DNA of 64,000 nt from an uncultured Coriobacteriaceae bacterium (GTDB lineage Bacteria; Actinomycetota; Coriobacteriia; Anaerosomatales; SLCP01). Position 1 is the first letter of the stretch. Every line of letters starts with the position of its first letter. Positions 1 to 64,000 of the stretch are shown here, in pieces. The stretch is from positions 12,441 through 76,440 of the forward strand of contig CAYGFZ010000001.1 in the NCBI GenBank assembly GCA_964349355.1. The letters run 5' to 3'. A program made the position numbers and the translations under genes. The notes beneath the pieces were generated by a model, which made no database searches, was not told where the DNA came from, and saw nothing but the letters and a program-made list of their open reading frames with translations.

Positions 1-113
1 CGGCAAGATCGATGAGAGCCCAGACGGTGATAAGCAGCTGGACCGCCAGTAACCCGGCAAGGCCCCACACGACCCCTGTGGCTACATCGAGATTCGCTGC
101 GATGGTCTCGATC
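1..113 (-). CDS. small membrane protein, PLDc_N-like (N-terminal part only; gene runs off the window start)
   Basis: Not in the ORF track because it is cut by the window edge. Minus-strand ATG at 113..111 is preceded by AGGAGG (agaaggaggagacaagacATG). Hand translation MIETIAANLDVATGVVWGLAGLLAVQLLITVWALIDLA is one hydrophobic helix ending in a W-A-L-I-D motif, as in PF13396-type mini-proteins. It is the last gene of the TetR-MMPL operon direction. Confidence 0.4.
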
Positions 114-223
114 ATGTCTTGTCTCCTCCTTCTGATCATTCACCTGATGAGGGCGCATACCCTTTTCCACCTCCGAATCGCTTCCAAACTCCGTGCGGCG
201 AATGGCGGTAGAACGCGGTTTCC

Positions 224-2176
224 TTACTCCTCCGCCGAGGAAATCCCATCAAGTCTGAAGATGAATCTAACGTCGCCGGTGGCGCGGTCGGGCTTCCCGA
301 GGAACGTATCGTACTCCTCGGCCGCCAGCTCCATGCGGCGCACGGTCACCTCGCCAAGGCTCGCCTCGCCCAGACCTTCACCGATTCCGTCCGACATCGC
401 GCCGAGTCCATCGATTGTGGCAGAGATACCCGGCAGCTCCATCCCCTCGAGCGTCCCGCCGTCTCGGACAGCGAGCAGCGACACACGCAACTGTCCGAGC
501 ATCTCTGGTAACTCCTCGAGCGCACCAAGGCCCTCGGCAGCTGTCGCGATACCCGAACCGACCTCGCCGATTCCTCCGGCGACTCCGCGCAACCCCTCCC
601 GCGTGGTCACAAGTCCTGGCAACCGCTGTCCCTGGACGACTCCTCCATCACGCAGGGTCTCCAGTGCTGCGGCGAGCGCTTCGAACTGCCCGGGAAGACC
701 GGCCAGCGGAACAGTCCCTGACGCCAGTGCGTCGAGCGAATCGGCTATCTGTCCGAGTCCTGTGGCCAGCCCGTCGAGCGAATCGCGGGTTTCGATGAGC
801 CCGAGCGGCATCCCGAGCGCCTCGTTCCCGTCACGTAGCGCTTCGATCATGAGCGTCTGCGTGGAGAGTCCCGTCGCGATCTCGGTCACGGCCTCCACGG
901 TCGAGGTAGGCTCGATCGTCACCGTGTCGCCGGCCGAGGCAGCCACGAGGTCCCACGCCATGCTCTCGAGTTCGGCGTTCGATGCCGCGATCGCGTCCAG
1001 ATACGCGACCTGCCCGTCGATGAGCGCCACGAGTCCCGTTACTCCCTGCGCGGTATCTCGCACCCCCGATCCGATCACCTGGATCGCTCCGGGGACCTGG
1101 GCGAGACCCGAAAGATCCTGTCCGCGAATCCCTCCTATCACACCGTCGAGATAGGTGATCTGACCGTCAACGAGGTCGGCAAGCCCGTTTGCACCGGTGA
1201 CGATCTCACGTGCGCCTGCCGCGAGTTGCTCGAATCCCTCTCCCACGCCAGAGAGTCCCGCAAGTTCGTCGGTATCGATCCCGCCCGCAATGGCTCCAAG
1301 GACCTCGTGGTGACCTTCGGAGAGTCGTGCGAGACCGTTGAGCCCATCGCGGACCTCGCCGAGCTGATCGGTGACCGAAAAGTCCGGTGAACCCGCCATC
1401 TTCGGGAAGACCGAGACGACGATGGGCTCGATAGCGATATCGGTGCCGTCCATCTCGATCACAACCGTCTGCTCCGGCTGTGGGAACGCCATAAACGTAT
1501 GGCTGACCTTGGAACCGGTCACGGTCATGATCTCCGCATCGGCCTCGATGTTGCGAAACCGCGTCCCGTCCACGTCTATCATCACCGGAGCGAGCATCGG
1601 GACCCAGTACTCGACATCGTCGGTACGTACGACGCCATCGGCGTCCGCGTACGAAACGGTCTCCGTCACCACGAGTGAGTTCTTCACGGTGACCTCGATG
1701 CGGACGCGACCCGTTTCACCGGCGAGCTCATCAGGCTCGACAGCGCGACCGTCAAGGAAGTAGGCGGCTGAGACCTCGACGGGCAGCTCACGTTCGCTCT
1801 GAGCGCGGTAGAAGAAGTCACGGCGACCGTCGACATCCAACGTCCACTCGACACCCTCAGGCGTCAGTCTCGGCTCGATCTCATCTTTGAGGGCCTCGGC
1901 CGAGGTGAGGGGTCCCGGGTCGAGCACATCGAGCGTTCCGACACCCTCGACACGCAACCAATCGATGACAACAACGTCGCGTGGCTCGCCGAGCGAATCC
2001 GCAACGACGTATACGGTCTCATCATCGTGGATCTCGAAATCACCAGCAGCGCTCCTGCTCGATTCCGCGGTCGCCGGCAGGACCGCCGCAAGTGCGATCA
2101 CTCCCACGAGTACGACGGCGAGTAGTGCGGAACGGACAGTGTCCGATGTGATTCTCCTCGGCATGCTGGATCTCAC
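224..2176 (-). CDS. membrane-anchored or secreted protein with Leu/Gly heptad repeats (YhgE/Pip N-terminal-like), MMPL-associated
   Basis: 650-aa ORF with an N-terminal signal/anchor helix (ALLAVVLVGVIALAAVLPATA). A beta-rich region follows, then about 350 aa of L/G/A-rich helical repeats (LDGL, LxxGxxxL) resembling the X-X-X-Leu-X-X-Gly repeats of YhgE/Pip proteins. There is no C-terminal multi-TM block. The start at 2176 overlaps the MMPL stop (ATGA coupling). Confidence 0.7.
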   Translation of the reverse strand: MRSSMPRRITSDTVRSALLAVVLVGVIALAAVLPATAESSRSAAGDFEIHDDETVYVVADSLGEPRDVVVIDWLRVEGVGTLDVLDPGPLTSAEALKDEIEPRLTPEGVEWTLDVDGRRDFFYRAQSERELPVEVSAAYFLDGRAVEPDELAGETGRVRIEVTVKNSLVVTETVSYADADGVVRTDDVEYWVPMLAPVMIDVDGTRFRNIEADAEIMTVTGSKVSHTFMAFPQPEQTVVIEMDGTDIAIEPIVVSVFPKMAGSPDFSVTDQLGEVRDGLNGLARLSEGHHEVLGAIAGGIDTDELAGLSGVGEGFEQLAAGAREIVTGANGLADLVDGQITYLDGVIGGIRGQDLSGLAQVPGAIQVIGSGVRDTAQGVTGLVALIDGQVAYLDAIAASNAELESMAWDLVAASAGDTVTIEPTSTVEAVTEIATGLSTQTLMIEALRDGNEALGMPLGLIETRDSLDGLATGLGQIADSLDALASGTVPLAGLPGQFEALAAALETLRDGGVVQGQRLPGLVTTREGLRGVAGGIGEVGSGIATAAEGLGALEELPEMLGQLRVSLLAVRDGGTLEGMELPGISATIDGLGAMSDGIGEGLGEASLGEVTVRRMELAAEEYDTFLGKPDRATGDVRFIFRLDGISSAEE

Positions 2177-4245
2177 TTCCTCGGAATCTTCGGCCAGCCG
2201 AAACTGGCACGCTGCAGGACTGGCTGAGCGGCCACGAGCACCGCCGGGAGAAGAAACACGACCACCACGAAGCTGATGACGGCGCCCCTGGCGATCAGCA
2301 ACGTCAAGTCGGTCACGGTGCTGACACTGCTGAGGAACACAAGACCGATCGTGGCCGCGAACATAGTGCTGGCACTGACCAGGATCGACGGCGCGGCGCC
2401 TCCGAGAGCCTCACGCATCGCCTCCTCGCGGTCACCGCGAGCAGCGAGCTCCTCCTCGTAGCGGGTCGTCAAGATGATCGCGTAGTCGACTGTCGCACCG
2501 AGCTGGATCGCCCCGATCGCAAGTGTCGCGATGAATATGATGTCACCGGCGGCAAACGATGCGATCCCCTGGTTGAACAGGATCGCAAGCTGGATGGCGG
2601 CAAGCAGTACGACCGGGACAGCCAGCGATCGGAACACGATCGCGACGATCACCGCGATAGCCGCGATGGAGAGCAGGTTCACCCGGCCGACATCACCGCG
2701 CGAGGTCTCCTCCATGTCGCCGAAGAGCACGCTCTGACCGGTCACGTGTGCCGTGCCCGGGTAGGCGGCGGCCACCTGGCGCAGATCAGCGATGACATCA
2801 TCGGTACGCGAATCGCCGAAGTCGAAGGGGACATCGGCTCCCACGTAGGTGAATCCATCTTTGATGAACCCCTCGCGGGCCTCGGCCGGGATGAACTCGG
2901 CGGGAATAAGCGGCGAGACCGCGCGCGTGAACGATATGACGTCGCTCACGCCTTCGACACGCCCTACCTCGGTGGTGAGCCGGTCGAGATCGGCGATGCG
3001 CCCGGTATCCTCCGCGACCACAAAGAATGTCTGCGCACGGCCGAACTCGTCGGCGAGGCGCTCAGTTGCCACGAGAGCCGGCAGATCGTCCGGAAGAGCA
3101 CCATCAAGGTCGTAGCTGAGTTCAAGACGGTCATAACTCCACAGTGCGGGGATGAACGCGAGCACGAAGAGCAGTGTGACCGGTACCGCTCGCCTGGCAA
3201 GCCAGCCACCCAACGCGTGAAAGTCCGGCAAGTGGACCTTGTGTGCGAATCGGCGAATAGCCCTGTCGAACGTCAGCAGGAGCGCGGGGAGGACCGTCAT
3301 CACGGCGATGACCGTGATGACCACGCCGCGGGCCAGCGTGAACCCCATGTCGGCACCGAAACCGAGGCGCATGGCCCCGAGCGCCAGGAAACCCGCCGTG
3401 GTGGTGAGGGCTGCGGCAAGAACAGACTTGGACGTCGCGACGATCGCGTTGACCATCGCACGCTCGTTGTCGGCGCGCACCCGCTCGTGCTCGTAGCGGT
3501 GGTAGAGGAACAGTGCGTAGTCCATGGTGACGGCAAACTGGAGAGCAAGCACGATCACACCGGTCAGGTACGACATCTCCTGCCCGAGATAGAAGGCTGC
3601 GCCGAGGTTGTAGACGACCGCAAGTCCGATCGTGACCACGAACAGGACGGGCACTATGACCGAAGGGATGGTCAGCAGGAGCGCAATCGAGACCAGCACC
3701 AGCGCAGCGATCGTGAACCGGGCGCTGTCGGCATCCATTACGTCTTCGAGTTCGAGTTGCTCGACACCCGATATGTAGGTCTCCTCGGCGGCCATAGCCT
3801 CGCGAAGCTCGGTGACGGCTGCGCGGGTGAGGGGGTCATTCGCGCTTTCGGTGAAGCTGACCTGGAAGAAGGTCGCATCCCCCGCGAAGTATGAATCGGC
3901 GAGGTCGTGGTCCCAGAACGGACGTGGCACGGCCAGATCGCCGAGATCGTCGACCCAGGTGACCTCCTCGATGCCGTCGATCTGTTGCACGCGCGCAGTG
4001 ATCGCCTGAACGGTGCGATCCGACGCGCCGACAACCATCACCTGCGCCGTGTTACCGAGCGCGAAATCTCCCGAGAGAACCTCGAAGCCTTGCACTGAGT
4101 CGAGATCGTCGGGCAGGTAGGAAAGCATGTCGTAGTTGATGGACGTGTTCATCATGCCGAACACACCGAAGACCAGCAGCAGACCCGCCAACGCAAAGAC
4201 GGCCTTGCGCTTGTAGACGACCAGCTCCGCGAAGCGCCTCAGCAT
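2173..4245 (-). CDS. MMPL-family (RND superfamily) transporter
   Basis: 690 aa with two blocks of hydrophobic helices separated by soluble loops. The N-terminus (KRKAVFALAGLLLVFGVFGMMNTSINYDMLSYLPDDLDSVQGFEVL) is typical of MMPL-domain exporters. The start overlaps the TetR stop. Confidence 0.9.
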   Translation of the reverse strand: MLRRFAELVVYKRKAVFALAGLLLVFGVFGMMNTSINYDMLSYLPDDLDSVQGFEVLSGDFALGNTAQVMVVGASDRTVQAITARVQQIDGIEEVTWVDDLGDLAVPRPFWDHDLADSYFAGDATFFQVSFTESANDPLTRAAVTELREAMAAEETYISGVEQLELEDVMDADSARFTIAALVLVSIALLLTIPSVIVPVLFVVTIGLAVVYNLGAAFYLGQEMSYLTGVIVLALQFAVTMDYALFLYHRYEHERVRADNERAMVNAIVATSKSVLAAALTTTAGFLALGAMRLGFGADMGFTLARGVVITVIAVMTVLPALLLTFDRAIRRFAHKVHLPDFHALGGWLARRAVPVTLLFVLAFIPALWSYDRLELSYDLDGALPDDLPALVATERLADEFGRAQTFFVVAEDTGRIADLDRLTTEVGRVEGVSDVISFTRAVSPLIPAEFIPAEAREGFIKDGFTYVGADVPFDFGDSRTDDVIADLRQVAAAYPGTAHVTGQSVLFGDMEETSRGDVGRVNLLSIAAIAVIVAIVFRSLAVPVVLLAAIQLAILFNQGIASFAAGDIIFIATLAIGAIQLGATVDYAIILTTRYEEELAARGDREEAMREALGGAAPSILVSASTMFAATIGLVFLSSVSTVTDLTLLIARGAVISFVVVVFLLPAVLVAAQPVLQRASFGWPKIPRK

Positions 4246-4895
4246 CAGCGAGCGATCCCATCGAAGAAAAGCCGCGCGATGAACGCGGCATGATCTTCAT
4301 CGGTGGTAACGCCGATGCGATCCTCGTACGGAACACTGAGCGCGCCCGCGGCAACACGCGTGTTGACCAGGCCGAAGAGGCACTCAGCGGCCATCCACGG
4401 GTCGACCGGCTCAAACTCACCGGCTTCGATGCCCTCGGTGATGACGGCGGCGAGCGCCTCGATGGTGCGAGAAATGGCGGTCAGCAGCTCTGCGGCGAGC
4501 GGGCCTTCGGGGTCGGTAATGGGACGGATGAGGATCCGCACAAGCCCTTCGTCGGCGCTCACGTCCTCGATCCGCATGGTGATGAAGCGCTCCAGGCGCT
4601 CCCGTGCTGCTGTGCCGGGAGCGAGGGCCGCCCGGGAGCGCGCGTCGAACACCTCGCCTGCCCGCTCGACGATCGCGCGCAGCAGCGACTCCTTGTCGGA
4701 GTAGTGATAGTAGATGAGCGCGGTCGAGACGCCGCACGTCTGCGCGATGTCGGCGACAGCGACCGCTTCGTAGCCCCTGCGGCCGAAGAGCTCTATCGCG
4801 CACCCGAGAATCCGCTCGCGGGTGTCGAGAATCGCGTCATCGCCGTGCGACGGGTGCCGTGCGACGGAGTCTGGATCGCGTGTAGGTCCTGGCAT
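4245..4895 (-). CDS. TetR/AcrR-family transcriptional regulator
   Basis: HTH signature ILGCAIELFGRRGYEAVAVADIAQTCGVSTALIYYHYSDKESLL. GGGGGAG Shine-Dalgarno (SD) upstream of the ATG at 4895. First gene of the MMPL operon. Confidence 0.9.
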   Translation of the reverse strand: MPGPTRDPDSVARHPSHGDDAILDTRERILGCAIELFGRRGYEAVAVADIAQTCGVSTALIYYHYSDKESLLRAIVERAGEVFDARSRAALAPGTAARERLERFITMRIEDVSADEGLVRILIRPITDPEGPLAAELLTAISRTIEALAAVITEGIEAGEFEPVDPWMAAECLFGLVNTRVAAGALSVPYEDRIGVTTDEDHAAFIARLFFDGIAR

Positions 4896-4967
4896 CGGGC
4901 ATCTCCCCCGGAGAGCGGGTGTGAACTGCGGGTACGCTCTGCGTTCGCACGGACGGCCGGAGTCCTG

Positions 4968-4981
4968 ACTGAACGTTCAGT
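4968..4981. promoter_or_regulatory. candidate TetR operator (perfect 14-bp palindrome ACTGAACGTTCAGT)
   Basis: A perfect palindrome centred between 4974 and 4975, about 73 bp upstream of the TetR start. It is the only strong dyad in the 4896..5034 intergenic region. Confidence 0.45.
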
Positions 4982-5034
4982 TACCATGTTGTGCCGATGG
5001 GACGAGGATGTCAACGGATCGAGCAGCCTCGCCT

Positions 5035-5700
5035 TCACCCCTCGATGACCGCCCGGTGCGCGAGCAATACTTTCCGAACCGCGGCAAGCCCGGCCCCCTC
5101 GTCGATCGCGATGGACGCCCGCACGGCGAGCGCTCCCTCGGCCATGTCGTGGTAGAGCGCGTAGGTGAGCCGGTCCTCGTCGTGCCGCGCGCGCCACACC
5201 AACCCTGCTGCACCCGGCGCACACGCGCACGCCGCCCTCCCCCACTCCCGCGTCAAAGGGTAGTCAGCCGAATCTGACTTCGTGAGCCACAGGCCCTGTC
5301 CCACGAGCCCCGCGTTCGCGCCGTGCAAGGCCACCAGCGCGAGATCACGAGTGACCTCAAGCACGGAGACCGACCTGCCGAGCACCCCGCGTATCGGCAC
5401 TGCCCGCGCCCCCTCGCCGGCGAGGGGGACGTCGCGCAAGACCACTTCGGCGACCGCGCCTTCGAGCGAGTCCGCCGCGTAGAGTACCCCAGGGTGACCT
5501 GTGGGCGAGTTGAAGCGGCCTCCGGTGAAGCCGTCCGGCACGCTCACATCGAACGAGATCGCGTCACGCGCCTGTGAGTGGATGCGCCAGAGCCGCGAAC
5601 CGGCGGACAGGATCTCGGTGGCGGGCCGTCCGATGATGCCGTCTGTCGGCGGCAGGCGGCGCTGGTCGACCCACGGGTCGCCCCCTCTCGCACCTGTCAC
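5035..5700 (-). CDS. RES-domain toxin (MbcT/PrsT-like NAD+-targeting family)
   Basis: 221 aa. Motifs LWRIH...GRFNSP..GVLYAADSLEGAVAEVVLR fit the R-E-S family layout. The start overlaps the upstream antitoxin stop by 4 nt. Confidence 0.85.
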   Translation of the reverse strand: MTGARGGDPWVDQRRLPPTDGIIGRPATEILSAGSRLWRIHSQARDAISFDVSVPDGFTGGRFNSPTGHPGVLYAADSLEGAVAEVVLRDVPLAGEGARAVPIRGVLGRSVSVLEVTRDLALVALHGANAGLVGQGLWLTKSDSADYPLTREWGRAACACAPGAAGLVWRARHDEDRLTYALYHDMAEGALAVRASIAIDEGAGLAAVRKVLLAHRAVIEG

Positions 5701-6404
5701 ACCGCGTCATCCTCGGCGAGCGACTCCGCGAGCGCGACGATCTCAGCCTCGCGCTCTTCATCCCCCAGCAGGTCCGCCGGTGCCGTGCCGCCCAGCCGCC
5801 CGCTGGGAGCGAGCCACCACGATGCAACTCCCCACGGGTCTTCAGCAGCGCAGAGCAGCATGTTAGCCTGCTCGGCTGCCGGGTACACCCTACCGCGCGC
5901 AGAGTCGATCTGAAACGCCGGATAGAGGTACTGGTTGCGATGCGGCACGCCGAGGAGCCGGCTCGCGACCCGCCTGCGGTTCGCGAGTTGACGCGGATTC
6001 TTCGAGCTCGACCCCAGCAGGTGTGACACGGCAGACGCCGTCAGGAGCTCGGACTCGTAGACGCGGGCCCGTACCTGGCCACGGAGCGCGCTTTCGGTAA
6101 GCACATCGGCATCATTGAAACGCGGGAGCTCGACCTCGTCGACAACGATGCACGGGTCGCCTGCGAGCTCCTCGGCGAGACCCTCTGCAAGGCCTGCCGA
6201 GCGCAGGAACGCGAGAAGCGACACGCGATGACGACCGAGTCCCGGAAGCGTCGGGCTCACCTCGGCAGCGAACGAGACCAGCGCGCGCTCGCGTTCAGCA
6301 GCGGTCTTCGCGCCCGCGAGTAAACTGACCGCCCGCTCCCACTCATCGGCGGGGGGGGCGTGTGGCTCTGCGGCGACGCGCGAACGATCGATCTTCGAGC
6401 ACAT
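5697..6404 (-). CDS. Xre/MbcA/ParS-type antitoxin with C-terminal DUF2384 toxin-binding domain (long N-terminal extension)
   Basis: The C-terminus (AAEDPWGVASWWLAPSGRLGGTAPADLL) matches the DUF2384 pattern. The track ORF is over-extended to 6557. The ATG at 6404 has GGAGG 5 nt upstream (ggaggtcgccATG), and this start removes the overlap with the next gene. Confidence 0.75.
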   Translation of the reverse strand: MCSKIDRSRVAAEPHAPPADEWERAVSLLAGAKTAAERERALVSFAAEVSPTLPGLGRHRVSLLAFLRSAGLAEGLAEELAGDPCIVVDEVELPRFNDADVLTESALRGQVRARVYESELLTASAVSHLLGSSSKNPRQLANRRRVASRLLGVPHRNQYLYPAFQIDSARGRVYPAAEQANMLLCAAEDPWGVASWWLAPSGRLGGTAPADLLGDEEREAEIVALAESLAEDDAV

Positions 6405-6429
6405 GGCGACCTCCCATCGGGCTACTCTC

Positions 6430-6475
6430 GGACGATATGATACATACGATACGGATGCGTTCATCGTATCATACG
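6430..6475 (-). promoter_or_regulatory. AT-rich promoter/operator candidate of the Xre-RES operon
   Basis: A locally AT-rich stretch (gatatgatacatacgatacggatgcgttcatcgtatcatacg). It carries the inverted repeat TATGATAC (6436-6443) / GTATCATA (6466-6473) and repeated GATAC units, 30-70 bp upstream of the antitoxin start. Confidence 0.3.
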
Positions 6476-6495
6476 TACCCTCGCCGGCGAGGATG

Positions 6496-7650
6496 CTAAC
6501 GGGAGCAGGCTTCCCGGTTACCGTCCCCCGCTGCCACCCTCGCGAACTCCTCGGCAAAACGCGAAGCGAGGCGCTCGAAGGTGAATCCCTCGGCCATCTC
6601 GCGCGCGGCGAAGGGTACCGGCGGGTCGAGGATCAGCGAGCGCAGCTTGGCCACAAGCGCGCCCGGGTGCTCGTAACGGAACTCGGGCGCATAGAGGTCG
6701 GGGTATGCAAGGCGATCGGGCACGAGCGGGTAGGCGCCGCAGTAGCACGCCTCGACCATCGCCAGGCCAAAGAACTCGTTGATCGCTGTCGAGACAGCGA
6801 TGTCTGCCGAGGCGAGGAGTTCCGCGTACGCCCCGCGCGATCCCGGCTCGCCGGCGTGCACGAGCCGGTCGCCGAGGGCCGCGGCGGCCTGCTGCATGAG
6901 GTCGGCGGTCTCGCGGAACGCCTGGCCGGCGATGGCGACCTCGAAGTCGAGCCCCTCGCCCGCCAGCGTGCTGACCGCGGCGAAGAACGCCTCCGGGTCC
7001 TTGTCGTGCTCCCAGCGATGCGGCCATACGATGCGGGGTCGACGGCCACGAGTCGGCGGCAGCACGTGATCGAAGGGCACCGGATCGAACGGGGGCGCCA
7101 ACACCGCAGACTTCTCGGCGATTTGCTCGGCGACGCCCCGTGGATGGTGATCGGGGAACCGTTTCAGGAACGGCCCGCTCTCGCCGACGAACCGCTCGAG
7201 GTTCCAGCGCGTATTGAAGAGGCAACGCTGCGCAGCGAGTGCGCTCGTGATGTTGGTGAGAGGGAACTGGAAGTCCCACTCGGCCTCGTGCCGGTTGGGG
7301 TAGACGAGCTGGTTCTCGTGGAAGTAGACGATCGCGGGGACAGCGGCGAGTTCGGGACCCGCCAGGCCCTTGAACTCGGCGAGGTTCACGAAGGTAGAGG
7401 CGAACACCAGGTCGAAAGCGGGTCCCTCCCCTCCCGCAGTGCGCCATGCCTCGGCGAGCGCGCGCGCCTCGGCAGCCATCGAGATCGCCGCACCGCGCAT
7501 CCGCCACTTCCACTTTCGTGCAGGTAGTGTGAGCAAAGTCCACCCGGCATCCACATGCTCCACGAGCCCATCGAGAACCGCACGATGCGAGCCGCCGTAG
7601 TAGGGCTCGAGCGCGAGGATCCGCAGTCGACCTCCCCTGCCCGCATCCAT
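6496..7650 (-). CDS. glycosyltransferase, DUF3524 (QTMAN N-terminal-like) + GT1 family
   Basis: 384 aa. N-terminus RILALEPYYGGSHRAVLDGL...LTLPARKWKWRMRGAA, then VYFHENQLVYP and LFNTRWN motifs (the HENQ / FNS-type signatures of PF12038), followed by a GT-B C-terminal half. The ATG overlaps the thiI stop (TGATG). Confidence 0.8.
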   Translation of the reverse strand: MDAGRGGRLRILALEPYYGGSHRAVLDGLVEHVDAGWTLLTLPARKWKWRMRGAAISMAAEARALAEAWRTAGGEGPAFDLVFASTFVNLAEFKGLAGPELAAVPAIVYFHENQLVYPNRHEAEWDFQFPLTNITSALAAQRCLFNTRWNLERFVGESGPFLKRFPDHHPRGVAEQIAEKSAVLAPPFDPVPFDHVLPPTRGRRPRIVWPHRWEHDKDPEAFFAAVSTLAGEGLDFEVAIAGQAFRETADLMQQAAAALGDRLVHAGEPGSRGAYAELLASADIAVSTAINEFFGLAMVEACYCGAYPLVPDRLAYPDLYAPEFRYEHPGALVAKLRSLILDPPVPFAAREMAEGFTFERLASRFAEEFARVAAGDGNREACSR

Positions 7651-8873
7651 CAGCGCGCCTCTGCGGGAACGACACCCTCGGGCAGCCGTTTCGGCGCACG
7701 ATAGGCGGGCGAGCCGAAGTCACGGTAGACCGCCGAGGAGACTGCGTCGGCGACCATGCGCTCCATGTCGAGCAGCTCTTCTGCGGCGCGGACCTCGGCG
7801 ACGGTAGCGCGTGTGGCGGGGGTCCTCGGCATGAAGAGCGTGCAGCAGTCGGTGTGGTCGACAGTGGACAGCTCGAAGGTGCCGATCCGGCGAGCCTCGA
7901 TGATGATCTCGACCTTGTCGGTACCGATCAACGGCCGCAGCACGGGCAGGGTCGCGGCATCATCGACCGCGGCGATGTTCTCGAGCGTCTGGGACGCGAC
8001 CTGGCCGAGACTCTCGCCCGTCACAAGCGCCCGGGCGCCCTCGACCGCGGCGAACTCCTCGGCCACCCGGACCATCACGCGGCGGTAGAGTAGCACGCGC
8101 AGGTCGGGTGGGACGGCGAGCGATATCTCGCGCTGCAGATCGCCGAAGGGGACCACGTAGATGCGGGCCATGCCGCCGTAGAGCGAAAGCGCCGCACCGA
8201 TCTCGGCGACGAGCCTCTCGGAACGATCGTCGGTCTGCGGGCGCCCTGAGAAGTGAACGCCCACGACGACGGCACCTCGCTTCATGAGACGCCAGGTAGC
8301 CACGGGCGAGTCGATGCCAGCGGACAGGAGCGAGACCACCGTACCCGCCGTTCCGACAGGAAGGCCACCGGAGCCGGGAAATTTGCGCGAGAAGATGAAC
8401 GCGTCGCCCTGCACGACCTCGATGAAGCACCATGCGTCCGGGTTCGAGAGATCGACACGCAGTCCGGTCTCGTCGACGACATGCTGGCCGATAGCACGTT
8501 TCATCTGTAAGGAAGAGACCGGGTGGTCGGTGTTGGAGCGTCGCGCCTCGATCCCGAAACTCTTCGCACCCGGGACATCGCCCACTGCGAGCAGCACAGC
8601 AGCCTTCATGTCGTGTGCCTCACGGGAGGAGATGTAGACGGGTGCGGCGTAGGAGACCCCGGGAATCGCAGCCGCGCGCCCGCACACTTCATCGAGACGC
8701 GAGGTATCGGTCACCCGCACCAGCAAGCGGCTCGAAATGCGCTCGACCTTCTCGACCGGCATCCCGGCTAGAGCAGCATCGAGGTTATCCCGGAGGCGGA
8801 TCTCGAAAGTGGAGCGGTTGCGCCCCTTGAGCCCGATCTCGTGATAGTGGATGAGTGCACCGCGCTCGAACAT
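7650..8873 (-). CDS. thiI: tRNA 4-thiouridine(8) synthase ThiI (no rhodanese domain)
   Basis: N-terminus HYHEIGLKGRNRSTFE (ferredoxin-like/THUMP), PP-loop SAGIDSPVA. 407 aa. Confidence 0.9.
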   Translation of the reverse strand: MFERGALIHYHEIGLKGRNRSTFEIRLRDNLDAALAGMPVEKVERISSRLLVRVTDTSRLDEVCGRAAAIPGVSYAAPVYISSREAHDMKAAVLLAVGDVPGAKSFGIEARRSNTDHPVSSLQMKRAIGQHVVDETGLRVDLSNPDAWCFIEVVQGDAFIFSRKFPGSGGLPVGTAGTVVSLLSAGIDSPVATWRLMKRGAVVVGVHFSGRPQTDDRSERLVAEIGAALSLYGGMARIYVVPFGDLQREISLAVPPDLRVLLYRRVMVRVAEEFAAVEGARALVTGESLGQVASQTLENIAAVDDAATLPVLRPLIGTDKVEIIIEARRIGTFELSTVDHTDCCTLFMPRTPATRATVAEVRAAEELLDMERMVADAVSSAVYRDFGSPAYRAPKRLPEGVVPAEAR

Positions 8874-8882
8874 GGCACCGCG

Positions 8883-9131
8883 CTACTTGTAGCTGTCTTT
8901 GACCCGATCGTAGCCAACGTCGCCCGAGGAGATCTCCTCAAGAGCGAGTGTCAGGGGCTTGGTGCTCGTGATCGCTGAGATCTGCGACGGCGCCATCGTG
9001 AGCAGCGCCTGGTCACGCACACCGTGCAGCATATCGTTGATCTGGCGCGCCCGGCGGGCCGACAGGATGCACAGCGTGTACTTCGAGTCGACCTTCGAGA
9101 GCAGGCTATCGATCTCAGGCTGGATGACCAT
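8883..9131 (-). CDS. rpoZ: DNA-directed RNA polymerase subunit omega
   Basis: 82 aa; IDSLLSKVDSKYTLCILSARRARQIN is the canonical omega core. Confidence 0.95.
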   Translation of the reverse strand: MVIQPEIDSLLSKVDSKYTLCILSARRARQINDMLHGVRDQALLTMAPSQISAITSTKPLTLALEEISSGDVGYDRVKDSYK

Positions 9132-9139
9132 GTGCGGTA

Positions 9140-9745
9140 TCAGTCCTTCTGTTCGTTGTCGCGCGTTCGCGCGTGGGATTCGACGATGTGTGCGAGTTCG
9201 GTCGTCGCTCGCACTACGTCGTCATTTATTACCACATAGTCGTACGTTCCCGCAATCTTGAGTTCGTCAACCGCGGTACGCAATCGGCGCTCGATCTGTT
9301 CGGGAGTCTCGCTTCCCCGGCCGACCAGTCGCCGTCTTAACTCCTCGAAAGACGGCGGTTCGACGAACACGAGTACAGCCGAGGGCATCGCCGCCTTGAC
9401 CTGCGCCGCACCCTGCGGATCGATCTCGAGAATCACCTGTTCACCCACCGAGGAGTGCTCCTCTACTGTGGAGCGCAGGGTGCCGTACCGATTCGTATGC
9501 ACCTCGGCCCACTCGAGGAAGCCGTCAGCGGCGACGAGGCCGTCGAAGTGTTCGGGCGTGATGAAGTAGTAGTCTACCCCGTCGACCTCACCTGGCCGCG
9601 GTAGCCGTGTGGTCGCTGAGACCGAAAGCCATAGTCCGGGGACCCTGTCGAGCAACGCCCGCACCAGGGTCCCCTTGCCGGCCCCGGAGGGACCCGAGAC
9701 GATGAACACATCGCCCCGGTTGTTCCCCCCGTGGAGTGAATTCAC
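9140..9745 (-). CDS. gmk: guanylate kinase
   Basis: P-loop VSGPSGAGKGTL; gmk-rpoZ synteny. Confidence 0.95.
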   Translation of the reverse strand: MNSLHGGNNRGDVFIVSGPSGAGKGTLVRALLDRVPGLWLSVSATTRLPRPGEVDGVDYYFITPEHFDGLVAADGFLEWAEVHTNRYGTLRSTVEEHSSVGEQVILEIDPQGAAQVKAAMPSAVLVFVEPPSFEELRRRLVGRGSETPEQIERRLRTAVDELKIAGTYDYVVINDDVVRATTELAHIVESHARTRDNEQKD

Positions 9746-9773
9746 TTCGATCGCGATCCGGCTCGGCCGAAGC

Positions 9774-10082
9774 CTAACCGAGCTTCTCCATCAGAGCCTC
9801 ACGCTGACGGGCACCCAGGCCCTGGATCCGGCGGCTGTCGGAGATTCCCAGCTCCTCCATGATCTTGGTGGCCTTCGCCTTGCCGTAGCCGGGAAGGCTT
9901 TCAAGCAGGGTCGAGACCTTCATGCGAGCGACGATGGGATCGTCGCTCTTGGCCATCACATCAGCGAACGACATCTTACCGTCCTTGATCTTCGCGCGCA
10001 GTTCGGCACGCTTCTGGCGCGCCTCTGCTGCCTTCTTGAGAGCAGCCCGGCGATCCGCATCTGAAAGGTTCGGAAGTGCCAT
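9774..10082 (-). CDS. mihF: actinobacterial integration host factor MihF
   Basis: MALPNLSDADRRAALKKAAEARQKRAELRAKIK...LLESLPGYGKAKATKIMEELGI. The track ORF is over-extended; the ATG at 10082 has AGGAGG upstream. mihF-gmk-rpoZ synteny. Confidence 0.85.
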   Translation of the reverse strand: MALPNLSDADRRAALKKAAEARQKRAELRAKIKDGKMSFADVMAKSDDPIVARMKVSTLLESLPGYGKAKATKIMEELGISDSRRIQGLGARQREALMEKLG

Positions 10083-10127
10083 CGTTCCTCCTCGTCCTCT
10101 GGGCGGAGCTGTACACGACGCCCCACG

Positions 10128-10157
10128 ATTGTACGCACAACCACGCAACGCTTACAA
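10128..10157 (-). promoter_or_regulatory. candidate mihF promoter (TTGTAA-18-TACAAT)
   Basis: Minus strand reads ggTTGTAAgcgttgcgtggttgtgcgTACAATcg, about 45 nt upstream of the mihF ATG. Confidence 0.3.
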
Positions 10158-10210
10158 CCAGAACACAGATGCGATGTTACGCTTGACCTGCGGAGATGCC
10201 AACCCTCAAC

Positions 10211-10804
10211 TTACAGACGGCGACTTCCGGGGGAGTCGATCGGGACTCCGGATGCACAGTGGCCACACTCCGAGGGGTCCCAGGATTCGACCTCAAGTCT
10301 CAACAGAGGGATGAGTTCATCGCCGAATCGCTTCGACCCACCGCGGTCGATCAACGAGACAACGCCGGCGACCTCGCCGCCCCGTTCTCGAACAAGAGCT
10401 GCCACCTCTGCGACCGAACCACCCGTCGTGACCACGTCTTCTACGATCAGGACACGAGCACCCTCAGGCACATCGAACGACCGGCGGAAGGTCATCGTGC
10501 CGTCCTCCCGTTCACTGAAGATGAACCTGACCCCTAGAGCTTGCGCGACAGCGAACCCGATGATGATGCCCCCGACGGCAGGTGCGGCCACAAGATCGAT
10601 CCTGCGACCAGAAACTCTTTCGGCGGCGGTTCGCGCGAGGCGTGTCGTCAACGCTGGATCCTCGAGAACCCGCGCACATTGGACGTACGTGTCCGAGTGA
10701 CGGCCGCTCGTTAACTTGAAGTGCCCGCGCAGGATGGCGCCTGCTTCTTCAAGCGCGTTCAGGACCTCGGACTCGGTCATGATGTCGGTTCCACCAGGAT
10801 TCAT
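10211..10804 (-). CDS. pyrE: orotate phosphoribosyltransferase
   Basis: FKLTSGRHSDTYVQ and PRPP-binding loop VLIVEDVVTTGGS. AAGGAG lies 7 nt upstream of the ATG at 10804. Confidence 0.9.
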   Translation of the reverse strand: MNPGGTDIMTESEVLNALEEAGAILRGHFKLTSGRHSDTYVQCARVLEDPALTTRLARTAAERVSGRRIDLVAAPAVGGIIIGFAVAQALGVRFIFSEREDGTMTFRRSFDVPEGARVLIVEDVVTTGGSVAEVAALVRERGGEVAGVVSLIDRGGSKRFGDELIPLLRLEVESWDPSECGHCASGVPIDSPGSRRL

Positions 10805-10814
10805 CTACCGCTCC

Positions 10815-11546
10815 TTACCCTTCGTCGATGATGCGCTCGACCGCTGCGACCGGGGAGTCGGCGCCGGTGATCGGACGCCCGATGACCAGATGGCTGGCGC
10901 CGGCACCGAGCGCATCGGCAGGTGTCGCGATCCTGGCCTGATCTCCCGTCGCCGCCCACGCAGGCCGCACTCCGGGAGTGACCACAAGAGCCTCCGGCCC
11001 GAGAAGCCCTCGCGCGTCCAGCGCTTCCTGCGGAGAGCACACGACCCCTTGTACTCCTGCTTTGCGCGCGAGGCGCGTCAGCAGCGCGACCTGTGCGGCA
11101 GGGACTCCGTTGACTCCGGTCGCGGCCAGAGCCGCCTCGTCGATGCTCGTCAGGACCGTCACCGCGATCACGTCCGGGGTATCGGCCCCACACTCCCGGC
11201 TCCCATCACAGGCGCCCTGTATGGCCGCTTCCATCATCGCGATGCCGCCAGAAGCGTGCACGGTGAACATACTGGCTCCGAGCCGTGCGATCTGACGCGC
11301 GGCCCCCTCGACCTGATGAGGGATATCGTGCAGCTTCAGATCGACGAAAACCCGGAACCCCATATCAGTCAATCTGGCCACGATCTGAGGGCCTTCAGCG
11401 TAATAGAGGGTCATACCGACCTTCAGCCACGATACGTGACCCTGAAGACTGCGAGCCAGTGTGAGTGCGGTGTGCGCGTCAGTGTCAAGTGCGACTATGA
11501 TCGCGTCGCGCGTCCTGCCGTCCCTGTCACCCGTGCCCATACTCAT
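10815..11546 (-). CDS. pyrF: orotidine 5'-phosphate decarboxylase
   Basis: IIVALD...LKVGMTLY...FVDLKLHDIPHQV motifs. Confidence 0.9.
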   Translation of the reverse strand: MSMGTGDRDGRTRDAIIVALDTDAHTALTLARSLQGHVSWLKVGMTLYYAEGPQIVARLTDMGFRVFVDLKLHDIPHQVEGAARQIARLGASMFTVHASGGIAMMEAAIQGACDGSRECGADTPDVIAVTVLTSIDEAALAATGVNGVPAAQVALLTRLARKAGVQGVVCSPQEALDARGLLGPEALVVTPGVRPAWAATGDQARIATPADALGAGASHLVIGRPITGADSPVAAVERIIDEG

Positions 11547-11555
11547 CGTGTACTC

Positions 11556-12938
11556 TCACCACCCGTCGATCGAGATCGGACGTTGCGGGCCCTCCCAGAT
11601 ACTCTCACGGGAACCACCGCGCTCATCGAAGCGAGTGACGACCGTGCGGATCGATGCGTCACGATCGCTCCACTCTTCGTCCAAGATCAGGATGCCGCCA
11701 TCAGGATGCCACACAGCACCGTAGTTGATCGGCAGATGACCGAGCTGGGTCGTCTCATCTGGAGTCATGAGCCAGATCGACTCGTCAGCGAGAATCATCA
11801 CTTCCGCCTGTCCCGCGCCGATGATGCTCAGGTTCCACGAGCGGTCCCACTCCTCAGGCACAGATAGGTCGTCGAACCGATTCGCATGAAATGAGACGCC
11901 CTCCGGCTCAATCGCAACAAGACGAGTCGCACCTTCCCGCTCGTCAGCCTCGTACGCTTCCTCGTTGATCTTCGTGGCAAAGAGAACGTCGTCTGAAGGA
12001 TGCCACGCGGCGACTGCCGCACTCGCTCCCATGCCGACGTGCCCACGCATCTCGGCGACGACGCCCCCCTCGACTGCGTCGACGACGAGTATCCGTGCCG
12101 TATCGGACACCTCTTCCGACTCCCCGGTCTCTTCGGGCTGATCGGAGCCACCAAAGAGCATATCCCACCAGGAGATCCCCTCATCGAAGAATGGCATCTC
12201 GGTGATGGGTGAACGTTCGACAAGGGCAAGGAACCGGCCCGAAGGCGACCAGCCTACGATGTCGAAGGTGCCGAATCCCGCGGGAAGCACGACCTCGCGA
12301 GTCTCGCCAGGAGAGGCCTGGCTCTCGATCAGAAGCCGCGATGGGTAGACTCCCCTGCTGGCATCGACCTGTGGATACACCGTCAACTCCGCTGGACCTG
12401 GCCAGGCCGTCCAGCTGGGATTGGGGTTGTCAGCGGGACGGGGGCTGCTCTCGGAAAGATCCCACGTGTACAGTTCATCCGGAGCACTGTCACCCAGCGG
12501 ATGCACCCGACCTGAGGTCGGAGCCGCGCTGTCCCCCGCAGGGACCAGCCATGCGACCCATCCGAAGTGCTCGACCGCAAGAACGTGATAGCCGGCCTCC
12601 GTCCGCGTCTCGTCGGTCTCGCGATCCCAGACGACCACCAGCGGTTCCTCATCGGCGGTGAAGGTCTGGATCACAGCGTAGCGCCCGTCCCCACTCCAGC
12701 GGACGAACTCGGCACCCGACTGAAACGTCTCCACAACGCCCTCGAACGCGGTCCGGGCAACGAAGACCGATGCGACACTACAGACACAACATAGAAGCAG
12801 TGCCACGACCACCGCGACGAGAACCACTGCGACCGATGCCCGACGCCGCGGCTCCGATTCCGTCGGTATCGGCTCGGGGATCGGCGCAGGCTGATCGGAC
12901 GGTGCCTGGGGGAGGTTCCCGTCACTGTGTTCAGACAT
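11556..12938 (-). CDS. hypothetical membrane-anchored protein with PD40/TolB-like beta-propeller repeats, embedded in the pyr operon
   Basis: 460 aa. Pro-rich N-terminus, one TM helix (VAVVLVAVVVALLLCCVCSVASVFVA), then repeated W-S/H-P/G-D/S-G motifs: WSGDGRYAV, VVVWDRETD, WSPSGRFLAL, AAWHPSDDVLF, AVWHPDGGILIL. The start overlaps the pyrD stop by 8 nt, and the stop lies 9 nt before the pyrF start. Confidence 0.75.
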   Translation of the reverse strand: MSEHSDGNLPQAPSDQPAPIPEPIPTESEPRRRASVAVVLVAVVVALLLCCVCSVASVFVARTAFEGVVETFQSGAEFVRWSGDGRYAVIQTFTADEEPLVVVWDRETDETRTEAGYHVLAVEHFGWVAWLVPAGDSAAPTSGRVHPLGDSAPDELYTWDLSESSPRPADNPNPSWTAWPGPAELTVYPQVDASRGVYPSRLLIESQASPGETREVVLPAGFGTFDIVGWSPSGRFLALVERSPITEMPFFDEGISWWDMLFGGSDQPEETGESEEVSDTARILVVDAVEGGVVAEMRGHVGMGASAAVAAWHPSDDVLFATKINEEAYEADEREGATRLVAIEPEGVSFHANRFDDLSVPEEWDRSWNLSIIGAGQAEVMILADESIWLMTPDETTQLGHLPINYGAVWHPDGGILILDEEWSDRDASIRTVVTRFDERGGSRESIWEGPQRPISIDGW

Positions 12939-13857
12939 CCAGTGCCCCCGTAAGATCCTTTACCGATCGAATGGCGCGGGCGTGGCAGAGCTCGGCCAGA
13001 CCGTCGACGATGCGAACCGTACTCGTCGGGTCCACGAAGTTGGCGGTACCCACGGCTACCGCGGTCGCACCTGCAAGCATGAACTCGGCGGCGTCCTCGG
13101 CGGTCATGATGCCTCCCATCCCGACCACAGGGATACTCACCGCTCCGGCGACCTGCCAGACCATCCGCAAGGCGACAGGCTTGATCGCCGGTCCAGAGAG
13201 CCCCCCGACGACCCGTGCAAGTCTCGGCCGGAACGTCTTAGCATCTATCGCCATCCCGAGGAGTGTGTTGATCAGCGAGACTCCATCAGCGCCCGCGGCC
13301 TCGACGGAGCGGGCCACCTCGACGATGTCGGTGACGTTGGGCGAGAGCTTGACGATGAGCGGACGATTCGTGACCGCTCGGCACACGGCGGTGACCTCGC
13401 TGGCTGCGGCACAATCGGTACCGAAGGCCATACCGCCGGCATCGACGTTGGGACACGAGATGTTGACCTCGTAGGCGTCGACATGCGATTCGCGGTCGAG
13501 ACGCTCGATCACCGCAGCATACTCGGCCACCGTATGACCGGACACGTTCACAATGACCGGGACGCCCGGGGCATTCTCGGCGAGCCATACGAGGTCTGTC
13601 GCACAGAACTCTTCGACACCGGGGTTTTGCAGGCCGATGGAGTTGAGCATCCCGCTAGATGTCTCAGCGATCCGAGGAGCAGCATTGCCCTCCCACGCCT
13701 CAAGCGAGACTCCCTTGGTGACGATGGCGCCAAGGCGCTTCAGGTCGATGAAGTCAGCATACTCCCGACCGCTGGCGAACGTGCCAGAGGCGGTCAGGAC
13801 CGGGTTGGCGAGCTCAAGCCCGGCCAGGTTCACTCTCATGTCCACGCGACTGCTCAC
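12931..13857 (-). CDS. pyrD: dihydroorotate dehydrogenase B, catalytic subunit
   Basis: LANPVLTASGTF, GAIVTKG, NISCPN, GGI..AEDA motifs of class 1B DHODH. GTG start with an AGGA SD. Confidence 0.9.
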   Translation of the reverse strand: MSSRVDMRVNLAGLELANPVLTASGTFASGREYADFIDLKRLGAIVTKGVSLEAWEGNAAPRIAETSSGMLNSIGLQNPGVEEFCATDLVWLAENAPGVPVIVNVSGHTVAEYAAVIERLDRESHVDAYEVNISCPNVDAGGMAFGTDCAAASEVTAVCRAVTNRPLIVKLSPNVTDIVEVARSVEAAGADGVSLINTLLGMAIDAKTFRPRLARVVGGLSGPAIKPVALRMVWQVAGAVSIPVVGMGGIMTAEDAAEFMLAGATAVAVGTANFVDPTSTVRIVDGLAELCHARAIRSVKDLTGALDV

Positions 13858-13889
13858 AGGTGGTCCTATCCTCTACCTCGACTTGATGG

Positions 13890-14726
13890 TCAGTGTCCGG
13901 GTCCTGTACCAGGCGAGTCCCACAGGACCTCCTCGGCCGGGAAGACAGGGCCGTCGACACAGGCGCGCTTCAGTCCGGAGGTCGTGCTCACCACACACGA
14001 GAGACAGGCGCCGATGCCGCACGCCATCAGCCGCTCAAGCGACACCTGACACGGTACATCGACCGCCGCTGCCTGACTTGCGACGATCCGCTGCATGACC
14101 TCGGGTCCGCAGGTATAGATGACGTCGAACCTTCCCTCCCGCAGGAGAGATTCGCACACACCCGTGACGAACCCATGGGTGCCGCACGAACCGTCATCGG
14201 TCGCGACCACAACGCGGCGGGCGACACGTTCGAAGAGGTCCCGGCCCAGCAGGCGATCTTCGCAGGGAGCGCCTGCGGCGACCGTGACAGCGACCCCGCG
14301 TGCGGCAAGGTCCTCGGCAAGCATGCCGAGGGGCGCTGCACCGAGGCCCCCCGCGACGAGTAGCGCATGAGCGGTGTCGTCGGGGATGTGCCACCCGGTA
14401 CCGAGCGGTCCGAGGAGGTCCATCCTGTCATTCGGCTGTACCTCAGCGAGGAATCGCGTGCCGGCACCGAGCACCTGATAGAGGATCTCGATCCGCTCAC
14501 CGCTCGCCCGATAGACCGAGAACGGTCGTCTGAGCAAGAAGTCGGTCCCACGGGCGATCCGCAGATGTACGAACTGACCGGGGCAAACAGATGCGGCGCT
14601 GTGAGGTGCGTCGAGAATGAGCAGACCGACTCCCTCCGACACGCGATCGTTCGCGACCACGGTCACGTGTTCGAGCGAAGGCGCGACCCGGCGATGACTG
14701 CACTCTGCGCCACCCGATTCGATCAC
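13890..14726 (-). CDS. pyrK: dihydroorotate dehydrogenase B, electron-transfer (FAD/2Fe-2S) subunit
   Basis: FNR-like fold (RRPFSVY) and C-terminal Cys cluster [10 protein letters not shown]. The start overlaps the carB stop. Confidence 0.85.
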
Positions 14727-17700
14727 ACTCCCCCACCCGCCCCATCATCGAAGTCCTGCAGAGCGACCACATCGAGTCGCCCATCGGTCCCGAGAGCGGC
14801 TTCGATCGCATGGACGACCGCGCTGGCCGCCTGGGCCGTGGTGATGTTCGTGATGCCGTGGCGGATCGCCGCCGCACGGATATGATAGCCGTCCGAGCGG
14901 GTCTCCTGCCCGAACGGCGTGTTGATGACGAGTTGCACCTCGCCGTTCTTCATCGCATCGACGATGTTCGGACGACCCTCATGGACCTTGAGCACCTGCG
15001 TCACAGGTATACCGGCCGCCTTCAGGCTTCGGGCCGTCCCGCCGGTAGAGAGGATCTCGAACCCGAGGGTGTGCAGGTGCTTGACGACCGGGAGGATCGC
15101 ACGCTTGTCGCGGTCGCACACGCTCACGAACGCAGTCCCGCTCGTGGGGAGCGAGTAGTCGATCGCCAGCTGCGACTTCGCGTAGGCTGCCGGGAAGTCA
15201 GCCGCTACCCCCATCACCTCGCCCGTCGACTTCATCTCAGGACCGAGGACCGAATTCGCACCCGGGAAGCGGCCGAAAGGCATGACCGCCTCCTTCACGC
15301 AGTAGCGGCCCAGGTCCCGGCCCTCCTCGGGCAGGCCCATCTCTGCGAGCTTCTCGCCACCCATCACGCCAGCAGCCACCTTGGCGAGCGGGACTCCCGT
15401 CGCCTTGCTCACGAACGGTACGGTACGACTCGCGCGCGGGTTGACCTCCAGCACGTAGACCGACTGGTCCTTGACCGCGAACTGGATGTTGATGAGCCCA
15501 TGCACTCCAAGCTCGAGTGCGAGGGCGCGAGCGTACTCGACGATGAGCTCGATAGTGTCGGTTCCGAGGGAGAACGGTGGGATACAGCAAGCCGAGTCGC
15601 CCGAGTGGATGCCTGCCTCCTCGATGTGCTCCATCACGCCGCCCACATAGACGGTCTCACCGTCGCACACTGCATCGACGTCGACCTCGATTGCTCCTTC
15701 GAGGAACCGGTCGAGGAGAACGGGGTGCTCTGGCGAGACGCTCGCCGCTTCCGCCATGTACTTCTCAAGGTACTGTTCGTCGTAAGCGATGACCATGCCC
15801 CGGCCACCGAGCACGTAACTCGGACGCACCAGCAGCGGGAATCCGATGCGGCGCGCGACTTCGACGGCCTCGGCGTGCGTGTACGCTGTACCGGCCGCCG
15901 GATAGGCGATACCGAGGCGGTCGAGCACCCCTGAGAAGCGCTGCCGGTCCTCGGCCAGGTCGATCGCTTCGGGCGCGGTACCCATGATTGGAACACCTGC
16001 GTCCTCAAGAGCATGCGCGAGCTTCAGGGGCGTCTGACCACCGAATGTCACGACGACACCCTCGGGCCGCTCTGCCTCGACGATGTCCATGACGTCCTCG
16101 AAGGTCAGCGGCTCGAAGTAGAGGCGGTCTGAGGTGTCGTAGTCGGTCGAGACCGTCTCGGGGTTGCAGTTCACCATGATCGTCTCGAAACCGAGCTCAG
16201 ACAGCGCGTACGCGGCGTGCACGCAGCAGTAATCGAACTCGATGCCCTGTCCGATACGGTTGGGCCCTGCGCCGAGGATCATCACCTTGCGCCTGTCACT
16301 CGGCGCGACCTCGTCCTCTTCCTCGTATGTCTTGTAGTAGTAGGGAGTACCCGCTGCGAACTCCGCGGCGCAGGTGTCGACCGACTTGAAGGTAGCCTTC
16401 ACCCCGAGGTCGAGCCTTCTTGTTCGGACCTCGGCCTCGGTCACACCCAGAAGGTAGGCGATCTGTAGGTCGGCAAGACCGTGCTGCTTCGCGCGGCGCA
16501 CCAGGGCCTCGTCAACTGCATCGAGGGATCCTGCCGAGAAGATCTCGGCCTCGATACCGACCGCCCGCTCCAACTGCGACAGGAACCACGGATCGATGTG
16601 CGTCAAGTGATGAACATCCTCGACCGTGCGGCCGCGCCTGAACGCCTCGGCGATGTAGTAGACCCGCTTCTCGGTCGGCGTTGAGAGCATCGCGTCGAAC
16701 TTGTGCTCGTCGAACGTGTCGCGCCCGTCGGCCCCCAACCCCGCACGCCCGTTCTCCAGTGACCGCATGGCCTTGCCGAACGCCTCGGCGAATGTCCGGC
16801 CGATGGCCATCGCCTCACCCACCGACTTCATCTTGGTGGTGAGTGTCGTGTCCGTACCCGGGAACTTCTCAAACGCCCAGCGCGGGATCTTCACGACCGT
16901 GTAGTCGATGCTCGGCTCGAAGCACGCGGGCGTCATCTTGGTGATGTCGTTGGGAATCTCGTCGAGCGTGTAGCCGACGGCCAGCTTTGCGGCGAACTTC
17001 GCTATCGGGAAGCCTGTCGCCTTGGACGCGAGCGCCGACGAGCGCGAGACCCGCGGGTTCATCTCGATGACCACGAGATGGCCGTTAACAGGGTTCACCG
17101 CGAACTGGACGTTGGAGCCGCCGGTCTCGACACCGATCTCACGCATGATCGCAAGCGAGGCATCCCGCATCATCTGGTACTCGCGGTCAGTGAGCGTCTG
17201 TGCGGGCGCGACAGTAATCGAGTCCCCGGTGTGCACGCCCATCGCGTCGAAGTTCTCGATCGAGCAGACGATGACCACGTTGTCCTTGCGGTCGCGCATG
17301 ATCTCCATCTCGAACTCTTTCCAGCCGATGACGCTCTCTTCGATCAACACCTCGGCGACCGGAGACAGCGAGAGTCCGCCTGCGACTATCTCGCGCAACT
17401 CCTCGACGTTGTACGCGATTCCGCCGCCCGCACCGCCGAGCGTGAACGACGGCCTCACGACGACCGGGAATCCGAGCTCTCGCGCGAACTTCTCGGCGTC
17501 GCGCAAGGAGTACGCGTAACCGCTCTTGGGCACGTCTAGACCGATGCGCCCCATCGCCTCCGCGAAGAGCTTGCGATCCTCACCCATCTTGATGGCATCG
17601 AGCCTCGCGCCGATGAGTTCGACGCCGTACTCGTCGAGCACGCCCGACTCCGCAAGCGCAACGGCGCAGTTGAGCCCTGTCTGCCCGCCGAGGGTGGGCA

Positions 17701-17959
17701 GCAGCGCATCGGGGCGCTCACGAGCGATGACACGGGTGACGAACTCGGGCGTGACCGGCTCGACATAGGTGCGGTGCGCGAGTTCGGGATCGGTCATGAT
17801 CGTGGCGGGATTGGAGTTGACGAGAACGACCTCGTAGCCGTCCTCGCGCAACACCTTGCACGCCTGGGCGCCCGAGTAGTCGAACTCACACGCCTGGCCG
17901 ATGATGATCGGGCCCGAACCGATAACCAGGATCTTTTTGATGTCATCGCGACGTGGCAC
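14723..17959 (-). CDS. carB: carbamoyl-phosphate synthase large subunit
   Basis: 1078 aa; duplicated ATP-grasp halves. N-terminus [30 protein letters not shown]. Confidence 0.97.
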
Positions 17960-17994
17960 GCGGGCTCCTTCTCTTCGTTTACGCGGTTTGCGTC

Positions 17995-19257
17995 TTACTC
18001 GCTCGCAATCACTGACAGGTAGTCGTCGCGGCCATCCATCATCGCCGCAAACGCATCGAACAGGTAGCGCGCGTCATGCGGACCGGGAGCGGCCTCGGGA
18101 TGGTACTGAACCGAGAACGCCGGACAGTCCAGGAGGCGGACCCCCTCGGTAGTCATGTCGTTGAGGTTGACGTGTGTGAGCTGCACGCGGCCGAACCGCT
18201 CCGAGCGCACCACCGGGGCGACGCCGGCCGCGGCCCAAGCCGCCAGGTCACCGGCATCGTGGTTCAGGTCGCTGGACTCCCCGGCTAGCAACGGCCCGAT
18301 CGAAGCGAAGTCAACACAGAAGCCGTGGTTCTGGCTCGTGATCTCGACACGTCCCGTGAGGAGGTTCTTCACCGGCTGATTGCCGCCGCGGTGGCCATAC
18401 TTGAGCTTGTAGGTGTCGCATCCGACGGCAAGCGAGAGCATCTGATGCCCGAGGCAGATACCGAACACCGGCACCTTCCCGAGCAACTCCTGCAGGGTGC
18501 CGTAAAGGTAGTCGACCGCTGCCGGGTCGCCGGGTCCGTTCGCAACGAAGACGCCGTCTGGTCCGTGGGCAAGGACCTCGGCGGCAGAGGTCGTCGGAGG
18601 CACGACGAGGATATCGCAGCCTGTCTCGGCGAGGTTCCGCAGGATGTTGTACTTGATTCCCGAGTCCAGTGCGGCCACGCGATAGCGCGGGGACACCGGC
18701 AGCACTCCGGTGTCGACCGGGATCTGACCGTGCGGCCCCTCCATCCCCCACCGATAGGGTTCGGCGACCGCCACCTCTGCGACGAGGTCACGTCCGACGA
18801 GCCCCGGGGACTGGGCAGCCTTGGATACAAGCGAGGCGGGGTCGAGATCTGTTGTTGAGATGACTGCGCGCATGGTACCTGCGTCGCGGATGTGCCTGGT
18901 AAGTCGCCGGGTATCGACGCCATCGATCGCGACGATGCCGTTGCGCGCGAGAAAGGCTCCCAAAGTCTCCTCGGAGCGCCAGTTCGACGCCACCTCGGAG
19001 AGCTCACGCACCACGAAGCCCGTCGCGAACACGCCGCGGGACTCCATGTCGGCGCCGTTCACACCGTAGTTGCCGATATGTGGACTCGTCATCGCGATGA
19101 TCTGGCCTGCATACGAAGGGTCCGTCAGCACCTCCTGATAGCCGGCCATCGAGGTGTTGAACACCACCTCGCCGGTCGCTTCACCTGCGGCGCCGCACGC
19201 GCGGCCAGCGAACACCGTCCCGTCTTCGAGTGCGAGTAGTGCGGGGATTGCGCTCAC
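17995..19257 (-). CDS. carA: carbamoyl-phosphate synthase small (glutaminase) subunit
   Basis: LEDGTVF.G...[13 protein letters not shown] and glutaminase GICLGHQ motifs. GTG start. Confidence 0.95.
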
Positions 19258-20533
19258 TCAGTCGACCACCTTTCCGTTCTTGAGGGCGAACTGGCCACCG
19301 ACGAGCACATCGGTCGCCTTCCCCAGAAGTGTCGCGCCGAGGAAAGCCGAGTTGGCCGACTTCGAGACGAACCACTCGCGCCTGACCTCGACACGGGCTT
19401 CCGGATCGATGATCGTAAGGTCGGCGACCGCCCCGGGTTCCAGCCGGACCAGCGGGAGTCCGAACGCCGCACGTGGAGCGTGCGCCATGACCCGCGCGAG
19501 ATCTGTCCACTCCATGCGCCCGGGCTGAACGAGATGGGTGATCATCAGCGAGAGTGCTGTTTCCAGCCCGGTGGTTCCAAACGGCGCCAACTCGAACTCA
19601 AGCTCCTTGTCGTGAGGAGCGTGCGGAGCATGGTCCGTGGCGACGCAGTCGATCGTGCCGTCGAGCAGCGCCTCGATCAGCGCCTCTCGGTCCGCGGCGG
19701 TCCGCAGTGGCGGGTTCATCTTCAGTGACGTTTCGTACGCCGTGGTTATGACGTCCTCATCGAGGAACAGATGATGAGGGGTGACCTCGGCAGTCACCGC
19801 CACACCCCGCGCCTTCGCCTCGCGGACGAGCGCAACGGAACCGGCGGTCGAGAGGTGTGCAAGGTGCAGGCGGCAGCCCGTCAGCTCAGCGAGCCGGATG
19901 TCACGAGCGACCATGACCTCCTCGGCGGCGGCGGGTTGGCCGGACAGTCCGAGGCGGGTCGAGACGACACCCTCGTTCACCACACCGTCGCCAGCAAGCG
20001 ACTCGTCCTCGCAGTGACTCACCACGATCGCGCCGAACGCGTTGGCGTAGTCCATACAGCGGCGCATCATGGCAGCCGTCTGTACGCCGCGTCCGTCATC
20101 GCTGAAGGCGACGGCTCCCTCTGCGAGCATATCGCCCATCTCGGCGAGCGCTTCGCCCTTCTGCCCGGCCGTGAGCGCACCGATCGGATGGACGCGGACC
20201 ACGCCGGTCTCCTCGGCGCGCTCGATGAGAAAGCGGACCGCTGAGCCCGTGTCGCACACCGGAGAGGTGTTCGGCATCGCGCAGACCGCTGTGAAGCCGC
20301 CGTGAGCCGCGGCGCGGGTACCGCTCGCGACCGTCTCCTTGTCCTCGCGCCCAGGCTCACGCAGGTGCGTGTGCAGGTCCACGAGACCGGGGACAACGAT
20401 CTTCTCGGCACACTCGACCGTGATGCCTTTGGGAATGGTGAGGTCCTCGCCGATCTCGACGATCTTTCCGTCCCGAACGATCATGTCTGCAACGCGATCG
20501 ACTCCGGCCCCGGGGTCGACGAGCCGTCCGCCC

Positions 20534-20550
<17 letters not shown>
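19258..20550 (-). CDS. pyrC: dihydroorotase
   Basis: VDLHTHLREPG metal motif. I prefer the GTG at 20550 (GGAGGTGA 6 nt upstream, giving M-ALLLKGGRLVDP) over the track start at 20559. Confidence 0.9.
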
Positions 20551-22143
<1,593 letters not shown>

Positions 22144-22164
22144 TCACCCGGTCGTCGCTCTGTT

Positions 22165-22197
22165 CCCTTGCCGGCCTCACGGGACCGGTCTTAAAGG
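22165..22197 (-). promoter_or_regulatory. PyrR-binding RNA element (anti-antiterminator loop)
   Basis: Minus-strand CCUUUAAGACCGGUCCCGUGAGGCCGGCAAGGG resembles the PyrR binding-loop pattern CUUUAA..GUCCAGAGAGGCU...AAGG. Its GGCAAG can alternatively pair with CUUGCC, the 5' arm of the downstream terminator. Confidence 0.7.
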
Positions 22198-22231
22198 TCT
22201 TCCCGAAGATAGCAGGAGTACGACAGGATTC

Positions 22232-24823
22232 CTAGCCCTCAAACGACCCGGGTTCGTTCTCGCGATCCTGTTCGACCCCCACATACCCCTCATACCCCGT
22301 AGGCCCTGACGCAGGAAGCCGAAGCGCGAATGTGCTCCCCGCTCCTGGCTGGCTCGACACCATGATCGTCCCGCCGTGGGCGCGGACGATGCTGTACGCG
22401 ACGAACAGCCCGATACCCATACCTCCGAAACGGCGCGTATCGGACATGTCGAGCTGAGTGAAACGATCGAAGACCCCCGGGATACGATCCGGCGGCATCC
22501 CATCGCCCTCATCTCGCACGGAGACGAGGACGGAGTCATCTGCACCCGAGATCGACACCGTCACGACCCCGCCGAATGGAGAGTACTTGATCGCGTTGTC
22601 GAGGATGTTCCCGATCGCGCGACTGATCTGCCGCTTGTCGCAGCGGACCTCTCCGACTCCCGGGGCCACCTCCGTGTCGACCCGCACACCCTCCGGCACG
22701 ACCAACTCTGAGACCGATGCGTCGACGACTTGCCGGATATCGCACGTCCCCAGCTCCAGCGTCACTCCCTCGGCCTCCATCTGCGTGACCTCCAGCAGGC
22801 GTTCTACGAGGTCCTGCATGCGGTGAGCATTCGACCTGAGCTTCCCGAGAGCGGCGTCGGCAGGCGGAGCGAGACCCTCGGCGTGCTGAGAAAGCAGGTC
22901 AGCATAGCCGATCACCTTCGTAAGGGGTGTCCTGAGTTCATGCGAGACCACGGCGGTGAAACTGCTCTTAAGCTGTTCGAGTGCACGCTTCTCGGTCAGA
23001 TCCCGCTTGACGATGACGACGTGCCTGATAGCCCCGTGTTCGCCGCAAACAGGAGCGAGCGTGACATCCTCGAGATAGGACAAGCCGTCCCTGCCGGTGT
23101 TCGTAAACTCCCCACGCCACACGCGCCCGGCCTCGACAGCCCTCCACGCATCCCGGTAGAGCGGTTCCCGGTAGAGCGGAGTGTCTGGCGATGAAAGGGC
23201 CTCTCCGTCGCGCGCAAGAATATCCTCGCCCACCGCCTCATCGAACCCGAATCCCGTCAGTTCGCTGAACGCCGGGTTCACCCACCGGACTACTCCAGCG
23301 ATGTCGGCGATCACGATCCCGTTCCCCGCAGACTCAAGCGCTGCCGATTGGAGACCCACCTGCTCTCGTCCCTCGGCGACGAGGATCCCTATGGCGACCC
23401 GATCTGCAAGACGACGCAGGGTGTCTCCACGAGGGCCCTGAAACTCGTTCGAGTGTCCGGTCACGAGTCCGATCGCCCCGACCGTCACGCCGTGCGCGCG
23501 CAGCGGGATGGCCGCGGCGGCCTGGGCACTATGCGTCACCAGGTCGGCTCCGTTGTCCTCGATCCTGACATCCTCGAGTGTCACGACCGTGACCTCGTCA
23601 CGCGCCATAGCATCTTCGACTGGACACATCGCCTGAGGGGCGATGCCGCCTACGAGATCGTCGAAGTGCCTGGCGAGCTGTCCAGAAAGTGCCATCACCT
23701 CGAGTCTTCCAGTAGAGACGTCCTGCAGCATCACAAACGCCAGCAGGTATCCGAACTCCGCGACGAGCCGCTCGCAGGTGACGTCTAGGACCTCTGATCG
23801 CGGCCGATCGAGCAGAACGGCAAGATCGATCCGGGCCATGGTCCGCTCGACCGCTGCTGCCGTCATCCGGTCAGTGACGTCGATGCCGAACATCAAGACG
23901 CCGTCGACCTTGCCCGAGGAATCGGTGCTTACGGTTCCCGACCACTCGATCGCGCGCCGTTCGCCCTCGCGCGTGAGAATCGCACACTCGTAGTGGGTCG
24001 ACTCGCGAGTCCGCAAGAGTCTCTCCAACTCGGGCGCGCGCAACTGACGGACATCTTCAGGAACGAACCGCCCGGAATACTCCGAGCCGAGCACTTCATC
24101 AGCTTTCCAGCCCGTGATGCGTTCGGCGCCGGGACTGAAGAGGCGGATATGGCCATCAAGATCCAGTCCGAGAATGATGACCTGTGCGGTGTCGATGATG
24201 CGACCGGAGAAGTCGCGCTCAGCACGCAACTCATCCTCGCGGCGAATCCGCTCGCGAACCTGGGAGTCGAGGTCCTCGATCAGTCCCTGCTTTATCTCGA
24301 CCTCGTCTCCAAGCGCACGCATCGCCTGCTCGAGCATGGTGTTGGCGCGCTCGAGGTCGGCGACCTTCTCCTCCAACTTGTGCACCAGTCGCTCACTGTA
24401 CTCGCGAAGGACGACGGTCTCGTCGGCAGTGCGTGGGCGGCGCGGCGTCGGGCGTCCGCCCCCCTCTACAACGTCGACCAAGGTCCGGAGCAGCACATCT
24501 ATCTCTACCGGCTTGCTCAAGAAACCGTCTACGCCAAGGTTGAGAGCGAACTTCTCGTCGGCCGGGTCGGTATAGGAAGCGGTGTAAAAGACGATCGGGA
24601 TATCCGCGAGTTCAGGATCGGCCTTCCACTCACGCACCAGATGATAGCCGTCCATACGCGGCATCAAGATGTCGCTGAGGACGACATCTGGACGTCGGGT
24701 CCGCGCCTTCTCAAGCGCATCGATTCCATCGACCGCGGCATCGACATCATGACCGGCAGACAAGAGGATCGTGGTGGCCAGATAGCGTCCGGCCTCCTCG
24801 TCATCCACGACAAGAATCCGCAT
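22232..24823 (-). CDS. hybrid signalling protein: N-terminal receiver - coiled coil - PAS - GAF - PAS - HisKA - HATPase_c
   Basis: 863 aa. REC (RILVVDDE...DVVLSDILMPRMDG...SKP), H-box VVSHELRTPLTKVIGYADLL, G-boxes DEGDGMP and GMGIGLFVAYSIVRAHGGTI. Confidence 0.85.
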   Translation of the reverse strand: MRILVVDDEEAGRYLATTILLSAGHDVDAAVDGIDALEKARTRRPDVVLSDILMPRMDGYHLVREWKADPELADIPIVFYTASYTDPADEKFALNLGVDGFLSKPVEIDVLLRTLVDVVEGGGRPTPRRPRTADETVVLREYSERLVHKLEEKVADLERANTMLEQAMRALGDEVEIKQGLIEDLDSQVRERIRREDELRAERDFSGRIIDTAQVIILGLDLDGHIRLFSPGAERITGWKADEVLGSEYSGRFVPEDVRQLRAPELERLLRTRESTHYECAILTREGERRAIEWSGTVSTDSSGKVDGVLMFGIDVTDRMTAAAVERTMARIDLAVLLDRPRSEVLDVTCERLVAEFGYLLAFVMLQDVSTGRLEVMALSGQLARHFDDLVGGIAPQAMCPVEDAMARDEVTVVTLEDVRIEDNGADLVTHSAQAAAAIPLRAHGVTVGAIGLVTGHSNEFQGPRGDTLRRLADRVAIGILVAEGREQVGLQSAALESAGNGIVIADIAGVVRWVNPAFSELTGFGFDEAVGEDILARDGEALSSPDTPLYREPLYRDAWRAVEAGRVWRGEFTNTGRDGLSYLEDVTLAPVCGEHGAIRHVVIVKRDLTEKRALEQLKSSFTAVVSHELRTPLTKVIGYADLLSQHAEGLAPPADAALGKLRSNAHRMQDLVERLLEVTQMEAEGVTLELGTCDIRQVVDASVSELVVPEGVRVDTEVAPGVGEVRCDKRQISRAIGNILDNAIKYSPFGGVVTVSISGADDSVLVSVRDEGDGMPPDRIPGVFDRFTQLDMSDTRRFGGMGIGLFVAYSIVRAHGGTIMVSSQPGAGSTFALRLPASGPTGYEGYVGVEQDRENEPGSFEG

Positions 24824-24837
24824 GACCCCCCCGTCGG

Positions 24838-25200
24838 CTAGTCGAGATACGCCTCAACCTCGGACACGAAACGCTCGGGATCGATGGGCTTGGAGATGTA
24901 GCCGTCACATCCAGCCTGCAGGATAGCCTCGCGATCGCCCTTCATCGAGCATGCGGTCAGCGCGACGACAGGCAGCTCAAGACCGGGATCCTTCTTGATG
25001 AGCCGAGTGGCGTCATGGCCGTCCATCCGGGGCAGCAGCATATCCATGAGTACGAGATCCAGCCGTTCCGTTCGGGCGACAGAGACCGCGGCCTCCCCAT
25101 CGGTGGCGACGAGAACCTCGTACCCGCTCTTCTCGAGCAGGAACTTGACGAGGTAGAGATTCTGAGGGTCGTCCTCCACGACCAGAATGCGCACTGCCAT
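24838..25200 (-). CDS. single-domain (CheY-like) response regulator
   Basis: MAVRILVVEDDPQNLYL...DLVLMDMLLPRMDG...ISKP. The ATG at 25200 is preferred to the track start. Confidence 0.9.
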   Translation of the reverse strand: MAVRILVVEDDPQNLYLVKFLLEKSGYEVLVATDGEAAVSVARTERLDLVLMDMLLPRMDGHDATRLIKKDPGLELPVVALTACSMKGDREAILQAGCDGYISKPIDPERFVSEVEAYLD

Positions 25201-25271
25201 CAAATCCCGCCCCTCGAAACACAACGAACGGACCACGACCCCTCAACTCTACCCCATCCCATACGGGGTTC

Positions 25272-27647
25272 CTACTCCTCCGATGAACGGGCAGACGAAC
25301 GGTCATCCTCCCCGTGTGTATCACGTACCTCACGGAGCACCCAGAACGTGAATACTGAACCCTCGCCTAAGGTGCTCGTAACCGTGATATCCCCCCCGAG
25401 CATTCGCGCCAGCTTACGCGATATCGCGAGCCCGAGCCCGGTACCGGCCGGCTTCTCTGCGGCAAGACGCCTGGCCTGGTGAAACTCATCGAAGATGGCA
25501 TCCACGTCTTCAGCGGCGATCCCACACCCGGTATCGCTGATCTGGAACTCGACGTAGTCGCCTCTCTCCGCGAGCGAGATCGTGACGCTGCCCTCTTCGG
25601 TGAACTTGATCGCGTTGCCAACAAGGTTATAGAGAATCTGGCGGACCTTCGTCCGGTCGGTGAATACCTTGACCTCCCCGTCGCTCTCTTCGGTGACCTC
25701 CAGACCCTTGGCTTCAGCGAGCGGCTGGAGGTCATCAACCACCGACCCGACCAGCGCACGGATCTCAAGTGAAACAGGCTCGATGCTCACGCGAGCTGCC
25801 TCGATGCGGGACAGGTCGAGGACATCGTTGATGAGTTCGAGCAGGTGTTTTCCGGAGCGGTGAACCATGCTCACCTGCTTGTGCTGCTCCTCGGTGAGCT
25901 CACCGGTAAGTCCCTGCAGGAGAATCCCGGAAAACCCTATGATCGAGTTGAGCGGTGTTCGCAACTCATGGCTCATGTTCGCGAGAAACTCGCTCTTCAC
26001 TCGTGTAGCGAGCCGGAGCCGTTCGTTCACGGTGCCCAGTTCGCGTGTACGCGCCTCGACAAGCTCCTCAAGACGTTCGCGATAGAGTCTGAGTTCGAGT
26101 TCCGATCGCTTCTCCTCCGTGACATCGAGAATGATCCCCACGATCTCGTTGGGCCCATCTCCGTCAGCCACATGTGGGGCGGTATGGACGACAACATCTA
26201 TCAGGGTGCCGCTCTTCGTCAGGCAACGACCCTCGATACGCCGAGGCAGCTCACTTGAGAGGGAGTCATCCAGACCCGAAAGTAGCGGTTCACCGGAGTC
26301 CGGCGAAACGATAGGGAGCGGTTCGCCTAGAACCTCCTCGGCTGTCCAGCCAAAGATCCGCTCGGCCGCCGGGTTCCACTCGGTGACCCTCCCCTCGCAG
26401 TCGACAGCGATGATCGCGACGGGCGCTGTCTCGACGAGAGCTGACAGCCGCGCGGCCGTGCGGTGCAGCTCCGTGGTCGCCTCCGCCAGCGCGGTGACGT
26501 CGTCGGGCAGCACGAGCACGGCCCTTCGGCCCTCGAACTCGAATACATGAGAGGTGATCTCGACAAGGATGGTGCGGCCGTCCTTCGTCAGATGGCGCCA
26601 CAGCCCCACCTCATCGAGACCCTCGGTCACCTCCCCGATATTCATGAGAAACATGGGGACGTCCTCGGCAGGTCGAATGTCTGCGATCGTCATGCCGAGG
26701 AACTCGTCGCGGCTGTATCCGTAGTGGCGGACAGCCGCATCGTTGGCGTCAAGGAACGCCAGCGTGTCCAGATCGTAGACCCACATCGGCCGAGGATTCG
26801 ACTCGAAAAGCTCGCGGTAGCGGTGCTCACTCGACTCGAGGCGCTCCTGGATGCGCCTGGTCTCCTCGGCGTCGCGCAGCTTCTCGACCCCCAGGGACAG
26901 ATCGCCCTCGATACGGTGCAAGAGGGTGATCTCCGCATCTGTGAAGACCCCGGTCCGTGTCGAGAAGACACAGAAGCTGGCAACACTCTCCCCTCGATTC
27001 TTAATGGGCAGAACCGCCATCGCACGCACCCCGCCCTCGGCCAGAGGTCTGGCACACGGCGCCGCGCGCTCGACCGTGACCTGGTTATCGATACGCATCT
27101 CACCGGTCTCGAAGACTGAGTACACTATGCAACCATCGAGCTCATACTCCGTCCCCTCGCGCATCGACTCCGAGATCTTCGAGGATCCGCCCACGGACAC
27201 GGCGACGACGGTAGCGTGGGTTCGATCTGAAGAGGGCTCCACCACCCATGCGCCATCGAACGCCCCCGCCTCCACCACCGCTCGGCAGACACCCCGATAG
27301 AGTTCGTGCTCGTCGTCGGTACGCATGAGCAGGGAGCTCACGTCCGCGAGAAACCGGTAGATCCGGTCGGCGGCGGAGCGCGTCTCATGCGTCTCGCGAG
27401 CGGCGCTAAAAGCCTTCGCGGAGCAGACGCGAACGATGAAGAACAGTGCGCCGGCGGTGACAGCGACTAACGCCAGGCCCTTGTACGTCTGGATGTGCGG
27501 AACAGTGTCAAGACCGAAACGGACAACCGCCTGATCCGAGAAAACGATCCACACCGCCGCGAACATCGCGTACGTAAGAGCTGCGCGAGCAGCAAGAAGT
27601 TCCGCGTGCGTATTCGAATCCCGCTGCACCGGACCTCCCTTCGGCAT
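25272..27647 (-). CDS. membrane sensor histidine kinase (2 TM - GAF - PAS - PAS - HisKA - HATPase_c)
   Basis: 791 aa. Two N-terminal TM helices, H-box NMSHELRTPLNSIIGFSGIL, G-boxes DTGCGI and GTGLGLAISRKLARMLGGDI. An alternative GTG start at 27629 has AAGGGAGG just upstream. Confidence 0.85.
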   Translation of the reverse strand: MPKGGPVQRDSNTHAELLAARAALTYAMFAAVWIVFSDQAVVRFGLDTVPHIQTYKGLALVAVTAGALFFIVRVCSAKAFSAARETHETRSAADRIYRFLADVSSLLMRTDDEHELYRGVCRAVVEAGAFDGAWVVEPSSDRTHATVVAVSVGGSSKISESMREGTEYELDGCIVYSVFETGEMRIDNQVTVERAAPCARPLAEGGVRAMAVLPIKNRGESVASFCVFSTRTGVFTDAEITLLHRIEGDLSLGVEKLRDAEETRRIQERLESSEHRYRELFESNPRPMWVYDLDTLAFLDANDAAVRHYGYSRDEFLGMTIADIRPAEDVPMFLMNIGEVTEGLDEVGLWRHLTKDGRTILVEITSHVFEFEGRRAVLVLPDDVTALAEATTELHRTAARLSALVETAPVAIIAVDCEGRVTEWNPAAERIFGWTAEEVLGEPLPIVSPDSGEPLLSGLDDSLSSELPRRIEGRCLTKSGTLIDVVVHTAPHVADGDGPNEIVGIILDVTEEKRSELELRLYRERLEELVEARTRELGTVNERLRLATRVKSEFLANMSHELRTPLNSIIGFSGILLQGLTGELTEEQHKQVSMVHRSGKHLLELINDVLDLSRIEAARVSIEPVSLEIRALVGSVVDDLQPLAEAKGLEVTEESDGEVKVFTDRTKVRQILYNLVGNAIKFTEEGSVTISLAERGDYVEFQISDTGCGIAAEDVDAIFDEFHQARRLAAEKPAGTGLGLAISRKLARMLGGDITVTSTLGEGSVFTFWVLREVRDTHGEDDRSSARSSEE

Positions 27648-27713
27648 CGTGGAGATGATTCCCTTACACCGCGACGTCCAGGCACGACGCTCAGACTTGC
27701 TACCGCAAAATAC

Positions 27714-28736
27714 CTACCCTGTTCTTGCTGCGGCTATCATGTCGAACACCTCGTCGCCCGCCTCGGTCCGGCTCATCGAATCGGGCTCTATCTCGGCAAG
27801 CACCCGTGCGAGATCGGGGGGCAGGCTGTCGACGAAGGAAAGGTGCTCACCTGTGATCGGATGGTCGAGTTCCAGCCGGTACGCGTGAAGGAACTGCCGC
27901 GTGAGTCCGCGGTCGGCTTTGACCTTACGCGACCCGTACGTCTGGTCGCCCACCACCGCGTGGTCGATGTAGGCCATGTGCACGCGAATCTGGTGCGTGC
28001 GCCCGGTGTAGAGCTTGCACTCCACGAGCGTGTAGCCGTCATCGTGCGTACCGGCCATGTAGCGCTCCAACACGCGAAAGGTCGTCACCGACTGCCTCGC
28101 CGAGGAACTCTCGACCACGGCCATCCGTTTTCGGTCCCGCGGGTCCCGGCCGAGGGGTGCGTCGATGAGCCCGGAGTCAGGCGCGATGTAGCCGTGAACG
28201 AGAGCAAGATAGCGGCGGTCGATCGAGCGGATCTTGATCGCCTCGGAGAGCGCGGCCTGGGCGCGGTCGTTCTTCGCCACCATCATGATGCCGGTCGTGT
28301 CCTTGTCGAGCCGGTGCACGATTCCCGGTCGCTCCTCTCCCTGAAGCATGCCGAGGCCATCCTGACAGTGCGCTAACAAGGCGTGCACAAGAGTGCCCGT
28401 CCAGTTGCCCTGCGCGGGATGGACGACAAGGCCGGCCTGCTTGGAGAGGACTATCATGTCGTCATCCTCATACCGGATGTCGAGCGGGATGTCCTCGGGC
28501 ACGAGATCGGAACCCTCCGGCGGCGGAATCTCGAAACTGACGCGTTCGCCGGGGCGGAGAACGTGGCGCTTGGTGACTATCGCACCGTTCACGCGTGCGA
28601 ACCCGTCCTCGATCAGGCGTGCCGCGGCAGTACGCGAGACCAGGGATTCATGCTGACCGAGAAAGGTATCGAGCCGCTGCCCGGCGTCTTCTCCCCGGAC
28701 CGTCACCTCGAAGTATCGCGACGGGTCCACACCCAT
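27714..28736 (-). CDS. rluD: RluA-family 23S rRNA pseudouridine synthase (RluD-like, with S4 domain)
   Basis: Catalytic HRLDKDTTGIMMVAKN. S4-like N-terminus (QRLDTFL..SRTAAARLI). Start is uncertain (28730-28757); the ATG at 28736 overlaps the lspA stop (TGATG). Confidence 0.85.
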   Translation of the reverse strand: MGVDPSRYFEVTVRGEDAGQRLDTFLGQHESLVSRTAAARLIEDGFARVNGAIVTKRHVLRPGERVSFEIPPPEGSDLVPEDIPLDIRYEDDDMIVLSKQAGLVVHPAQGNWTGTLVHALLAHCQDGLGMLQGEERPGIVHRLDKDTTGIMMVAKNDRAQAALSEAIKIRSIDRRYLALVHGYIAPDSGLIDAPLGRDPRDRKRMAVVESSSARQSVTTFRVLERYMAGTHDDGYTLVECKLYTGRTHQIRVHMAYIDHAVVGDQTYGSRKVKADRGLTRQFLHAYRLELDHPITGEHLSFVDSLPPDLARVLAEIEPDSMSRTEAGDEVFDMIAAARTG

Positions 28737-29263
28737 CACTCCTCGGGCCCGAGGCAAGGATCGGGTTCGGCTGGGCTGCGCCGCTCATCGACCGGGGCGA
28801 ATAGGGCCCAGATGAAGAGTCCCCCTGCGCCTACAACGAGGCCGATGTCAGCGATGTTGAAGACCGGGAAGACCAGGAAGTCGAAGAAGTCGGTGACCCG
28901 GCCAAAGACAATGCGGTCGATGAGGTTCCCGATAGCTCCGCCTGCAACCATTCCCAGAGCGAGCGACAGCACAAGACTGTTAGGCCGTGCTCGCCACCAG
29001 TACAGCGCGATCGCAGACAGGACGAGGACGGTCGTCACGATGAAGAGTGTCTGCTGACCCGGCATGAGCCCGAACGCGGCACCGGTGTTGCGCACGTAGG
29101 TGAAGTGGAAGAAGCCCTCGATGACCGGGAGAGACTGCGACGGGTGCATCGACTCACGCACCACAATCTTAGTGAGTTGATCGAGGGCAAGGACCGTGGC
29201 GAACGCGACCAGCAGCGTTGTCCCCGGACGTCGCGCCTCTACCGCGACTCTTCGGCGGCCTTG
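28736..29263 (-). CDS. lspA: lipoprotein signal peptidase II
   Basis: DQLTK, NTGAAFG and FNIAD motifs. The start is probably the GTG at 29263; the track start at 29338 would overlap the upstream gene by 100 nt. Confidence 0.85.
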   Translation of the reverse strand, partial: QGRRRVAVEARRPGTTLLVAFATVLALDQLTKIVVRESMHPSQSLPVIEGFFHFTYVRNTGAAFGLMPGQQTLFIVTTVLVLSAIALYWWRARPNSLVLSLALGMVAGGAIGNLIDRIVFGRVTDFFDFLVFPVFNIADIGLVVGAGGLFIWALFAPVDERRSPAEPDPCLGPEE

Positions 29264-29604
29264 CACGTGATGCACAGTGTCGCGGTTGGCAATGCCTTGA
29301 GACGCTCCTCGCCGATCTCGGCGCCACACTGCTCGCACGAATGGTAGGCGCCCTCGTCCATACGTGTCAGAGCGTGACGGACTGCGAGGAGAACATCACG
29401 CGTGTTCTCCTCAAGAGTCATATCGAGTTCGCGACTGAAGGTCGCGCTGCCCTGATCGGCCATGTGATCACGATAGTTGTTCTCTCCACTGGCTTCGGAG
29501 AGAGTCTCATGTCCCTCGCGTGCGATCGTGTCGATCTCTTCTTGGAGCCGTGCTAGTTCGGCCTCGAGGAACATCCGAAGCTCGTCTGTGGTGGCCTGGT
29601 TCAT
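29239..29604 (-). CDS. DksA/TraR-family C4 zinc-finger protein
   Basis: C-terminal CEQCGAEIGEERLKALPTATLCITC. The ATG at 29604 has GGAGGTGA upstream; the track ORF is over-extended to 29853. Confidence 0.8.
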   Translation of the reverse strand: MNQATTDELRMFLEAELARLQEEIDTIAREGHETLSEASGENNYRDHMADQGSATFSRELDMTLEENTRDVLLAVRHALTRMDEGAYHSCEQCGAEIGEERLKALPTATLCITCKAAEESR

Positions 29605-29640
29605 CGCGGTCTCACCTCCGACAATCGGCGGTATCGCAAA

Positions 29641-29660
29641 GCGCCCGGGAGTCCGGGCGC
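29641..29660 (-). terminator. GC hairpin downstream of ileS (weak terminator or processing site)
   Basis: GCGCCCGG-gagt-CCGGGCGC, a perfect 8-bp stem. On the minus strand it is followed by UUUGCG only. Confidence 0.35.
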
Positions 29661-29722
29661 TCGTTCGATTCTGCCTTGAAGTATACACGAGAGACCCTGC
29701 GAACGGTGCGCCGCGCCCCGAT

Positions 29723-29749
29723 GTCGGCGCACCGCCTGTCGGCGCACCG
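29723..29749. repeat. tandem 12-bp direct repeat GTCGGCGCACCG (x2, period 15) with an inverted partner at 29704-29713
   Basis: Read directly: cgaaCGGTGCGCCGcgccccgatGTCGGCGCACCGcctGTCGGCGCACCGttg, immediately 3' of the ileS stop (29760). Confidence 0.6.
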
Positions 29750-29759
29750 TTGTGAGTGA

Positions 29760-32579
29760 CTAGCGACCGCTGAGGACCTCGGCACATCGTGAGCAGACCT
29801 CGGGAAACGTCACGTCGACCCCGAGCTCGCGGTGGTTCCAACAGCGCGGGCACTTCTCGCCCGAGGCGGTCAAGACTCCTGCACCGTACTCCTCGCCCTC
29901 GAGAAGCACGACCTCGGCGACGATGAACATGTCTGCAAGCCGCTCATTTCCGCGGTCGCGCAACACCGAGATCGCCGAGGCGGGAGCGGTAAGCTCGATA
30001 GCGGCCTCCTGGCTCTTGTTGACGACCTTGGCTTCGCGGGCATCTTCAAGAGCCTTCGTGACCACATCGCGGGCCTCGAGGACGACGGAGTAGGCGGCGC
30101 GCAGATCGGCTGCCTCCTCGGCCGGAACCTCGACCGTCGGCCAACCCGCGAGCTGCACGCTCACGTGGCCCTCGCGAAGCGACTCGGGCATGAACTGCCA
30201 GATCTCCTCGGCGGTGAAGGTGAGAACGGGCGCGACCAGACGCACGAGGGATGTCAGAATGGCCGCAAGCACGGTCTGGGCGCTTCGGCGGGAGAGGGAA
30301 TCGGCGCCGTCAGAGTAGAGGCGGTCCTTGAGGACATCGAGATAGAACGACGAGAGGTCGACCACACAGTAGTCGAACACGGCGCGATACACCTGGTGAA
30401 ACTTCCAGACGTCGTAGGAGTTCGTGACCCGCTCGACGAGTTCGTGGAGCGTGACGAGCGCGTAGCGGTCCAGCTCCGGCATCTTCTCGAACGGCACTTC
30501 CATCGAAGGGTCGTAGTCGGCGGTGTTAGACAACAGGAAGCGAAAGGTGTTGCGCATGCGGCGGTACGCCTCGCCCGTGCGACTGAGGATCTCATCGGAG
30601 ATCGAGACGTCTTGGCTGTAGTCGGCCGCAGCCGCCCACAGACGGATGATGTCAGCCCCCGACCTCTCGATGATGTCGAGAGGTGAGATCACGTTGCCGA
30701 GGGACTTGCTCATCTTGCGACCATCGCCATCCACGATGAACCCGTGCGTGAGCACGCGCTCGTACGGGGGCGCGTCGTAGGCTCCCACGCTAGTGAGCAG
30801 GGCAGACTGGAACCAGCCGCGATGCTGGTCCGAACCCTCAAGGTAAAGTTCAGCCGGACGGTGTAACTCCTCGCGTGCGTCGAGAACGCTCGTGTGCGAC
30901 ACGCCGCTCTCCCACCATACGTCCACGATGTCGTCCTCGGCGATGAGGCTGGAGCTTCCGCAGCTGGTGCACTTCACGCTATCGGGAAGGTACTCGGCGG
31001 GTCTCTTGGTGAACCACGCGTCGGCTCCCTCGGTCTCGAAGAGCCGGATGACCGCGTCGAAACTCTCGGGAGTCGCGACCGTCTCGCCGCACGAGGCGCA
31101 GGAGAAGACGGGTATCGGCACCCCCCAGGCGCGCTGCCGGGAGATGCACCAGTCGGGACGGTCCGTCACCATCGAACGGATGCGATTCACCGACCAACCG
31201 GGAATCCACTCGACCTGCTCGATCGCGGCGATAGCACCTTCGCGAAGCGGGCGCACACCATCCTTTGCGCGATCCATGGCCACGAACCACTGTTCGGTCG
31301 CGCGGAAGATGACCGCCTGCTTGCAGCGCCAGCAGTGCGGGTAGGAGTGTGAGGTCTTGGTAGCCGTCTCAAGTGTGCCTTGCGCGCTCAGCCACTCGAT
31401 GATCTTCGGGTTCGCGTCGGTGACGCGCATTCCCGCGAACGGACCCCCGCCAGCATCGAACACGCCATCATCATCGACCGGCATCCGGGAGGGCAGGTCG
31501 TAACGCTGCCCCATCAGGTAGTCCTCTTCGCCGTGACCCGGGGCGGTGTGCACCACGCCGGTGCCCGTGGACAGCTCAACGTGCTCACCGGTCACAAGCA
31601 CACCCGTCACACCCTCGTGAATCGGGTGAGCGTAGGTCAGATCGAGACTCGCAAGCTCAGCGCCGGTCAGCCGTACCGGTTCACCGTCCGAGCCACGCAC
31701 CAGTTCGGGTGTTTCGCCCCAGCCGGCGACCTCGGCGACATGGCTGACAAGCTCCTCGGCCAGTACGACGACATGCCCATCGCGCACGACGCCGACGTAC
31801 GTAGCGTCTGCCGCTAGTGTGACGGCGACGTTTGCGGGAAGCGTCCAGGGAGTAGTCGTCCAGATGAGGATCGAGACCGGCGTCTCCGCCTCACGACCCG
31901 CATCCGTCGTGAAGGCAGCAGGTGGGCCGGTGAATGCGAAGCGCACGTAGATCGAGTCGCTCGTCACGTCCGCGTACTCGATCTCGGCCTCGGCGAGCGC
32001 GGTCTTACACCGGATGCACCAGTGGATCGGCTTGGAGCCCTTGTAGATCATGCCGCGGTCGTACATCTCGCGGAAGATGCGCACGTTGCCGGCCTCGTAG
32101 GCTGGATCGAGGGTGAGGTAGGGCCGATCGAAGTCTCCCCGTACGCCAAGGCGCTGGAACTCGGTTGCCTGCACGTCGACGAACTTAAGCGCGTACTCGC
32201 GGCAGAGCGCACGCAGCTCCGCCTGGCTCGTAGTCTTCATCTTCTCAGGGCCGAGGTTCTTCTCGACCTGGTGCTCGATCGGCTGACCGTGGCAGTCCCA
32301 ACCGGGAACGTAAGGCGAGTGGAAACCGCGCATCGACTTATACTTGACGATGAGGTCCTTGAAGACCTTGTTGAATGCGGTACCCATGTGGATGTGGCCG
32401 TTGGCGTACGGAGGCCCGTCGTGAAGGAGGAACGGGGGGCCGTCTGCGGTCGACTCGTTGATGAGCCGGTTGATGTCGATCTCCTTCCAAAAGGCCAGCC
32501 ACTCCGGCTCGCGCTTCGCCAGGTTCGCCCGCATGGGGAACTCGGTCGAGGGCAGGTTCATCGTCTGCTTGTAGTCCAC
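29760..32579 (-). CDS. ileS: isoleucine--tRNA ligase
   Basis: 939 aa. MDYKQTMNLPSTEFPMRANL, HMGTAFNK (HIGH-type), KMSKS, and a C-terminal zinc knuckle (CPRCWNH...CSRC). GTG start. Confidence 0.97.
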   Translation of the reverse strand: MDYKQTMNLPSTEFPMRANLAKREPEWLAFWKEIDINRLINESTADGPPFLLHDGPPYANGHIHMGTAFNKVFKDLIVKYKSMRGFHSPYVPGWDCHGQPIEHQVEKNLGPEKMKTTSQAELRALCREYALKFVDVQATEFQRLGVRGDFDRPYLTLDPAYEAGNVRIFREMYDRGMIYKGSKPIHWCIRCKTALAEAEIEYADVTSDSIYVRFAFTGPPAAFTTDAGREAETPVSILIWTTTPWTLPANVAVTLAADATYVGVVRDGHVVVLAEELVSHVAEVAGWGETPELVRGSDGEPVRLTGAELASLDLTYAHPIHEGVTGVLVTGEHVELSTGTGVVHTAPGHGEEDYLMGQRYDLPSRMPVDDDGVFDAGGGPFAGMRVTDANPKIIEWLSAQGTLETATKTSHSYPHCWRCKQAVIFRATEQWFVAMDRAKDGVRPLREGAIAAIEQVEWIPGWSVNRIRSMVTDRPDWCISRQRAWGVPIPVFSCASCGETVATPESFDAVIRLFETEGADAWFTKRPAEYLPDSVKCTSCGSSSLIAEDDIVDVWWESGVSHTSVLDAREELHRPAELYLEGSDQHRGWFQSALLTSVGAYDAPPYERVLTHGFIVDGDGRKMSKSLGNVISPLDIIERSGADIIRLWAAAADYSQDVSISDEILSRTGEAYRRMRNTFRFLLSNTADYDPSMEVPFEKMPELDRYALVTLHELVERVTNSYDVWKFHQVYRAVFDYCVVDLSSFYLDVLKDRLYSDGADSLSRRSAQTVLAAILTSLVRLVAPVLTFTAEEIWQFMPESLREGHVSVQLAGWPTVEVPAEEAADLRAAYSVVLEARDVVTKALEDAREAKVVNKSQEAAIELTAPASAISVLRDRGNERLADMFIVAEVVLLEGEEYGAGVLTASGEKCPRCWNHRELGVDVTFPEVCSRCAEVLSGR

Positions 32580-32610
32580 CGTGGCCGTCCTCTCAGGTCA
32601 CTTGCCGCAC

Positions 32611-32652
32611 AAAAAAGCGCGCTCGTCCTCATCTGCCTGGGACGAAGCGCGC
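32611..32652 (-). terminator. T-box terminator hairpin
   Basis: GCGCGCUUCGUCC-loop-GGACGAGCGCGC (one bulged A) followed by UUUUUU (plus-strand A6 at 32611-32616), about 30 nt before the ileS GTG. Confidence 0.75.
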
Positions 32653-32911
32653 ATGTGTACGTCTCCGCGGTACCACCCGGCTTGCGCGAGCGCGGATGCG
32701 CCGCACGCCACTCGGTCCGCCCTGTAACGGGGGCTACCGTCGGAATCTACTGGGCGAGAGATTCGCGCGCTGCCTGTCTCGCCAGCGCCTCCCGGCGTTC
32801 GGTCCGAAGCTCGAGGGTGATCTTCGCATCCGGTCGGTCCCCGCGGGCTTACACTGTCCCCGCTCGCTTTTCCGAGGGCCTCTTTTCCGGGCTACTCGTC
32901 CCCGTCATCGC
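32611..32911 (-). promoter_or_regulatory. T-box leader (tRNA-Ile-sensing riboswitch) of ileS
   Basis: Minus-strand RNA starts GCGAUGACGGGGACGAGUAGCC (GA/K-turn-type Stem I base). GAAG-AUC-A (AUC at 32821..32819) is the candidate Ile specifier. The conserved T-box AAGCCGGGUGGUACCGCGG is seen on the plus strand as ccgcggtaccacccgg at 32665-32680. A terminator hairpin follows. Confidence 0.85.
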
Positions 32912-32951
32912 CTGCATCCCTATATGTGCGACCACCTGTCGCGTGGGTGCG

Positions 32952-32981
32952 ATGGTAGCGCGCCGTGCGGTCACCGGTCAA
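32952..32981 (-). promoter_or_regulatory. candidate ileS leader promoter (TTGACC-18-TACCAT)
   Basis: Minus strand reads gcgTTGACCggtgaccgcacggcgcgcTACCATcg. The -35 sits in the last codons of the DUF167 gene, about 40 nt upstream of the T-box 5' motif. Confidence 0.3.
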
Positions 32982-33255
32982 CGCTCCGCGGGTCGCCGAA
33001 GGCGGCGCGGACCTCCTCGGCGGTCACGTTCTCGATCTCGAGCTGCTTGTGGCGTGAGGAGTGACCGCGCAGGACCGTGACCGCGCTCTTCGGTACGCCG
33101 AGGGACTTCGCCACTACGCGACAGACCGCAGCATTGGCCTTGCCGCCGTCGGGAGCGGCAGTGACCCGGACTGCAAGCTCGTCTCCGCGACAGCCTACGA
33201 CCTCATCACTCGCGGCGCGCGGGGTAACGTGAACCGCTATACCCACGCACGCCAT
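32971..33255 (-). CDS. DUF167 (YggU-family) protein
   Basis: 94 aa; V.V.P.A..D.V.G......L.V.V.A.P..GKAN motif pattern of YggU. Typical position after divIVA. Confidence 0.8.
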   Translation of the reverse strand: MACVGIAVHVTPRAASDEVVGCRGDELAVRVTAAPDGGKANAAVCRVVAKSLGVPKSAVTVLRGHSSRHKQLEIENVTAEEVRAAFGDPRSVDR

Positions 33256-33261
33256 TGCGGC

Positions 33262-34101
33262 CTAGTCGATCTCCTCGATATCGATGTCGTCTTCGCGCTC
33301 ACCTAGCGAGTCGAAGCCGGGCATCGAGAACTCGCGCGGAGCCTGCATCTCCACATCATCAGGAAGGTCTGCGGGCGATTCCAACTCGCCGAGGTTGACC
33401 CCGGTGACGAAGCCGGACTCGGGCACCTCGACGACGGGCATGGCCCGGGTAGCGCTGGGGTCGTCAGCGGGTGCGGGCGCGGGTGCTGCCGGCCGCGCAG
33501 TAGCCGGAGCCGCTGGTTCGGGCGCTAGTGCCGATGCGCTTGCAGCGACAGCGGCGCCAGCTTCCTCGAGTGCCGCCATCGCAGATTCCGCAGCGACTTC
33601 GACCTCGGCGACCATCCCGCTGTCGGTCTTGCCTACCAATACGCTGATATCATCGGGCAGCCCGACCTCGCGCACGCTTTCCAGGTGCCTCTCCAACGCG
33701 CTGACAAACTCGGAGCGAAACTCCTCCTCGGCCTGCTTGATGCGAACGAGCTCGCCCGCGACCGTCTGCTTCTGCCGGAGCGCACCGTGGATAAGTTCCT
33801 TGGCCTTGACCTCGGCATCACGAAGCAGCGTTGCCGCCTCCTCGCGCGCGCGCATCACGATATCCTCGGCGGAGCGCTGCGCGGCGAGCATCGTGTTGTG
33901 GAGGGTCTTCTCCATCTCCTGATAGGAGCGGACCTTGTCACTTGCGCCATCGAGACGCTCGGACAGGTCGATGTTCTCCTTGAAGAGCCGTTCGAACTCG
34001 TCAGCCACGTCATCGAGAAAGGTATCGACCTCTTTCTCGTCGTATCCGCGCAACGAGTGGCGGAACTCCTTGTGGTGGATGTCCATCGGAGTGAGCTTCA
34101 T
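33262..34101 (-). CDS. divIVA: cell-division/polar growth protein DivIVA
   Basis: MKLTPMDIHHKEFRHSLRGYDEKEVDTFLDDVADEFERL is the canonical DivIVA N-terminus. Coiled coil, then an Ala/Pro-rich tail. Confidence 0.9.
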   Translation of the reverse strand: MKLTPMDIHHKEFRHSLRGYDEKEVDTFLDDVADEFERLFKENIDLSERLDGASDKVRSYQEMEKTLHNTMLAAQRSAEDIVMRAREEAATLLRDAEVKAKELIHGALRQKQTVAGELVRIKQAEEEFRSEFVSALERHLESVREVGLPDDISVLVGKTDSGMVAEVEVAAESAMAALEEAGAAVAASASALAPEPAAPATARPAAPAPAPADDPSATRAMPVVEVPESGFVTGVNLGELESPADLPDDVEMQAPREFSMPGFDSLGEREDDIDIEEID

Positions 34102-34116
34102 CGTGTCGATCCTCCC

Positions 34117-34401
34117 CTACAGACCTGCAGAACGCAGCAGCGTGATGATGGCGGGTTGAAGCAGATAGCGTAGCACGAGCAGCGCTACGAGCGGCGAGAA
34201 ATCGACCGCTCCGGCACTCGGTACGATGCGGCGAAAAATGCCGATGTACGGCTCACAGATGCTCGCAATGACACGGTAGACGTCAGCCAGGACACCGTCA
34301 CGGCTGATCGGGAACCACGAGAAGATCACGTATACAAAGATGAGAAGCCCGTAGAAACTCAGGATACGATCGGCTATAAGCCACAGAGAGAAACCTGTCA
34401 C
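34117..34401 (-). CDS. YggT-family membrane protein
   Basis: 94 aa, two TM helices, SWFP...Y....I.EP motif. sepF-yggT-divIVA synteny. Confidence 0.85.
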   Translation of the reverse strand: MTGFSLWLIADRILSFYGLLIFVYVIFSWFPISRDGVLADVYRVIASICEPYIGIFRRIVPSAGAVDFSPLVALLVLRYLLQPAIITLLRSAGL

Positions 34402-35231
34402 GAACCCAACTCCTTTGCGCGCTCAACAGCAGCGGTGACGGCCGCGTTGATCGCGGCCCGCACACCGAACGCCTCAAGCATCTCGATTGCGGCGATGGTG
34501 GTGCCACCCGGACTTGCGACCCCGTCGATGATCTGCTCGGGATGCTGGCCGGTCCGCTCTACGAGCACGGCTGTCCCGAAGACGGTCTGCACAGCGAGTT
34601 CCTCGGCGATATGGCGCGGCAGGCCATGCATGATGCCCGAGCGAGCAAGCGCGTCGATGACGAGCGCGATGTACGCCGGACCGGAGCCCGATATCGCCGT
34701 GGCTGCATCCTGATGATGTTCATCGAGAACGAGAGCGCGCCCGAGCACCGAGAAGAGCTCACGAACGAGATCTACCTGCTCATGGGTGGCCTCGCTGCCT
34801 CCGCTTATCACGCTCATGCCCTCACGCACGAGAGCAGGCGTGTTGGGCATCACCCGGACGACCGCGGTCCCCGCGGGAAGTCCCGACTCCAGTCTGGCCG
34901 AGGAGATTCCGGCGGCAATGGACACCACGAGCTTGCCGTGGACCGAGTCATGGATCTCGGCAAGTACCTCGTCTATCACCTGAGGCTTGATCGCCAGCAG
35001 CACGATGTCAGCCTCAGCCGCAGCCTCAGGCGCGGTCTCGACGCACCGGACGCCGTGCGCGAACGTCAACGCCTGACGGCGTTCGGGAATCGGTTCTGCG
35101 ATGACGATCGCCGAGGCGTCGAAGACGCCCGACGCGGCGAGACCTGCAGCGATGGCTTCGCCCATCCTGCCGCCGCCGACGATCGCGAGCGTACCCTCTA
35201 CGTGAACGTGTCCTGGATTCATCCGCATCAT
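34398..35231 (-). CDS. proC: pyrroline-5-carboxylate reductase
   Basis: Rossmann motif IVGGGRMGEAIAAGL and C-terminal SPGGTT motif. Overlaps the sepF stop. Confidence 0.9.
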   Translation of the reverse strand: MMRMNPGHVHVEGTLAIVGGGRMGEAIAAGLAASGVFDASAIVIAEPIPERRQALTFAHGVRCVETAPEAAAEADIVLLAIKPQVIDEVLAEIHDSVHGKLVVSIAAGISSARLESGLPAGTAVVRVMPNTPALVREGMSVISGGSEATHEQVDLVRELFSVLGRALVLDEHHQDAATAISGSGPAYIALVIDALARSGIMHGLPRHIAEELAVQTVFGTAVLVERTGQHPEQIIDGVASPGGTTIAAIEMLEAFGVRAAINAAVTAAVERAKELGS

Positions 35232-35782
35232 CCTAGATCGAACAAGCCTTTGTCGCGGAGTTTGCGCCGGTCCTCGGCGGAAACGTCGACATTGGCCGGA
35301 GTGAGCATGAACACCTTGTCGGAGACCTTCTGGAGGCCACCTCCAAGGCCGTACGTCAATCCGCTTGCGAAGTCTATCAGCCTTTTGGCTACGTCGGGCT
35401 GGGTCATCGTGAGGTTCATGATGACCGGCGTGCCCGACTTGAAGTGATCCGCGATGGACTGGACCTCCGAGAAACTCTTTGGCTCGGTGATGTGCATCTT
35501 GACGTGCGGCGTCATCGACGCGACCTGCCCGCCCGTCGGCACCGACCGCAGCGGCGCGGCTTCACGTGCCCGCTCTAGGTCCGGCTGACGCTCGAGGCGC
35601 CTGACCGATGTTCGCTGGTACGACGGATCGTGCGAGGCGGCAGTCCGCCCGTAGTAGCCGTCGGTACTCCTCGGCTCGGCAGGTTCGCCATCATCCTCGT
35701 CGTCGTAGTACTCGTCATCGTACTCATCGTCCCAGTCATCAGCCAGGCCGAGGCGTACCTTGATGTTGTGGAACAGGCCCAC
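35228..35782 (-). CDS. sepF: cell division protein SepF
   Basis: Acidic linker, then the conserved C-terminal domain (ITEPKSFSEVQSIADHFKSGTPVIMNL...RLIDFASGL). Confidence 0.9.
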   Translation of the reverse strand: MGLFHNIKVRLGLADDWDDEYDDEYYDDEDDGEPAEPRSTDGYYGRTAASHDPSYQRTSVRRLERQPDLERAREAAPLRSVPTGGQVASMTPHVKMHITEPKSFSEVQSIADHFKSGTPVIMNLTMTQPDVAKRLIDFASGLTYGLGGGLQKVSDKVFMLTPANVDVSAEDRRKLRDKGLFDLG

Positions 35783-35802
35783 GGGAGCCTCCTTGTTGAC
35801 AC

Positions 35803-36480
35803 CTACCTACCGAACAACACCCTCCCGACACGCACGATCGTAGCGCCTTCCTCGATAGCAACACGGAAGTCGCCTGACATGCCCATCGAAAGTTCATCTA
35901 ACTCTACCCCATTGAGGGGCATCGCGCGTAGAGAGTCGCGCAGTTCTCTCAGCTCACGGAAGACCCAGCGCACGTCTTCTGCCCGGGCGAACGGAGCCAT
36001 CGTCATCAAGCCGCGGACCTCTATGGATGCGAGGTGCGAGGCCTCAACAAGCGCCTCGCGCACATCCGCGGGGGCGAACCCGTGCTTGCGCTCCTCGGCG
36101 GCTACATTTACCTGCAGGAGCACCGGCTGGATGACGCCCGCCTCGGTCGCACGGTGATCGATCGTGGAGAGCAGTTTGAGCGAGTCTACCGAGTGGATCA
36201 GGTGTGCCCTGCCGACGACATCTTTGACCTTGTTGCTCTGCAACGTGCCGATGAAGTGCCACCGCACATCGGGAAAGAGTCCCTTCTTGCCGAGGAACTC
36301 CTGCACGCGATTCTCACCGAAATCCACCACGCCTGCGGCGATCGCTGCACGTATCTCCGGGACACCGACGGTCTTGCTGACCGCGACGATGGTGATCTCC
36401 TCGGCGGAACGACCGCACGCGTCCGCAGCGTCCGCAACCTGTCGTCGGACCGCCTCGTATCGCAGTGCGATGCTCGGCAT
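35803..36480 (-). CDS. yggS: YggS-family pyridoxal-phosphate homeostasis protein
   Basis: IVAVSKT (PLP lysine), HFIGTLQSNK, LSMGMSGDF motifs. Confidence 0.9.
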   Translation of the reverse strand: MPSIALRYEAVRRQVADAADACGRSAEEITIVAVSKTVGVPEIRAAIAAGVVDFGENRVQEFLGKKGLFPDVRWHFIGTLQSNKVKDVVGRAHLIHSVDSLKLLSTIDHRATEAGVIQPVLLQVNVAAEERKHGFAPADVREALVEASHLASIEVRGLMTMAPFARAEDVRWVFRELRELRDSLRAMPLNGVELDELSMGMSGDFRVAIEEGATIVRVGRVLFGR

Positions 36481-36485
36481 ACGGG

Positions 36486-37154
36486 CTAGCGAGCCTCCTC
36501 GTTGGCGTCGGAGAGTGCTTCGAACTCACCGGTCACAAGGTATGCGATGCGCTCGCCGATGTCGACCGCGTTGTCCGCGATCCTCTCGAGGTACCGGCTT
36601 GCGAGCACCATCGAAGAAGCCCACTCGATATCCTCCTCGTCCTGAAGGCGTGCGAGTTCGCGGAAGAACTGCTTGTAGAGATGGTCGATCGGCTCATCGA
36701 GGTCCTGGAGCTTGCGTGCAAGTTCGAGGTCGTTCTTCTCGAGCGCCTCACAGGTCGCGTCCAGTACCCGGTAGACAAGGTTGCCCTGGGCCTGGATGAG
36801 GTCGTAGAGCGTCTGCGGACCACGCCTGTCGGCCGTACGCTTGGCTGCCCGAGCGATGTTCACGCCGAGATCGGCCATACGCTCAAGGTGCAGAGCGATG
36901 TAGGTGAGCGAGTGGAGCAGCCTAAGGTCGCGTGCGACCGGGAACTGAGTGGCTATCACCTCAAGGGAGTGCTCCTCGACGGCGAGCGTACGACGGTCGA
37001 TCTCATCGTCGCCCGCGATGACCTTCTGGGCGAGGTCGAGGTCGCCGTTGACCAGGGAGTTCACGGCATCGCGAGTCACGTCCGTGACGGTGTGGCCGAT
37101 CGAGAGTACCTCGGCCTTGAGATCTTTGAGTTCCTGCCTGAATCCTTCGCGCAT
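36486..37154 (-). CDS. phoU: phosphate signalling complex protein PhoU
   Basis: Two PhoU repeats (FPVARDLR..., ASRYLERIADNAVDIGE). ATG at 37154 with an AGAGGAG SD. Confidence 0.9.
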   Translation of the reverse strand: MREGFRQELKDLKAEVLSIGHTVTDVTRDAVNSLVNGDLDLAQKVIAGDDEIDRRTLAVEEHSLEVIATQFPVARDLRLLHSLTYIALHLERMADLGVNIARAAKRTADRRGPQTLYDLIQAQGNLVYRVLDATCEALEKNDLELARKLQDLDEPIDHLYKQFFRELARLQDEEDIEWASSMVLASRYLERIADNAVDIGERIAYLVTGEFEALSDANEEAR

Positions 37155-37246
37155 CGGTGCGCTCAACTCCTCTTGTGGTACGCAAGCCGGTATGGGTGCT
37201 TTCAGTATACCGCGCGCCACCTGCCGAACCCGCAGTTCACGAAGGT

Positions 37247-37548
37247 TTAACCGAAGCGCCCGGTGATGTAGTCTTCCGTGCGCCTGTCCTTCGGCGAGGT
37301 GAACAGGTTCGATGTACGGTCGTATTCGACCAGGATGGCGGGCTCTCCAGCCTCTTCTTGCAGGAAGAACGCGGTGAAGTCGCTCACTCGTGCGGCCTGC
37401 TGCATGTTGTGGGTCACGATGACGATCGTGATGCGGTCCTTCAACTCCGCCATGAGGTCCTCGATCTTCTGGACCGAGGTCGGATCGATGGCCGAGTACG
37501 GCTCGTCCAGGGTGAAGAAGTGCCGTACCCTCTGGAGCGGATAGTCAC
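37247..37548 (-). pseudogene. pstB: pstB 3' fragment (Walker B to C-terminus only)
   Basis: The frame reads ..[49 protein letters not shown]...[10 protein letters not shown]. It is closed upstream by TAA at 37549-37551. No Walker A, Q-loop or signature motif is present. Confidence 0.75.
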
Positions 37549-38111
37549 ATTACGATCGAGTGGAACGCCTCGCGCGTACCGGAAGCCTCATCGCGGTTGA
37601 CAAGACCGATCTCCTTGTCATAGCCGCCAAGTTCCGACCAGTTCTCGATCTCGCCGGAGAAGATCGCCCGAACCTGCTCGGTCGTGAGTGAGTCGACAGG
37701 GTTATCCCGATGGACGATGACCGTGATCGCATCGAACGCGATCGGGGTGTCGTAGAGGTCGAGCTTGGCCTCGGACGGCTTCAGGTCTCGTGACGAGGTC
37801 CCGACATCAGACGACCCATGAGCAACGGTCTCGATCCCTGCAGAGGACCCCAGGCCGGACACCAGCACCCTCTTGTCCGGGAAGCGCTCATGGAACATCT
37901 CGCCAGCGATCTCTGCGATAGGAAGCATGGTCGTCGAACCGGTGACGATCAACTCCGTCGCCGAGGGGGTCCGATCGCCGCACCCCGAGAGGGCCACGGC
38001 GATCAGCACAACGAGACACGCCGACACGAGACCACGAAGTACCGCGGGTATGCGCATGGATGCGGGAAGAATCGCTTGAATTGTATGCGGCCGCAAGAGC
38101 CGGTTCGCCAT
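37545..38111 (-). pseudogene. pstS: truncated pstS-like phosphate-binding lipoprotein (N-terminal about two thirds)
   Basis: Lipobox VALSGCG, then GSTTMLP, GLGSSAGIE, GTSSRDLK, IAFDAITVIVHRDNP, SGTREAF as in the PBP_like_2/PstS family. The ORF ends after 188 aa, directly at the pstB fragment. Confidence 0.65.
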
Positions 38112-38990
38112 CTACTCGCCCTCTGTGATCACAGCGAGCGCACCGTGCCTGCCAGTCATCGATTCGGCACGATACGAAAAGAACCTGTCAGTGAGGTCGT
38201 GAGTGCACGCTCCTACTGACGTGGTCCGCCCGGCCGACACGCCACTGCGCGCCAAGCTCTCACGAACGACGGCAGCAAGATCGAGACGCCCGTCGACCGC
38301 GCCGATGGTATCAAATATGTTGCAGAAGTGCGAAAGCAATCTTTCATCTAATTCGTAGCAGCAGCGTGCGATATGTGGACCGATATAGGCGTTGATGTCC
38401 GAAGGGGCACAACCCGCATGCGCGGCCAGTGCCGAAGCGGCGGTTCCCGGGAGGGAGACGAGTGCGCCGCGCCACCCTGCATGCACGACCGCGACAGCGG
38501 GTCGCGGGCGGGTGGCCACCAGGACGACGGGTACGCAGTCCGCGAAGAACATCATCAGCGGCAGGTCACGCGCCGATGTCACAAGCGCATCGGTGGCGGG
38601 CACAGGAGGCCGGCTCCCGTGTGCGGGCTCCGCGAACGTTCCCGAGCCTGCCTCTCGATCACCCACGACTTCGATCCGCTCGCCGTGTACCTGCTCGGCA
38701 GTCACGAGCCGCTCTCTAAGACCGGCGATACCCAGTGCACCGAAGAGTCTCGTGCGGTTTGTGTCGACTGCAACTGCGGCGTCGCCCACGTGCGCCGCAA
38801 GGTTGAGTGACTCATACGGTGATACGCTCACGCCTCCGGAGCGCTCGGTAAATACGACGAGGATGCCACGTTCCCGAAGAACCGGATCAAGATGGATGAC
38901 CACCTCATCGTACTCAACCCTTCGGAGCGACGGATTGACTGCGATGTCACTGCGTGACGACACGGAGGGCTCCAAGCAGACGGGAAACAT
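38112..38990 (-). CDS. pgeF: peptidoglycan editing factor PgeF / YfiH (DUF152 laccase-domain) protein
   Basis: FTERSGGVS.SPYESLNLAAHVGD, DALVT, ADCVPV, HAGWRG motifs. Start uncertain (38963-39029). Confidence 0.8.
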   Translation of the reverse strand: MFPVCLEPSVSSRSDIAVNPSLRRVEYDEVVIHLDPVLRERGILVVFTERSGGVSVSPYESLNLAAHVGDAAVAVDTNRTRLFGALGIAGLRERLVTAEQVHGERIEVVGDREAGSGTFAEPAHGSRPPVPATDALVTSARDLPLMMFFADCVPVVLVATRPRPAVAVVHAGWRGALVSLPGTAASALAAHAGCAPSDINAYIGPHIARCCYELDERLLSHFCNIFDTIGAVDGRLDLAAVVRESLARSGVSAGRTTSVGACTHDLTDRFFSYRAESMTGRHGALAVITEGE

Positions 38991-39086
38991 TGCGGAAGGA
39001 ATTGGCAGGCGGGGGCGTTTGGGGCACACTTATTGTAGCCGAGGTGAGTACGACCTTGGCGGGACTGCTCAGGGGGAGGTGACACT

Positions 39087-39536
39087 ATGAAGCGGTCATC
39101 TAGCTTCGCTGCTGGTATCGTTGCTCTCTGCACGCTGCTCGCAGCCGCCCCCGCGTTCGCACAGACCTACGACGATCCTTTCGGCCCGACGTTCGGAATG
39201 TTCTTCCTTTTCTGCTGGGGCATCATGGCGCTCATAGGCCTGGCGCTGCTCGTGCTCAACATCTGGATGCTCGTCGATGTAATCCAGCGACAGGAGTACG
39301 AGTTCCCGGGATCCACGGGCAGTAGCAAGACCCTGTGGCTAGTCCTCTTGGTCGTCGGTCTCGTCATTGGATTCGGATGGATCGTAGCGCTCGTCTACTA
39401 CTTCCAGGTCTTCAAGAAGGTGCGGCGCGGCACGGCTCAGCCCGGTGCCGCACAGCAACCTACATACGCTCCACCACCCGCAGCTCCTCCGACGCCGCCA
39501 GCTCCACCGGCGCCTCCGGAGGACGAACAGCGATAG
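39087..39536 (+). CDS. secreted/membrane PLDc_N-domain mini-protein with Pro-rich tail
   Basis: GGGGGAGGTGA SD. Signal peptide (AAPAFA), then LLVLNIWMLVDVIQR....KTLWLVLLVVGLVIGFGWIVALVYYF (PF13396-like), then PPPAAPPTPPAPPAPP. It is the only plus-strand gene between 1 and 55.9 kb. Confidence 0.7.
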   Translation: MKRSSSFAAGIVALCTLLAAAPAFAQTYDDPFGPTFGMFFLFCWGIMALIGLALLVLNIWMLVDVIQRQEYEFPGSTGSSKTLWLVLLVVGLVIGFGWIVALVYYFQVFKKVRRGTAQPGAAQQPTYAPPPAAPPTPPAPPAPPEDEQR

Positions 39537-39548
39537 TTCTCGAATCTT

Positions 39549-39591
39549 CGCAAAGAGGAGGTCCGCAATGTATGCGGACCTCCTCTTTGCG
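39549..39591. terminator. perfect 19-bp hairpin between convergent genes (bidirectional terminator candidate)
   Basis: CGCAAAGAGGAGGTCCGCA-atgta-TGCGGACCTCCTCTTTGCG, located between the stop at 39536 (+) and the ftsZ stop at 39675 (-). No long U tract on either side. Confidence 0.6.
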
Positions 39592-39674
39592 CTCAACTCT
39601 CTCCGAACACGATCGGACCCTGATACCACGGGGTCTCACCGCCGTGGTATCAGAGTCCAGACCGGGAAGTCATG

Positions 39675-40754
39675 CTAGTACGAACGCTGCTTCAGAAATG
39701 GAGGAATCTCGAGATCGTCATCAGCGTGGATCGGCTCGAAAGTGGGGATCGACGATCCGGAATCCTCGGCGGACCCGAACTCCATCTTCTCCTGCTTGCG
39801 GCGACGTCCTTCGAATCCGGTGGCTATCACGGTGACGCGAATCTGATCCATCAGGGAGTCGTCGATGACAGCTCCGAAGATAATGTTGGCATCCGGGTGG
39901 GCCGCTGCGGCTACGACCTCGGCTGCCTCGTTGACCTCGAAAAGACCGAGGTCCGAGCCACCAGAGATGGACAACAGCACACCCTGCGCGCCCTCGATGC
40001 TTGACTCGAGCAGGGGGCTTGAGATGGCGGCCTTTGCGGCATCGTGCGAGCGATTATCGCCAGCAGCAAGTCCGATGCCCATGAGTGCCGATCCGGCGTC
40101 GGCCATGATGGTCCGAACGTCGGCAAAGTCGAGGTTGATCAATCCGGGAACGGTGATCAAGTCGGTGATTCCCTGAGTGCCCTGACGCAAGATGTCATCC
40201 GCGATGCGGAACGCGTCGAGGATTGAGGTCTTCTTCTCGGCTACCTGCAGCAGCCGATCGTTGGGAATCACTATCAGCGTGTCGACGACCTCGCGCAGCC
40301 GAGCGATGCCATCCTCCGCCTGAAGAGCCCGCTTGCGCCCCTCAAACGCGAACGGGCGGGTTACGACACCGACCGTGAGCGCTCCGATCTCCTCCTTGGC
40401 GACCTCGGCGATGATGGGCGCCGATCCCGTACCCGTTCCACCACCCTCACCTGCGGTGATGAAGACCATGTCTGCGCCCTGAAGCGCTTCCTTGATCTCT
40501 GCCCGGCTCTCCTCTGCGGCCTGAAGACCGATATCGGGATTCGCGCCGGCACCGAGACCCTTCGTCAGGTTCACTCCTATGTGAACCTTGTAGTCAGCCT
40601 CAGACATCAGCAGAGCCTGGGCGTCAGTGTTCACGGCGATGAACTCGACGCCCTTGACGCCAGCCTCTACCATCCGATTGACGGCGTTCGTGCCACCGCC
40701 GCCAATGCCGACGACCTTGATCACTGCAAGGTAGTTCGCGCCCGTCTCGAGCAT
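39675..40754 (-). CDS. ftsZ: cell division GTPase FtsZ
   Basis: [15 protein letters not shown] and [10 protein letters not shown] motifs. The ATG at 40754 has GGGGAGGGA upstream; the track ORF is over-extended. Confidence 0.97.
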
Positions 40755-40849
40755 GGTTTCCCTCCCCGTTCGTGAAGGTGCGAGAGAACTAGATTCAACC
40801 TCAACTTTACGGTTACTGTCTAGGTGCAACGGTCAATCTTCGCATAAAC

Positions 40850-40878
40850 CTTATAGAACACGCAAGAGGTTTTCAAGA
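40850..40878 (-). promoter_or_regulatory. candidate ftsZ promoter (TCTTGA-17-TATAAG) in an AT-rich spacer
   Basis: Minus strand reads tTCTTGAaaacctcttgcgtgttcTATAAGg, within the 231-bp ftsQ-ftsZ spacer. Confidence 0.3.
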
Positions 40879-40985
40879 AACTCATCCAAGAAATATCGGG
40901 GCACCGGCAATTAGCTGCGGAAACGCAATGGGGGCAGCGATTGCCCGAGGAGGCTTGCGATCACTCAACCTGGTTGCAACTCCCT

Positions 40986-41978
40986 TTAGGGTAGATCGAG
41001 CCCTCGCCACGTGGGTCGATCCGCCGTCCGCACGTTGATGTAAACGACCGCGCCAGACTGCTCCTCGAGGATCCCTCGCGCCACGACATCCTTGCGGGCG
41101 ATGTCATCCGCCGACCCGACAAGTATCTCAACATCCTCGTTGGTGATGAGCGTCGTAAGGTCGACGGACTGCGCAGATATCGCACGAACGTCCCCGCGCA
41201 AGTCAGCGCTCAGTCCGGCAAGTACCTTGAGTGCGTTGAGAAGTGCAGCCGATGTCGCGACCTCCCCCTCAATCGGTTCGAACTCGACAAGGTCTCGAAC
41301 GATTACCATCGTATCGGTGGCATCGGGTGTCCGCTGCTCGAGAACGGTCCCCTCCCGATCCACGAGCCAGAACAACGCGTCGCCTACATCAACGAGCACA
41401 ACCGGCTCCCGCTCGACGACCCGCACACGAAGGCCATCAGGGAAGTCCCGGCTCACCTGTGCCTCGGCGATCCACGGGCTCGCAACAAGCCGCTCTTCGA
41501 TCTCGGCCCGGGGGTAACGCAGCAGGGTCGAGCCTTCAGGAAGTGCGACGAGCGCGCGGACCTGATCGTCCGTCAAGCGTGCAGCCCCGACCACGTCGAT
41601 GCGCTCGATGGTGAACGCCGTGGAACGGTAGAGCGCGATGGAACTCACCAGCACAGTGGCGACCAGGATGATCACCGCTGCAACACGGATGCGAGTAGCG
41701 CGCCTCTGTCGTGCGAGCCTGTTCTCCCGGGCGACGCGCTTAGAGTCGATAGGTGCGCGCCTCCCGGCAGGAGCAGTACGCCCGTGTCGTCCTCCCCGAC
41801 CCAAGGGCTTGGATCCACTGCGCTGTGCTGATTTAATATTTACCTTAGGTTGAGGTTGAGATAAGACATGGTTTCCAGGGGGCAGCCCGTCGCGTGAGCG
41901 TTCGGGCGTGATTACCACACGTTTCCGCTTACCCTTCCCCGCCGAGGACCCTGATCTCCGTTTCGAGTTCGATGTCAT
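40986..41978 (-). CDS. ftsQ: cell division protein FtsQ (POTRA + FtsQ domains)
   Basis: Basic N-terminus, one TM helix, then FTIERIDVVGAARLTDDQVRALV (POTRA). The ATG at 41978 has GGAGGTGA 9 nt upstream. It overlaps the murB 3' end by 50 nt. Confidence 0.8.
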   Translation of the reverse strand: MTSNSKRRSGSSAGKGKRKRVVITPERSRDGLPPGNHVLSQPQPKVNIKSAQRSGSKPLGRGGRHGRTAPAGRRAPIDSKRVARENRLARQRRATRIRVAAVIILVATVLVSSIALYRSTAFTIERIDVVGAARLTDDQVRALVALPEGSTLLRYPRAEIEERLVASPWIAEAQVSRDFPDGLRVRVVEREPVVLVDVGDALFWLVDREGTVLEQRTPDATDTMVIVRDLVEFEPIEGEVATSAALLNALKVLAGLSADLRGDVRAISAQSVDLTTLITNEDVEILVGSADDIARKDVVARGILEEQSGAVVYINVRTADRPTWRGLDLP

Positions 41979-42846
41979 GCTGCAGTTTCACCTCCGCCCG
42001 GATCTCGCTGATCAACTTCAGAACGTCGGCCGCTGTCGCGCCCCCCGCGTTGATGATGAAGTTCGCGTGCACATCGGAGACCTCTGCTCCGCCGACTCGA
42101 TACCCTTTCATCCCTGCTGCTTCGATGAGCCGCCCTGCAGATTCACCTGGCGGATTCACGAACACGCTACCGGCGTTCGGTTTTCCCAGAGGTTGAGCAG
42201 ACTTGCGCCAAGCGAAGCGCTGATCCATCGCACGGCGGATCCGATCCTTGTCGCCCGGCTCGAGGCGCAGTGTGCACTCGACGATCACACCACGGTCGGA
42301 AAGCCCGCTACAACGATACCCCCACGGGATCTCCGGTCCGCGCAACACCTGCAGCCCGGATCCGATGGTGTAGAGAGTCACGCTCTCGACGAGCGAGCCG
42401 ATCCAATCTTCGGTCGAGCCGGCGTTCATTGCCAGCGCACCGCCGACAGTCCCCGGGATCCCGACCGCGAACTCGAAGCCCTCCAGACCGCGCGAGTAGG
42501 CATCCTGGACAAGTGCCGCTAGTATGACTCCCGCCCCGGAGTGCAGTTCCGACCCATCGGCGCGGTGACGCTTGAACTCCCGGCCGAGGACCAGGACCGC
42601 ACCATCGTAGCCGGCATCTGCGGCGAGGACGTTACTCCCCTTGCCGAGGACCGACCAGGCAACCTGTTCCTCGGCCAGAATCTCGAGAGCGTGCGTGAGG
42701 TCGGAGAGGGACTCGCAGATCGCGAAGATGGCCGCCGGACCTCCGATGCGATAGGTCGTATGCCGACAGAGCTGCTCGTTGCGGCGAACGTGTCCCGTGG
42801 GCATCGACGTGCACAGCCGTTCGTATGCTCTCACCGGCTCGCTCAC
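41929..42846 (-). CDS. murB: UDP-N-acetylenolpyruvoylglucosamine reductase
   Basis: HTTYRIGGPA, GKGSN.L, GAGV..A motifs. The GTG at 42846 overlaps the murC stop (GTGA); the track ORF is over-extended. Confidence 0.9.
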   Translation of the reverse strand: MSEPVRAYERLCTSMPTGHVRRNEQLCRHTTYRIGGPAAIFAICESLSDLTHALEILAEEQVAWSVLGKGSNVLAADAGYDGAVLVLGREFKRHRADGSELHSGAGVILAALVQDAYSRGLEGFEFAVGIPGTVGGALAMNAGSTEDWIGSLVESVTLYTIGSGLQVLRGPEIPWGYRCSGLSDRGVIVECTLRLEPGDKDRIRRAMDQRFAWRKSAQPLGKPNAGSVFVNPPGESAGRLIEAAGMKGYRVGGAEVSDVHANFIINAGGATAADVLKLISEIRAEVKLQHDIELETEIRVLGGEG

Positions 42847-44225
42847 GACCGCTCCTCGAGGCAGCGCACGATCTCCGGACCCACACCCGTCACATCGCCC
42901 GCCCCCATCGTCATGACCAGGTCCCCGGGACGAGCGTACCGAGATATGTACTCGGGGATCTCGGATCGACGCGGCAACCATGCCACACGGCTCCGGGGAG
43001 CATCAGCGAGAATACCGTCAACAAGTGTCTTGCCGGAGACTCCGGGAATCGGCGTCTCGCCAGCGCTGTACACATCCATCAAGATCACGCGGTCGGCATC
43101 GGAGAACGCGAGTGCGAACTCCTCGGCCAGCGCACGAGTGCGAGAGTAGCGGTGCGGCTGGAAGATCGCCCACACGCGTCCGGAGTCGCCTACAGACGTA
43201 CGCGCAGCGGCAAGTGTCGCACGGACCTCGGTCGGGTGGTGCGCATAGTCGTCGAAGACCGCTATCCCGCAGACCGAGCCGACCGGGTCGAAGCGCCGCT
43301 TGACACCGGCAAACCCATCGAGGGCCGCCGCGGCAGTTGGAAGATCTAGACCGAGGACGTATGCGACCGAGAGTGCGGCAGCAGCATTGAGCGCGTTATG
43401 TATCCCGGGAACACGGATACGAGCGGCGGCCGTCAAACCGTCTGGAGTCGTCAGCACGAAAGAGTGCCCATCGGTCTCGGGGTGCAGGGCGCTGATCCGG
43501 ACATCAGCGTCGGTGGCCTGGCCGTAGCTGACCGTCGGAACACCGGCCTTGCGGGCGACCGCCATCGCGCGAGTGTCGTCAGCGCACACGATCGCATGGC
43601 CACCGGTGACCGTCCGCTCCATGAAACGCTGAAAGATCTCCTCCACGGCCTCGACGGTGCCGTAGTGGTCGAGGTGATCCGCCTCGATGTTGGTGACGAG
43701 CGAGACGAATGGGTCGAGATGCAGAAACGAACCGTCCGACTCGTCGGCCTCGACCACGTAGTGCGGCCCGGCGCCGCACAGGGCGTTCGTCTTGAACTCG
43801 CACACTTCCCCACCGATCAGGAAGGTCGGTGACAGTCCCATGCTGTTCAGCATGGTCGCCACCATCGAACTCGTCGTCGTCTTACCGTGGGTGCCCGCGA
43901 TCGCGATCGTCTGGCGATCCTCGGCCAGGTATGCAAGCATACGCGCCCTCGGCCAGACCGGCAGACCGCGGCGGTGAGCCTCAACGAGCTCGGGATTGGA
44001 CTGCGGGATCGCTGTGGAAACGACCACGACCTCCGGATCTCCCAGGTTCCGGGCGTCGTGACCCACAGTCACCGGGACGCCGGCCTCGCGTAGAGCTCGG
44101 ACATACCGCGAGTCTTTCAGGTCCGAACCGGTCACGGGAATCCCCCGTTCGTGCAGGACGAGCGCAATGCCGCTCATGCCCGCACCACCGACTCCGATGA
44201 AATGAGCGCGTACCTGGCGACTCAT
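42843..44225 (-). CDS. murC: UDP-N-acetylmuramate--L-alanine ligase
   Basis: HFIGVGGAGMSGIA and GTHGKTTTS motifs. Confidence 0.95.
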   Translation of the reverse strand: MSRQVRAHFIGVGGAGMSGIALVLHERGIPVTGSDLKDSRYVRALREAGVPVTVGHDARNLGDPEVVVVSTAIPQSNPELVEAHRRGLPVWPRARMLAYLAEDRQTIAIAGTHGKTTTSSMVATMLNSMGLSPTFLIGGEVCEFKTNALCGAGPHYVVEADESDGSFLHLDPFVSLVTNIEADHLDHYGTVEAVEEIFQRFMERTVTGGHAIVCADDTRAMAVARKAGVPTVSYGQATDADVRISALHPETDGHSFVLTTPDGLTAAARIRVPGIHNALNAAAALSVAYVLGLDLPTAAAALDGFAGVKRRFDPVGSVCGIAVFDDYAHHPTEVRATLAAARTSVGDSGRVWAIFQPHRYSRTRALAEEFALAFSDADRVILMDVYSAGETPIPGVSGKTLVDGILADAPRSRVAWLPRRSEIPEYISRYARPGDLVMTMGAGDVTGVGPEIVRCLEERS

Positions 44226-45352
44226 GCCACCACCTCGCCTGTGAGACGTCCCGATGCCGCTCCCTCGATGAGAGCGCAGAGACGCTGCGCTGCGTCCCTC
44301 ACGCCGAGTGATGCAGACGCCTCGGCCATGCGGCGGCGCGCCTCAGGGTCGTCGAGCACAGTGGTGAGCGCGGACGACAGAGAGTCACCGTCGAAGGCGG
44401 CGTCAGAGACCACGATCGCGCCTCCAGCGGACTCGACATCTCGCGCGTTGAGCGTCTGGTGATCCTCGGTCGCATACGGATACGGAACGAGCACAGCCGC
44501 CCTGCCCACCGCGGTTATCTCCGCGATCGACGTCGCCCCGGCTCTCGCGACCACGACATCAGCGGCAGCGAGCGCTGAAGCCATGTCCTGCAGGTAGTCG
44601 AGGAGGCGGTAACGATCCTGTCCGTCAGCGCCAAGATCGCGCCTGGCGAGCGCGTGGCGTACGGAGTCGACCTCCGCTATGCCTGCGATATGGATCACGT
44701 GAAGGTCCTCCCGGGTCATGAGTCGGGGCGCCGCATCGACAAGCGCCTCGTTGATACGACGTGCGCCACGGCTTCCGCCGAAGACCAGTAGGACTTTCGC
44801 CTCGGCAGGAAGGCCGAGCCGTTGGCGTCCGCTTACCCGATCCGCAGCGAGAACAGCTGTACGCACGGGATTGCCCGTATGGACCGAAGTGGTACCGGCA
44901 CGCATGCGAGCTACCGACGCCTCGTAGGTAACGCCCACCACTGTCGCACGTCTCGACAGCACACGATTCGCCATCCCGGGAACCGAGTTCTGCTCGTGGA
45001 GCACGAGTGGCAGGCGACGCGCGATCGCAGCGAATCCTACAGGCAGCGAGACGTATCCGCCGAAACCCACGGCGACGTCAGCCTTCAACCTTCCGAGGAG
45101 CACCCACGCGCGCGCAGTGGAGAGAGCAAGGACCGCAACTGCCACCACAAACGATAGCGGACGCGAGCGATCGAATCCACGCGCTGGCACGGCATGGAAT
45201 ATCAAGCCCGCCTCGGATGCAAGACGGGCTTCAGGCCCCCGGCGCGTACCGATGAACTCGACCTCATGCCCGTCGTCGCACAGCCGATCTGCCACCGTCA
45301 ACGCCGGATAGATGTGACCGGCGGTTCCCCCGCCGCTCAGCACTACTCGCAC
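44222..45352 (-). CDS. murG: undecaprenyl-PP-MurNAc-pentapeptide GlcNAc transferase
   Basis: SGGGTAGHIYPAL motif. The GTG at 45352 lies 7 nt after AAGGAG; the track start is 45358. Confidence 0.95.
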   Translation of the reverse strand: MRVVLSGGGTAGHIYPALTVADRLCDDGHEVEFIGTRRGPEARLASEAGLIFHAVPARGFDRSRPLSFVVAVAVLALSTARAWVLLGRLKADVAVGFGGYVSLPVGFAAIARRLPLVLHEQNSVPGMANRVLSRRATVVGVTYEASVARMRAGTTSVHTGNPVRTAVLAADRVSGRQRLGLPAEAKVLLVFGGSRGARRINEALVDAAPRLMTREDLHVIHIAGIAEVDSVRHALARRDLGADGQDRYRLLDYLQDMASALAAADVVVARAGATSIAEITAVGRAAVLVPYPYATEDHQTLNARDVESAGGAIVVSDAAFDGDSLSSALTTVLDDPEARRRMAEASASLGVRDAAQRLCALIEGAASGRLTGEVVA

Positions 45353-46499
45353 TCGCACTCTCCTTACTCAGTACGTGTTCCCGCTTCTTGGTGCGGGCAC
45401 CGTACGTGGAAACCGACAGTATGACCCCGATGCACAGCATCGTGAAGGTCATCGATGAACCACCGAAACTCACGAACGGGAGCGGAATACCTGTCACCGG
45501 AACGAGTCCCGTCACCGCAGCCATGTTGATGATCGCCTGGGTGACGAGCAGCGCTGTAAGACCGCCCGCCAGGAGACGGCCGTAGACATCCTTGGCGCCG
45601 AGCGCGATCCTCACCCCGGCGTAGGCGATGACGCCGAACGCCAACAGAACCGAGAGCGACCCGATGAACCCGAGTTCCTCTCCGATGATAGCGAAGATGA
45701 AGTCGGTGTGCGCTGCCGGCAGGTAGAAGAACTTCTGCCGCGACATCCCGAGTCCCACGCCGTCGAGCCCCCCCGAGCCGAACGCATACATCGCCTGGAT
45801 GGATTGGTAGCCGGAGTCCAGAGGATCCGCCCAGGGGTCGAGGAAGGCAAACAGGCGACGCAACCGATAGGGCGCCATCGCGATCGCACCGGCAAGTGCG
45901 ACCAAACCGACGAAAACGCCACCCCACAGGAAGCGAGCGTCCACGCCGCCGATCATCAACACAAGAAAGACCGCGAGCAGTATCGAAAACGTCGTCCCCA
46001 TATCGGGCTGCATCATGACGAACAACGCGACGATGCCTACCGCGCCGAACAGGCGTCTCCAGAAGTCGGCGGACGATATCCGGCCGCTCCGATGCTGCTG
46101 GATGAGCAGGGCGGCGACCATCACGCACCCGAGTTTCGCGTACTCGGAAGGTTGTATGGTAAAGAAGCCCAGGTCGATCCAGCGAGTCGCACCCCACTTG
46201 CCAACGCCCATGACGAACACGAGCGCCAGACCGATAAGCGAACCTCCGTATATGGCGATCCATGCCCAGCGCGCTCGACGGTAGTCGACGAGCATCGCAA
46301 CGGCCATGAGAACCACTCCGCCAAGCGTACCGAGTGCCTGCCTCTTCAGGTGATACATGCTGTCCTGCTGGTGAACGAAGTCAGCAACCGAAGAGGCCGA
46401 GTAGACCATTATGAGTCCGCCGAGGAGAAGGAAGAGTGTGGCGGACAGAAGCAGGTAGCGGGGAAGCGGTCCGCCGGCGTAGACGTTGCGCGCTTCCAC
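45264..46499 (-). CDS. ftsW: SEDS-family peptidoglycan glycosyltransferase FtsW
   Basis: Multi-TM; MVYSASS, QPSE..K and P.TGIPLPFVSFGGSS motifs. GTG at 46499, 1 nt after the murD stop. The track ORF is over-extended, and the 3' tail overlaps murG by about 90 nt. Confidence 0.9.
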   Translation of the reverse strand: MEARNVYAGGPLPRYLLLSATLFLLLGGLIMVYSASSVADFVHQQDSMYHLKRQALGTLGGVVLMAVAMLVDYRRARWAWIAIYGGSLIGLALVFVMGVGKWGATRWIDLGFFTIQPSEYAKLGCVMVAALLIQQHRSGRISSADFWRRLFGAVGIVALFVMMQPDMGTTFSILLAVFLVLMIGGVDARFLWGGVFVGLVALAGAIAMAPYRLRRLFAFLDPWADPLDSGYQSIQAMYAFGSGGLDGVGLGMSRQKFFYLPAAHTDFIFAIIGEELGFIGSLSVLLAFGVIAYAGVRIALGAKDVYGRLLAGGLTALLVTQAIINMAAVTGLVPVTGIPLPFVSFGGSSMTFTMLCIGVILSVSTYGARTKKREHVLSKESASASSAERRGNRRSHLSGVDGGRSAVRRRA

Positions 46500-46500
46500 C

Positions 46501-47898
46501 TCAGCCCACCTCCCCTGCCATCTGAGACACGAGCGACTTGAAGGCCCTGCCACGAGCCGCGTAGTCAGCGAACTCATCGAAGGAGGCGCACGCCGGGGAG
46601 AGCACGACCGCAGCCCCCGGCAGTCCCGATGCGATCCCTGCACCAAGCTTGACCGCATCAGCGAGGCCGAAAGCACGCTGCCAGGCGGCACCGGCCGCCT
46701 CGAGATAGGCTGCGATCTCCCCGGCAGCCTCCCCGAAAACGACCGCATGCGCATCGATGGCGGCGAGCACCTCGGCCAACTGAGTGAACTCGTTGTCCTT
46801 GTTCCTCCCACCGAGAAGAACCACCACCGGCCTGCCGTCGAACGCCGTCAACCCTTTGACGACTGCATCGGGATTCGTCGCCTTCGAGTCGTTGAAGTAC
46901 TCGACACCCGTAAACGTCCCGACCGGCTCGAGCCGATGCTCGATCGACTCGAAACTCCGCAACCCCCTGCGGATCGATGCGGGGCCGACACCGAAAGCGA
47001 GCGCAGCCGAAGCCGCGGAGAGAGCATTGCTGACGTTATGGTCACCATGCAGGCGCAACTCGTCGCGAGAGACCAGCCGAACCGGGCCCGAAGGCCCGTC
47101 CACCACTAGCATGCCGTCAGAGTCAACCCACGCTCCGCCCGCACAGCGGCGGTCGCGACTCACGGCGACAACGCGCACCCCGCGCGCCCGGACGGGCTCG
47201 ATGAAGGCGGCCGAACCGGGATCATCGGCGTCTATCACCGCGATGTCGTCGGAACCCTGTCTAGCGAAGATGCGGACCTTATCGGCAGTGTAGGTCTCCA
47301 TGTCGCCGTGCCAGTCCAGATGATCCGGTGTGACGTTGAGCAGCACTGAGACACGCGGATGGAAGCGATTCGTCAACGCGAGCTGGAACGAGGAGACCTC
47401 GGCGACCAGGGCGCCACCCGGACCGATCTCTCCGACGACCTCGATCGCGGGTGTGCCGATGTTCCCGACGGTGCGCGCCGAGACACCACCCCAGATAAGC
47501 AGATGGCCAAGCAGGCTCGTCACCGTCGTCTTTCCGTTCGTACCTGTGACGGCCAACCACGGTGCCTGTGAACGACGGAACGCGAACTCTATCTCAGACA
47601 CTACCTCAGCCGAGGCCGCGGCGGCCGCCCGGTGCAACGGAGCATGGGGCGGGACGCCCGGACTCATGACCGCGAGGTCATAGGCCCCATCGACCGATTC
47701 GACGCCGAGAAGCACCCGGACTCCGAGAGGCCGCAGCCGTTGCGCACGCTGCTGGACTCGCTCGTCGTCGGCACCGTCTACGACGGTCACCGTCACCGGA
47801 TCGCCTGCTGCTGCAGCCGCGGCGCAGTAGGCGGCCGCGGCCTCTCCCGAGGCACCCAGACCGACCACGAGGATGTCTCCCGAAAGCGGTTCCATCAT
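46501..47898 (-). CDS. murD: UDP-N-acetylmuramoylalanine--D-glutamate ligase
   Basis: VVGLGASGEAAA and GTNGKTT motifs. The ATG at 47898 overlaps the mraY stop (ATGA). The 720-aa track ORF is a 5' over-extension through mraY in another frame. Confidence 0.9.
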   Translation of the reverse strand: MMEPLSGDILVVGLGASGEAAAAYCAAAAAAGDPVTVTVVDGADDERVQQRAQRLRPLGVRVLLGVESVDGAYDLAVMSPGVPPHAPLHRAAAAASAEVVSEIEFAFRRSQAPWLAVTGTNGKTTVTSLLGHLLIWGGVSARTVGNIGTPAIEVVGEIGPGGALVAEVSSFQLALTNRFHPRVSVLLNVTPDHLDWHGDMETYTADKVRIFARQGSDDIAVIDADDPGSAAFIEPVRARGVRVVAVSRDRRCAGGAWVDSDGMLVVDGPSGPVRLVSRDELRLHGDHNVSNALSAASAALAFGVGPASIRRGLRSFESIEHRLEPVGTFTGVEYFNDSKATNPDAVVKGLTAFDGRPVVVLLGGRNKDNEFTQLAEVLAAIDAHAVVFGEAAGEIAAYLEAAGAAWQRAFGLADAVKLGAGIASGLPGAAVVLSPACASFDEFADYAARGRAFKSLVSQMAGEVG

Positions 47899-48938
47899 CG
47901 TCTCACGGACTCGACGAAGAACAGGGCGAAACCTCCACCTGCCATGATTCCGGTGAGGATCCAGAACCGGATCATTATCTTCGTCTCCGACCAGCCCTTC
48001 ATCTCGAAGTGATGGTGCAGTGGCGCCATCCGAAAGATCCGTTTCCCTGTCAGCTTGAACGATGCGACCTGCAAGATCACCGAGAGTGTCTCGATCACGT
48101 ATATACCGCCGATGAGCACCAGGAGTATCTCGGTCTTGGTGATGATCGCGAACGACGCGATCGTCGCCCCCAGGCCGAGAGAGCCGGTGTCGCCCATGAA
48201 GATATTGGCAGGAAAGGCGTTGTACCAGAGAAATCCGATACACGCTCCCGCGACCGCAGCAGCCAGCAGCGCCATCTCCAGCATGTTCAGTCGAAACGCG
48301 ATGCCCGAGTAAGCCAGCATGACGATCGTGATCGTCCCGGCTGCCAACCCGTCGAGACCGTCGGTCAGGTTCACCGCATTGGAGAAGCCGACGATGAAGA
48401 ACCACACAAGGCCGAGGTAGAGCCATGGGACGACGAGGGCAACGCCGCCGATGTCGAAGACACTCGTCAGTACCCCGAGATCGAGAACGATCCCGATGAG
48501 CGGGATCTCCACGCCCGTCGACACACCGGCCCAGTTCACCACCAGGAGACCGAACGCGAGCGCAACGAGCGCCTGGCCTGAGATCTTCGCCCTCGGCGTG
48601 AGGCCGAGCGAGCGTTCGTGAACGACTTTGGCCCAGTCGTCGACGAACCCGAGCAGGCCGCACGCTCCGGTCGCGGCGAGAGCTAGGAGGCTCAATCTCC
48701 CGAACTGGCCGAGGAACACGTAGGTTCCTGCAACCACCAGAAGGATGAGCACCCCACCCATGGTGGGCGTTCCCTGCTTAGCCAGGTGGCCCTGAGGGCC
48801 GTCGGCACGTATCTGCTGGCCGATGTTGCGGAAGCGTAGCAACCGGATCCAGAACGGCATCAGGACGCCCACGGCGACGATCGAGAGCACCACGGCCATG
48901 AAGACCTGATATGACGGATACTCGGCAAGTCTAAACAC
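47895..48938 (-). CDS. mraY: phospho-N-acetylmuramoyl-pentapeptide transferase
   Basis: KQGTPTMGG, NAVNLTDGLDGLA, MGDTGSL, PLHHHFE motifs. Confidence 0.97.
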   Translation of the reverse strand: MFRLAEYPSYQVFMAVVLSIVAVGVLMPFWIRLLRFRNIGQQIRADGPQGHLAKQGTPTMGGVLILLVVAGTYVFLGQFGRLSLLALAATGACGLLGFVDDWAKVVHERSLGLTPRAKISGQALVALAFGLLVVNWAGVSTGVEIPLIGIVLDLGVLTSVFDIGGVALVVPWLYLGLVWFFIVGFSNAVNLTDGLDGLAAGTITIVMLAYSGIAFRLNMLEMALLAAAVAGACIGFLWYNAFPANIFMGDTGSLGLGATIASFAIITKTEILLVLIGGIYVIETLSVILQVASFKLTGKRIFRMAPLHHHFEMKGWSETKIMIRFWILTGIMAGGGFALFFVESVRR

Positions 48939-50346
48939 GAGGTTCGACTATCCCTTCCACGACCCGCTCCAGCCCCATGACCCGTGAGGCCTTCACGAGC
49001 ACCACGTCGCCCTCCTCCAGCAGGTCATCGAGCACCTCCGAGGCTTCTTCGGGCGTTGCGCACGGACGTATCCACTCGTCGTCCATCCCTGCTGTCCTCG
49101 CTCCATCAGCGATACGAGCTGCGCGCGGGCCAACGGTGACCAGGACCTCTACGGCGCTGTGCGCGACCTGCTCGCCGATCCCGAAGTGAGCGAGCTCTGT
49201 GAGCGAACCGAGCTCGGCCATGTCGCCGAGAACCGCGATCCTGCGCGGGGCGGACGTGAAGCCGGCGAGTGTCTCCACAGCGGCGCGCATCGCTACCGGG
49301 TTGGCGTTGTACGCATCGTTGATGACGTGCACGCCCGCAGCGCTCGTGAAAGACTGCATCCTCATCTCGCCCGCGTTGGCCGAGGCGAGGCCGGCTGCAA
49401 CGAGGTCCGCCGAGACTCCCACGTGAAGGGCGACTCCCGCAGCAGCCAGCGCGTTGTAGATGTTGTGACGGCCGGGCAGACCGAGCGTGATCCGCGTCGG
49501 CTCGACCCCGGGCGCACTGAGAGTGAACGACGCGCGACTCTCGTCGTCGAGTTCGACATCGATCGCGCAGATATCGCTCGACTCGCCGAGGCCGTAGCGG
49601 ACGACGACAGCGCGCGAGGACATCGCGAGGGTGTCGCTGAAGGCGTCGTCCCCGTTCAGGAACGAGATACCGTCCTCGGGAATCGACTCTATGAGCTCCG
49701 CCTTCGCGAACGCGATCGCTTCTTGTGTTCCGAGGATCTCGATGTGACTTGTCCCGACGTTGGTGACCAGACCGACCGTCGGTCGGGCGATGCGGCAGAG
49801 CTCGGCGATCTGCCCGACTCCGCGCATCGCCATCTCCACGACGAGAACGTCGGTGTCTGCTCCCGCCTCCAGTATCGTCAGCGGCACTCCTAGTTCGTTG
49901 TTCCGGTTACCACGGGTAGCGACGACGTCGCGGTCCATTCCTAGAGCCGCTGTGATGAACTCCTTCGTGGTCGTCTTCCCGGTCGAGCCGGTCACGCCGA
50001 TGACCGGGCAGAAGAGCCGGTCACGGTGGTACGACGCCAACTCCTGGACCGCCTGCAGTGCGTCACCGATCCGCACGACGGCGACACCCCGCTTCGCCGC
50101 AGCCTCAACGACCTCGGCCAACTCTTCACCTGATCGGGTGACGAGAAGAGCGCGCGCTCCGTCGCCGATCGCCTCGACGAGGAAATCGTGCCCGTCGACC
50201 CGCTCACCCGGAAAGGCGACATAGGCGCTTCCCGACTGTACGCAGCGCGAGTCGGTGCAGACACCATTGAGCATCAGATCAGGGGATCCGCAGAGCAGTT
50301 CTCCGGATGTGACGTTGATGAGCGTGTCGACGGAGAGCGTCAGCAT
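48931..50346 (-). CDS. murF: UDP-MurNAc-tripeptide--D-alanyl-D-alanine ligase
   Basis: GVTGSTGKTTTKE; Mur ligase domain order; dcw position. Confidence 0.9.
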   Translation of the reverse strand: MLTLSVDTLINVTSGELLCGSPDLMLNGVCTDSRCVQSGSAYVAFPGERVDGHDFLVEAIGDGARALLVTRSGEELAEVVEAAAKRGVAVVRIGDALQAVQELASYHRDRLFCPVIGVTGSTGKTTTKEFITAALGMDRDVVATRGNRNNELGVPLTILEAGADTDVLVVEMAMRGVGQIAELCRIARPTVGLVTNVGTSHIEILGTQEAIAFAKAELIESIPEDGISFLNGDDAFSDTLAMSSRAVVVRYGLGESSDICAIDVELDDESRASFTLSAPGVEPTRITLGLPGRHNIYNALAAAGVALHVGVSADLVAAGLASANAGEMRMQSFTSAAGVHVINDAYNANPVAMRAAVETLAGFTSAPRRIAVLGDMAELGSLTELAHFGIGEQVAHSAVEVLVTVGPRAARIADGARTAGMDDEWIRPCATPEEASEVLDDLLEEGDVVLVKASRVMGLERVVEGIVEPRV

Positions 50347-51797
50347 CGGCGTGCCACCTCCTCGGTCGCGACCTCACGGTCGTCGAAGTGGATGGTCCGG
50401 TCAGCGAAGATCTGGTAGTCCTCGTGACCTTTTCCCGCGATCAGTACCGCGTCACCGGGCGCTGCCTGATCTATCGCGGCAGCGATCGCCGCACGTCGGT
50501 CCACGATGACCTCGTAGCTCCCACCGACAGCCCGCGCGCCATCCTCGACCTGCAGGATGATTCCTACCGGATTTTCGGAGCGCGGGTTGTCGCTCGTAAT
50601 GATCACGTGATCCGCGGCACCTGCAGCAGCGGTGCCCATGAGCGGACGCTTGTCCGGATCGCGGTCCCCGCCACATCCGAACACCGCGAGAACCCTGCCC
50701 GGTGTGATGTCGCGTACGGCACCGATGGCCTTTTCCAGGCTGTCCGGTGTATGTGCGTAGTCGACGAACACACCGAATGGCTGACCGGCCTCGATGCGTT
50801 CGAGACGGCCAGGTACCTGAGGAGCCGAGGATAGACCCTCGGCGATCGTCTCGACGTCTATGCCGAGCGCGAAACCACAGCCCGCCGCAACGAGTGCGTT
50901 GCTGACGTTGTACTCCGCAGCGAGGGGCAGGTGGACACTGGCGCTTCCGGCAGGGGTTGAGAGCGTGAACATAGCACTGTCGGGAAGCAGTTCCTCGTCC
51001 ACCGCGCGGATCATCGCATCCGAGGCACGCCCGACGGTCAGCACGCCGTCGATCTCCACCGCGATAGCGGCGCCATGGAGGTCATCGATGTTGACGACCC
51101 GACTACCGACTTCGAAGTCGGTGAACAGGCGTCGCTTGACTGCGAAATACTCTTCAATAGTGTGGTGATAGTCGAGATGGTCCTGCGTCAGATTCGTGAA
51201 CGCAGCCACAGCGAAGCGTAGTGCATCGACCCGGTGCAGATCGATCGCGTGTGACGAGACCTCCATAGAGACGGCGGTAACGCCTGCATCACGCATCGAG
51301 CGCAGCAGCTCCTGGAGGTCGGCGGACTCCGGCGTAGTGCGACCGGCATCGAAGCGTTCGGCGGCGATCCGCGTCTCGACCGTACCGATGAGCCCGGTCA
51401 CGTGCCCGGCTGCACGAAGGATGGAGTCGAGAAGATAGGTCGTCGTCGTCTTGCCGTTCGTACCGGTGATGCCGACGAGGTCGAGTTCGTGGCTTGGATA
51501 TCTCCGGAAGACTGCTGCCGCGCGAGCCAACGCCGCGCGAGTGTCCTTGACGATGATCTGCGGAACACCCGCGGCTTCGGGGATGTGCCGTTCGCACACG
51601 ATGGCCGAGGCACCCCGGGCGACCGCATCGGCCGCGAAATCGTGTCCGTCGTTGACGAATCCGGGTACGCAGAAGAACACGTCCCCCTTCGACACCTGGT
51701 CGGAACGGAACACTACGCCGCCGACTGCGATACCGGCGACGGACAGCTCGATGGTGGCACCCAGGCCTTGGAGGAGTTCTCTGATGAGTATCGTCAC
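50340..51797 (-). CDS. murE: UDP-MurNAc-L-Ala-D-Glu--2,6-diaminopimelate (or L-Lys) ligase
   Basis: GITGTNGKTTTTYL; C-terminal DNPR motif (ITSDNPRSE). Confidence 0.9.
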   Translation of the reverse strand: MTILIRELLQGLGATIELSVAGIAVGGVVFRSDQVSKGDVFFCVPGFVNDGHDFAADAVARGASAIVCERHIPEAAGVPQIIVKDTRAALARAAAVFRRYPSHELDLVGITGTNGKTTTTYLLDSILRAAGHVTGLIGTVETRIAAERFDAGRTTPESADLQELLRSMRDAGVTAVSMEVSSHAIDLHRVDALRFAVAAFTNLTQDHLDYHHTIEEYFAVKRRLFTDFEVGSRVVNIDDLHGAAIAVEIDGVLTVGRASDAMIRAVDEELLPDSAMFTLSTPAGSASVHLPLAAEYNVSNALVAAGCGFALGIDVETIAEGLSSAPQVPGRLERIEAGQPFGVFVDYAHTPDSLEKAIGAVRDITPGRVLAVFGCGGDRDPDKRPLMGTAAAGAADHVIITSDNPRSENPVGIILQVEDGARAVGGSYEVIVDRRAAIAAAIDQAAPGDAVLIAGKGHEDYQIFADRTIHFDDREVATEEVARRC

Positions 51798-51850
51798 GGC
51801 TTCTTCACCACGTCAGGACGGTCGATTTTACCATGCTCACACGCTCCCAC

Positions 51851-53632
51851 CTAAGGCTCCTGGCCTGTTGTCATCGTCTCGACATCGGACGTCGCTGAAG
51901 CGGGCGAGACTGTGGTGGGCGGTATCCGGAGATGGGAGACTGCAAACCGTGCAACCTCGGCGAACACGGGCGCAGCTACGACACCTCCGTAGACCGCACC
52001 CTTGGGCTCGTCGATGACCACGAGGACCAGGATGCGAGGGTCGTCCGCAGGCAGGAACCCCGCAAACGAGCCGATGTACTTTCCCGCCTCGTAACCGCGG
52101 CCATCCGTGCGCGCCTTTTGAGCGGTCCCCGTCTTGCCCGCGACCTCATAGCCTGCCACTGCGGCTGCCGATCCCGTACCCTCGGTGATCGCGACTTTCA
52201 AGACGTCACGTGTCTCGGCCGCCGCCTCCTCGGAGATGATCCTTGTGCGGGGGTGCAAGATCTTCACGTCAGGCTGATCGGGCACGCTGAGCAAGAAGTG
52301 CGGGGTCACCAGCTCTCCCCCGTTCGCGATTACGGCGGTCGCACGAGCAATCTGGAGGGGTGTCGTCGATATGCCCTGTCCGAAGGGAATGTTCGCGATT
52401 GAGGTGGCCGACCAGTCCTTGACCGCGGGCATGTATCCAGCGACCTCTCCGGGAAAGTCGATGCCGGTCCGTGAGGTGAAACCGAATCCCATCAGATAGT
52501 CGTAGAGCGGTGTCTCGCCCAACGCCTGCCCGAGCATGACCGTACCGACGTTGGAGGAGTTCCCCACGATTTGGGCGAGGGACCATTCAACCTCAGAACG
52601 GGGCTGCGACTCCTTTATGGTGCGATTGCCGACCTTCAAAGTGGGCGGAAGTACAAACGTGTCGTTTGAATCGAACAGTCCTGCGTCGATCACCGATGCC
52701 GCCGTGATGGACTTCAGCGTCGAGCCCGGCTCGTAGACATCCGTTACCGCCCTGTTGCGCTGTGACGCAGCCTCCGCTTCGGCGTAGCGGTTGGGGTTGA
52801 ACCCCGGAACGGATGCCATCGCGAGGATCTCTCCTGTATTCGGATCCATAACCACGATGGACCCTGACGCGGCACTCCACTTCTCGACGGCCTTCTGAAG
52901 TTCTAACTGGGCGGCGTATTGGATGTCGCGGTCGATGCTGACGACGATGTCGCTCCCATGGACCGGTTCCTCCATGTACATCACCCCGCCGGGCATCGGG
53001 CGCCCGAGACGGTCGCGCTCGGCGAGCATGGAGCCCGGTGTCCCAGCGAGCAGCTCGTCGTAGTAAGACTCCAGCCCACCTAACCCCGCGTCGTCCACAC
53101 CGACGAATCCGAGCACCTGCGCCGCGAGTTCTCCGCCGGGATACGTGCGACGGGAGTCCTTCGACAGTCCGATTCCGGTCAGCTTCAGGTTCTCGATCGC
53201 GTCGGCGCGCTCCATCTGAACCTTTCGGGCGATATAGACGAAGCCGCTGTCTCGTCCAAGGCGCTCGGCGTAGTCGGCGACATCCCCACCGAGAACCCCC
53301 GCGACCGCCTCGGCAGTCGATGTCGGATCCTCGATCAGACGAGGAGACGCATAGATTGTTCGCGCTTCGGTGGAGACCGCTAGCGGCTCACCTTCGCGGT
53401 CCAGTATCGAACCCCGCCTCGGGGCCAGTTCGATATCCCGGGTGCGCTGAGCATATGCCTTCTCCGCGAACTCTGGAGCCGCAATCAACTGGAGGTATAC
53501 AAGTCGACCAGCGATGATGGTCAGGCCGCCGAGAAGGAGCAGGAACATCAGGCTATGGCGATCCTTCGGCTGCCGCGTGCCCGACCCTTTCCTGCCCGCC
53601 GGCACTGTGCGTGCACGTCGTCGCCCGCTCAT
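51851..53632 (-). CDS. ftsI: division-specific class B penicillin-binding protein (FtsI/PBP)
   Basis: N-terminal TM helix. Transpeptidase motifs STLKS (SxxK), SSN (SxN) and KTGT. Confidence 0.9.
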   Translation of the reverse strand: MSGRRRARTVPAGRKGSGTRQPKDRHSLMFLLLLGGLTIIAGRLVYLQLIAAPEFAEKAYAQRTRDIELAPRRGSILDREGEPLAVSTEARTIYASPRLIEDPTSTAEAVAGVLGGDVADYAERLGRDSGFVYIARKVQMERADAIENLKLTGIGLSKDSRRTYPGGELAAQVLGFVGVDDAGLGGLESYYDELLAGTPGSMLAERDRLGRPMPGGVMYMEEPVHGSDIVVSIDRDIQYAAQLELQKAVEKWSAASGSIVVMDPNTGEILAMASVPGFNPNRYAEAEAASQRNRAVTDVYEPGSTLKSITAASVIDAGLFDSNDTFVLPPTLKVGNRTIKESQPRSEVEWSLAQIVGNSSNVGTVMLGQALGETPLYDYLMGFGFTSRTGIDFPGEVAGYMPAVKDWSATSIANIPFGQGISTTPLQIARATAVIANGGELVTPHFLLSVPDQPDVKILHPRTRIISEEAAAETRDVLKVAITEGTGSAAAVAGYEVAGKTGTAQKARTDGRGYEAGKYIGSFAGFLPADDPRILVLVVIDEPKGAVYGGVVAAPVFAEVARFAVSHLRIPPTTVSPASATSDVETMTTGQEP

Positions 53633-54192
53633 CGGGAGGAGGCGAGTCCTGCGTCGCCGACAAGAAGAACCTGCGCCTCACCGGCCGTCATGCGCATGAC
53701 GTCGGCGAAGACGGCTGCGACACGCTCAGAGACGGCCAAAGAGTCGTCTTCGGCGGCAGTGGAGCTATCCGTCTGCGGGTCGCTGGCGTCCGAAGCGGGA
53801 AGCTCGAGGTAGTCGACCTCCTCGGCCACACCCATACCCATCGAGACGCCGGCGATGCTCTCGATGCGGGACGGAGTGGCCAGCGCGGTCCGATCAGCCT
53901 CGAGCATCTCTGCCCGGATGCGTTCACTCTCGATATCCTCTTTAAGGGTGTTGCCCGCCATGGCGGCCTCGGTCGCCTGCACGGTGACCTGTACGCGGGC
54001 CATTCCTAGCCCCATCACGAGGATCAACACGGCAGTGGTCGTCTGGAAGAGGCGCCGATAGCGCGCGACCTCGGCCGCGGAGCTCCGACAGGTGCGCGGC
54101 GACCCTGAGTTCGCAGCCCGTCCACCACCACGAAGGAGGCGCAGGACAGGCCCTTCCACATGTAGACCATGCCGACGTGCAGGTAGTCCCAT
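53629..54192 (-). CDS. ftsL: FtsL-like bitopic cell division protein
   Basis: Position between rsmH and ftsI; one TM helix (TTTAVLILVMGLGMA) followed by a helical segment. The ATG at 54192 has GAGGAGGGG upstream (track start 54222). No strong sequence motif, so the call rests on synteny and topology. Confidence 0.6.
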   Translation of the reverse strand: MGLPARRHGLHVEGPVLRLLRGGGRAANSGSPRTCRSSAAEVARYRRLFQTTTAVLILVMGLGMARVQVTVQATEAAMAGNTLKEDIESERIRAEMLEADRTALATPSRIESIAGVSMGMGVAEEVDYLELPASDASDPQTDSSTAAEDDSLAVSERVAAVFADVMRMTAGEAQVLLVGDAGLASSR

Positions 54193-54237
54193 CAGTGCCC
54201 CTCCTCTCCACGCTCCGGTCACGCCCTGGCGTCACCT

Positions 54238-55173
54238 CTACAACTTCTCCGCGACGCGCATCTTGGCGCTGCGTGCCCGCGGGTTCTCCTCTATCTCACG
54301 CTCCGTCGGAACGACGGGCCGTCTCGTCACGATGCGGAGTACCGGCTCATGACCGCACGAACACATCGGGAGTTCAGGCGGACAGATACACCCCTTCGCC
54401 ATCTCTGCGAATACTCGCTTTGCGGTGCGATCCTCCAAAGAGTGGTAGCTGATTACCACGATCCTGCCTCCGGGCGTAAGCCATCGGACGGCGGAGCGCA
54501 GACCGCGCTCGAGAACCTCAAGCTCCCGGTTGACCTCGATTCGGAGCGCCTGGAAGGTACGACGTGCAGGGTGCGGTCCCGTCCGACGGGCTGCCGCAGG
54601 AATCGCGTCTTTGATGACCTGCACAAGGTCTCCGGTAGTGAGGAGCGGACGGCGGCCTCGCGCGGCTACGATGAATGCTGCGATGCGCGAGGCCCACCTG
54701 TCCTCACCGTATTCGCGGATGATCCGCGAGAGATCGGCCTCAGAGTAGGTGGCGACCACGTCGGCGGCTGAGGTACCGCCGCCCTCCGGGTCCATCCGCA
54801 TGTCGAGTGGCGCGTCGCCGTGGTAAGAGAACCCACGCTCGCCCACATCGAGCTGCGGTGAGGATACCCCCAGGTCGAAGAGGAACCCGTCTGCGTACGC
54901 AATGCCCGCCTCAGAGAGGAGGGTATCGAGCTGGGCGAAGTTCCCCTTTATCAAAATGGCTTGCCGGCCGAGGCGGAGTGTGTCTGCTGCTGCGGAGAGT
55001 GCTGCATCGTCTTGATCGACGCCCACCAGGATTCCGGTGGGTTGGATTAGATCTGCTATCCGCTTCGCGTGTCCTGCCCCGCCTAAGGTACAGTCGACGA
55101 TGATCGAACCGGGGTGCGGCAATAAGTACTGCGTGACCTCGGCCGGCAAAACTGGGATGTGCCGGTATTCCAT
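54238..55173 (-). CDS. rsmH: 16S rRNA (cytosine1402-N4)-methyltransferase
   Basis: MEYRHIPVLPAEV, DCTLGGAGH, DLGVSSPQLD motifs. The track ORF is over-extended. Confidence 0.95.
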   Translation of the reverse strand: MEYRHIPVLPAEVTQYLLPHPGSIIVDCTLGGAGHAKRIADLIQPTGILVGVDQDDAALSAAADTLRLGRQAILIKGNFAQLDTLLSEAGIAYADGFLFDLGVSSPQLDVGERGFSYHGDAPLDMRMDPEGGGTSAADVVATYSEADLSRIIREYGEDRWASRIAAFIVAARGRRPLLTTGDLVQVIKDAIPAAARRTGPHPARRTFQALRIEVNRELEVLERGLRSAVRWLTPGGRIVVISYHSLEDRTAKRVFAEMAKGCICPPELPMCSCGHEPVLRIVTRRPVVPTEREIEENPRARSAKMRVAEKL

Positions 55174-55183
55174 TGTCAATCCC

Positions 55184-55621
55184 CTAGAGCAGGCCGGAGT
55201 CGGCCAGCTCCCTGGCGAGGTCCTCGATCGAGTCTTCATCCTCGCCAAGCTGGTAGGTCGCCCACGCCTCGGAGTCCCATATCTCGATCCGGTTTCCGTT
55301 GCCGGTGACCGCGACATCTCTCTGTAGTCCCGCATACTCGCGCAGGTTGCCCGGAAGCATGATGCGACCGGCCGAGTCGAACTCGGCCTCGACGGCACCG
55401 GTCGTGAAGAAGCGACGCACCTTCCTGACCCGCGGATCGAAATCCTCCCGGGACGTGAGCTCCTCCACGAACGCGTGGTACTCGTCAGCCGGATAGACGT
55501 AGAGGCAGTCGTCCAGACCTTTTGCGATCACGAGTTTCCCCGTCATCTCGGTCCGGAACTTTGCGGGCAACGAGACTCGGCCCTTGGCGTCCAGCGTGTG
55601 CTGGTAATCGCCGAGAAACAT
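55184..55621 (-). CDS. mraZ: division/cell wall cluster transcriptional regulator MraZ
   Basis: MFLGDYQHTLDAKGRVSLPAKFR and a second DxxGR repeat (DSAGRIMLP). The ATG at 55621 has a G-rich SD; the track ORF is over-extended. Confidence 0.95.
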   Translation of the reverse strand: MFLGDYQHTLDAKGRVSLPAKFRTEMTGKLVIAKGLDDCLYVYPADEYHAFVEELTSREDFDPRVRKVRRFFTTGAVEAEFDSAGRIMLPGNLREYAGLQRDVAVTGNGNRIEIWDSEAWATYQLGEDEDSIEDLARELADSGLL

Positions 55622-55699
55622 CCCTCTGTGCCCTCCCCCGCTACTCCGCGCGGCGTCCCGTCGGGCCCTGTGCCGACGGTGGCGTTTGCTCTTACGTGT

Positions 55700-55755
55700 C
55701 ACACTGTATGACACTTCATCCCACATGACAATACTTTTGTGGGAATTCATCCCAC
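55700..55755 (-). promoter_or_regulatory. MraZ operator candidate: GTG[G/T]N boxes at 10-bp period, plus extra copies
   Basis: Minus strand reads GTGGGatgaaGTGTCatacaGTGTG (plus 55720-24, 55710-14, 55700-04), an exact 10-bp phasing. A second GTGGGATGAA copy lies 31 bp upstream (plus 55746-55755), with an inverted GTGGGA at 55739-55744. Confidence 0.5.
55703..55731 (-). promoter_or_regulatory. candidate dcw promoter (TTGTCA-17-TACAGT) overlapping the MraZ boxes
   Basis: Minus strand reads TTGTCAtgtgggatgaagtgtcaTACAGT, about 80 nt upstream of the mraZ ATG. Confidence 0.35.
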
Positions 55756-55914
55756 TGTTTGACATCGTAGCGTCAGTTCATGCCACTCGCGACCACTGCG
55801 CTGATCGTGCGATTCGCGAACTCGATTGCCCTATCTACCGTCTATATGGATGAACCGGGGAGGATACCCGGGTTGAAAGCGGAATCCAGGCACCAGGATG
55901 TTTGTGCACATGTG

Positions 55915-55944
55915 TTGCCGCCCGTGCCCCGGTGCGGGTAGAAT
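55915..55944 (+). promoter_or_regulatory. candidate promoter of the plus-strand small-ORF/DUF4349 operon (TTGCCG-18-TAGAAT)
   Basis: Plus strand reads gtgTTGCCGcccgtgccccggtgcgggTAGAATgag, about 40 nt upstream of the small-ORF ATG. Confidence 0.35.
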
Positions 55945-55986
55945 GAGCAGAGATACTTTCGGGCGATACGGAGGTGACACTCCCCG

Positions 55987-56121
55987 ATGACAGCCAATGT
56001 GGCAGGCGCGATCTTCAACACCCTGGTCCTGGCCTTCTTTGTCGTCGTCGCACTCGGCGTCGCACTCGGCGCATACGCTGCGACCCAGATGAAGAAGATG
56101 GAGGAGAAGATCCAGAAGTAG
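55987..56121 (+). CDS. unannotated 44-aa single-pass membrane mini-protein
   Basis: Below the ORF-track size cut-off. GGAGGTGA lies 9 nt upstream of the ATG. Translation: MTANVAGAIFNTLVLAFFVVVALGVALGAYAATQMKKMEEKIQK. Hand-counted GC3 is about 82%, like bona fide genes here. Confidence 0.5.
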   Translation: MTANVAGAIFNTLVLAFFVVVALGVALGAYAATQMKKMEEKIQK

Positions 56122-56216
56122 TCCTCCGAGAACCGCGAATCACCCGGACGCCCTCCCGCCCGACCGGCGATGAGGGCGTTCGTGCTATATGCGAGCCCGA
56201 CTTCAGGAGGCGCACG

Positions 56217-57269
56217 ATGAACAACCAAGGACCGGCACCACGTCGACGCATGACACGGATCGCACTTATCGGCGTGACCGCGCTCATCGCACTCGCGCTC
56301 ACGGGCTGTGGGACACTTCTCCCGGTGAGTTACGGCGAGGACTCCTCCTCCGTCGAGAGCATGTTCGATATGGCACCGCCTGAGGGCACCTCCGAAGAAG
56401 GGCGGGCCGCCCTCTCCGCTCCCGATGCCGATCTCTCCTCGGCCTCGATCGGCGCGGGACCCGACGCCGTAGACGTCCCGACAGACGAGCGCTTCATCAT
56501 CCGGACCGTAGGCCTACGCGTGAAGGTGGACGACGTGGAGACCGCAGTCGACTCGTTGCGCACCGAGGTCGAGCGGATCGGCGGGATCGTCACGGGGCTG
56601 CAGGTGAGCACCGACGACGAGACTCCGATCTTCCGCTACGATGCGCTCGGTTCGCTTGGCGATGGAGCGCCGCTGAAGGGCTACATCACCGTTCGCGTAC
56701 CCGCTGGCGAGCTTGCTGACTTCCTTGAGACTGTCGACGGACTCGGAGATGTCTTGCGGCAGTCCTCCGACGAGGCCGACGTCACACAGGAGCATATCGA
56801 TCTGTCGGCACGCCTGGAGAACTTGAACTCCCAGGAGCAGAGGCTCCGCGAGTTCTTCGACCGTGCCGAGACTGTCGAGGAGATGCTCGACATCGAACGC
56901 GAGCTTGGACGCGTCCGGGGCGACATCGAGTCGCTCACCGCACAGATCGCGTACCTCGAGCGGCAAGCTGCGATGGCAACGGTCACAATCGAACTGACGG
57001 GCGCCGAGCCGGTCATCCGCCCCTCCGGGACGGACTGGGGGTTCATCGACGCGATCACCACCGGTGTCCGCGGGCTGGTCGGGACCATCAACGCGATGAT
57101 CATCGTCGCGATGAGCGCGCTTCCGCTGGTAGCGGTAGCACTTCTGGTGTGGCTGATCGTGCGAGCGGTCGTACGTAGACGCCGCGTTAGGCGTGGACCG
57201 ATCGCGCAGTCGACGTCGACCGGCGACCAGGCCACCGTCGCACCCGACGACGAAGGAGTCCACGAGTAG
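56217..57269 (+). CDS. DUF4349-domain lipoprotein (coiled coil plus C-terminal TM helix)
   Basis: The ATG at 56217 has CAGGAGG 6 nt upstream. Lipobox LALTGCG. The core (IIRTVGLRVKVDDVETAVDSL...GYITVRVPAGELADFL...DVTQEHIDLSARLENL...ATVTIEL) is typical of DUF4349. The track ORF is over-extended by an Arg-rich junk N-terminus. Confidence 0.8.
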   Translation: MNNQGPAPRRRMTRIALIGVTALIALALTGCGTLLPVSYGEDSSSVESMFDMAPPEGTSEEGRAALSAPDADLSSASIGAGPDAVDVPTDERFIIRTVGLRVKVDDVETAVDSLRTEVERIGGIVTGLQVSTDDETPIFRYDALGSLGDGAPLKGYITVRVPAGELADFLETVDGLGDVLRQSSDEADVTQEHIDLSARLENLNSQEQRLREFFDRAETVEEMLDIERELGRVRGDIESLTAQIAYLERQAAMATVTIELTGAEPVIRPSGTDWGFIDAITTGVRGLVGTINAMIIVAMSALPLVAVALLVWLIVRAVVRRRRVRRGPIAQSTSTGDQATVAPDDEGVHE

Positions 57270-57526
57270 TGATCCGCCCGAACATCCGGATACCGCTGTG
57301 GGCGGCAGTGGCTTTGCCCGCTGCCGCCTACGTCGTTCGCTCACTCATGCGTGGCGGCGACTTCCGTCCCGACCTGCCTTCAGACGCCCTCGCGTACTTC
57401 TTGCTCGCTCTGGTCGTCGTCGCCGTCGGCATCGCCCGATCGCGAACGAATCTTGCGCACCAGGTCGAGGAGAGCCTGGCCGAGGAGATGGACAGCGAAG
57501 ACGGCGAGTCCGGCAAGCACGGGTAG
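57269..57526 (+). CDS. candidate 85-aa two-TM membrane protein with acidic tail
   Basis: The GTG overlaps the DUF4349 stop (TAGTG). Hand-counted GC3 is about 81% overall and about 85% in the part that overlaps the antisense ORF. Confidence 0.45.
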   Translation: MIRPNIRIPLWAAVALPAAAYVVRSLMRGGDFRPDLPSDALAYFLLALVVVAVGIARSRTNLAHQVEESLAEEMDSEDGESGKHG

Positions 57527-57685
57527 AACGAGGAGATCCTCGGTCAGATCGAGCGACTCGACGCCGGGCGTTCCTGCACCGCCGACCACGGTCAGCCACC
57601 CGCCGGCCGCGACCCCGATCGCCGCGCCAACCGCCCAGGTCGAGGCCCAGAACACCCCTCGCGCTACTCGTCCACCCGCAGACAT
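57380..57685 (-). CDS. candidate 101-aa two-TM membrane protein with acidic tail (antisense-overlaps the previous feature)
   Basis: The ATG lies 4 nt after the ABC permease stop, with GAAGGGG upstream. Hand-counted GC3 is about 74%. It overlaps 57380-57526 in the same codon register as the plus-strand ORF. Confidence 0.4.
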   Translation of the reverse strand: MSAGGRVARGVFWASTWAVGAAIGVAAGGWLTVVGGAGTPGVESLDLTEDLLVLPVLAGLAVFAVHLLGQALLDLVRKIRSRSGDADGDDDQSEQEVREGV

Positions 57686-57689
57686 CTAT

Positions 57690-58643
57690 CTACCCCTTCT
57701 CGTACGGCTTCCCGATTGCAGCTGGTGCGACAGCACGTCCCACGACGGACGCCAGCACAACCACTGTGAGCACATACGGCAACATCAGGAAGAACTGTGA
57801 CGGGATGCGGATCACATCACGGAAGAGCTGCAGTTTGATCTGGAGCGCATCGGCGAAACCGAAGAGCAGCGAGGCGCCGTAGCTTCCACCCGGCGTCCAG
57901 CGGCCGAAGATGTTCGCCGCAAGAGCGATGAACCCACGCCCGTTGGTCATCCCCTCGGTGAAGGAACCGACCTGCTCCAGCGTGAGGTTAGCCCCGGCGA
58001 GCCCGGCGAGCGCCCCGCTCGTGATCACCGCAGAGTAGCGTCCGCGGACCACGCTGATCCCGACGGTGTCTGCCGCTCGTGGATGTTCACCGAGGGACCG
58101 AAGTCGAAGACCCCACCGGGTGTTGTAGAGCGCCCAGTGTCCGCCGATGGCGATGATGATAGCCATGTAGACGATCGGCGTGTAACTGAACACGATTGCA
58201 TCGAACCAGCGCCAGATCGCACCGAAGACCCCCTCGGTAGGACCGGTGATCGAGAATACCGGCTGCAGCCTGGAGACCGGATCGGTCGTTCCGGGATGGC
58301 CGAAGATGACCTCCATCAGGAAGCCCGTCAGGCCGAGAGCCAGAATGTTGATGGCGGTACCAGACACCACCTGGTCAGTGCGGAGAGTGATTGACGCAAA
58401 GGCGTGAATGAGCGCGAGCGACATTCCTGCGACCACAGCGGTGATCAGACCGATCCAGGCGCTGCCTGTGAACATGGCCCCGATCACACCCATGAATGCG
58501 CCGAAGAGCATCATTCCCTCGAGTGCGATGTTGACGATTCCCGAGCGTTCGCAGATCGTGCCACCGATCGCTGCGAGTGCGAGCGGGGTGGCCATTCGTA
58601 TCGCCGAGGCGAACAGGTCTGGCGTGAAGATATCAGCCAGCAT
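57690..58643 (-). CDS. ABC transporter permease (BMP/nucleoside-type, YufQ/NupQ-like)
   Basis: 317 aa, multi-TM. Gene order SBP-ATPase-permease-permease. Confidence 0.9.
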   Translation of the reverse strand: MLADIFTPDLFASAIRMATPLALAAIGGTICERSGIVNIALEGMMLFGAFMGVIGAMFTGSAWIGLITAVVAGMSLALIHAFASITLRTDQVVSGTAINILALGLTGFLMEVIFGHPGTTDPVSRLQPVFSITGPTEGVFGAIWRWFDAIVFSYTPIVYMAIIIAIGGHWALYNTRWGLRLRSLGEHPRAADTVGISVVRGRYSAVITSGALAGLAGANLTLEQVGSFTEGMTNGRGFIALAANIFGRWTPGGSYGASLLFGFADALQIKLQLFRDVIRIPSQFFLMLPYVLTVVVLASVVGRAVAPAAIGKPYEKG

Positions 58644-59733
58644 GTTCCACCCCCTGACGGTCGGTCTTGCCTATGACCCAGCGCGCAAGCTGCTCGGCCG
58701 CCACCAGGAAGATGATCAGTGCCTGGATGATGAAGATGACCTTGGTCGGAACCTCGGCTTCGAGTTGCATGGTCCCAGCACCTGCCGACAGAGCCCCGAA
58801 GAGGATCGCCGCAGCAATGACGCCGATCGGGTTGTTCTTCGCCAGAAGCGCGACTGCGATGCCCGTGAACCCGAAACCAGCCGAGAACTGGTCGAAGAGC
58901 CGACCGTGTACACCCATCACCTCGGTAACGCCGGCGAGTCCCGCCAACGCTCCCGAGATGCAGAGCGCCTTGATAGTGGTAGCCGGTACAGAGATCCCGC
59001 CCGTCTCGGATGCCCACGGGTTGAACCCTACGGCCCGAGACTCATAACCCAGCGACGTGTACTTGAGGACCCACCAGATGAAGAAGGCGAGAATGATGGC
59101 GATGACGAACCCGAAGTGTGCCCGGGACGGCACGAGGAACGGTAGCACTTCGTGCATCCTCGGGAGGGTGGATTCGACCGGAAGTGCCGCAGTCTGCGGA
59201 ATCTGGCCGTCGGCACGCAGCGGACCGGTCACAAGCCACGAGACCAGGTAACGGCCGATAAACGTGAACATCATCGTGGTGATGACCTCGTGTGCTCCGA
59301 CCTTGGCCTTGAGAAGCGCCGGGATGAACGCCCATGCCGCTCCGACCGCCGCTCCCGCAACCACCATGAGGATGATATTGAGCGGGCGAGGCATCCCCGC
59401 AAGCGCGATGCCGAGAAACGCCGCTGACAGACCGCCCATGAACAGCTGGCCTTCTGCACCGATGTTGAAGAGCCCGGCACGAAAGCCGTACGCGACCGCC
59501 AGCCCGGTGAACATCAAGGGCGTGGATCTGAGCATGGTCTCACCGATCTGGCGACCACCACCGAACGATCCCTTGAGCATCGCCGCAAACGCCGCAACCG
59601 GATCGAACCCCGCGACCAGCATGATGATGGAACTGATGACGATGGCGATCACTACCGAGACCACCGGTACCGCTAGCTCTCGCAAGGTCGCGGCCAACAG
59701 TGCTGCTGACGACTTACGCGTCGACTCCGCCAT
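58633..59733 (-). CDS. ABC transporter permease (BMP/nucleoside-type, YufP/NupP-like)
   Basis: 366 aa, multi-TM. Overlaps neighbouring genes on both sides. Confidence 0.9.
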   Translation of the reverse strand: MAESTRKSSAALLAATLRELAVPVVSVVIAIVISSIIMLVAGFDPVAAFAAMLKGSFGGGRQIGETMLRSTPLMFTGLAVAYGFRAGLFNIGAEGQLFMGGLSAAFLGIALAGMPRPLNIILMVVAGAAVGAAWAFIPALLKAKVGAHEVITTMMFTFIGRYLVSWLVTGPLRADGQIPQTAALPVESTLPRMHEVLPFLVPSRAHFGFVIAIILAFFIWWVLKYTSLGYESRAVGFNPWASETGGISVPATTIKALCISGALAGLAGVTEVMGVHGRLFDQFSAGFGFTGIAVALLAKNNPIGVIAAAILFGALSAGAGTMQLEAEVPTKVIFIIQALIIFLVAAEQLARWVIGKTDRQGVEHAG

Positions 59734-61282
59734 CGCTCACCCCCACCTCCTCGACGCCTGCAGTCAGCTTGTCGCCGCCCGCTCCGGTCATGTAGTAGCC
59801 AAGGTCTTCGTCACTTGCCTCGCCCGCTGCGAACTCCCTGACTATCCTGCCCTCGAAGATGACCAGGATCCGGTCAGCGAGCGACTGGACCTCCTCGAGT
59901 TCGAGACTGATGAGCAGGACCGCCTTGCCCCGGTCGCGCTCCGCAAGTATCTGATTGTGGACGAACTCGATCGCACCGACATCAAGCCCTCGGGTAGGCT
60001 GTGCGGCAACCAGGAGGTCGGGATCGCGTCCCAATTCGCGGGCGAGCACGAGTTTTTGCTGGTTGCCCCCAGAAAGCGCGGACGCCTTCACCTTCTCAGA
60101 CGGCGTCCTGACGTCGTAGTCCTTGATCCTTTTTCGGGTCACCTCGGTGATCGCCTCGAAGTTCAAGACCCCGTGCCTGGCGAACGGCATCTGGCGATGG
60201 TCACCGAGAATCGTGTTCTCCATGAGGTCGAACTCGAGCACCAGTCCCCGGCGGTGTCGGTCCTCAGGGACGTGAGAGAGACCGGCCTCGATCGTCTCGC
60301 GCGCCGCTGCGTGGGTGATGTCTTCACCTTTGAGGCGCATCGAGCCGCTCTTGACCTTGCGAAGCCCTGTGAGAGCCTCGACAAGCTCGGCCTGACCGTT
60401 GCCACTCACTCCCGCAAGCGCAACGACCTCTCCCGCACAGACCGAGAGGTTCACTCCGCGGACTGCAGGAAGCTTCCGTTCGTCCAAGACGTGCAGATCT
60501 TCTATCTCCAGGATGGTATCGCCGCACTGTGAGGGCTTCTTCTCGACCCTAAAGACCACCTCTCGGCCGACCATCATGCGCGCAAGTCCGGCTGTGTCGG
60601 TATCCGAGGTCTTCGTCTCCCCCACGATCCGCCCGTCTCGCATCACGACCACACGGTCCGAGACCGACATGACCTCTTCGAGCTTGTGAGTGATGAAGAC
60701 GACCGAAAGACCCTCGGAGACCAGCGAGCGCACCACCGAGAACAGCTCACGCACCTCCTGTGGCGTCAAGACCGCCGTCGGCTCGTCAAGGATCAGGACG
60801 CGAGCTCCCCGGTAGAGCGCCTTGAGTATCTCCACGCGCTGCTGCGTTCCGACGGGAAGATCACGGACCACCGCGTCGGGGTCGACAGCGAGGCCGTAAC
60901 GGAGGGAGATCTCGCGCACTGCCTCGCGTGCAGTGCGAAAATCGATCACACCGCCACGTGCGGGCTCGTTTCCGAGCACGATGTTCTCGGTCACCGTGAG
61001 CGGAGGAACGAGCATGAAGTGCTGGTGGACCATGCCGATACCGAGATCGATCGCGTGGCGCGGAGACCGGATCTGCGTCACCTCACCGTCGACGAGGATC
61101 TCGCCCTCGTCAGCATCGAGAAGTCCGTACACGACGTTCATGAGCGTGCTCTTGCCGGCACCGTTCTCGCCGAGGAGCGCCACGATCTCGCCCGCGTTTA
61201 GCGAGAGTGAGACCCGGTCGTTGGCGAGCACTCCCGGGAATCGCTTCGTCACCTCACGTAACTCGATGAGCGGGGTCGCCAT
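59714..61282 (-). CDS. ABC transporter ATP-binding protein, duplicated ATPase (YufO/NupO-like)
   Basis: Two ABC halves: GENGAGKST / LSGGNQQK / LLVAAQPTRGLD and the first-half equivalents. The ATG at 61282 has a GAGGGAGAGAG SD; the track ORF is over-extended. Confidence 0.95.
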   Translation of the reverse strand: MATPLIELREVTKRFPGVLANDRVSLSLNAGEIVALLGENGAGKSTLMNVVYGLLDADEGEILVDGEVTQIRSPRHAIDLGIGMVHQHFMLVPPLTVTENIVLGNEPARGGVIDFRTAREAVREISLRYGLAVDPDAVVRDLPVGTQQRVEILKALYRGARVLILDEPTAVLTPQEVRELFSVVRSLVSEGLSVVFITHKLEEVMSVSDRVVVMRDGRIVGETKTSDTDTAGLARMMVGREVVFRVEKKPSQCGDTILEIEDLHVLDERKLPAVRGVNLSVCAGEVVALAGVSGNGQAELVEALTGLRKVKSGSMRLKGEDITHAAARETIEAGLSHVPEDRHRRGLVLEFDLMENTILGDHRQMPFARHGVLNFEAITEVTRKRIKDYDVRTPSEKVKASALSGGNQQKLVLARELGRDPDLLVAAQPTRGLDVGAIEFVHNQILAERDRGKAVLLISLELEEVQSLADRILVIFEGRIVREFAAGEASDEDLGYYMTGAGGDKLTAGVEEVGVSDGGVDA

Positions 61283-61331
61283 ACTCTCTCCCTCACGCTG
61301 ACCTGACGGACGTCGACACCATCGTATCGCA

Positions 61332-61372
61332 CCAGGGAGGGCGACCGGTGCGTTACCGGCCGCCCTCCCTGG
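61332..61372 (-). other. intercistronic stem-loop between the SBP and ATPase genes
   Basis: CCAGGGAGGGCG-a-CCGGT-gcgtt-ACCGG-c-CGCCCTCCCTGG: 12 bp + 5 bp with one mismatch, 39 nt after the SBP stop. Confidence 0.5.
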
Positions 61373-61410
61373 CTCCAACTTACGCGGATCCGATCATCTC
61401 GCGCGAGCTC

Positions 61411-62496
61411 CTACATCTCGTCGCGGGACGCCGGCACCGTCACTGCACCGCTGATGACGTCTTGGCGTGCAGCCTCAACGGCGTCACGGATGTCCTGGGA
61501 AACCGCGTCCTCGAAATCGTGGAACGGAGCGATATCCACACCGCCCTCCGCGATTCCGAACGAGCGGTTCTCTCCGCCGACGAACGTTCCGTCGACGACC
61601 GCCTTGACCGTGTCGAACACTGCAGTCTCAAGGCTCTTCATGGCTGACGTCAGCATGACGTCACCCGAGCCGGGAACCGACTCGTACTGGTCGACATCGA
61701 CGCCGATAAAGAGCGCGCCGCGCTCCTGGCACGCGGTGATCGACCCGAGACCGGTCAAGCCGGCCGCGGCAAAGACCACGTCTGCACCCTGGTCGATTGC
61801 GGAGAGTGCGAGTTCCTTGCCCTTGGCCTGGTCGTCGAAGCTACCGGAGTACAGGTTCAGGATCTCGACATCCGGATTGACCGAACGTGCACCTGCGATG
61901 AAGCCGACCTCGAACCGCTCGACCGGCGGGATATCCATGCCGCCGATGAACGCGATCACGTTGTCGTCGTTGATGCGGTCGTCCAGATTGCCGTCGAGGG
62001 TCGCAAGACCGGCTACGACACCGGCCAGATAGGCCGACTCGTGCTCCTTGAAGAGCAGTCCGACGACGTTGTCGACCGGCTCCTCGAAGAACTGATCGAT
62101 TCCGCCGAACGCCACGTCTGGGTACTCCGGCGCCTTGGCGATCGTGGTGTCGGTCATAAGGAAGCCGACGGTAAAGATGACATCGAAGCCGGCGGTAGCC
62201 AACTGGTCGATGTTGGGCTCGTAGTCCGCGATCTCATTGGACTCCAGCGCCCTTACCTCGACACCGAGCTCCCGCTCTGCTCGCAGGAGACCCTCATACG
62301 TACCGTCGTTGAACGTCTTGTCACCAAGACCCCCGACATCGGTGACCATAGCGGCTTTGACATCCGTGACGGGAGCTTCACCCGTGTCCGGATCCTCGAC
62401 GGGCTCTTCCTCACCGTTACCACACCCGACCGCGAAAACGGCCACGAGAGCAACGACGAGGAGCAACGCTAGGACTTTCCTATACTTAGAGTCCAC
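61411..62496 (-). CDS. BMP-family (PnrA/Med-like) ABC substrate-binding lipoprotein
   Basis: The GTG at 62496 has GGGAGGGAG upstream. Lipobox FAVGCG. Motifs VTDVGGLGDKTFND and FIGGMD are typical of basic-membrane-protein nucleoside binders. The track ORF is over-extended. Confidence 0.9.
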   Translation of the reverse strand: MDSKYRKVLALLLVVALVAVFAVGCGNGEEEPVEDPDTGEAPVTDVKAAMVTDVGGLGDKTFNDGTYEGLLRAERELGVEVRALESNEIADYEPNIDQLATAGFDVIFTVGFLMTDTTIAKAPEYPDVAFGGIDQFFEEPVDNVVGLLFKEHESAYLAGVVAGLATLDGNLDDRINDDNVIAFIGGMDIPPVERFEVGFIAGARSVNPDVEILNLYSGSFDDQAKGKELALSAIDQGADVVFAAAGLTGLGSITACQERGALFIGVDVDQYESVPGSGDVMLTSAMKSLETAVFDTVKAVVDGTFVGGENRSFGIAEGGVDIAPFHDFEDAVSQDIRDAVEAARQDVISGAVTVPASRDEM

Positions 62497-62623
62497 GCAA
62501 ATCTCCCTCCCTATACGGAACCAGCCTACAACTATCCATTCTATACCTTTAACCTCTACACCATGAAGAGATTCTCCCCTTTCATGACGAATACCAGACC
62601 AGGCGAAGCGCAAGGGATGTCTT

Positions 62624-63544
62624 CTAGCGCATCCGGGCACGCGGGTGGGTGGAGAGATACTCCTCCTTTAGATGAGACAGCTCCACGTGCGTGTAGATCT
62701 GTGTCGTTGAGATGTCCGCATGCCCCAACATCTCCTGCAGCGAACGCAGGTCCGCCCCACCCTCGAGGAGGTGGGTCGCGAAAGAGTGTCTGAGCGTATG
62801 GGGGTGCACCTCAAGTCCCACTCGGCCACCGTACCTGCGCACCATCTCGAAGACAGCCTGCCGAGAGAGACGGCCGCCGCGCACGTTCACGAAGACCGCC
62901 GAGGAGTCGGCTGCACGCATGCTCTTCTTGCTACGCAGGTAGGGACGCCCGTGCACGAGATACTCCGCAAGCACCCGTGCCGCTTCCCCTGCAAGCGGCA
63001 CCACGCGCTCCTTGTCGCCCTTACCCGTCACACGTAGGACGCCCTCTGCCGGTGAGAGATCCGTGTGGTCCAGGCCGATCAGTTCGCTCACTCTGAGCCC
63101 GCACCCGTACAGCGTCTCGAGGATCGCGCGATCGCGGTAGCCTGTCGGTCCTTCCGGGAACGGCTGGGAGAGCAGCCGCTCGATGTCGTCGATACTGACA
63201 ACGTCCGGCAGTCTCCTGGGACTCTTCGGTAACGGGATCCGGCTCGCGGGATGCTCGGCGGAGAACCCTTCCCTAACGCAGAAACGGTGGAAGCTTTTCA
63301 CGGCCGCGACGGCCCGCTCGACACTCGCGGGCGCCAGCCCGCGCTTCTGTAGGGCGCCGACGAACGCGATCACGTCTTCGGTACTGGCTCCGGCGGGGTC
63401 AGCTACTCCCCTCTCGCCGAGGACGGCCTGATAGGCTCGCAGATCGCGACGATAGGCGGAGAGCGTGTGCCGCGATGCCCCTCGCTCGACGGCGAGATGC
63501 GACAGAAACTCCTCGATAGACGGGTGCAGTGGATGCTCTTCCAT
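62624..63544 (-). CDS. xerD: site-specific tyrosine recombinase XerD
   Basis: FLSHLAVERGASRHTLSAYRRDL N-terminus. Catalytic R...HTLRHSFATHLLEGGADLRSLQEMLGH...TTQIYTH. GRLSRQ is XerD-like. Confidence 0.8.
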   Translation of the reverse strand: MEEHPLHPSIEEFLSHLAVERGASRHTLSAYRRDLRAYQAVLGERGVADPAGASTEDVIAFVGALQKRGLAPASVERAVAAVKSFHRFCVREGFSAEHPASRIPLPKSPRRLPDVVSIDDIERLLSQPFPEGPTGYRDRAILETLYGCGLRVSELIGLDHTDLSPAEGVLRVTGKGDKERVVPLAGEAARVLAEYLVHGRPYLRSKKSMRAADSSAVFVNVRGGRLSRQAVFEMVRRYGGRVGLEVHPHTLRHSFATHLLEGGADLRSLQEMLGHADISTTQIYTHVELSHLKEEYLSTHPRARMR

Positions 63545-63625
63545 ACACCGGATGATACACCCGCAACGCACTGACGGCCGCCTTATTGGGGGCCGTCGTG
63601 TACCTTTAGGCGGGGCTATCGGAAC

Positions 63626-64000
63626 CTAGCGCTTCGGTATCGCCCCCTCGATCTCGCCGAGGGCGATCCGGGCGCACACCTCCCCGGCAGCGTAGGCCGC
63701 CGAGAAGAACGCGGGGTCCTCGGCCTCGGAGCGCCCCATCGTCGTGACGGAGACACATCTCAGATCCGGTCCCGGATCGTGTCCTGCACGTGCGGTCACT
63801 CGCGTGTGACGCTTCCACACCCCTGCCTCCTCGAGCCGCTCCTCCACGATGTCGGCGTACTCTTCGGGCAGATGCGCGACTGGTACATATGCCGATGCCA
63901 GCGCGATACGGGTGAGCGCGGCGATGGTGTGGTGGCTCACGCCATGATGGCGCGCACGCCGATCAGCGAACGAGAGCCTGAGCGCAGCGACGGGCACACC
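63626..64000 (-). CDS. conserved hypothetical protein, C-terminal part (possibly DUF3866 family); gene continues beyond the window end
   Basis: An open frame to the window edge; HHGVSHHTIAALTRIAL motif. The family assignment is from memory only and is weak. Confidence 0.5.
   Translation of the reverse strand, partial: GVPVAALRLSFADRRARHHGVSHHTIAALTRIALASAYVPVAHLPEEYADIVEERLEEAGVWKRHTRVTARAGHDPGPDLRCVSVTTMGRSEAEDPAFFSAAYAAGEVCARIALGEIEGAIPKR

Follow-up and report, generated by a model that had tools for sequence, protein, structure and literature searches.

A bacterial QTMAN/GTDC1-family glycosyltransferase encoded next to thiI in Coriobacteriia: a candidate tRNA-queuosine glycosyltransferase

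In the 64-kb stretch of DNA analysed here (64,000 nucleotides from an uncultured Coriobacteriaceae bacterium, hereafter the window), a glycosyltransferase gene (GT) begins on the last base of thiI, and the question is whether its product also acts on tRNA and, if so, on which base. The first-pass annotation, made from the sequence alone, had argued for such a role from the coupling to thiI. Mannosyl- and galactosyl-queuosine are seen in the searchable literature as animal-specific marks on a bacteria-derived base, and two of its papers describe manQ and galQ as modifications of animals (PMC11755703, PMC10690763). DUF3524/PF12038 is not mentioned in this literature and its QTMAN/GTDC1 papers are silent on bacterial members, so that, within it, the earlier remark that bacterial members have no assigned substrate holds. 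The explanation that we find best, with a rough probability of 0.5, is that the GT is a cytoplasmic retaining glycosyltransferase acting on queuosine-34 (Q34) of tRNA. The gene and its parts are as follows:

6496..7650, minus strand: QTMAN/GTDC1-family (DUF3524) GT-B glycosyltransferase gene, 384 aa (PF12038 and PF00534, AF2 model)
7090..7623, minus strand: N-terminal QTMAN_N domain, residues 10-187, presumed acceptor side (PF12038; 17 residues at least 90% conserved)
7495..7512, minus strand: aromatic/basic loop W47-K-W49-R50-M-R52 (family conservation)
7309..7320, minus strand: H111-E-N-Q114 motif (H111, E112 and Q114 invariant, N113 94% conserved; codons read)
6622..7044, minus strand: C-terminal GT1/GT4-type nucleotide-sugar domain, residues 203-343 (PF00534, PF13692)
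6751..6777, minus strand: E292-x7-E300 (EX7E) motif (E292 92% and E300 99% conserved)

Judged by its sequence relatives, this ORF is a real gene, because scoring of candidates gave 3874 homologues at E<=1e-5, and clustering at 50% identity left 919 clusters with E<=1e-30. Two overlapping ORFs, 6403..7527 on the plus strand and 6518..7723 on the minus strand, were rejected as high-GC shadow ORFs. A Pfam scan of the 384-aa protein gave PF12038 (QTMAN_N) at E 5e-58 and 196 bits (cutoff 25), with positions 1-167 of the 168-position model aligned to residues 10-187, and PF00534 at E 2.3e-9 and 37.5 bits (cutoff 26.4) over residues 203-343; PF13692 also matches the C-terminal domain. The family and the two-domain architecture proposed in the first-pass annotation are thereby borne out, as are the three motifs that it had named, which lie at residues 17-22 (YYGGSH), 110-114 (FHENQ) and 144-147 (LFNT).

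When conservation was scored over 143 family representatives, 39 positions proved at least 90% conserved, 17 of them in the N-domain, and the GT carries the consensus residue at 38 of the 39 (T147 replaces S). Within the aromatic/basic loop, W47, W49 and R50 are conserved in 92%, 97% and 95% of representatives and K48 and R52 are K or R in at least 80%; the loop may contact the base or the RNA, a putative role. The C-domain contains a RWEHDK motif (residues 212-217), in which R212, E214, D216 and K217 each reach 96% conservation or more, in addition to the EX7E motif, which is typical of retaining GT4 enzymes. The AF2 model has a GT-B fold (pLDDT 93.6, pTM 0.92). Among solved structures, the nearest to it in fold are GT4 retaining enzymes, including GlgM, MshA, BshA and SPS, which act on soluble acceptors; no solved QTMAN structure was found by sequence search. 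By inspection of the model rather than by a dedicated predictor, the chain begins at the first Rossmann strand and has no membrane helix or signal peptide. The protein is best read as a soluble, cytoplasmic GT-B enzyme of the retaining GT4 type. The pI is 5.6 for the GT, and the median of about 6.4 is the same in animal and bacterial members; it gives no hint of RNA binding, and this unremarkable value was counted against action on Q34.

In a whole-library search, animal GTDC1 orthologues, which are labelled tRNA-queuosine alpha-mannosyltransferase in UniRef, matched the GT at E 1e-59 to 1e-65. A fish orthologue is 37% identical over 188 aa of the N-domain and 43% over 141 aa of the C-domain, and a rotifer orthologue is 37% identical over 374 collinear residues. 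All 39 family-conserved positions are kept in the GT and the seven animal sequences compared, except for conservative swaps limited to R50, T147, Y275 and G305. In the tree, the animal sequences form a single clade nested within bacterial diversity. It is because of this orthologue-grade similarity, which extends to the invariant residues of the acceptor domain, that tRNA-queuosine is the best reading. The QTMAN_N and GT1 architecture, the GT-B fold, the EX7E motif and the animal similarity were all counted in its favour. The acceptor specificity of GT-B enzymes can shift at such a level of identity (37-43%), which was counted against it.

The mechanism that we propose would start once Tgt, QueA and QueG/H have made Q. 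The GT would then move a hexose from an NDP-sugar onto a hydroxyl of the cyclopentenediol of Q34 in a tRNA with a GUN anticodon, tRNA-Asp being the likeliest. By analogy with animal QTMAN, GDP-mannose is a possible donor, and the reaction would yield a mannosyl-queuosine-like nucleoside.

What, then, does the position behind thiI contribute? The GT lies at the end of a compact run of minus-strand genes:

7648..7652, minus strand: TGATG, thiI stop and GT start with one common base (read from sequence)
7650..8873, minus strand: thiI (tRNA uracil-4 sulfurtransferase), 407 aa (TIGR00342; PF22025, PF02926, PF02568)
7658..7662, minus strand: AGAGG, Shine-Dalgarno-like site for the GT within the 3' end of thiI (sequence read)
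8883..9131, minus strand: rpoZ, 9 nt upstream of thiI (PF01192)
9140..9745, minus strand: gmk (PF00625)
9774..10148, minus strand: mihF-like (H2TH_5) gene, first of the presumed mihF-gmk-rpoZ-thiI-GT unit (PF22525)

The 407-aa product of thiI scored 348 bits with TIGR00342 (equivalog-domain, cutoff 264.5) and contains the ThiI_fer, THUMP and ThiI PP-loop domains, and profile searches found no rhodanese domain in it. It is therefore the bona fide tRNA-modification gene that the first-pass annotation took it for. The one-base overlap described there can likewise be read directly: on the minus strand, the TGA occupies 7652-7650 and the ATG 7650-7648, with A7650 in both. The AGAGG (7662-7658) stands 7 nt from the ATG, and we take translation of the GT to be coupled to that of thiI via the overlap and this internal site. 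Only two sigma-70-like sites occur within 5000-11000, at 10128-10202 on the minus strand, just upstream of the mihF-like gene; we infer that mihF-gmk-rpoZ-thiI-GT is co-transcribed with the GT as the last gene. Pfam annotation of the remainder of the window turned up nothing beyond the dcw cluster, ileS, the pyr operon and genes of that kind.

We also examined the conservation of the thiI-GT pairing. The own clade was defined as Coriobacteriia loci with a GT at least 55% identical, 63 of which were informative. In 46 of the 63, thiI is directly upstream of the GT, mostly with overlapping stop and start; the overlap was found in the window and at least 28 related loci, and in relatives it is mostly of 4 nt (GTGA or ATGA). 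In another 14 loci the GT comes straight after rpoZ, thiI being absent, and in two only a remnant of thiI is left. These losses fall at several places in the tree, and the GT is intact in each. It is the mihF-gmk-rpoZ housekeeping operon, rather than thiI, that accompanies the GT throughout the clade. A distant set of 82 loci (about 1 Mb; Planctomycetota, Desulfobacterota, Myxococcota and others) showed heterogeneous neighbours and not a single thiI within about 10 kb of the GT (0/82). Thus, thiI adjacency is ancestral within the Coriobacteriia clade and common there only: the earlier expectation of a conserved adjacency stands for close relatives and fails outside the clade. The argument from coupling to tRNA action loses most of its force, because the linkage is lineage-limited and repeatedly lost, and it is best read as a lineage-specific layout of two independently acting housekeeping/tRNA enzymes rather than a pathway link. 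In the weighing of evidence, the constant location in a core information-processing operon within the clade and the adjoining tRNA-modification gene in 46/63 were counted for action on Q34, and the lineage-bound linkage was counted against it.

Bacterial members of the family occur in Planctomycetota, Desulfobacterota, Myxococcota, Bacteroidota/Ignavibacteria, Omnitrophota and Coriobacteriia, with at least 900 clusters (50% identity), and Desulfobulbus rhabdoformis is a culturable carrier. E. coli, which makes Q, is not known to have a PF12038 gene. The genes are stand-alone and scattered, outside the polysaccharide-type contexts surveyed. In distant lineages, the 60 and 61 nearest neighbours examined carry 90 and 78 different Pfam families, respectively, and Pfam revealed no recurrent glycan-cluster gene across about 120 neighbours. 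Clustering of flanking ORFs and batch Pfam analysis of the nearest neighbours revealed no universally conserved neighbour; the largest recurrent gene order, ispH-ftsY-DnaJ/TerB-GT-glgB, is specific to Desulfobulbia. No plasmid copies were found and no full-length phage match, the phage matches being confined to the generic C-domain. The stand-alone, scattered distribution and the absence from plasmids and of full-length phage matches were counted in favour of action on Q34. Among defence-system models, PADLOC gave no match, and a weak PF20706 ('GT4-conflict') match, at 16 bits where the cutoff is 26, was rejected.

The Q pathway itself was sought near the gene. With E. coli queries, tblastn found no match to Tgt or QueA in the window or in about 160 related loci, and Pfam annotation detected no tgt or queA in the window either. 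The window contains no tRNA genes, and the 80 related loci scanned for tRNAs, out of about 160, contain no GUN-anticodon tRNA, just six unrelated tRNAs. The lack of a Q-pathway or tRNA(GUN) gene nearby was counted against action on Q34. We know of no report of glycosylated queuosine in a bacterium, which was likewise counted against it. According to PMC10570037 (Suppl. Data S4), every member of the Coriobacteriia in the COG genome set carries tgt (de novo Q synthesis or preQ1 salvage), whereas most of the remaining Actinobacteria make no use of Q; the class-level presence of tgt was counted in favour. The background frequency of tgt given there is 88.6%, so that about 11% of species lack it. 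The supplementary files of the Anaerosomatales paper contain no Q annotation.

Three other explanations were weighed against action on Q34. That the enzyme has this fold and chemistry but glycosylates a small soluble molecule of the cytoplasm instead of tRNA seems unlikely, although it deserves serious attention. Candidates would be 7-deazapurines, such as free queuine or the Q nucleoside, as well as a diol or cyclitol unrelated to them, and animals would later have recruited the enzyme to tRNA. This explanation fits with the small soluble acceptors used by the closest solved structures (MshA, BshA, GlgM, sucrose-phosphate synthase and tetrahydrobiopterin glucosyltransferase), with que/tgt genes being unlinked to the GT and with bacterial glycosyl-Q being unreported. 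However, the N-domain invariants match those of the animal tRNA enzyme with no subgroup-specific residues dividing the two, and no linked biosynthetic or transport genes point to a metabolite pathway. That the GT is an ordinary cell-envelope or exopolysaccharide glycosyltransferase is highly improbable. The name assigned automatically by JGI ('glycosyltransferase involved in cell wall biosynthesis') and NCBIfam matches to EPS GT4 models, all sub-threshold (18-19 bits against a cutoff of 400; EpsE 19), suggest it, but the modelled chain shows on inspection neither membrane helix nor signal peptide, the gene is never inside a glycan cluster among about 120 neighbours, the N-domain stays strongly invariant between phyla whose envelopes differ widely, and in the own clade the gene sits in the gmk-rpoZ operon.

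The least probable proposal is that GT and ThiI together make a new thiI-dependent modification, for example by glycosylation at or near s4U8 or another thiolated base. It would explain the translational coupling and the stop/start overlap in the window and its relatives, but it does not sit well with the 14 loci in which thiI is gone and the two with a remnant, with the intact GT there, or with the 82 distant loci, and the animal family member acts on Q34. Action on Q34 thus remains our preferred reading of the GT. The broader claim, that the entire bacterial DUF3524 family makes glycosylated queuosine in tRNA, is tentative, its chances being a little short of even.

New here is a large, well-conserved bacterial QTMAN branch with every invariant acceptor-side residue of the animal enzyme, and the prediction that follows is that some bacteria carry hexosyl-queuosine in their tRNA, a nucleoside 162 Da heavier than Q, with [M+H]+ near 572 where Q has 410. 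If this is true, the bacterial tRNA repertoire gains a new nucleoside, the origin of the animal enzyme is explained, and the first QTMAN structure could be sought with a simple, soluble enzyme from bacteria. Should the broader claim hold for the whole family, the manQ-type modification would be a bacterial trait rather than an animal invention, and animals would have inherited it, probably by horizontal transfer, as they came to depend on queuine from bacteria. If the prediction is false, the family name now spreading via Pfam and UniRef to bacterial proteins is a mis-annotation that needs correction.

Among known systems, the retaining GT4 enzymes (MshA, BshA, GlgM, PimA and glycogen synthase) resemble the GT in the GT-B fold (TM-score about 0.65-0.70), the EX7E motif and the cytoplasmic location, but they are only 11-18% identical and their N-domains do not have the QTMAN_N motifs (WxWR, HENQ, FNS). 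GluQRS (YadB), the enzyme that makes gluQ, is the known bacterial enzyme decorating the Q34 cyclopentenediol on tRNA-Asp, the same target as is predicted for the GT, and both would perform an optional further modification of Q; its fold, that of an aminoacyl-tRNA-synthetase paralogue, is unrelated to that of the GT, and it forms an ATP-dependent glutamyl ester, not a glycoside. The gluQ nucleoside on tRNA-Asp is known in bacteria (PMC10690763). QTGAL (B3GNTL1), the animal galactosyl-queuosine synthase, also glycosylates Q34, in its case of tRNA-Tyr (PMC11755703), but it belongs to another glycosyltransferase family and no sequence relationship to the GT was detected. QTMAN (GTDC1) functions in animals as tRNA-queuosine alpha-mannosyltransferase (as cited in PMC11755703). 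The bacterial GT, whose activity and product are predicted from sequence, is about 100 aa shorter and does not have the inter-domain insertion of the fish and most animal sequences, and its host, by class-level inference, can make or salvage Q precursors whereas animals need dietary queuine. Nevertheless, the two are alike in the QTMAN_N and GT1 architecture, with 37-43% identity over both domains, in the family-invariant residues common to both, and in being cytosolic stand-alone enzymes.

The first-pass annotation had described a glycosyltransferase (GT) gene translationally coupled to thiI, and this observation was confirmed in all details.

Genes at the thiI/GT junction
7650..8873, minus strand: thiI, 407 aa, with TIGR00342 and Pfam domains
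6496..7650, minus strand: GT gene, 384 aa, with QTMAN_N (PF12038) and GT1 (PF00534) domains

The 407-aa ORF encodes a bona fide ThiI (348 bits against the NCBIfam TIGR00342 cutoff of 264.5) with ferredoxin-like, THUMP and PP-loop domains, and family-model searches found no rhodanese domain in it. In the 384-aa protein, which carries the previously quoted YYGGSH, FHENQ and LFNT motifs, Pfam places PF12038 (QTMAN_N, formerly DUF3524) at residues 10-187 (E 5e-58, nearly the full model), followed by PF00534 at residues 203-343 (E 2.3e-9). Read on the minus strand, thiI ends in TGA at 7652-7650 and GT begins with ATG at 7650-7648, so that the two codons share the single base A7650; AGAGG lies 7 nt upstream of the ATG. 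Two ORFs overlapping GT in other frames, 6403-7527(+) (374 aa) and 6518-7723(-) (401 aa), were rejected as high-GC shadow ORFs.

Names of the closest homologues indicate that the source is a Coriobacteriia MAG (Anaerosomatales/OPB41-like). A co-directional run of core genes extends from ~64 kb down to GT. It comprises the dcw cluster (mraW, PBP, murE, further genes through murG, murC and ftsQ), then divIVA, ileS and a pseudouridine synthase gene, two PAS/GAF histidine kinases, the pyrimidine operon and, as its last unit, mihF-gmk-rpoZ-thiI-GT. Since sigma-70-like sites within 5000-11000 were found only just upstream of mihF, a scan of this region detected no terminator-like site inside the unit, and its spacers are short (28, 8 and 9 nt, then the 1-nt thiI/GT overlap), co-transcription of the unit is plausible. 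Both kinases are large (22232-24823(-) and 25272-27647(-), between the pyrimidine operon and the rluD-like/ileS genes), and one of them carries a receiver domain at its N-terminus. A 460-aa ORF without a family match (11556-12938(-)) lies between pyrD and pyrF and begins with a hydrophobic, membrane-anchor-like stretch; it is absent in the related locus L001, in which pyrF and pyrE form one fused 438-aa gene. On the 827-kb MAG contig of L001/L005, carB is represented by five or more short CPSase ORFs (1135-4332), probably through assembly frameshifts rather than real pseudogenisation.

Past the GT stop, a 91-nt spacer (6405-6495) contains imperfect inverted repeats (6436-6477) that look like an operator. 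Downstream are a RES-domain toxin gene (5035..5700(-), PF08808) with an adjoining upstream partner of 235 aa (5697..6404(-), 4-nt overlap; no Pfam, NCBIfam or PADLOC match), a TetR regulator gene (4245..4895), the MMPL transporter gene under it (2173..4245), and, overlapping the latter by 4 nt, a downstream 650-aa ORF with no significant family match (224-2176(-)). The RES pair, TetR and MMPL genes are absent in L001, where GT is followed by an Rce1-like gene, rubrerythrin and DJ-1; together with ABC genes they form an apparent insertion of ~8.5 kb relative to that locus.

To assess thiI adjacency, 80 loci from one-genome-per-species contigs were gathered with a diverse family alignment and 80 further loci from JGI metagenomes with the window protein. 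Among the 63 Coriobacteriia loci whose GT shares 55% or more identity with the window protein and whose upstream sequence suffices for judgement, thiI lies directly upstream of GT in 46, rpoZ without thiI in 14, and another arrangement in one, counts that are approximate owing to near-duplicate loci between the two collections. In the remaining two, L010 (9852-9965) and L150 (575-727), rpoZ is followed by only the first 38-51 thiI codons and then by an intact GT gene; these remnants look like deletion scars, and that of L010 is out of frame relative to GT. Stop and start overlap in at least 28 of the 46 thiI loci, mostly as GTGA or ATGA, while the window shares the TGATG junction with its two nearest relatives. 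Every in-clade locus with a long enough flank has mihF-gmk-rpoZ upstream of GT. In a neighbour-joining tree of the clade GTs, the basal branches have thiI and thiI-less loci are scattered over at least three to four separate places; thus, thiI-GT is ancestral in the clade, with repeated loss of thiI and retention of GT.

The out-of-clade set comprised 82 loci (1.04 Mb in total) from Planctomycetota, Desulfobacterota, Myxococcota, Ignavibacteriales, Saprospiraceae, Omnitrophota, Zixibacteria, Nitrospirota and others. Neither thiI nor rpoZ, gmk or mihF was present anywhere in the flanks of any of them, so that the conservation of thiI adjacency posed as a check in the first-pass annotation holds only in part, being common within the clade and absent outside it. 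Nearest neighbours were heterogeneous (90 Pfam families for 60 upstream neighbours, 78 for 61 downstream), and no glycan-cluster genes recurred among them. The commonest neighbour family occurred five times, all in one Desulfobulbia arrangement. This order, ispH - ftsY - DnaJ/TerB-domain protein - GT - glgB (opposite strand), seen in L030, L032, L049 and L067-L069, is the only recurrent GT neighbourhood outside Coriobacteriia. No tgt/que genes were found in the out-of-clade flanks, and a tRNA scan covering L003-L082 found none with a GUN anticodon. The thiI-GT pairing is therefore a lineage-specific operon layout, dispensable even within its lineage, and the earlier argument from thiI coupling to tRNA action is weak. 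Given the repeated loss of thiI, a new modification that depends on it is most improbable.

Homology is more informative. The family contains 919 clusters at the 50% identity level (E<=1e-30), and animal GTDC1 proteins, several of them labelled tRNA-queuosine alpha-mannosyltransferase (QTMAN) in UniRef, are among the top matches to the window protein (E 1e-59 to 1e-65), as near to it as bacterial homologues of other phyla. UniRef also gives the QTMAN name to a protein of the cultured bacterium Desulfobulbus rhabdoformis. A fish orthologue matches the window protein at 37% over 188 aa (N-domain) and 43% over 141 aa (C-domain) but has ~100 extra residues between the domains; a rotifer orthologue aligns collinearly over 374 residues at 37% identity. 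A rough neighbour-joining tree places the animal sequences in one clade nested in bacterial diversity, with a rotifer protein and uncharacterised sequences from marine metagenomes nearby. Among 143 aligned representatives, 39 positions reach 90% conservation or more, including S21, H22, W47, W49, R50, Y109, H111-E-N-Q114, Y117, P118, A140, F145, N146, T147 and P166 in the N-domain, and W209, R212-W-E, D216, K217 and E292...E300 (EX7E motif) in the C-domain. All 39 are kept in the window protein and the seven animal sequences compared, barring conservative swaps (at each of three positions two animal sequences differ: K for R50, F for Y275, N or K for G305; at 147 the window protein has T instead of the usual S), and no subgroup-specific residues dividing animal from bacterial members were found in this alignment.

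The AlphaFold2 model is of high confidence (pLDDT 93.6, pTM 0.92) and has a two-Rossmann GT-B fold. A sequence search of the PDB found no QTMAN structure; the best solved-structure matches are retaining GT4 enzymes, among them GlgM, MshA, glycogen synthase, sucrose-phosphate synthase, BshA and PimA, alike in fold but only 11-18% identical. The first Rossmann strand stands at the very start of the model chain, in which inspection revealed no signal peptide or membrane segment. No family copies were found on plasmids and no full-length copy in phages, and defence-system models did not match GT.

The protein would accordingly be a soluble retaining glycosyltransferase, whose C-domain may use R212, K217 and the EX7E motif to bind an NDP-hexose. 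The unusually invariant N-domain, which includes an aromatic/basic loop (W47-K-W49-R50-M-R52) as well as the HENQ motif, would bind a chemically constant acceptor. As this acceptor we propose a hydroxyl of the queuosine cyclopentenediol in tRNA, since the acceptor-side residues are shared with the only characterised member, which acts on Q34 of tRNA-Asp (PMC11755703; PMC12518689). The assignment also fits Coriobacteriia as the queuosine-using branch of an otherwise largely queuosine-less phylum (PMC10570037, text and Suppl. Data S4). The first-pass conclusion that the enzyme acts on tRNA, for example on a queuosine-type base, survives as the leading hypothesis, by homology and not by its original thiI-based reasoning.

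A stand-alone, scattered genomic pattern such as that of GT is typical of tRNA-modification genes, which agrees with queuosine as target. We nevertheless hold the probability of queuosine glycosylation at about 0.5, because we know of no hexosyl-queuosine from bacteria and acceptor specificity is labile among glycosyltransferases. A small-molecule acceptor is rather unlikely. The names given in JGI point to envelope glycan synthesis, a role made very improbable by genomic context, localisation and the invariance of the N-domain across phyla.

No mention of DUF3524 or PF12038 was found in the searchable papers, which do not include the original QTMAN paper, and the QTMAN papers examined are silent on bacterial homologues. 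The interest of the gene lies in a testable prediction of glycosylated queuosine in bacteria. By all sequence and structure criteria tested, the window protein belongs to the QTMAN/GTDC1 family, and its gene adds an uncharacterised bacterial member to a known family and does not represent a new kind of system.

Follow-up and report, generated by a model that had tools for sequence, protein, structure and literature searches.

Is the short run of phosphate-transport gene fragments that lies between pgeF and yggS in this uncultured Coriobacteriaceae bacterium a genuine deletion scar, a set of small functional genes or a product of assembly, and what does it say about phoU, the gene of the set that appears whole? 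The initial annotation of the window, by which we mean the whole 64,000-nucleotide stretch analyzed here, proposed a scar of a pstSCAB operon with phoU retained. The nearest relatives carry the operon intact at the same position, and the two fragments are orthologous to its two ends; we are confident that a pstSCAB-phoU operon was indeed deleted here, leaving this segment as its genuine scar and sparing phoU. The scar itself is ordinary gene decay, and taken alone would be a routine pseudogene call, whereas the comparative pattern described below is mildly informative. Two genomes with intact operons, CSMAG_1208 (GCA_030603745.1; loci L007 and L012) and GCA_007118405.1 (L009), provide the main comparisons, and the features of the locus are as follows.

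39675-40829, minus strand: ftsZ
39087-39536, plus strand: small DUF2516 gene between ftsZ and pgeF
38112-38963, minus strand: pgeF (Cu-oxidase_4/YfiH family), 283 aa; Pfam PF02578, E = 6e-61
37548-38111, minus strand: pstS', N-terminal remnant of pstS, codons 1-188; TIGR02136, PDB 4gd5 and blastn
37545-37549, minus strand: junction J1 (37548|37547); alignment to pstS of CSMAG_1208 and GCA_007118405.1 and read-through translation
37511-37546, minus strand: PstS C-terminal piece of 12 codons; alignment with nine PstS homologues
37499-37510, minus strand: junction J2, microhomology CTGGACGAGCCG; parental sites in CSMAG_1208 and blastn
37247-37510, minus strand: pstB', remnant of pstB, 87 codons and a TAA stop; TIGR00972 and PDB 9k3x
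37204-37209, minus strand: -10-like TATACT box, 55 nt 5' of the phoU ATG
36486-37154, minus strand: intact phoU of 222 aa, containing two PhoU repeats; TIGR02135 and Pfam PhoU in two stretches
35803-36480, minus strand: yggS (PLP-binding protein); Pfam Ala_racemase_N, gene calls and synteny

The genes around the scar, which continue 3' of yggS with sepF, proC, yggT and divIVA, resemble in content, order and orientation the actinobacterial ftsZ-pgeF(yfiH)-yggS-sepF-yggT-divIVA(wag31) block, which we take to be exemplified by Rv2150c-Rv2145c of M. tuberculosis. The window differs from this block in the opposite-strand DUF2516 gene between ftsZ and pgeF, in proC between sepF and yggT, and in phoU, ancestrally pstSCAB-phoU, inserted between pgeF and yggS. 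The pgeF gene, which was also called in two of the junction-bearing contigs from other assemblies (L001 and L002), has a stop codon that directly abuts the pstS start (TAG ATG; 38111/38112 in the window), as it does in both CSMAG_1208 and GCA_007118405.1 (10000/10001), and the yggS start follows the phoU stop after 5 nt. The phosphate operon of this clade appears, from this arrangement, to be co-transcribed with pgeF and translationally coupled to this peptidoglycan-editing gene. Compared with the E. coli-type pstSCAB-phoU operon, as represented by models TIGR02136, TIGR00972 and TIGR02135, the relatives keep the same S-C-A-B-U order but hold the operon inside the division cluster with pstS start-stop coupled to pgeF. 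In the window, the equivalog or subfamily models of PstS and PstB are matched by the fragments, and that of PhoU over its full length, but pstC and pstA are gone and PstS and PstB are cut, leaving a remnant.

The PstS-like ORF (37545-38111, minus strand, 188 aa) has a signal peptide and the lipobox ALSGC, and this lipoprotein N-terminus (...LIAVALSGCGD...) aligns with the N-termini of homologues. It corresponds to the first ~60% of a phosphate-binding protein, so that about 36% of the two-lobed binding fold is missing, and is ~71-74% identical in amino acids to its counterpart in CSMAG_1208. Its match to TIGR02136 covers positions 18-184 of 295 and ends there, with a score of 142.7 bits that falls below the 206.6 cutoff, in agreement with the earlier reading of this ORF as a remnant; matches to Pfam PBP_like_2 (PF12849; positions 6-152 of 267) and to PDB 4gd5 (residues 18-172 of 279) are truncated likewise. 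Homologues from a 5.8-billion-protein database have lengths of 292-297 aa, which bears out the expectation that PstS normally continues for roughly another 100 aa, and the sole 188-aa PstS among the matches listed was the window's own.

The PstB fragment (37250-37510, minus strand) matches TIGR00972 over positions 167-248 of 248 and PDB 9k3x PstB over residues 175-257 of 257, and shares 95% amino-acid identity with residues 182-268 of the CSMAG_1208 PstB. As previously described, it runs from Walker B to the C-terminus, covering Walker B, the D-loop, the H-loop and the PstB-specific C-terminus, though a conserved Cys after the DEP motif is replaced by Tyr. The Walker A, Q-loop and LSGGQ signature motifs are absent from pstB', and what lies upstream is a PstS-derived segment and a TAA stop, which is located at 37550-37552 and not at 37549-37551 as first reported. 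The first in-frame start, an ATG at 37453 (Met-121 of the remnant region), would give an ORF of 68 aa. Searches of the whole 64 kb window by tblastn with the PstC and PstA of CSMAG_1208 (E <= 1e-8) found neither permease gene, consistent with the claim that both are missing. With no permease gene, and with an ATPase that has lost its ATP-binding half, Walker A, Q-loop and signature included, the pstSCAB transporter encoded here cannot work. In metabolic reconstructions, the 188-aa 'PstS' and 68-aa 'PstB' ORFs of these MAGs are best flagged as remnants and not entered as a phosphate transporter.

That an operon was once complete at this position is indicated by its relatives. CSMAG_1208 has an intact pgeF-pstS-pstC-pstA-pstB-phoU-yggS-sepF-proC-yggT-divIVA arrangement, GCA_007118405.1 has the identical gene order with pstS beginning at the base after the pgeF stop, and two further loci (L010 and L011) also have the full operon. 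A scan for PhoU among GTDB species representatives yielded 24 related loci (L012-L035) from MAGs labelled Coriobacteriia, Anaerosomatales or Actinomycetota, and pgeF-pstSCAB-phoU-yggS is intact in most of these, including most of L015-L035. In more distant Actinomycetota, pstCAB-phoU lies outside the division cluster, beside neither ftsZ nor yggS. In a neighbour-joining tree of five proteins, built with a custom routine and 200 bootstraps, the window is sister to the intact CSMAG_1208 with 100% support. Since the nearest intact relative and most of the ~20 other species-level relatives share the position of the operon, the placement of pstSCAB-phoU between pgeF and yggS is ancestral in this clade of Coriobacteriia (OPB41/Anaerosomatales-like). 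The flanks named in the initial annotation, pgeF and yggS, were thus correct, while its premise that these two genes are normally adjacent does not hold for this clade, in which the operon between them is the normal state. A limited literature search found no description of pstSCAB-phoU embedded among the division genes in this clade or of its repeated deletion with phoU spared; the paper describing Anaerosomatales makes no mention of pst, phoU or ftsZ, and no paper was found in that search on the run and assembly accessions used here.

Alignment to the intact operons resolves the scar into two junctions. By blastn, homology to the pstS of CSMAG_1208 and GCA_007118405.1 ends at 37548 and the match to pstB begins at 37509. 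The 38 nt that separate the stop of pstS' from this match were considered as filler or as diverged in-frame pstS, and both readings were rejected on protein alignment, which identifies the interval as PstS C-terminus. Specifically, 37511-37546, read in the pstB' frame, encodes a segment equivalent to residues 245-256 of the CSMAG_1208 PstS (EYPVQRLLHFFT); by hand count 26 of its 36 nt are identical to that genome, and the motif YP.QR..HF[FY]T occurs once in the six-frame translation of the window. The first junction, J1, is an internal pstS deletion of ~176 nt relative to CSMAG_1208 (codon 186 to codon 244), and the frameshift that it causes creates ATG|TGA, in which the TGA at 37545-37547 ends the 188-aa ORF directly after codon 188. 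The second, J2, is an in-frame deletion of 2,412 nt. It runs from codon 257 of pstS to codon 181 of pstB, ending at the PstB Walker B, and took with it the 3' end of pstS, pstC, pstA and the first two thirds of pstB. Together the two account for 2,588 missing nt, which, allowing for small indels, fits the shortening of the pgeF-phoU distance from 3,533 nt in CSMAG_1208 to 957 nt in the window; the breakpoints are good to a few nt, the nearest intact relative being 15-26% diverged at the DNA level. The deletion originally placed at about 37520-37555 is therefore real, but the single junction proposed there gives way to two, flanking a surviving 36-nt piece from the 3' part of pstS.

The parental sites of J2 in CSMAG_1208 are GTGGGCGAGCCG (pstS codons 257-260) and ATGGACGAGCCG (pstB codons 182-185), which agree at 10 of their 12 positions. 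Judging from this sister genome, J2 would most likely have arisen by slippage or illegitimate recombination between near-identical 12-nt sites of the form (G/A)TGG(G/A)CGAGCCG, and the scar would then be a clean example of a microhomology-mediated deletion. J1 and J2 may represent one complex event or two.

The window is not the only member of the clade to have lost these genes. In L013 a different scar is seen: pstS is intact, and pstC breaks off at residue 205, where it runs out of frame into pstB at residue 239. In four other loci (L014, L019, L032 and L033) pgeF is followed by phoU after roughly 140 nt, and no pst remnants were found there at E < 0.01. One of these, L014, retains GTTAAACCTCTGTGAAC, which spans the pstB stop codon in relatives, indicating that its pst-less state is derived. 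The pst-less lineages never cluster together in the 200 bootstraps, and two of them pair with intact ones (L032 with L035 at 98%, L033 with L030 at 100%), on which basis the phylogeny argues for at least five independent losses of pstSCAB, in the window lineage, L013/L014, L019, L032 and L033. Every lineage with a pst loss has a full-length phoU, whose product is 76-88% identical to that of CSMAG_1208, much as in pst-bearing lineages at similar distance.

In the window itself, PhoU matches TIGR02135 over positions 3-211 of 212 with 159.5 bits, above the 130.25 cutoff, and the Pfam PhoU domain in two stretches, which upholds the description of this gene as intact. Its dN/dS against CSMAG_1208 is 0.052, with five amino-acid changes unique to the window and three to CSMAG_1208 (GCA_007118405.1 as outgroup), and PhoU is under strong purifying selection. 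A TATAAT or TATACT box precedes the phoU start codon by 36-76 nt in 20 of the 22 lineages, pst-less ones included, while a scan of 36400-39200 for sigma-70 and terminator consensus found no -35/-10 pair and no terminator. We suggest that phoU is probably expressed from its own candidate promoter in the pstB-phoU spacer, and with such a promoter the upstream deletions would leave phoU and yggS-sepF expressed. A further motif, GGTTAAACCTTCGTGAAC, is conserved across the pstB stop codon (37225-37250 in the window), 5' of the phoU -10-like box; it recurs in the corresponding spacer of the loci L012, L009, L013, L014 and L021, and is kept even in the pstB-less L014. This motif may be a candidate regulator binding site. 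Canonical PhoU signals phosphate status together with PstB and PhoR. The locus has no intact PstB, and no PhoR or PhoB was recognised in the 64 kb window, where the two kinases present are of PAS/GAF types.

Phosphate uptake is indispensable, and the organism presumably has another route for it. The reading that we somewhat favor for the consequence of the loss is that the deleted operon was a redundant copy, with uptake and a partner for PhoU provided by another pst, pit or Na/Pi system elsewhere in the genome. This concerns the consequence only and is compatible with the deletion scar. The five or more independent losses, all accompanied by a conserved phoU, are in keeping with redundancy, against which stands the finding that no second pst or pit gene lies within the 64 kb window; Pfam scans of 30 further ORFs of the window likewise recovered no Pit or other phosphate transporter. 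Precedent for a PhoU that is paired with Pit or stands alone comes from Staphylococcus and mycobacteria (PMC7326077, PMC5741670). Mycobacterial PhoY1/PhoY2 and S. aureus PhoU2 resemble the window PhoU in lacking an adjacent Pst, whereas the stand-alone state in the window has come about by recent deletion of the neighbouring pst genes. PhoU would then act with some other partner here.

Repeated pst loss with phoU spared points to either a Pst-independent role of PhoU or a second uptake system in this clade. Doubtful, though worth stating, is the specific proposal that in OPB41/Anaerosomatales-like Coriobacteriia PhoU belongs to the pgeF-yggS-sepF division operon independently of Pst, with pstSCAB a dispensable passenger. 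If PhoU is Pst-independent, it might, for example, couple phosphate or polyphosphate status to division, and pstSCAB could be repeatedly deleted with phoU always kept. This subsurface and sediment clade would be a natural system in which to ask what PhoU does without Pst.

We consider it very unlikely that the short ORFs have become functional genes in their own right, coding for a stand-alone, truncated PstS lipoprotein and a small peptide derived from PstB, and are held under selection instead of decaying. Neither fragment contains internal stops, the pstS' start codon is still coupled to pgeF, and the dN/dS values against CSMAG_1208 are low, at 0.16 for pstS' (12 amino-acid changes unique to the window and 18 to CSMAG_1208, with GCA_007118405.1 as outgroup) and 0.054 for pstB' (three and one), values that would also fit continued selection. 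Such values are, however, expected if most of the divergence from CSMAG_1208 (dS about 1) predates a recent deletion, and the intact pstS genes of CSMAG_1208 and GCA_007118405.1 give a comparable 0.26. The same short genes were found in no other lineage examined, the binding fold of PstS is incomplete, and pstB' is without every ATP-binding motif upstream of Walker B. On the reading that we prefer, the abutment of its ATG on the pgeF stop makes it probable that transcription and translation of pstS' continue and yield a truncated, probably unstable lipoprotein, which is very likely non-functional, while pstB' would be a dead fragment, silent or at most expressed as the 68-aa ORF.

Genuine decay, then, remains the preferred reading of both ORFs, and the same substitution data bear on its age. 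Apart from the deletions themselves, the remnants carry no disabling change, and their dN/dS values resemble those of intact orthologues; relaxation is not yet visible, and the deletion is young relative to the split from CSMAG_1208. The loss can accordingly be called recent, as first proposed, in relative terms.

Two contigs of a related MAG, GCA_964350345.1, indicate that erosion is continuing. The first (L092) aligns with the window over 4.3 kb at 95.7% identity, starts inside the PstS mini-fragment and shares J2. The second (L095), which we term allele B, carries pgeF and then only the opening 11 nt of pstS, which run straight into the final ~40 codons of pstB; the joint corresponds in window coordinates to 38101 to 37364, a TAG stands in the pstB frame, and 5 of 83 nt in the overlap differ from L092. 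The Pst remnants of this species group are thus being whittled away, and the scar can be read as stepwise erosion from allele A to the larger-deletion allele B of a sister population, although allele B may instead have arisen independently of allele A. The loss in allele B of almost all of pstS', together with the stop in pstB', speaks against a function for these ORFs.

Within pstB' itself the window and L092 differ at only 2 of 261 nt even though flanking genes have pS = 0.12, a near identity that could be taken in favor of selection. Both differences are nevertheless non-synonymous and alter the codon for the conserved Walker B Cys, which reads TGC in relatives, TAC in the window and CAC in L092. 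We set selection aside as the explanation for this low divergence because, with two alleles in one co-assembled MAG, a mixed strain origin would be the simpler account: L092 and L095 show that the bin mixes two strains, and the 5' end of L092 would more simply derive from a window-like strain in the co-assembly. A search for homologues of the PstB remnant returned mostly contig-end fragments. Short PstB ORFs on two long contigs (L093 and L094) were rejected as deletions, since these are long-read assemblies (ERZ25039503, ERZ25039459; 'contig_' names) with genes split by frameshifts. In L094 ftsZ, yggS, sepF and pstB are all in pieces, consistent with frameshift errors, and in L093 pstB alone is split (182 + 87 aa).

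The least tenable explanation is an assembly artefact. A stretch of 151 nt over both junctions recurs with zero mismatches in six other contigs (L001-L006) from six samples or runs, three of them in ENA MEGAHIT assemblies (ERZ27247803, ERZ27247806 and ERZ27247798) and three in Logan single-run assemblies (ERR3094291, ERR3094287 and ERR3094290). Two of the six are 99.8% variants of the window with clusters of SNPs elsewhere, so the junction contigs are not copies of one contig. Exact-pattern scans of JGI metagenomes for J1 and J2 returned no match. That an assembly collapse or chimeric join stripped pstC, pstA and the adjoining gene ends from a truly intact operon, the alternative kept in the initial annotation, is thus scarcely credible: the window is a metagenome-derived contig judged from assemblies alone, and the contigs of GCA_964350345.1 break exactly at the locus, but six independent assemblies, made with two assemblers, agree exactly on the junction, the sequence shared by the joined ends is only 12 nt and too short to collapse a de Bruijn graph with k>=31, two junctions and a frameshift are unlike a collapse product, and no full-length PstS more than 74% identical occurs in the 5.8-billion-protein database, which includes these samples. 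On the evidence of assembled contigs, the loss is fixed in the sampled population, and a low-frequency intact allele may be present in the same samples.

Several further observations were made outside the scar. Contigs of near-identical strains depart from the window only in tight clusters of SNPs, 22 of them within 300 nt in L001 (47542-47835) and 9 in L003, all in an 85-nt part of yggS (36247-36331); these clusters look like short recombination tracts. The large ORFs at 224-2176 (minus), 11556-12938 (minus) and 12982-14049 (plus) have no Pfam match at E <= 1e-5, their frames having been chosen by a GC3 heuristic and possibly being wrong; one of them adjoins an MMPL transporter and two lie between pyrF and carB in a pyrimidine cluster. 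Between divIVA and ileS, L092 (about 4264-4807) differs from window positions 33040-33330 at 135 of 150 nt, though it is otherwise a ~95% relative; a PF02594 (YggU-like) gene at 32971-33255 (minus) was called in the window and in L002, and none in L092. This local divergence looks like a replacement or a loss. Lastly, the window encodes at 5035-5700 (minus) and 6496-7650 (minus) a RES-domain protein, the toxin of RES-Xre type systems, and a glycosyltransferase, the latter with a QTMAN_N (tRNA-queuosine mannosyltransferase N-terminal) domain and adjoining thiI.
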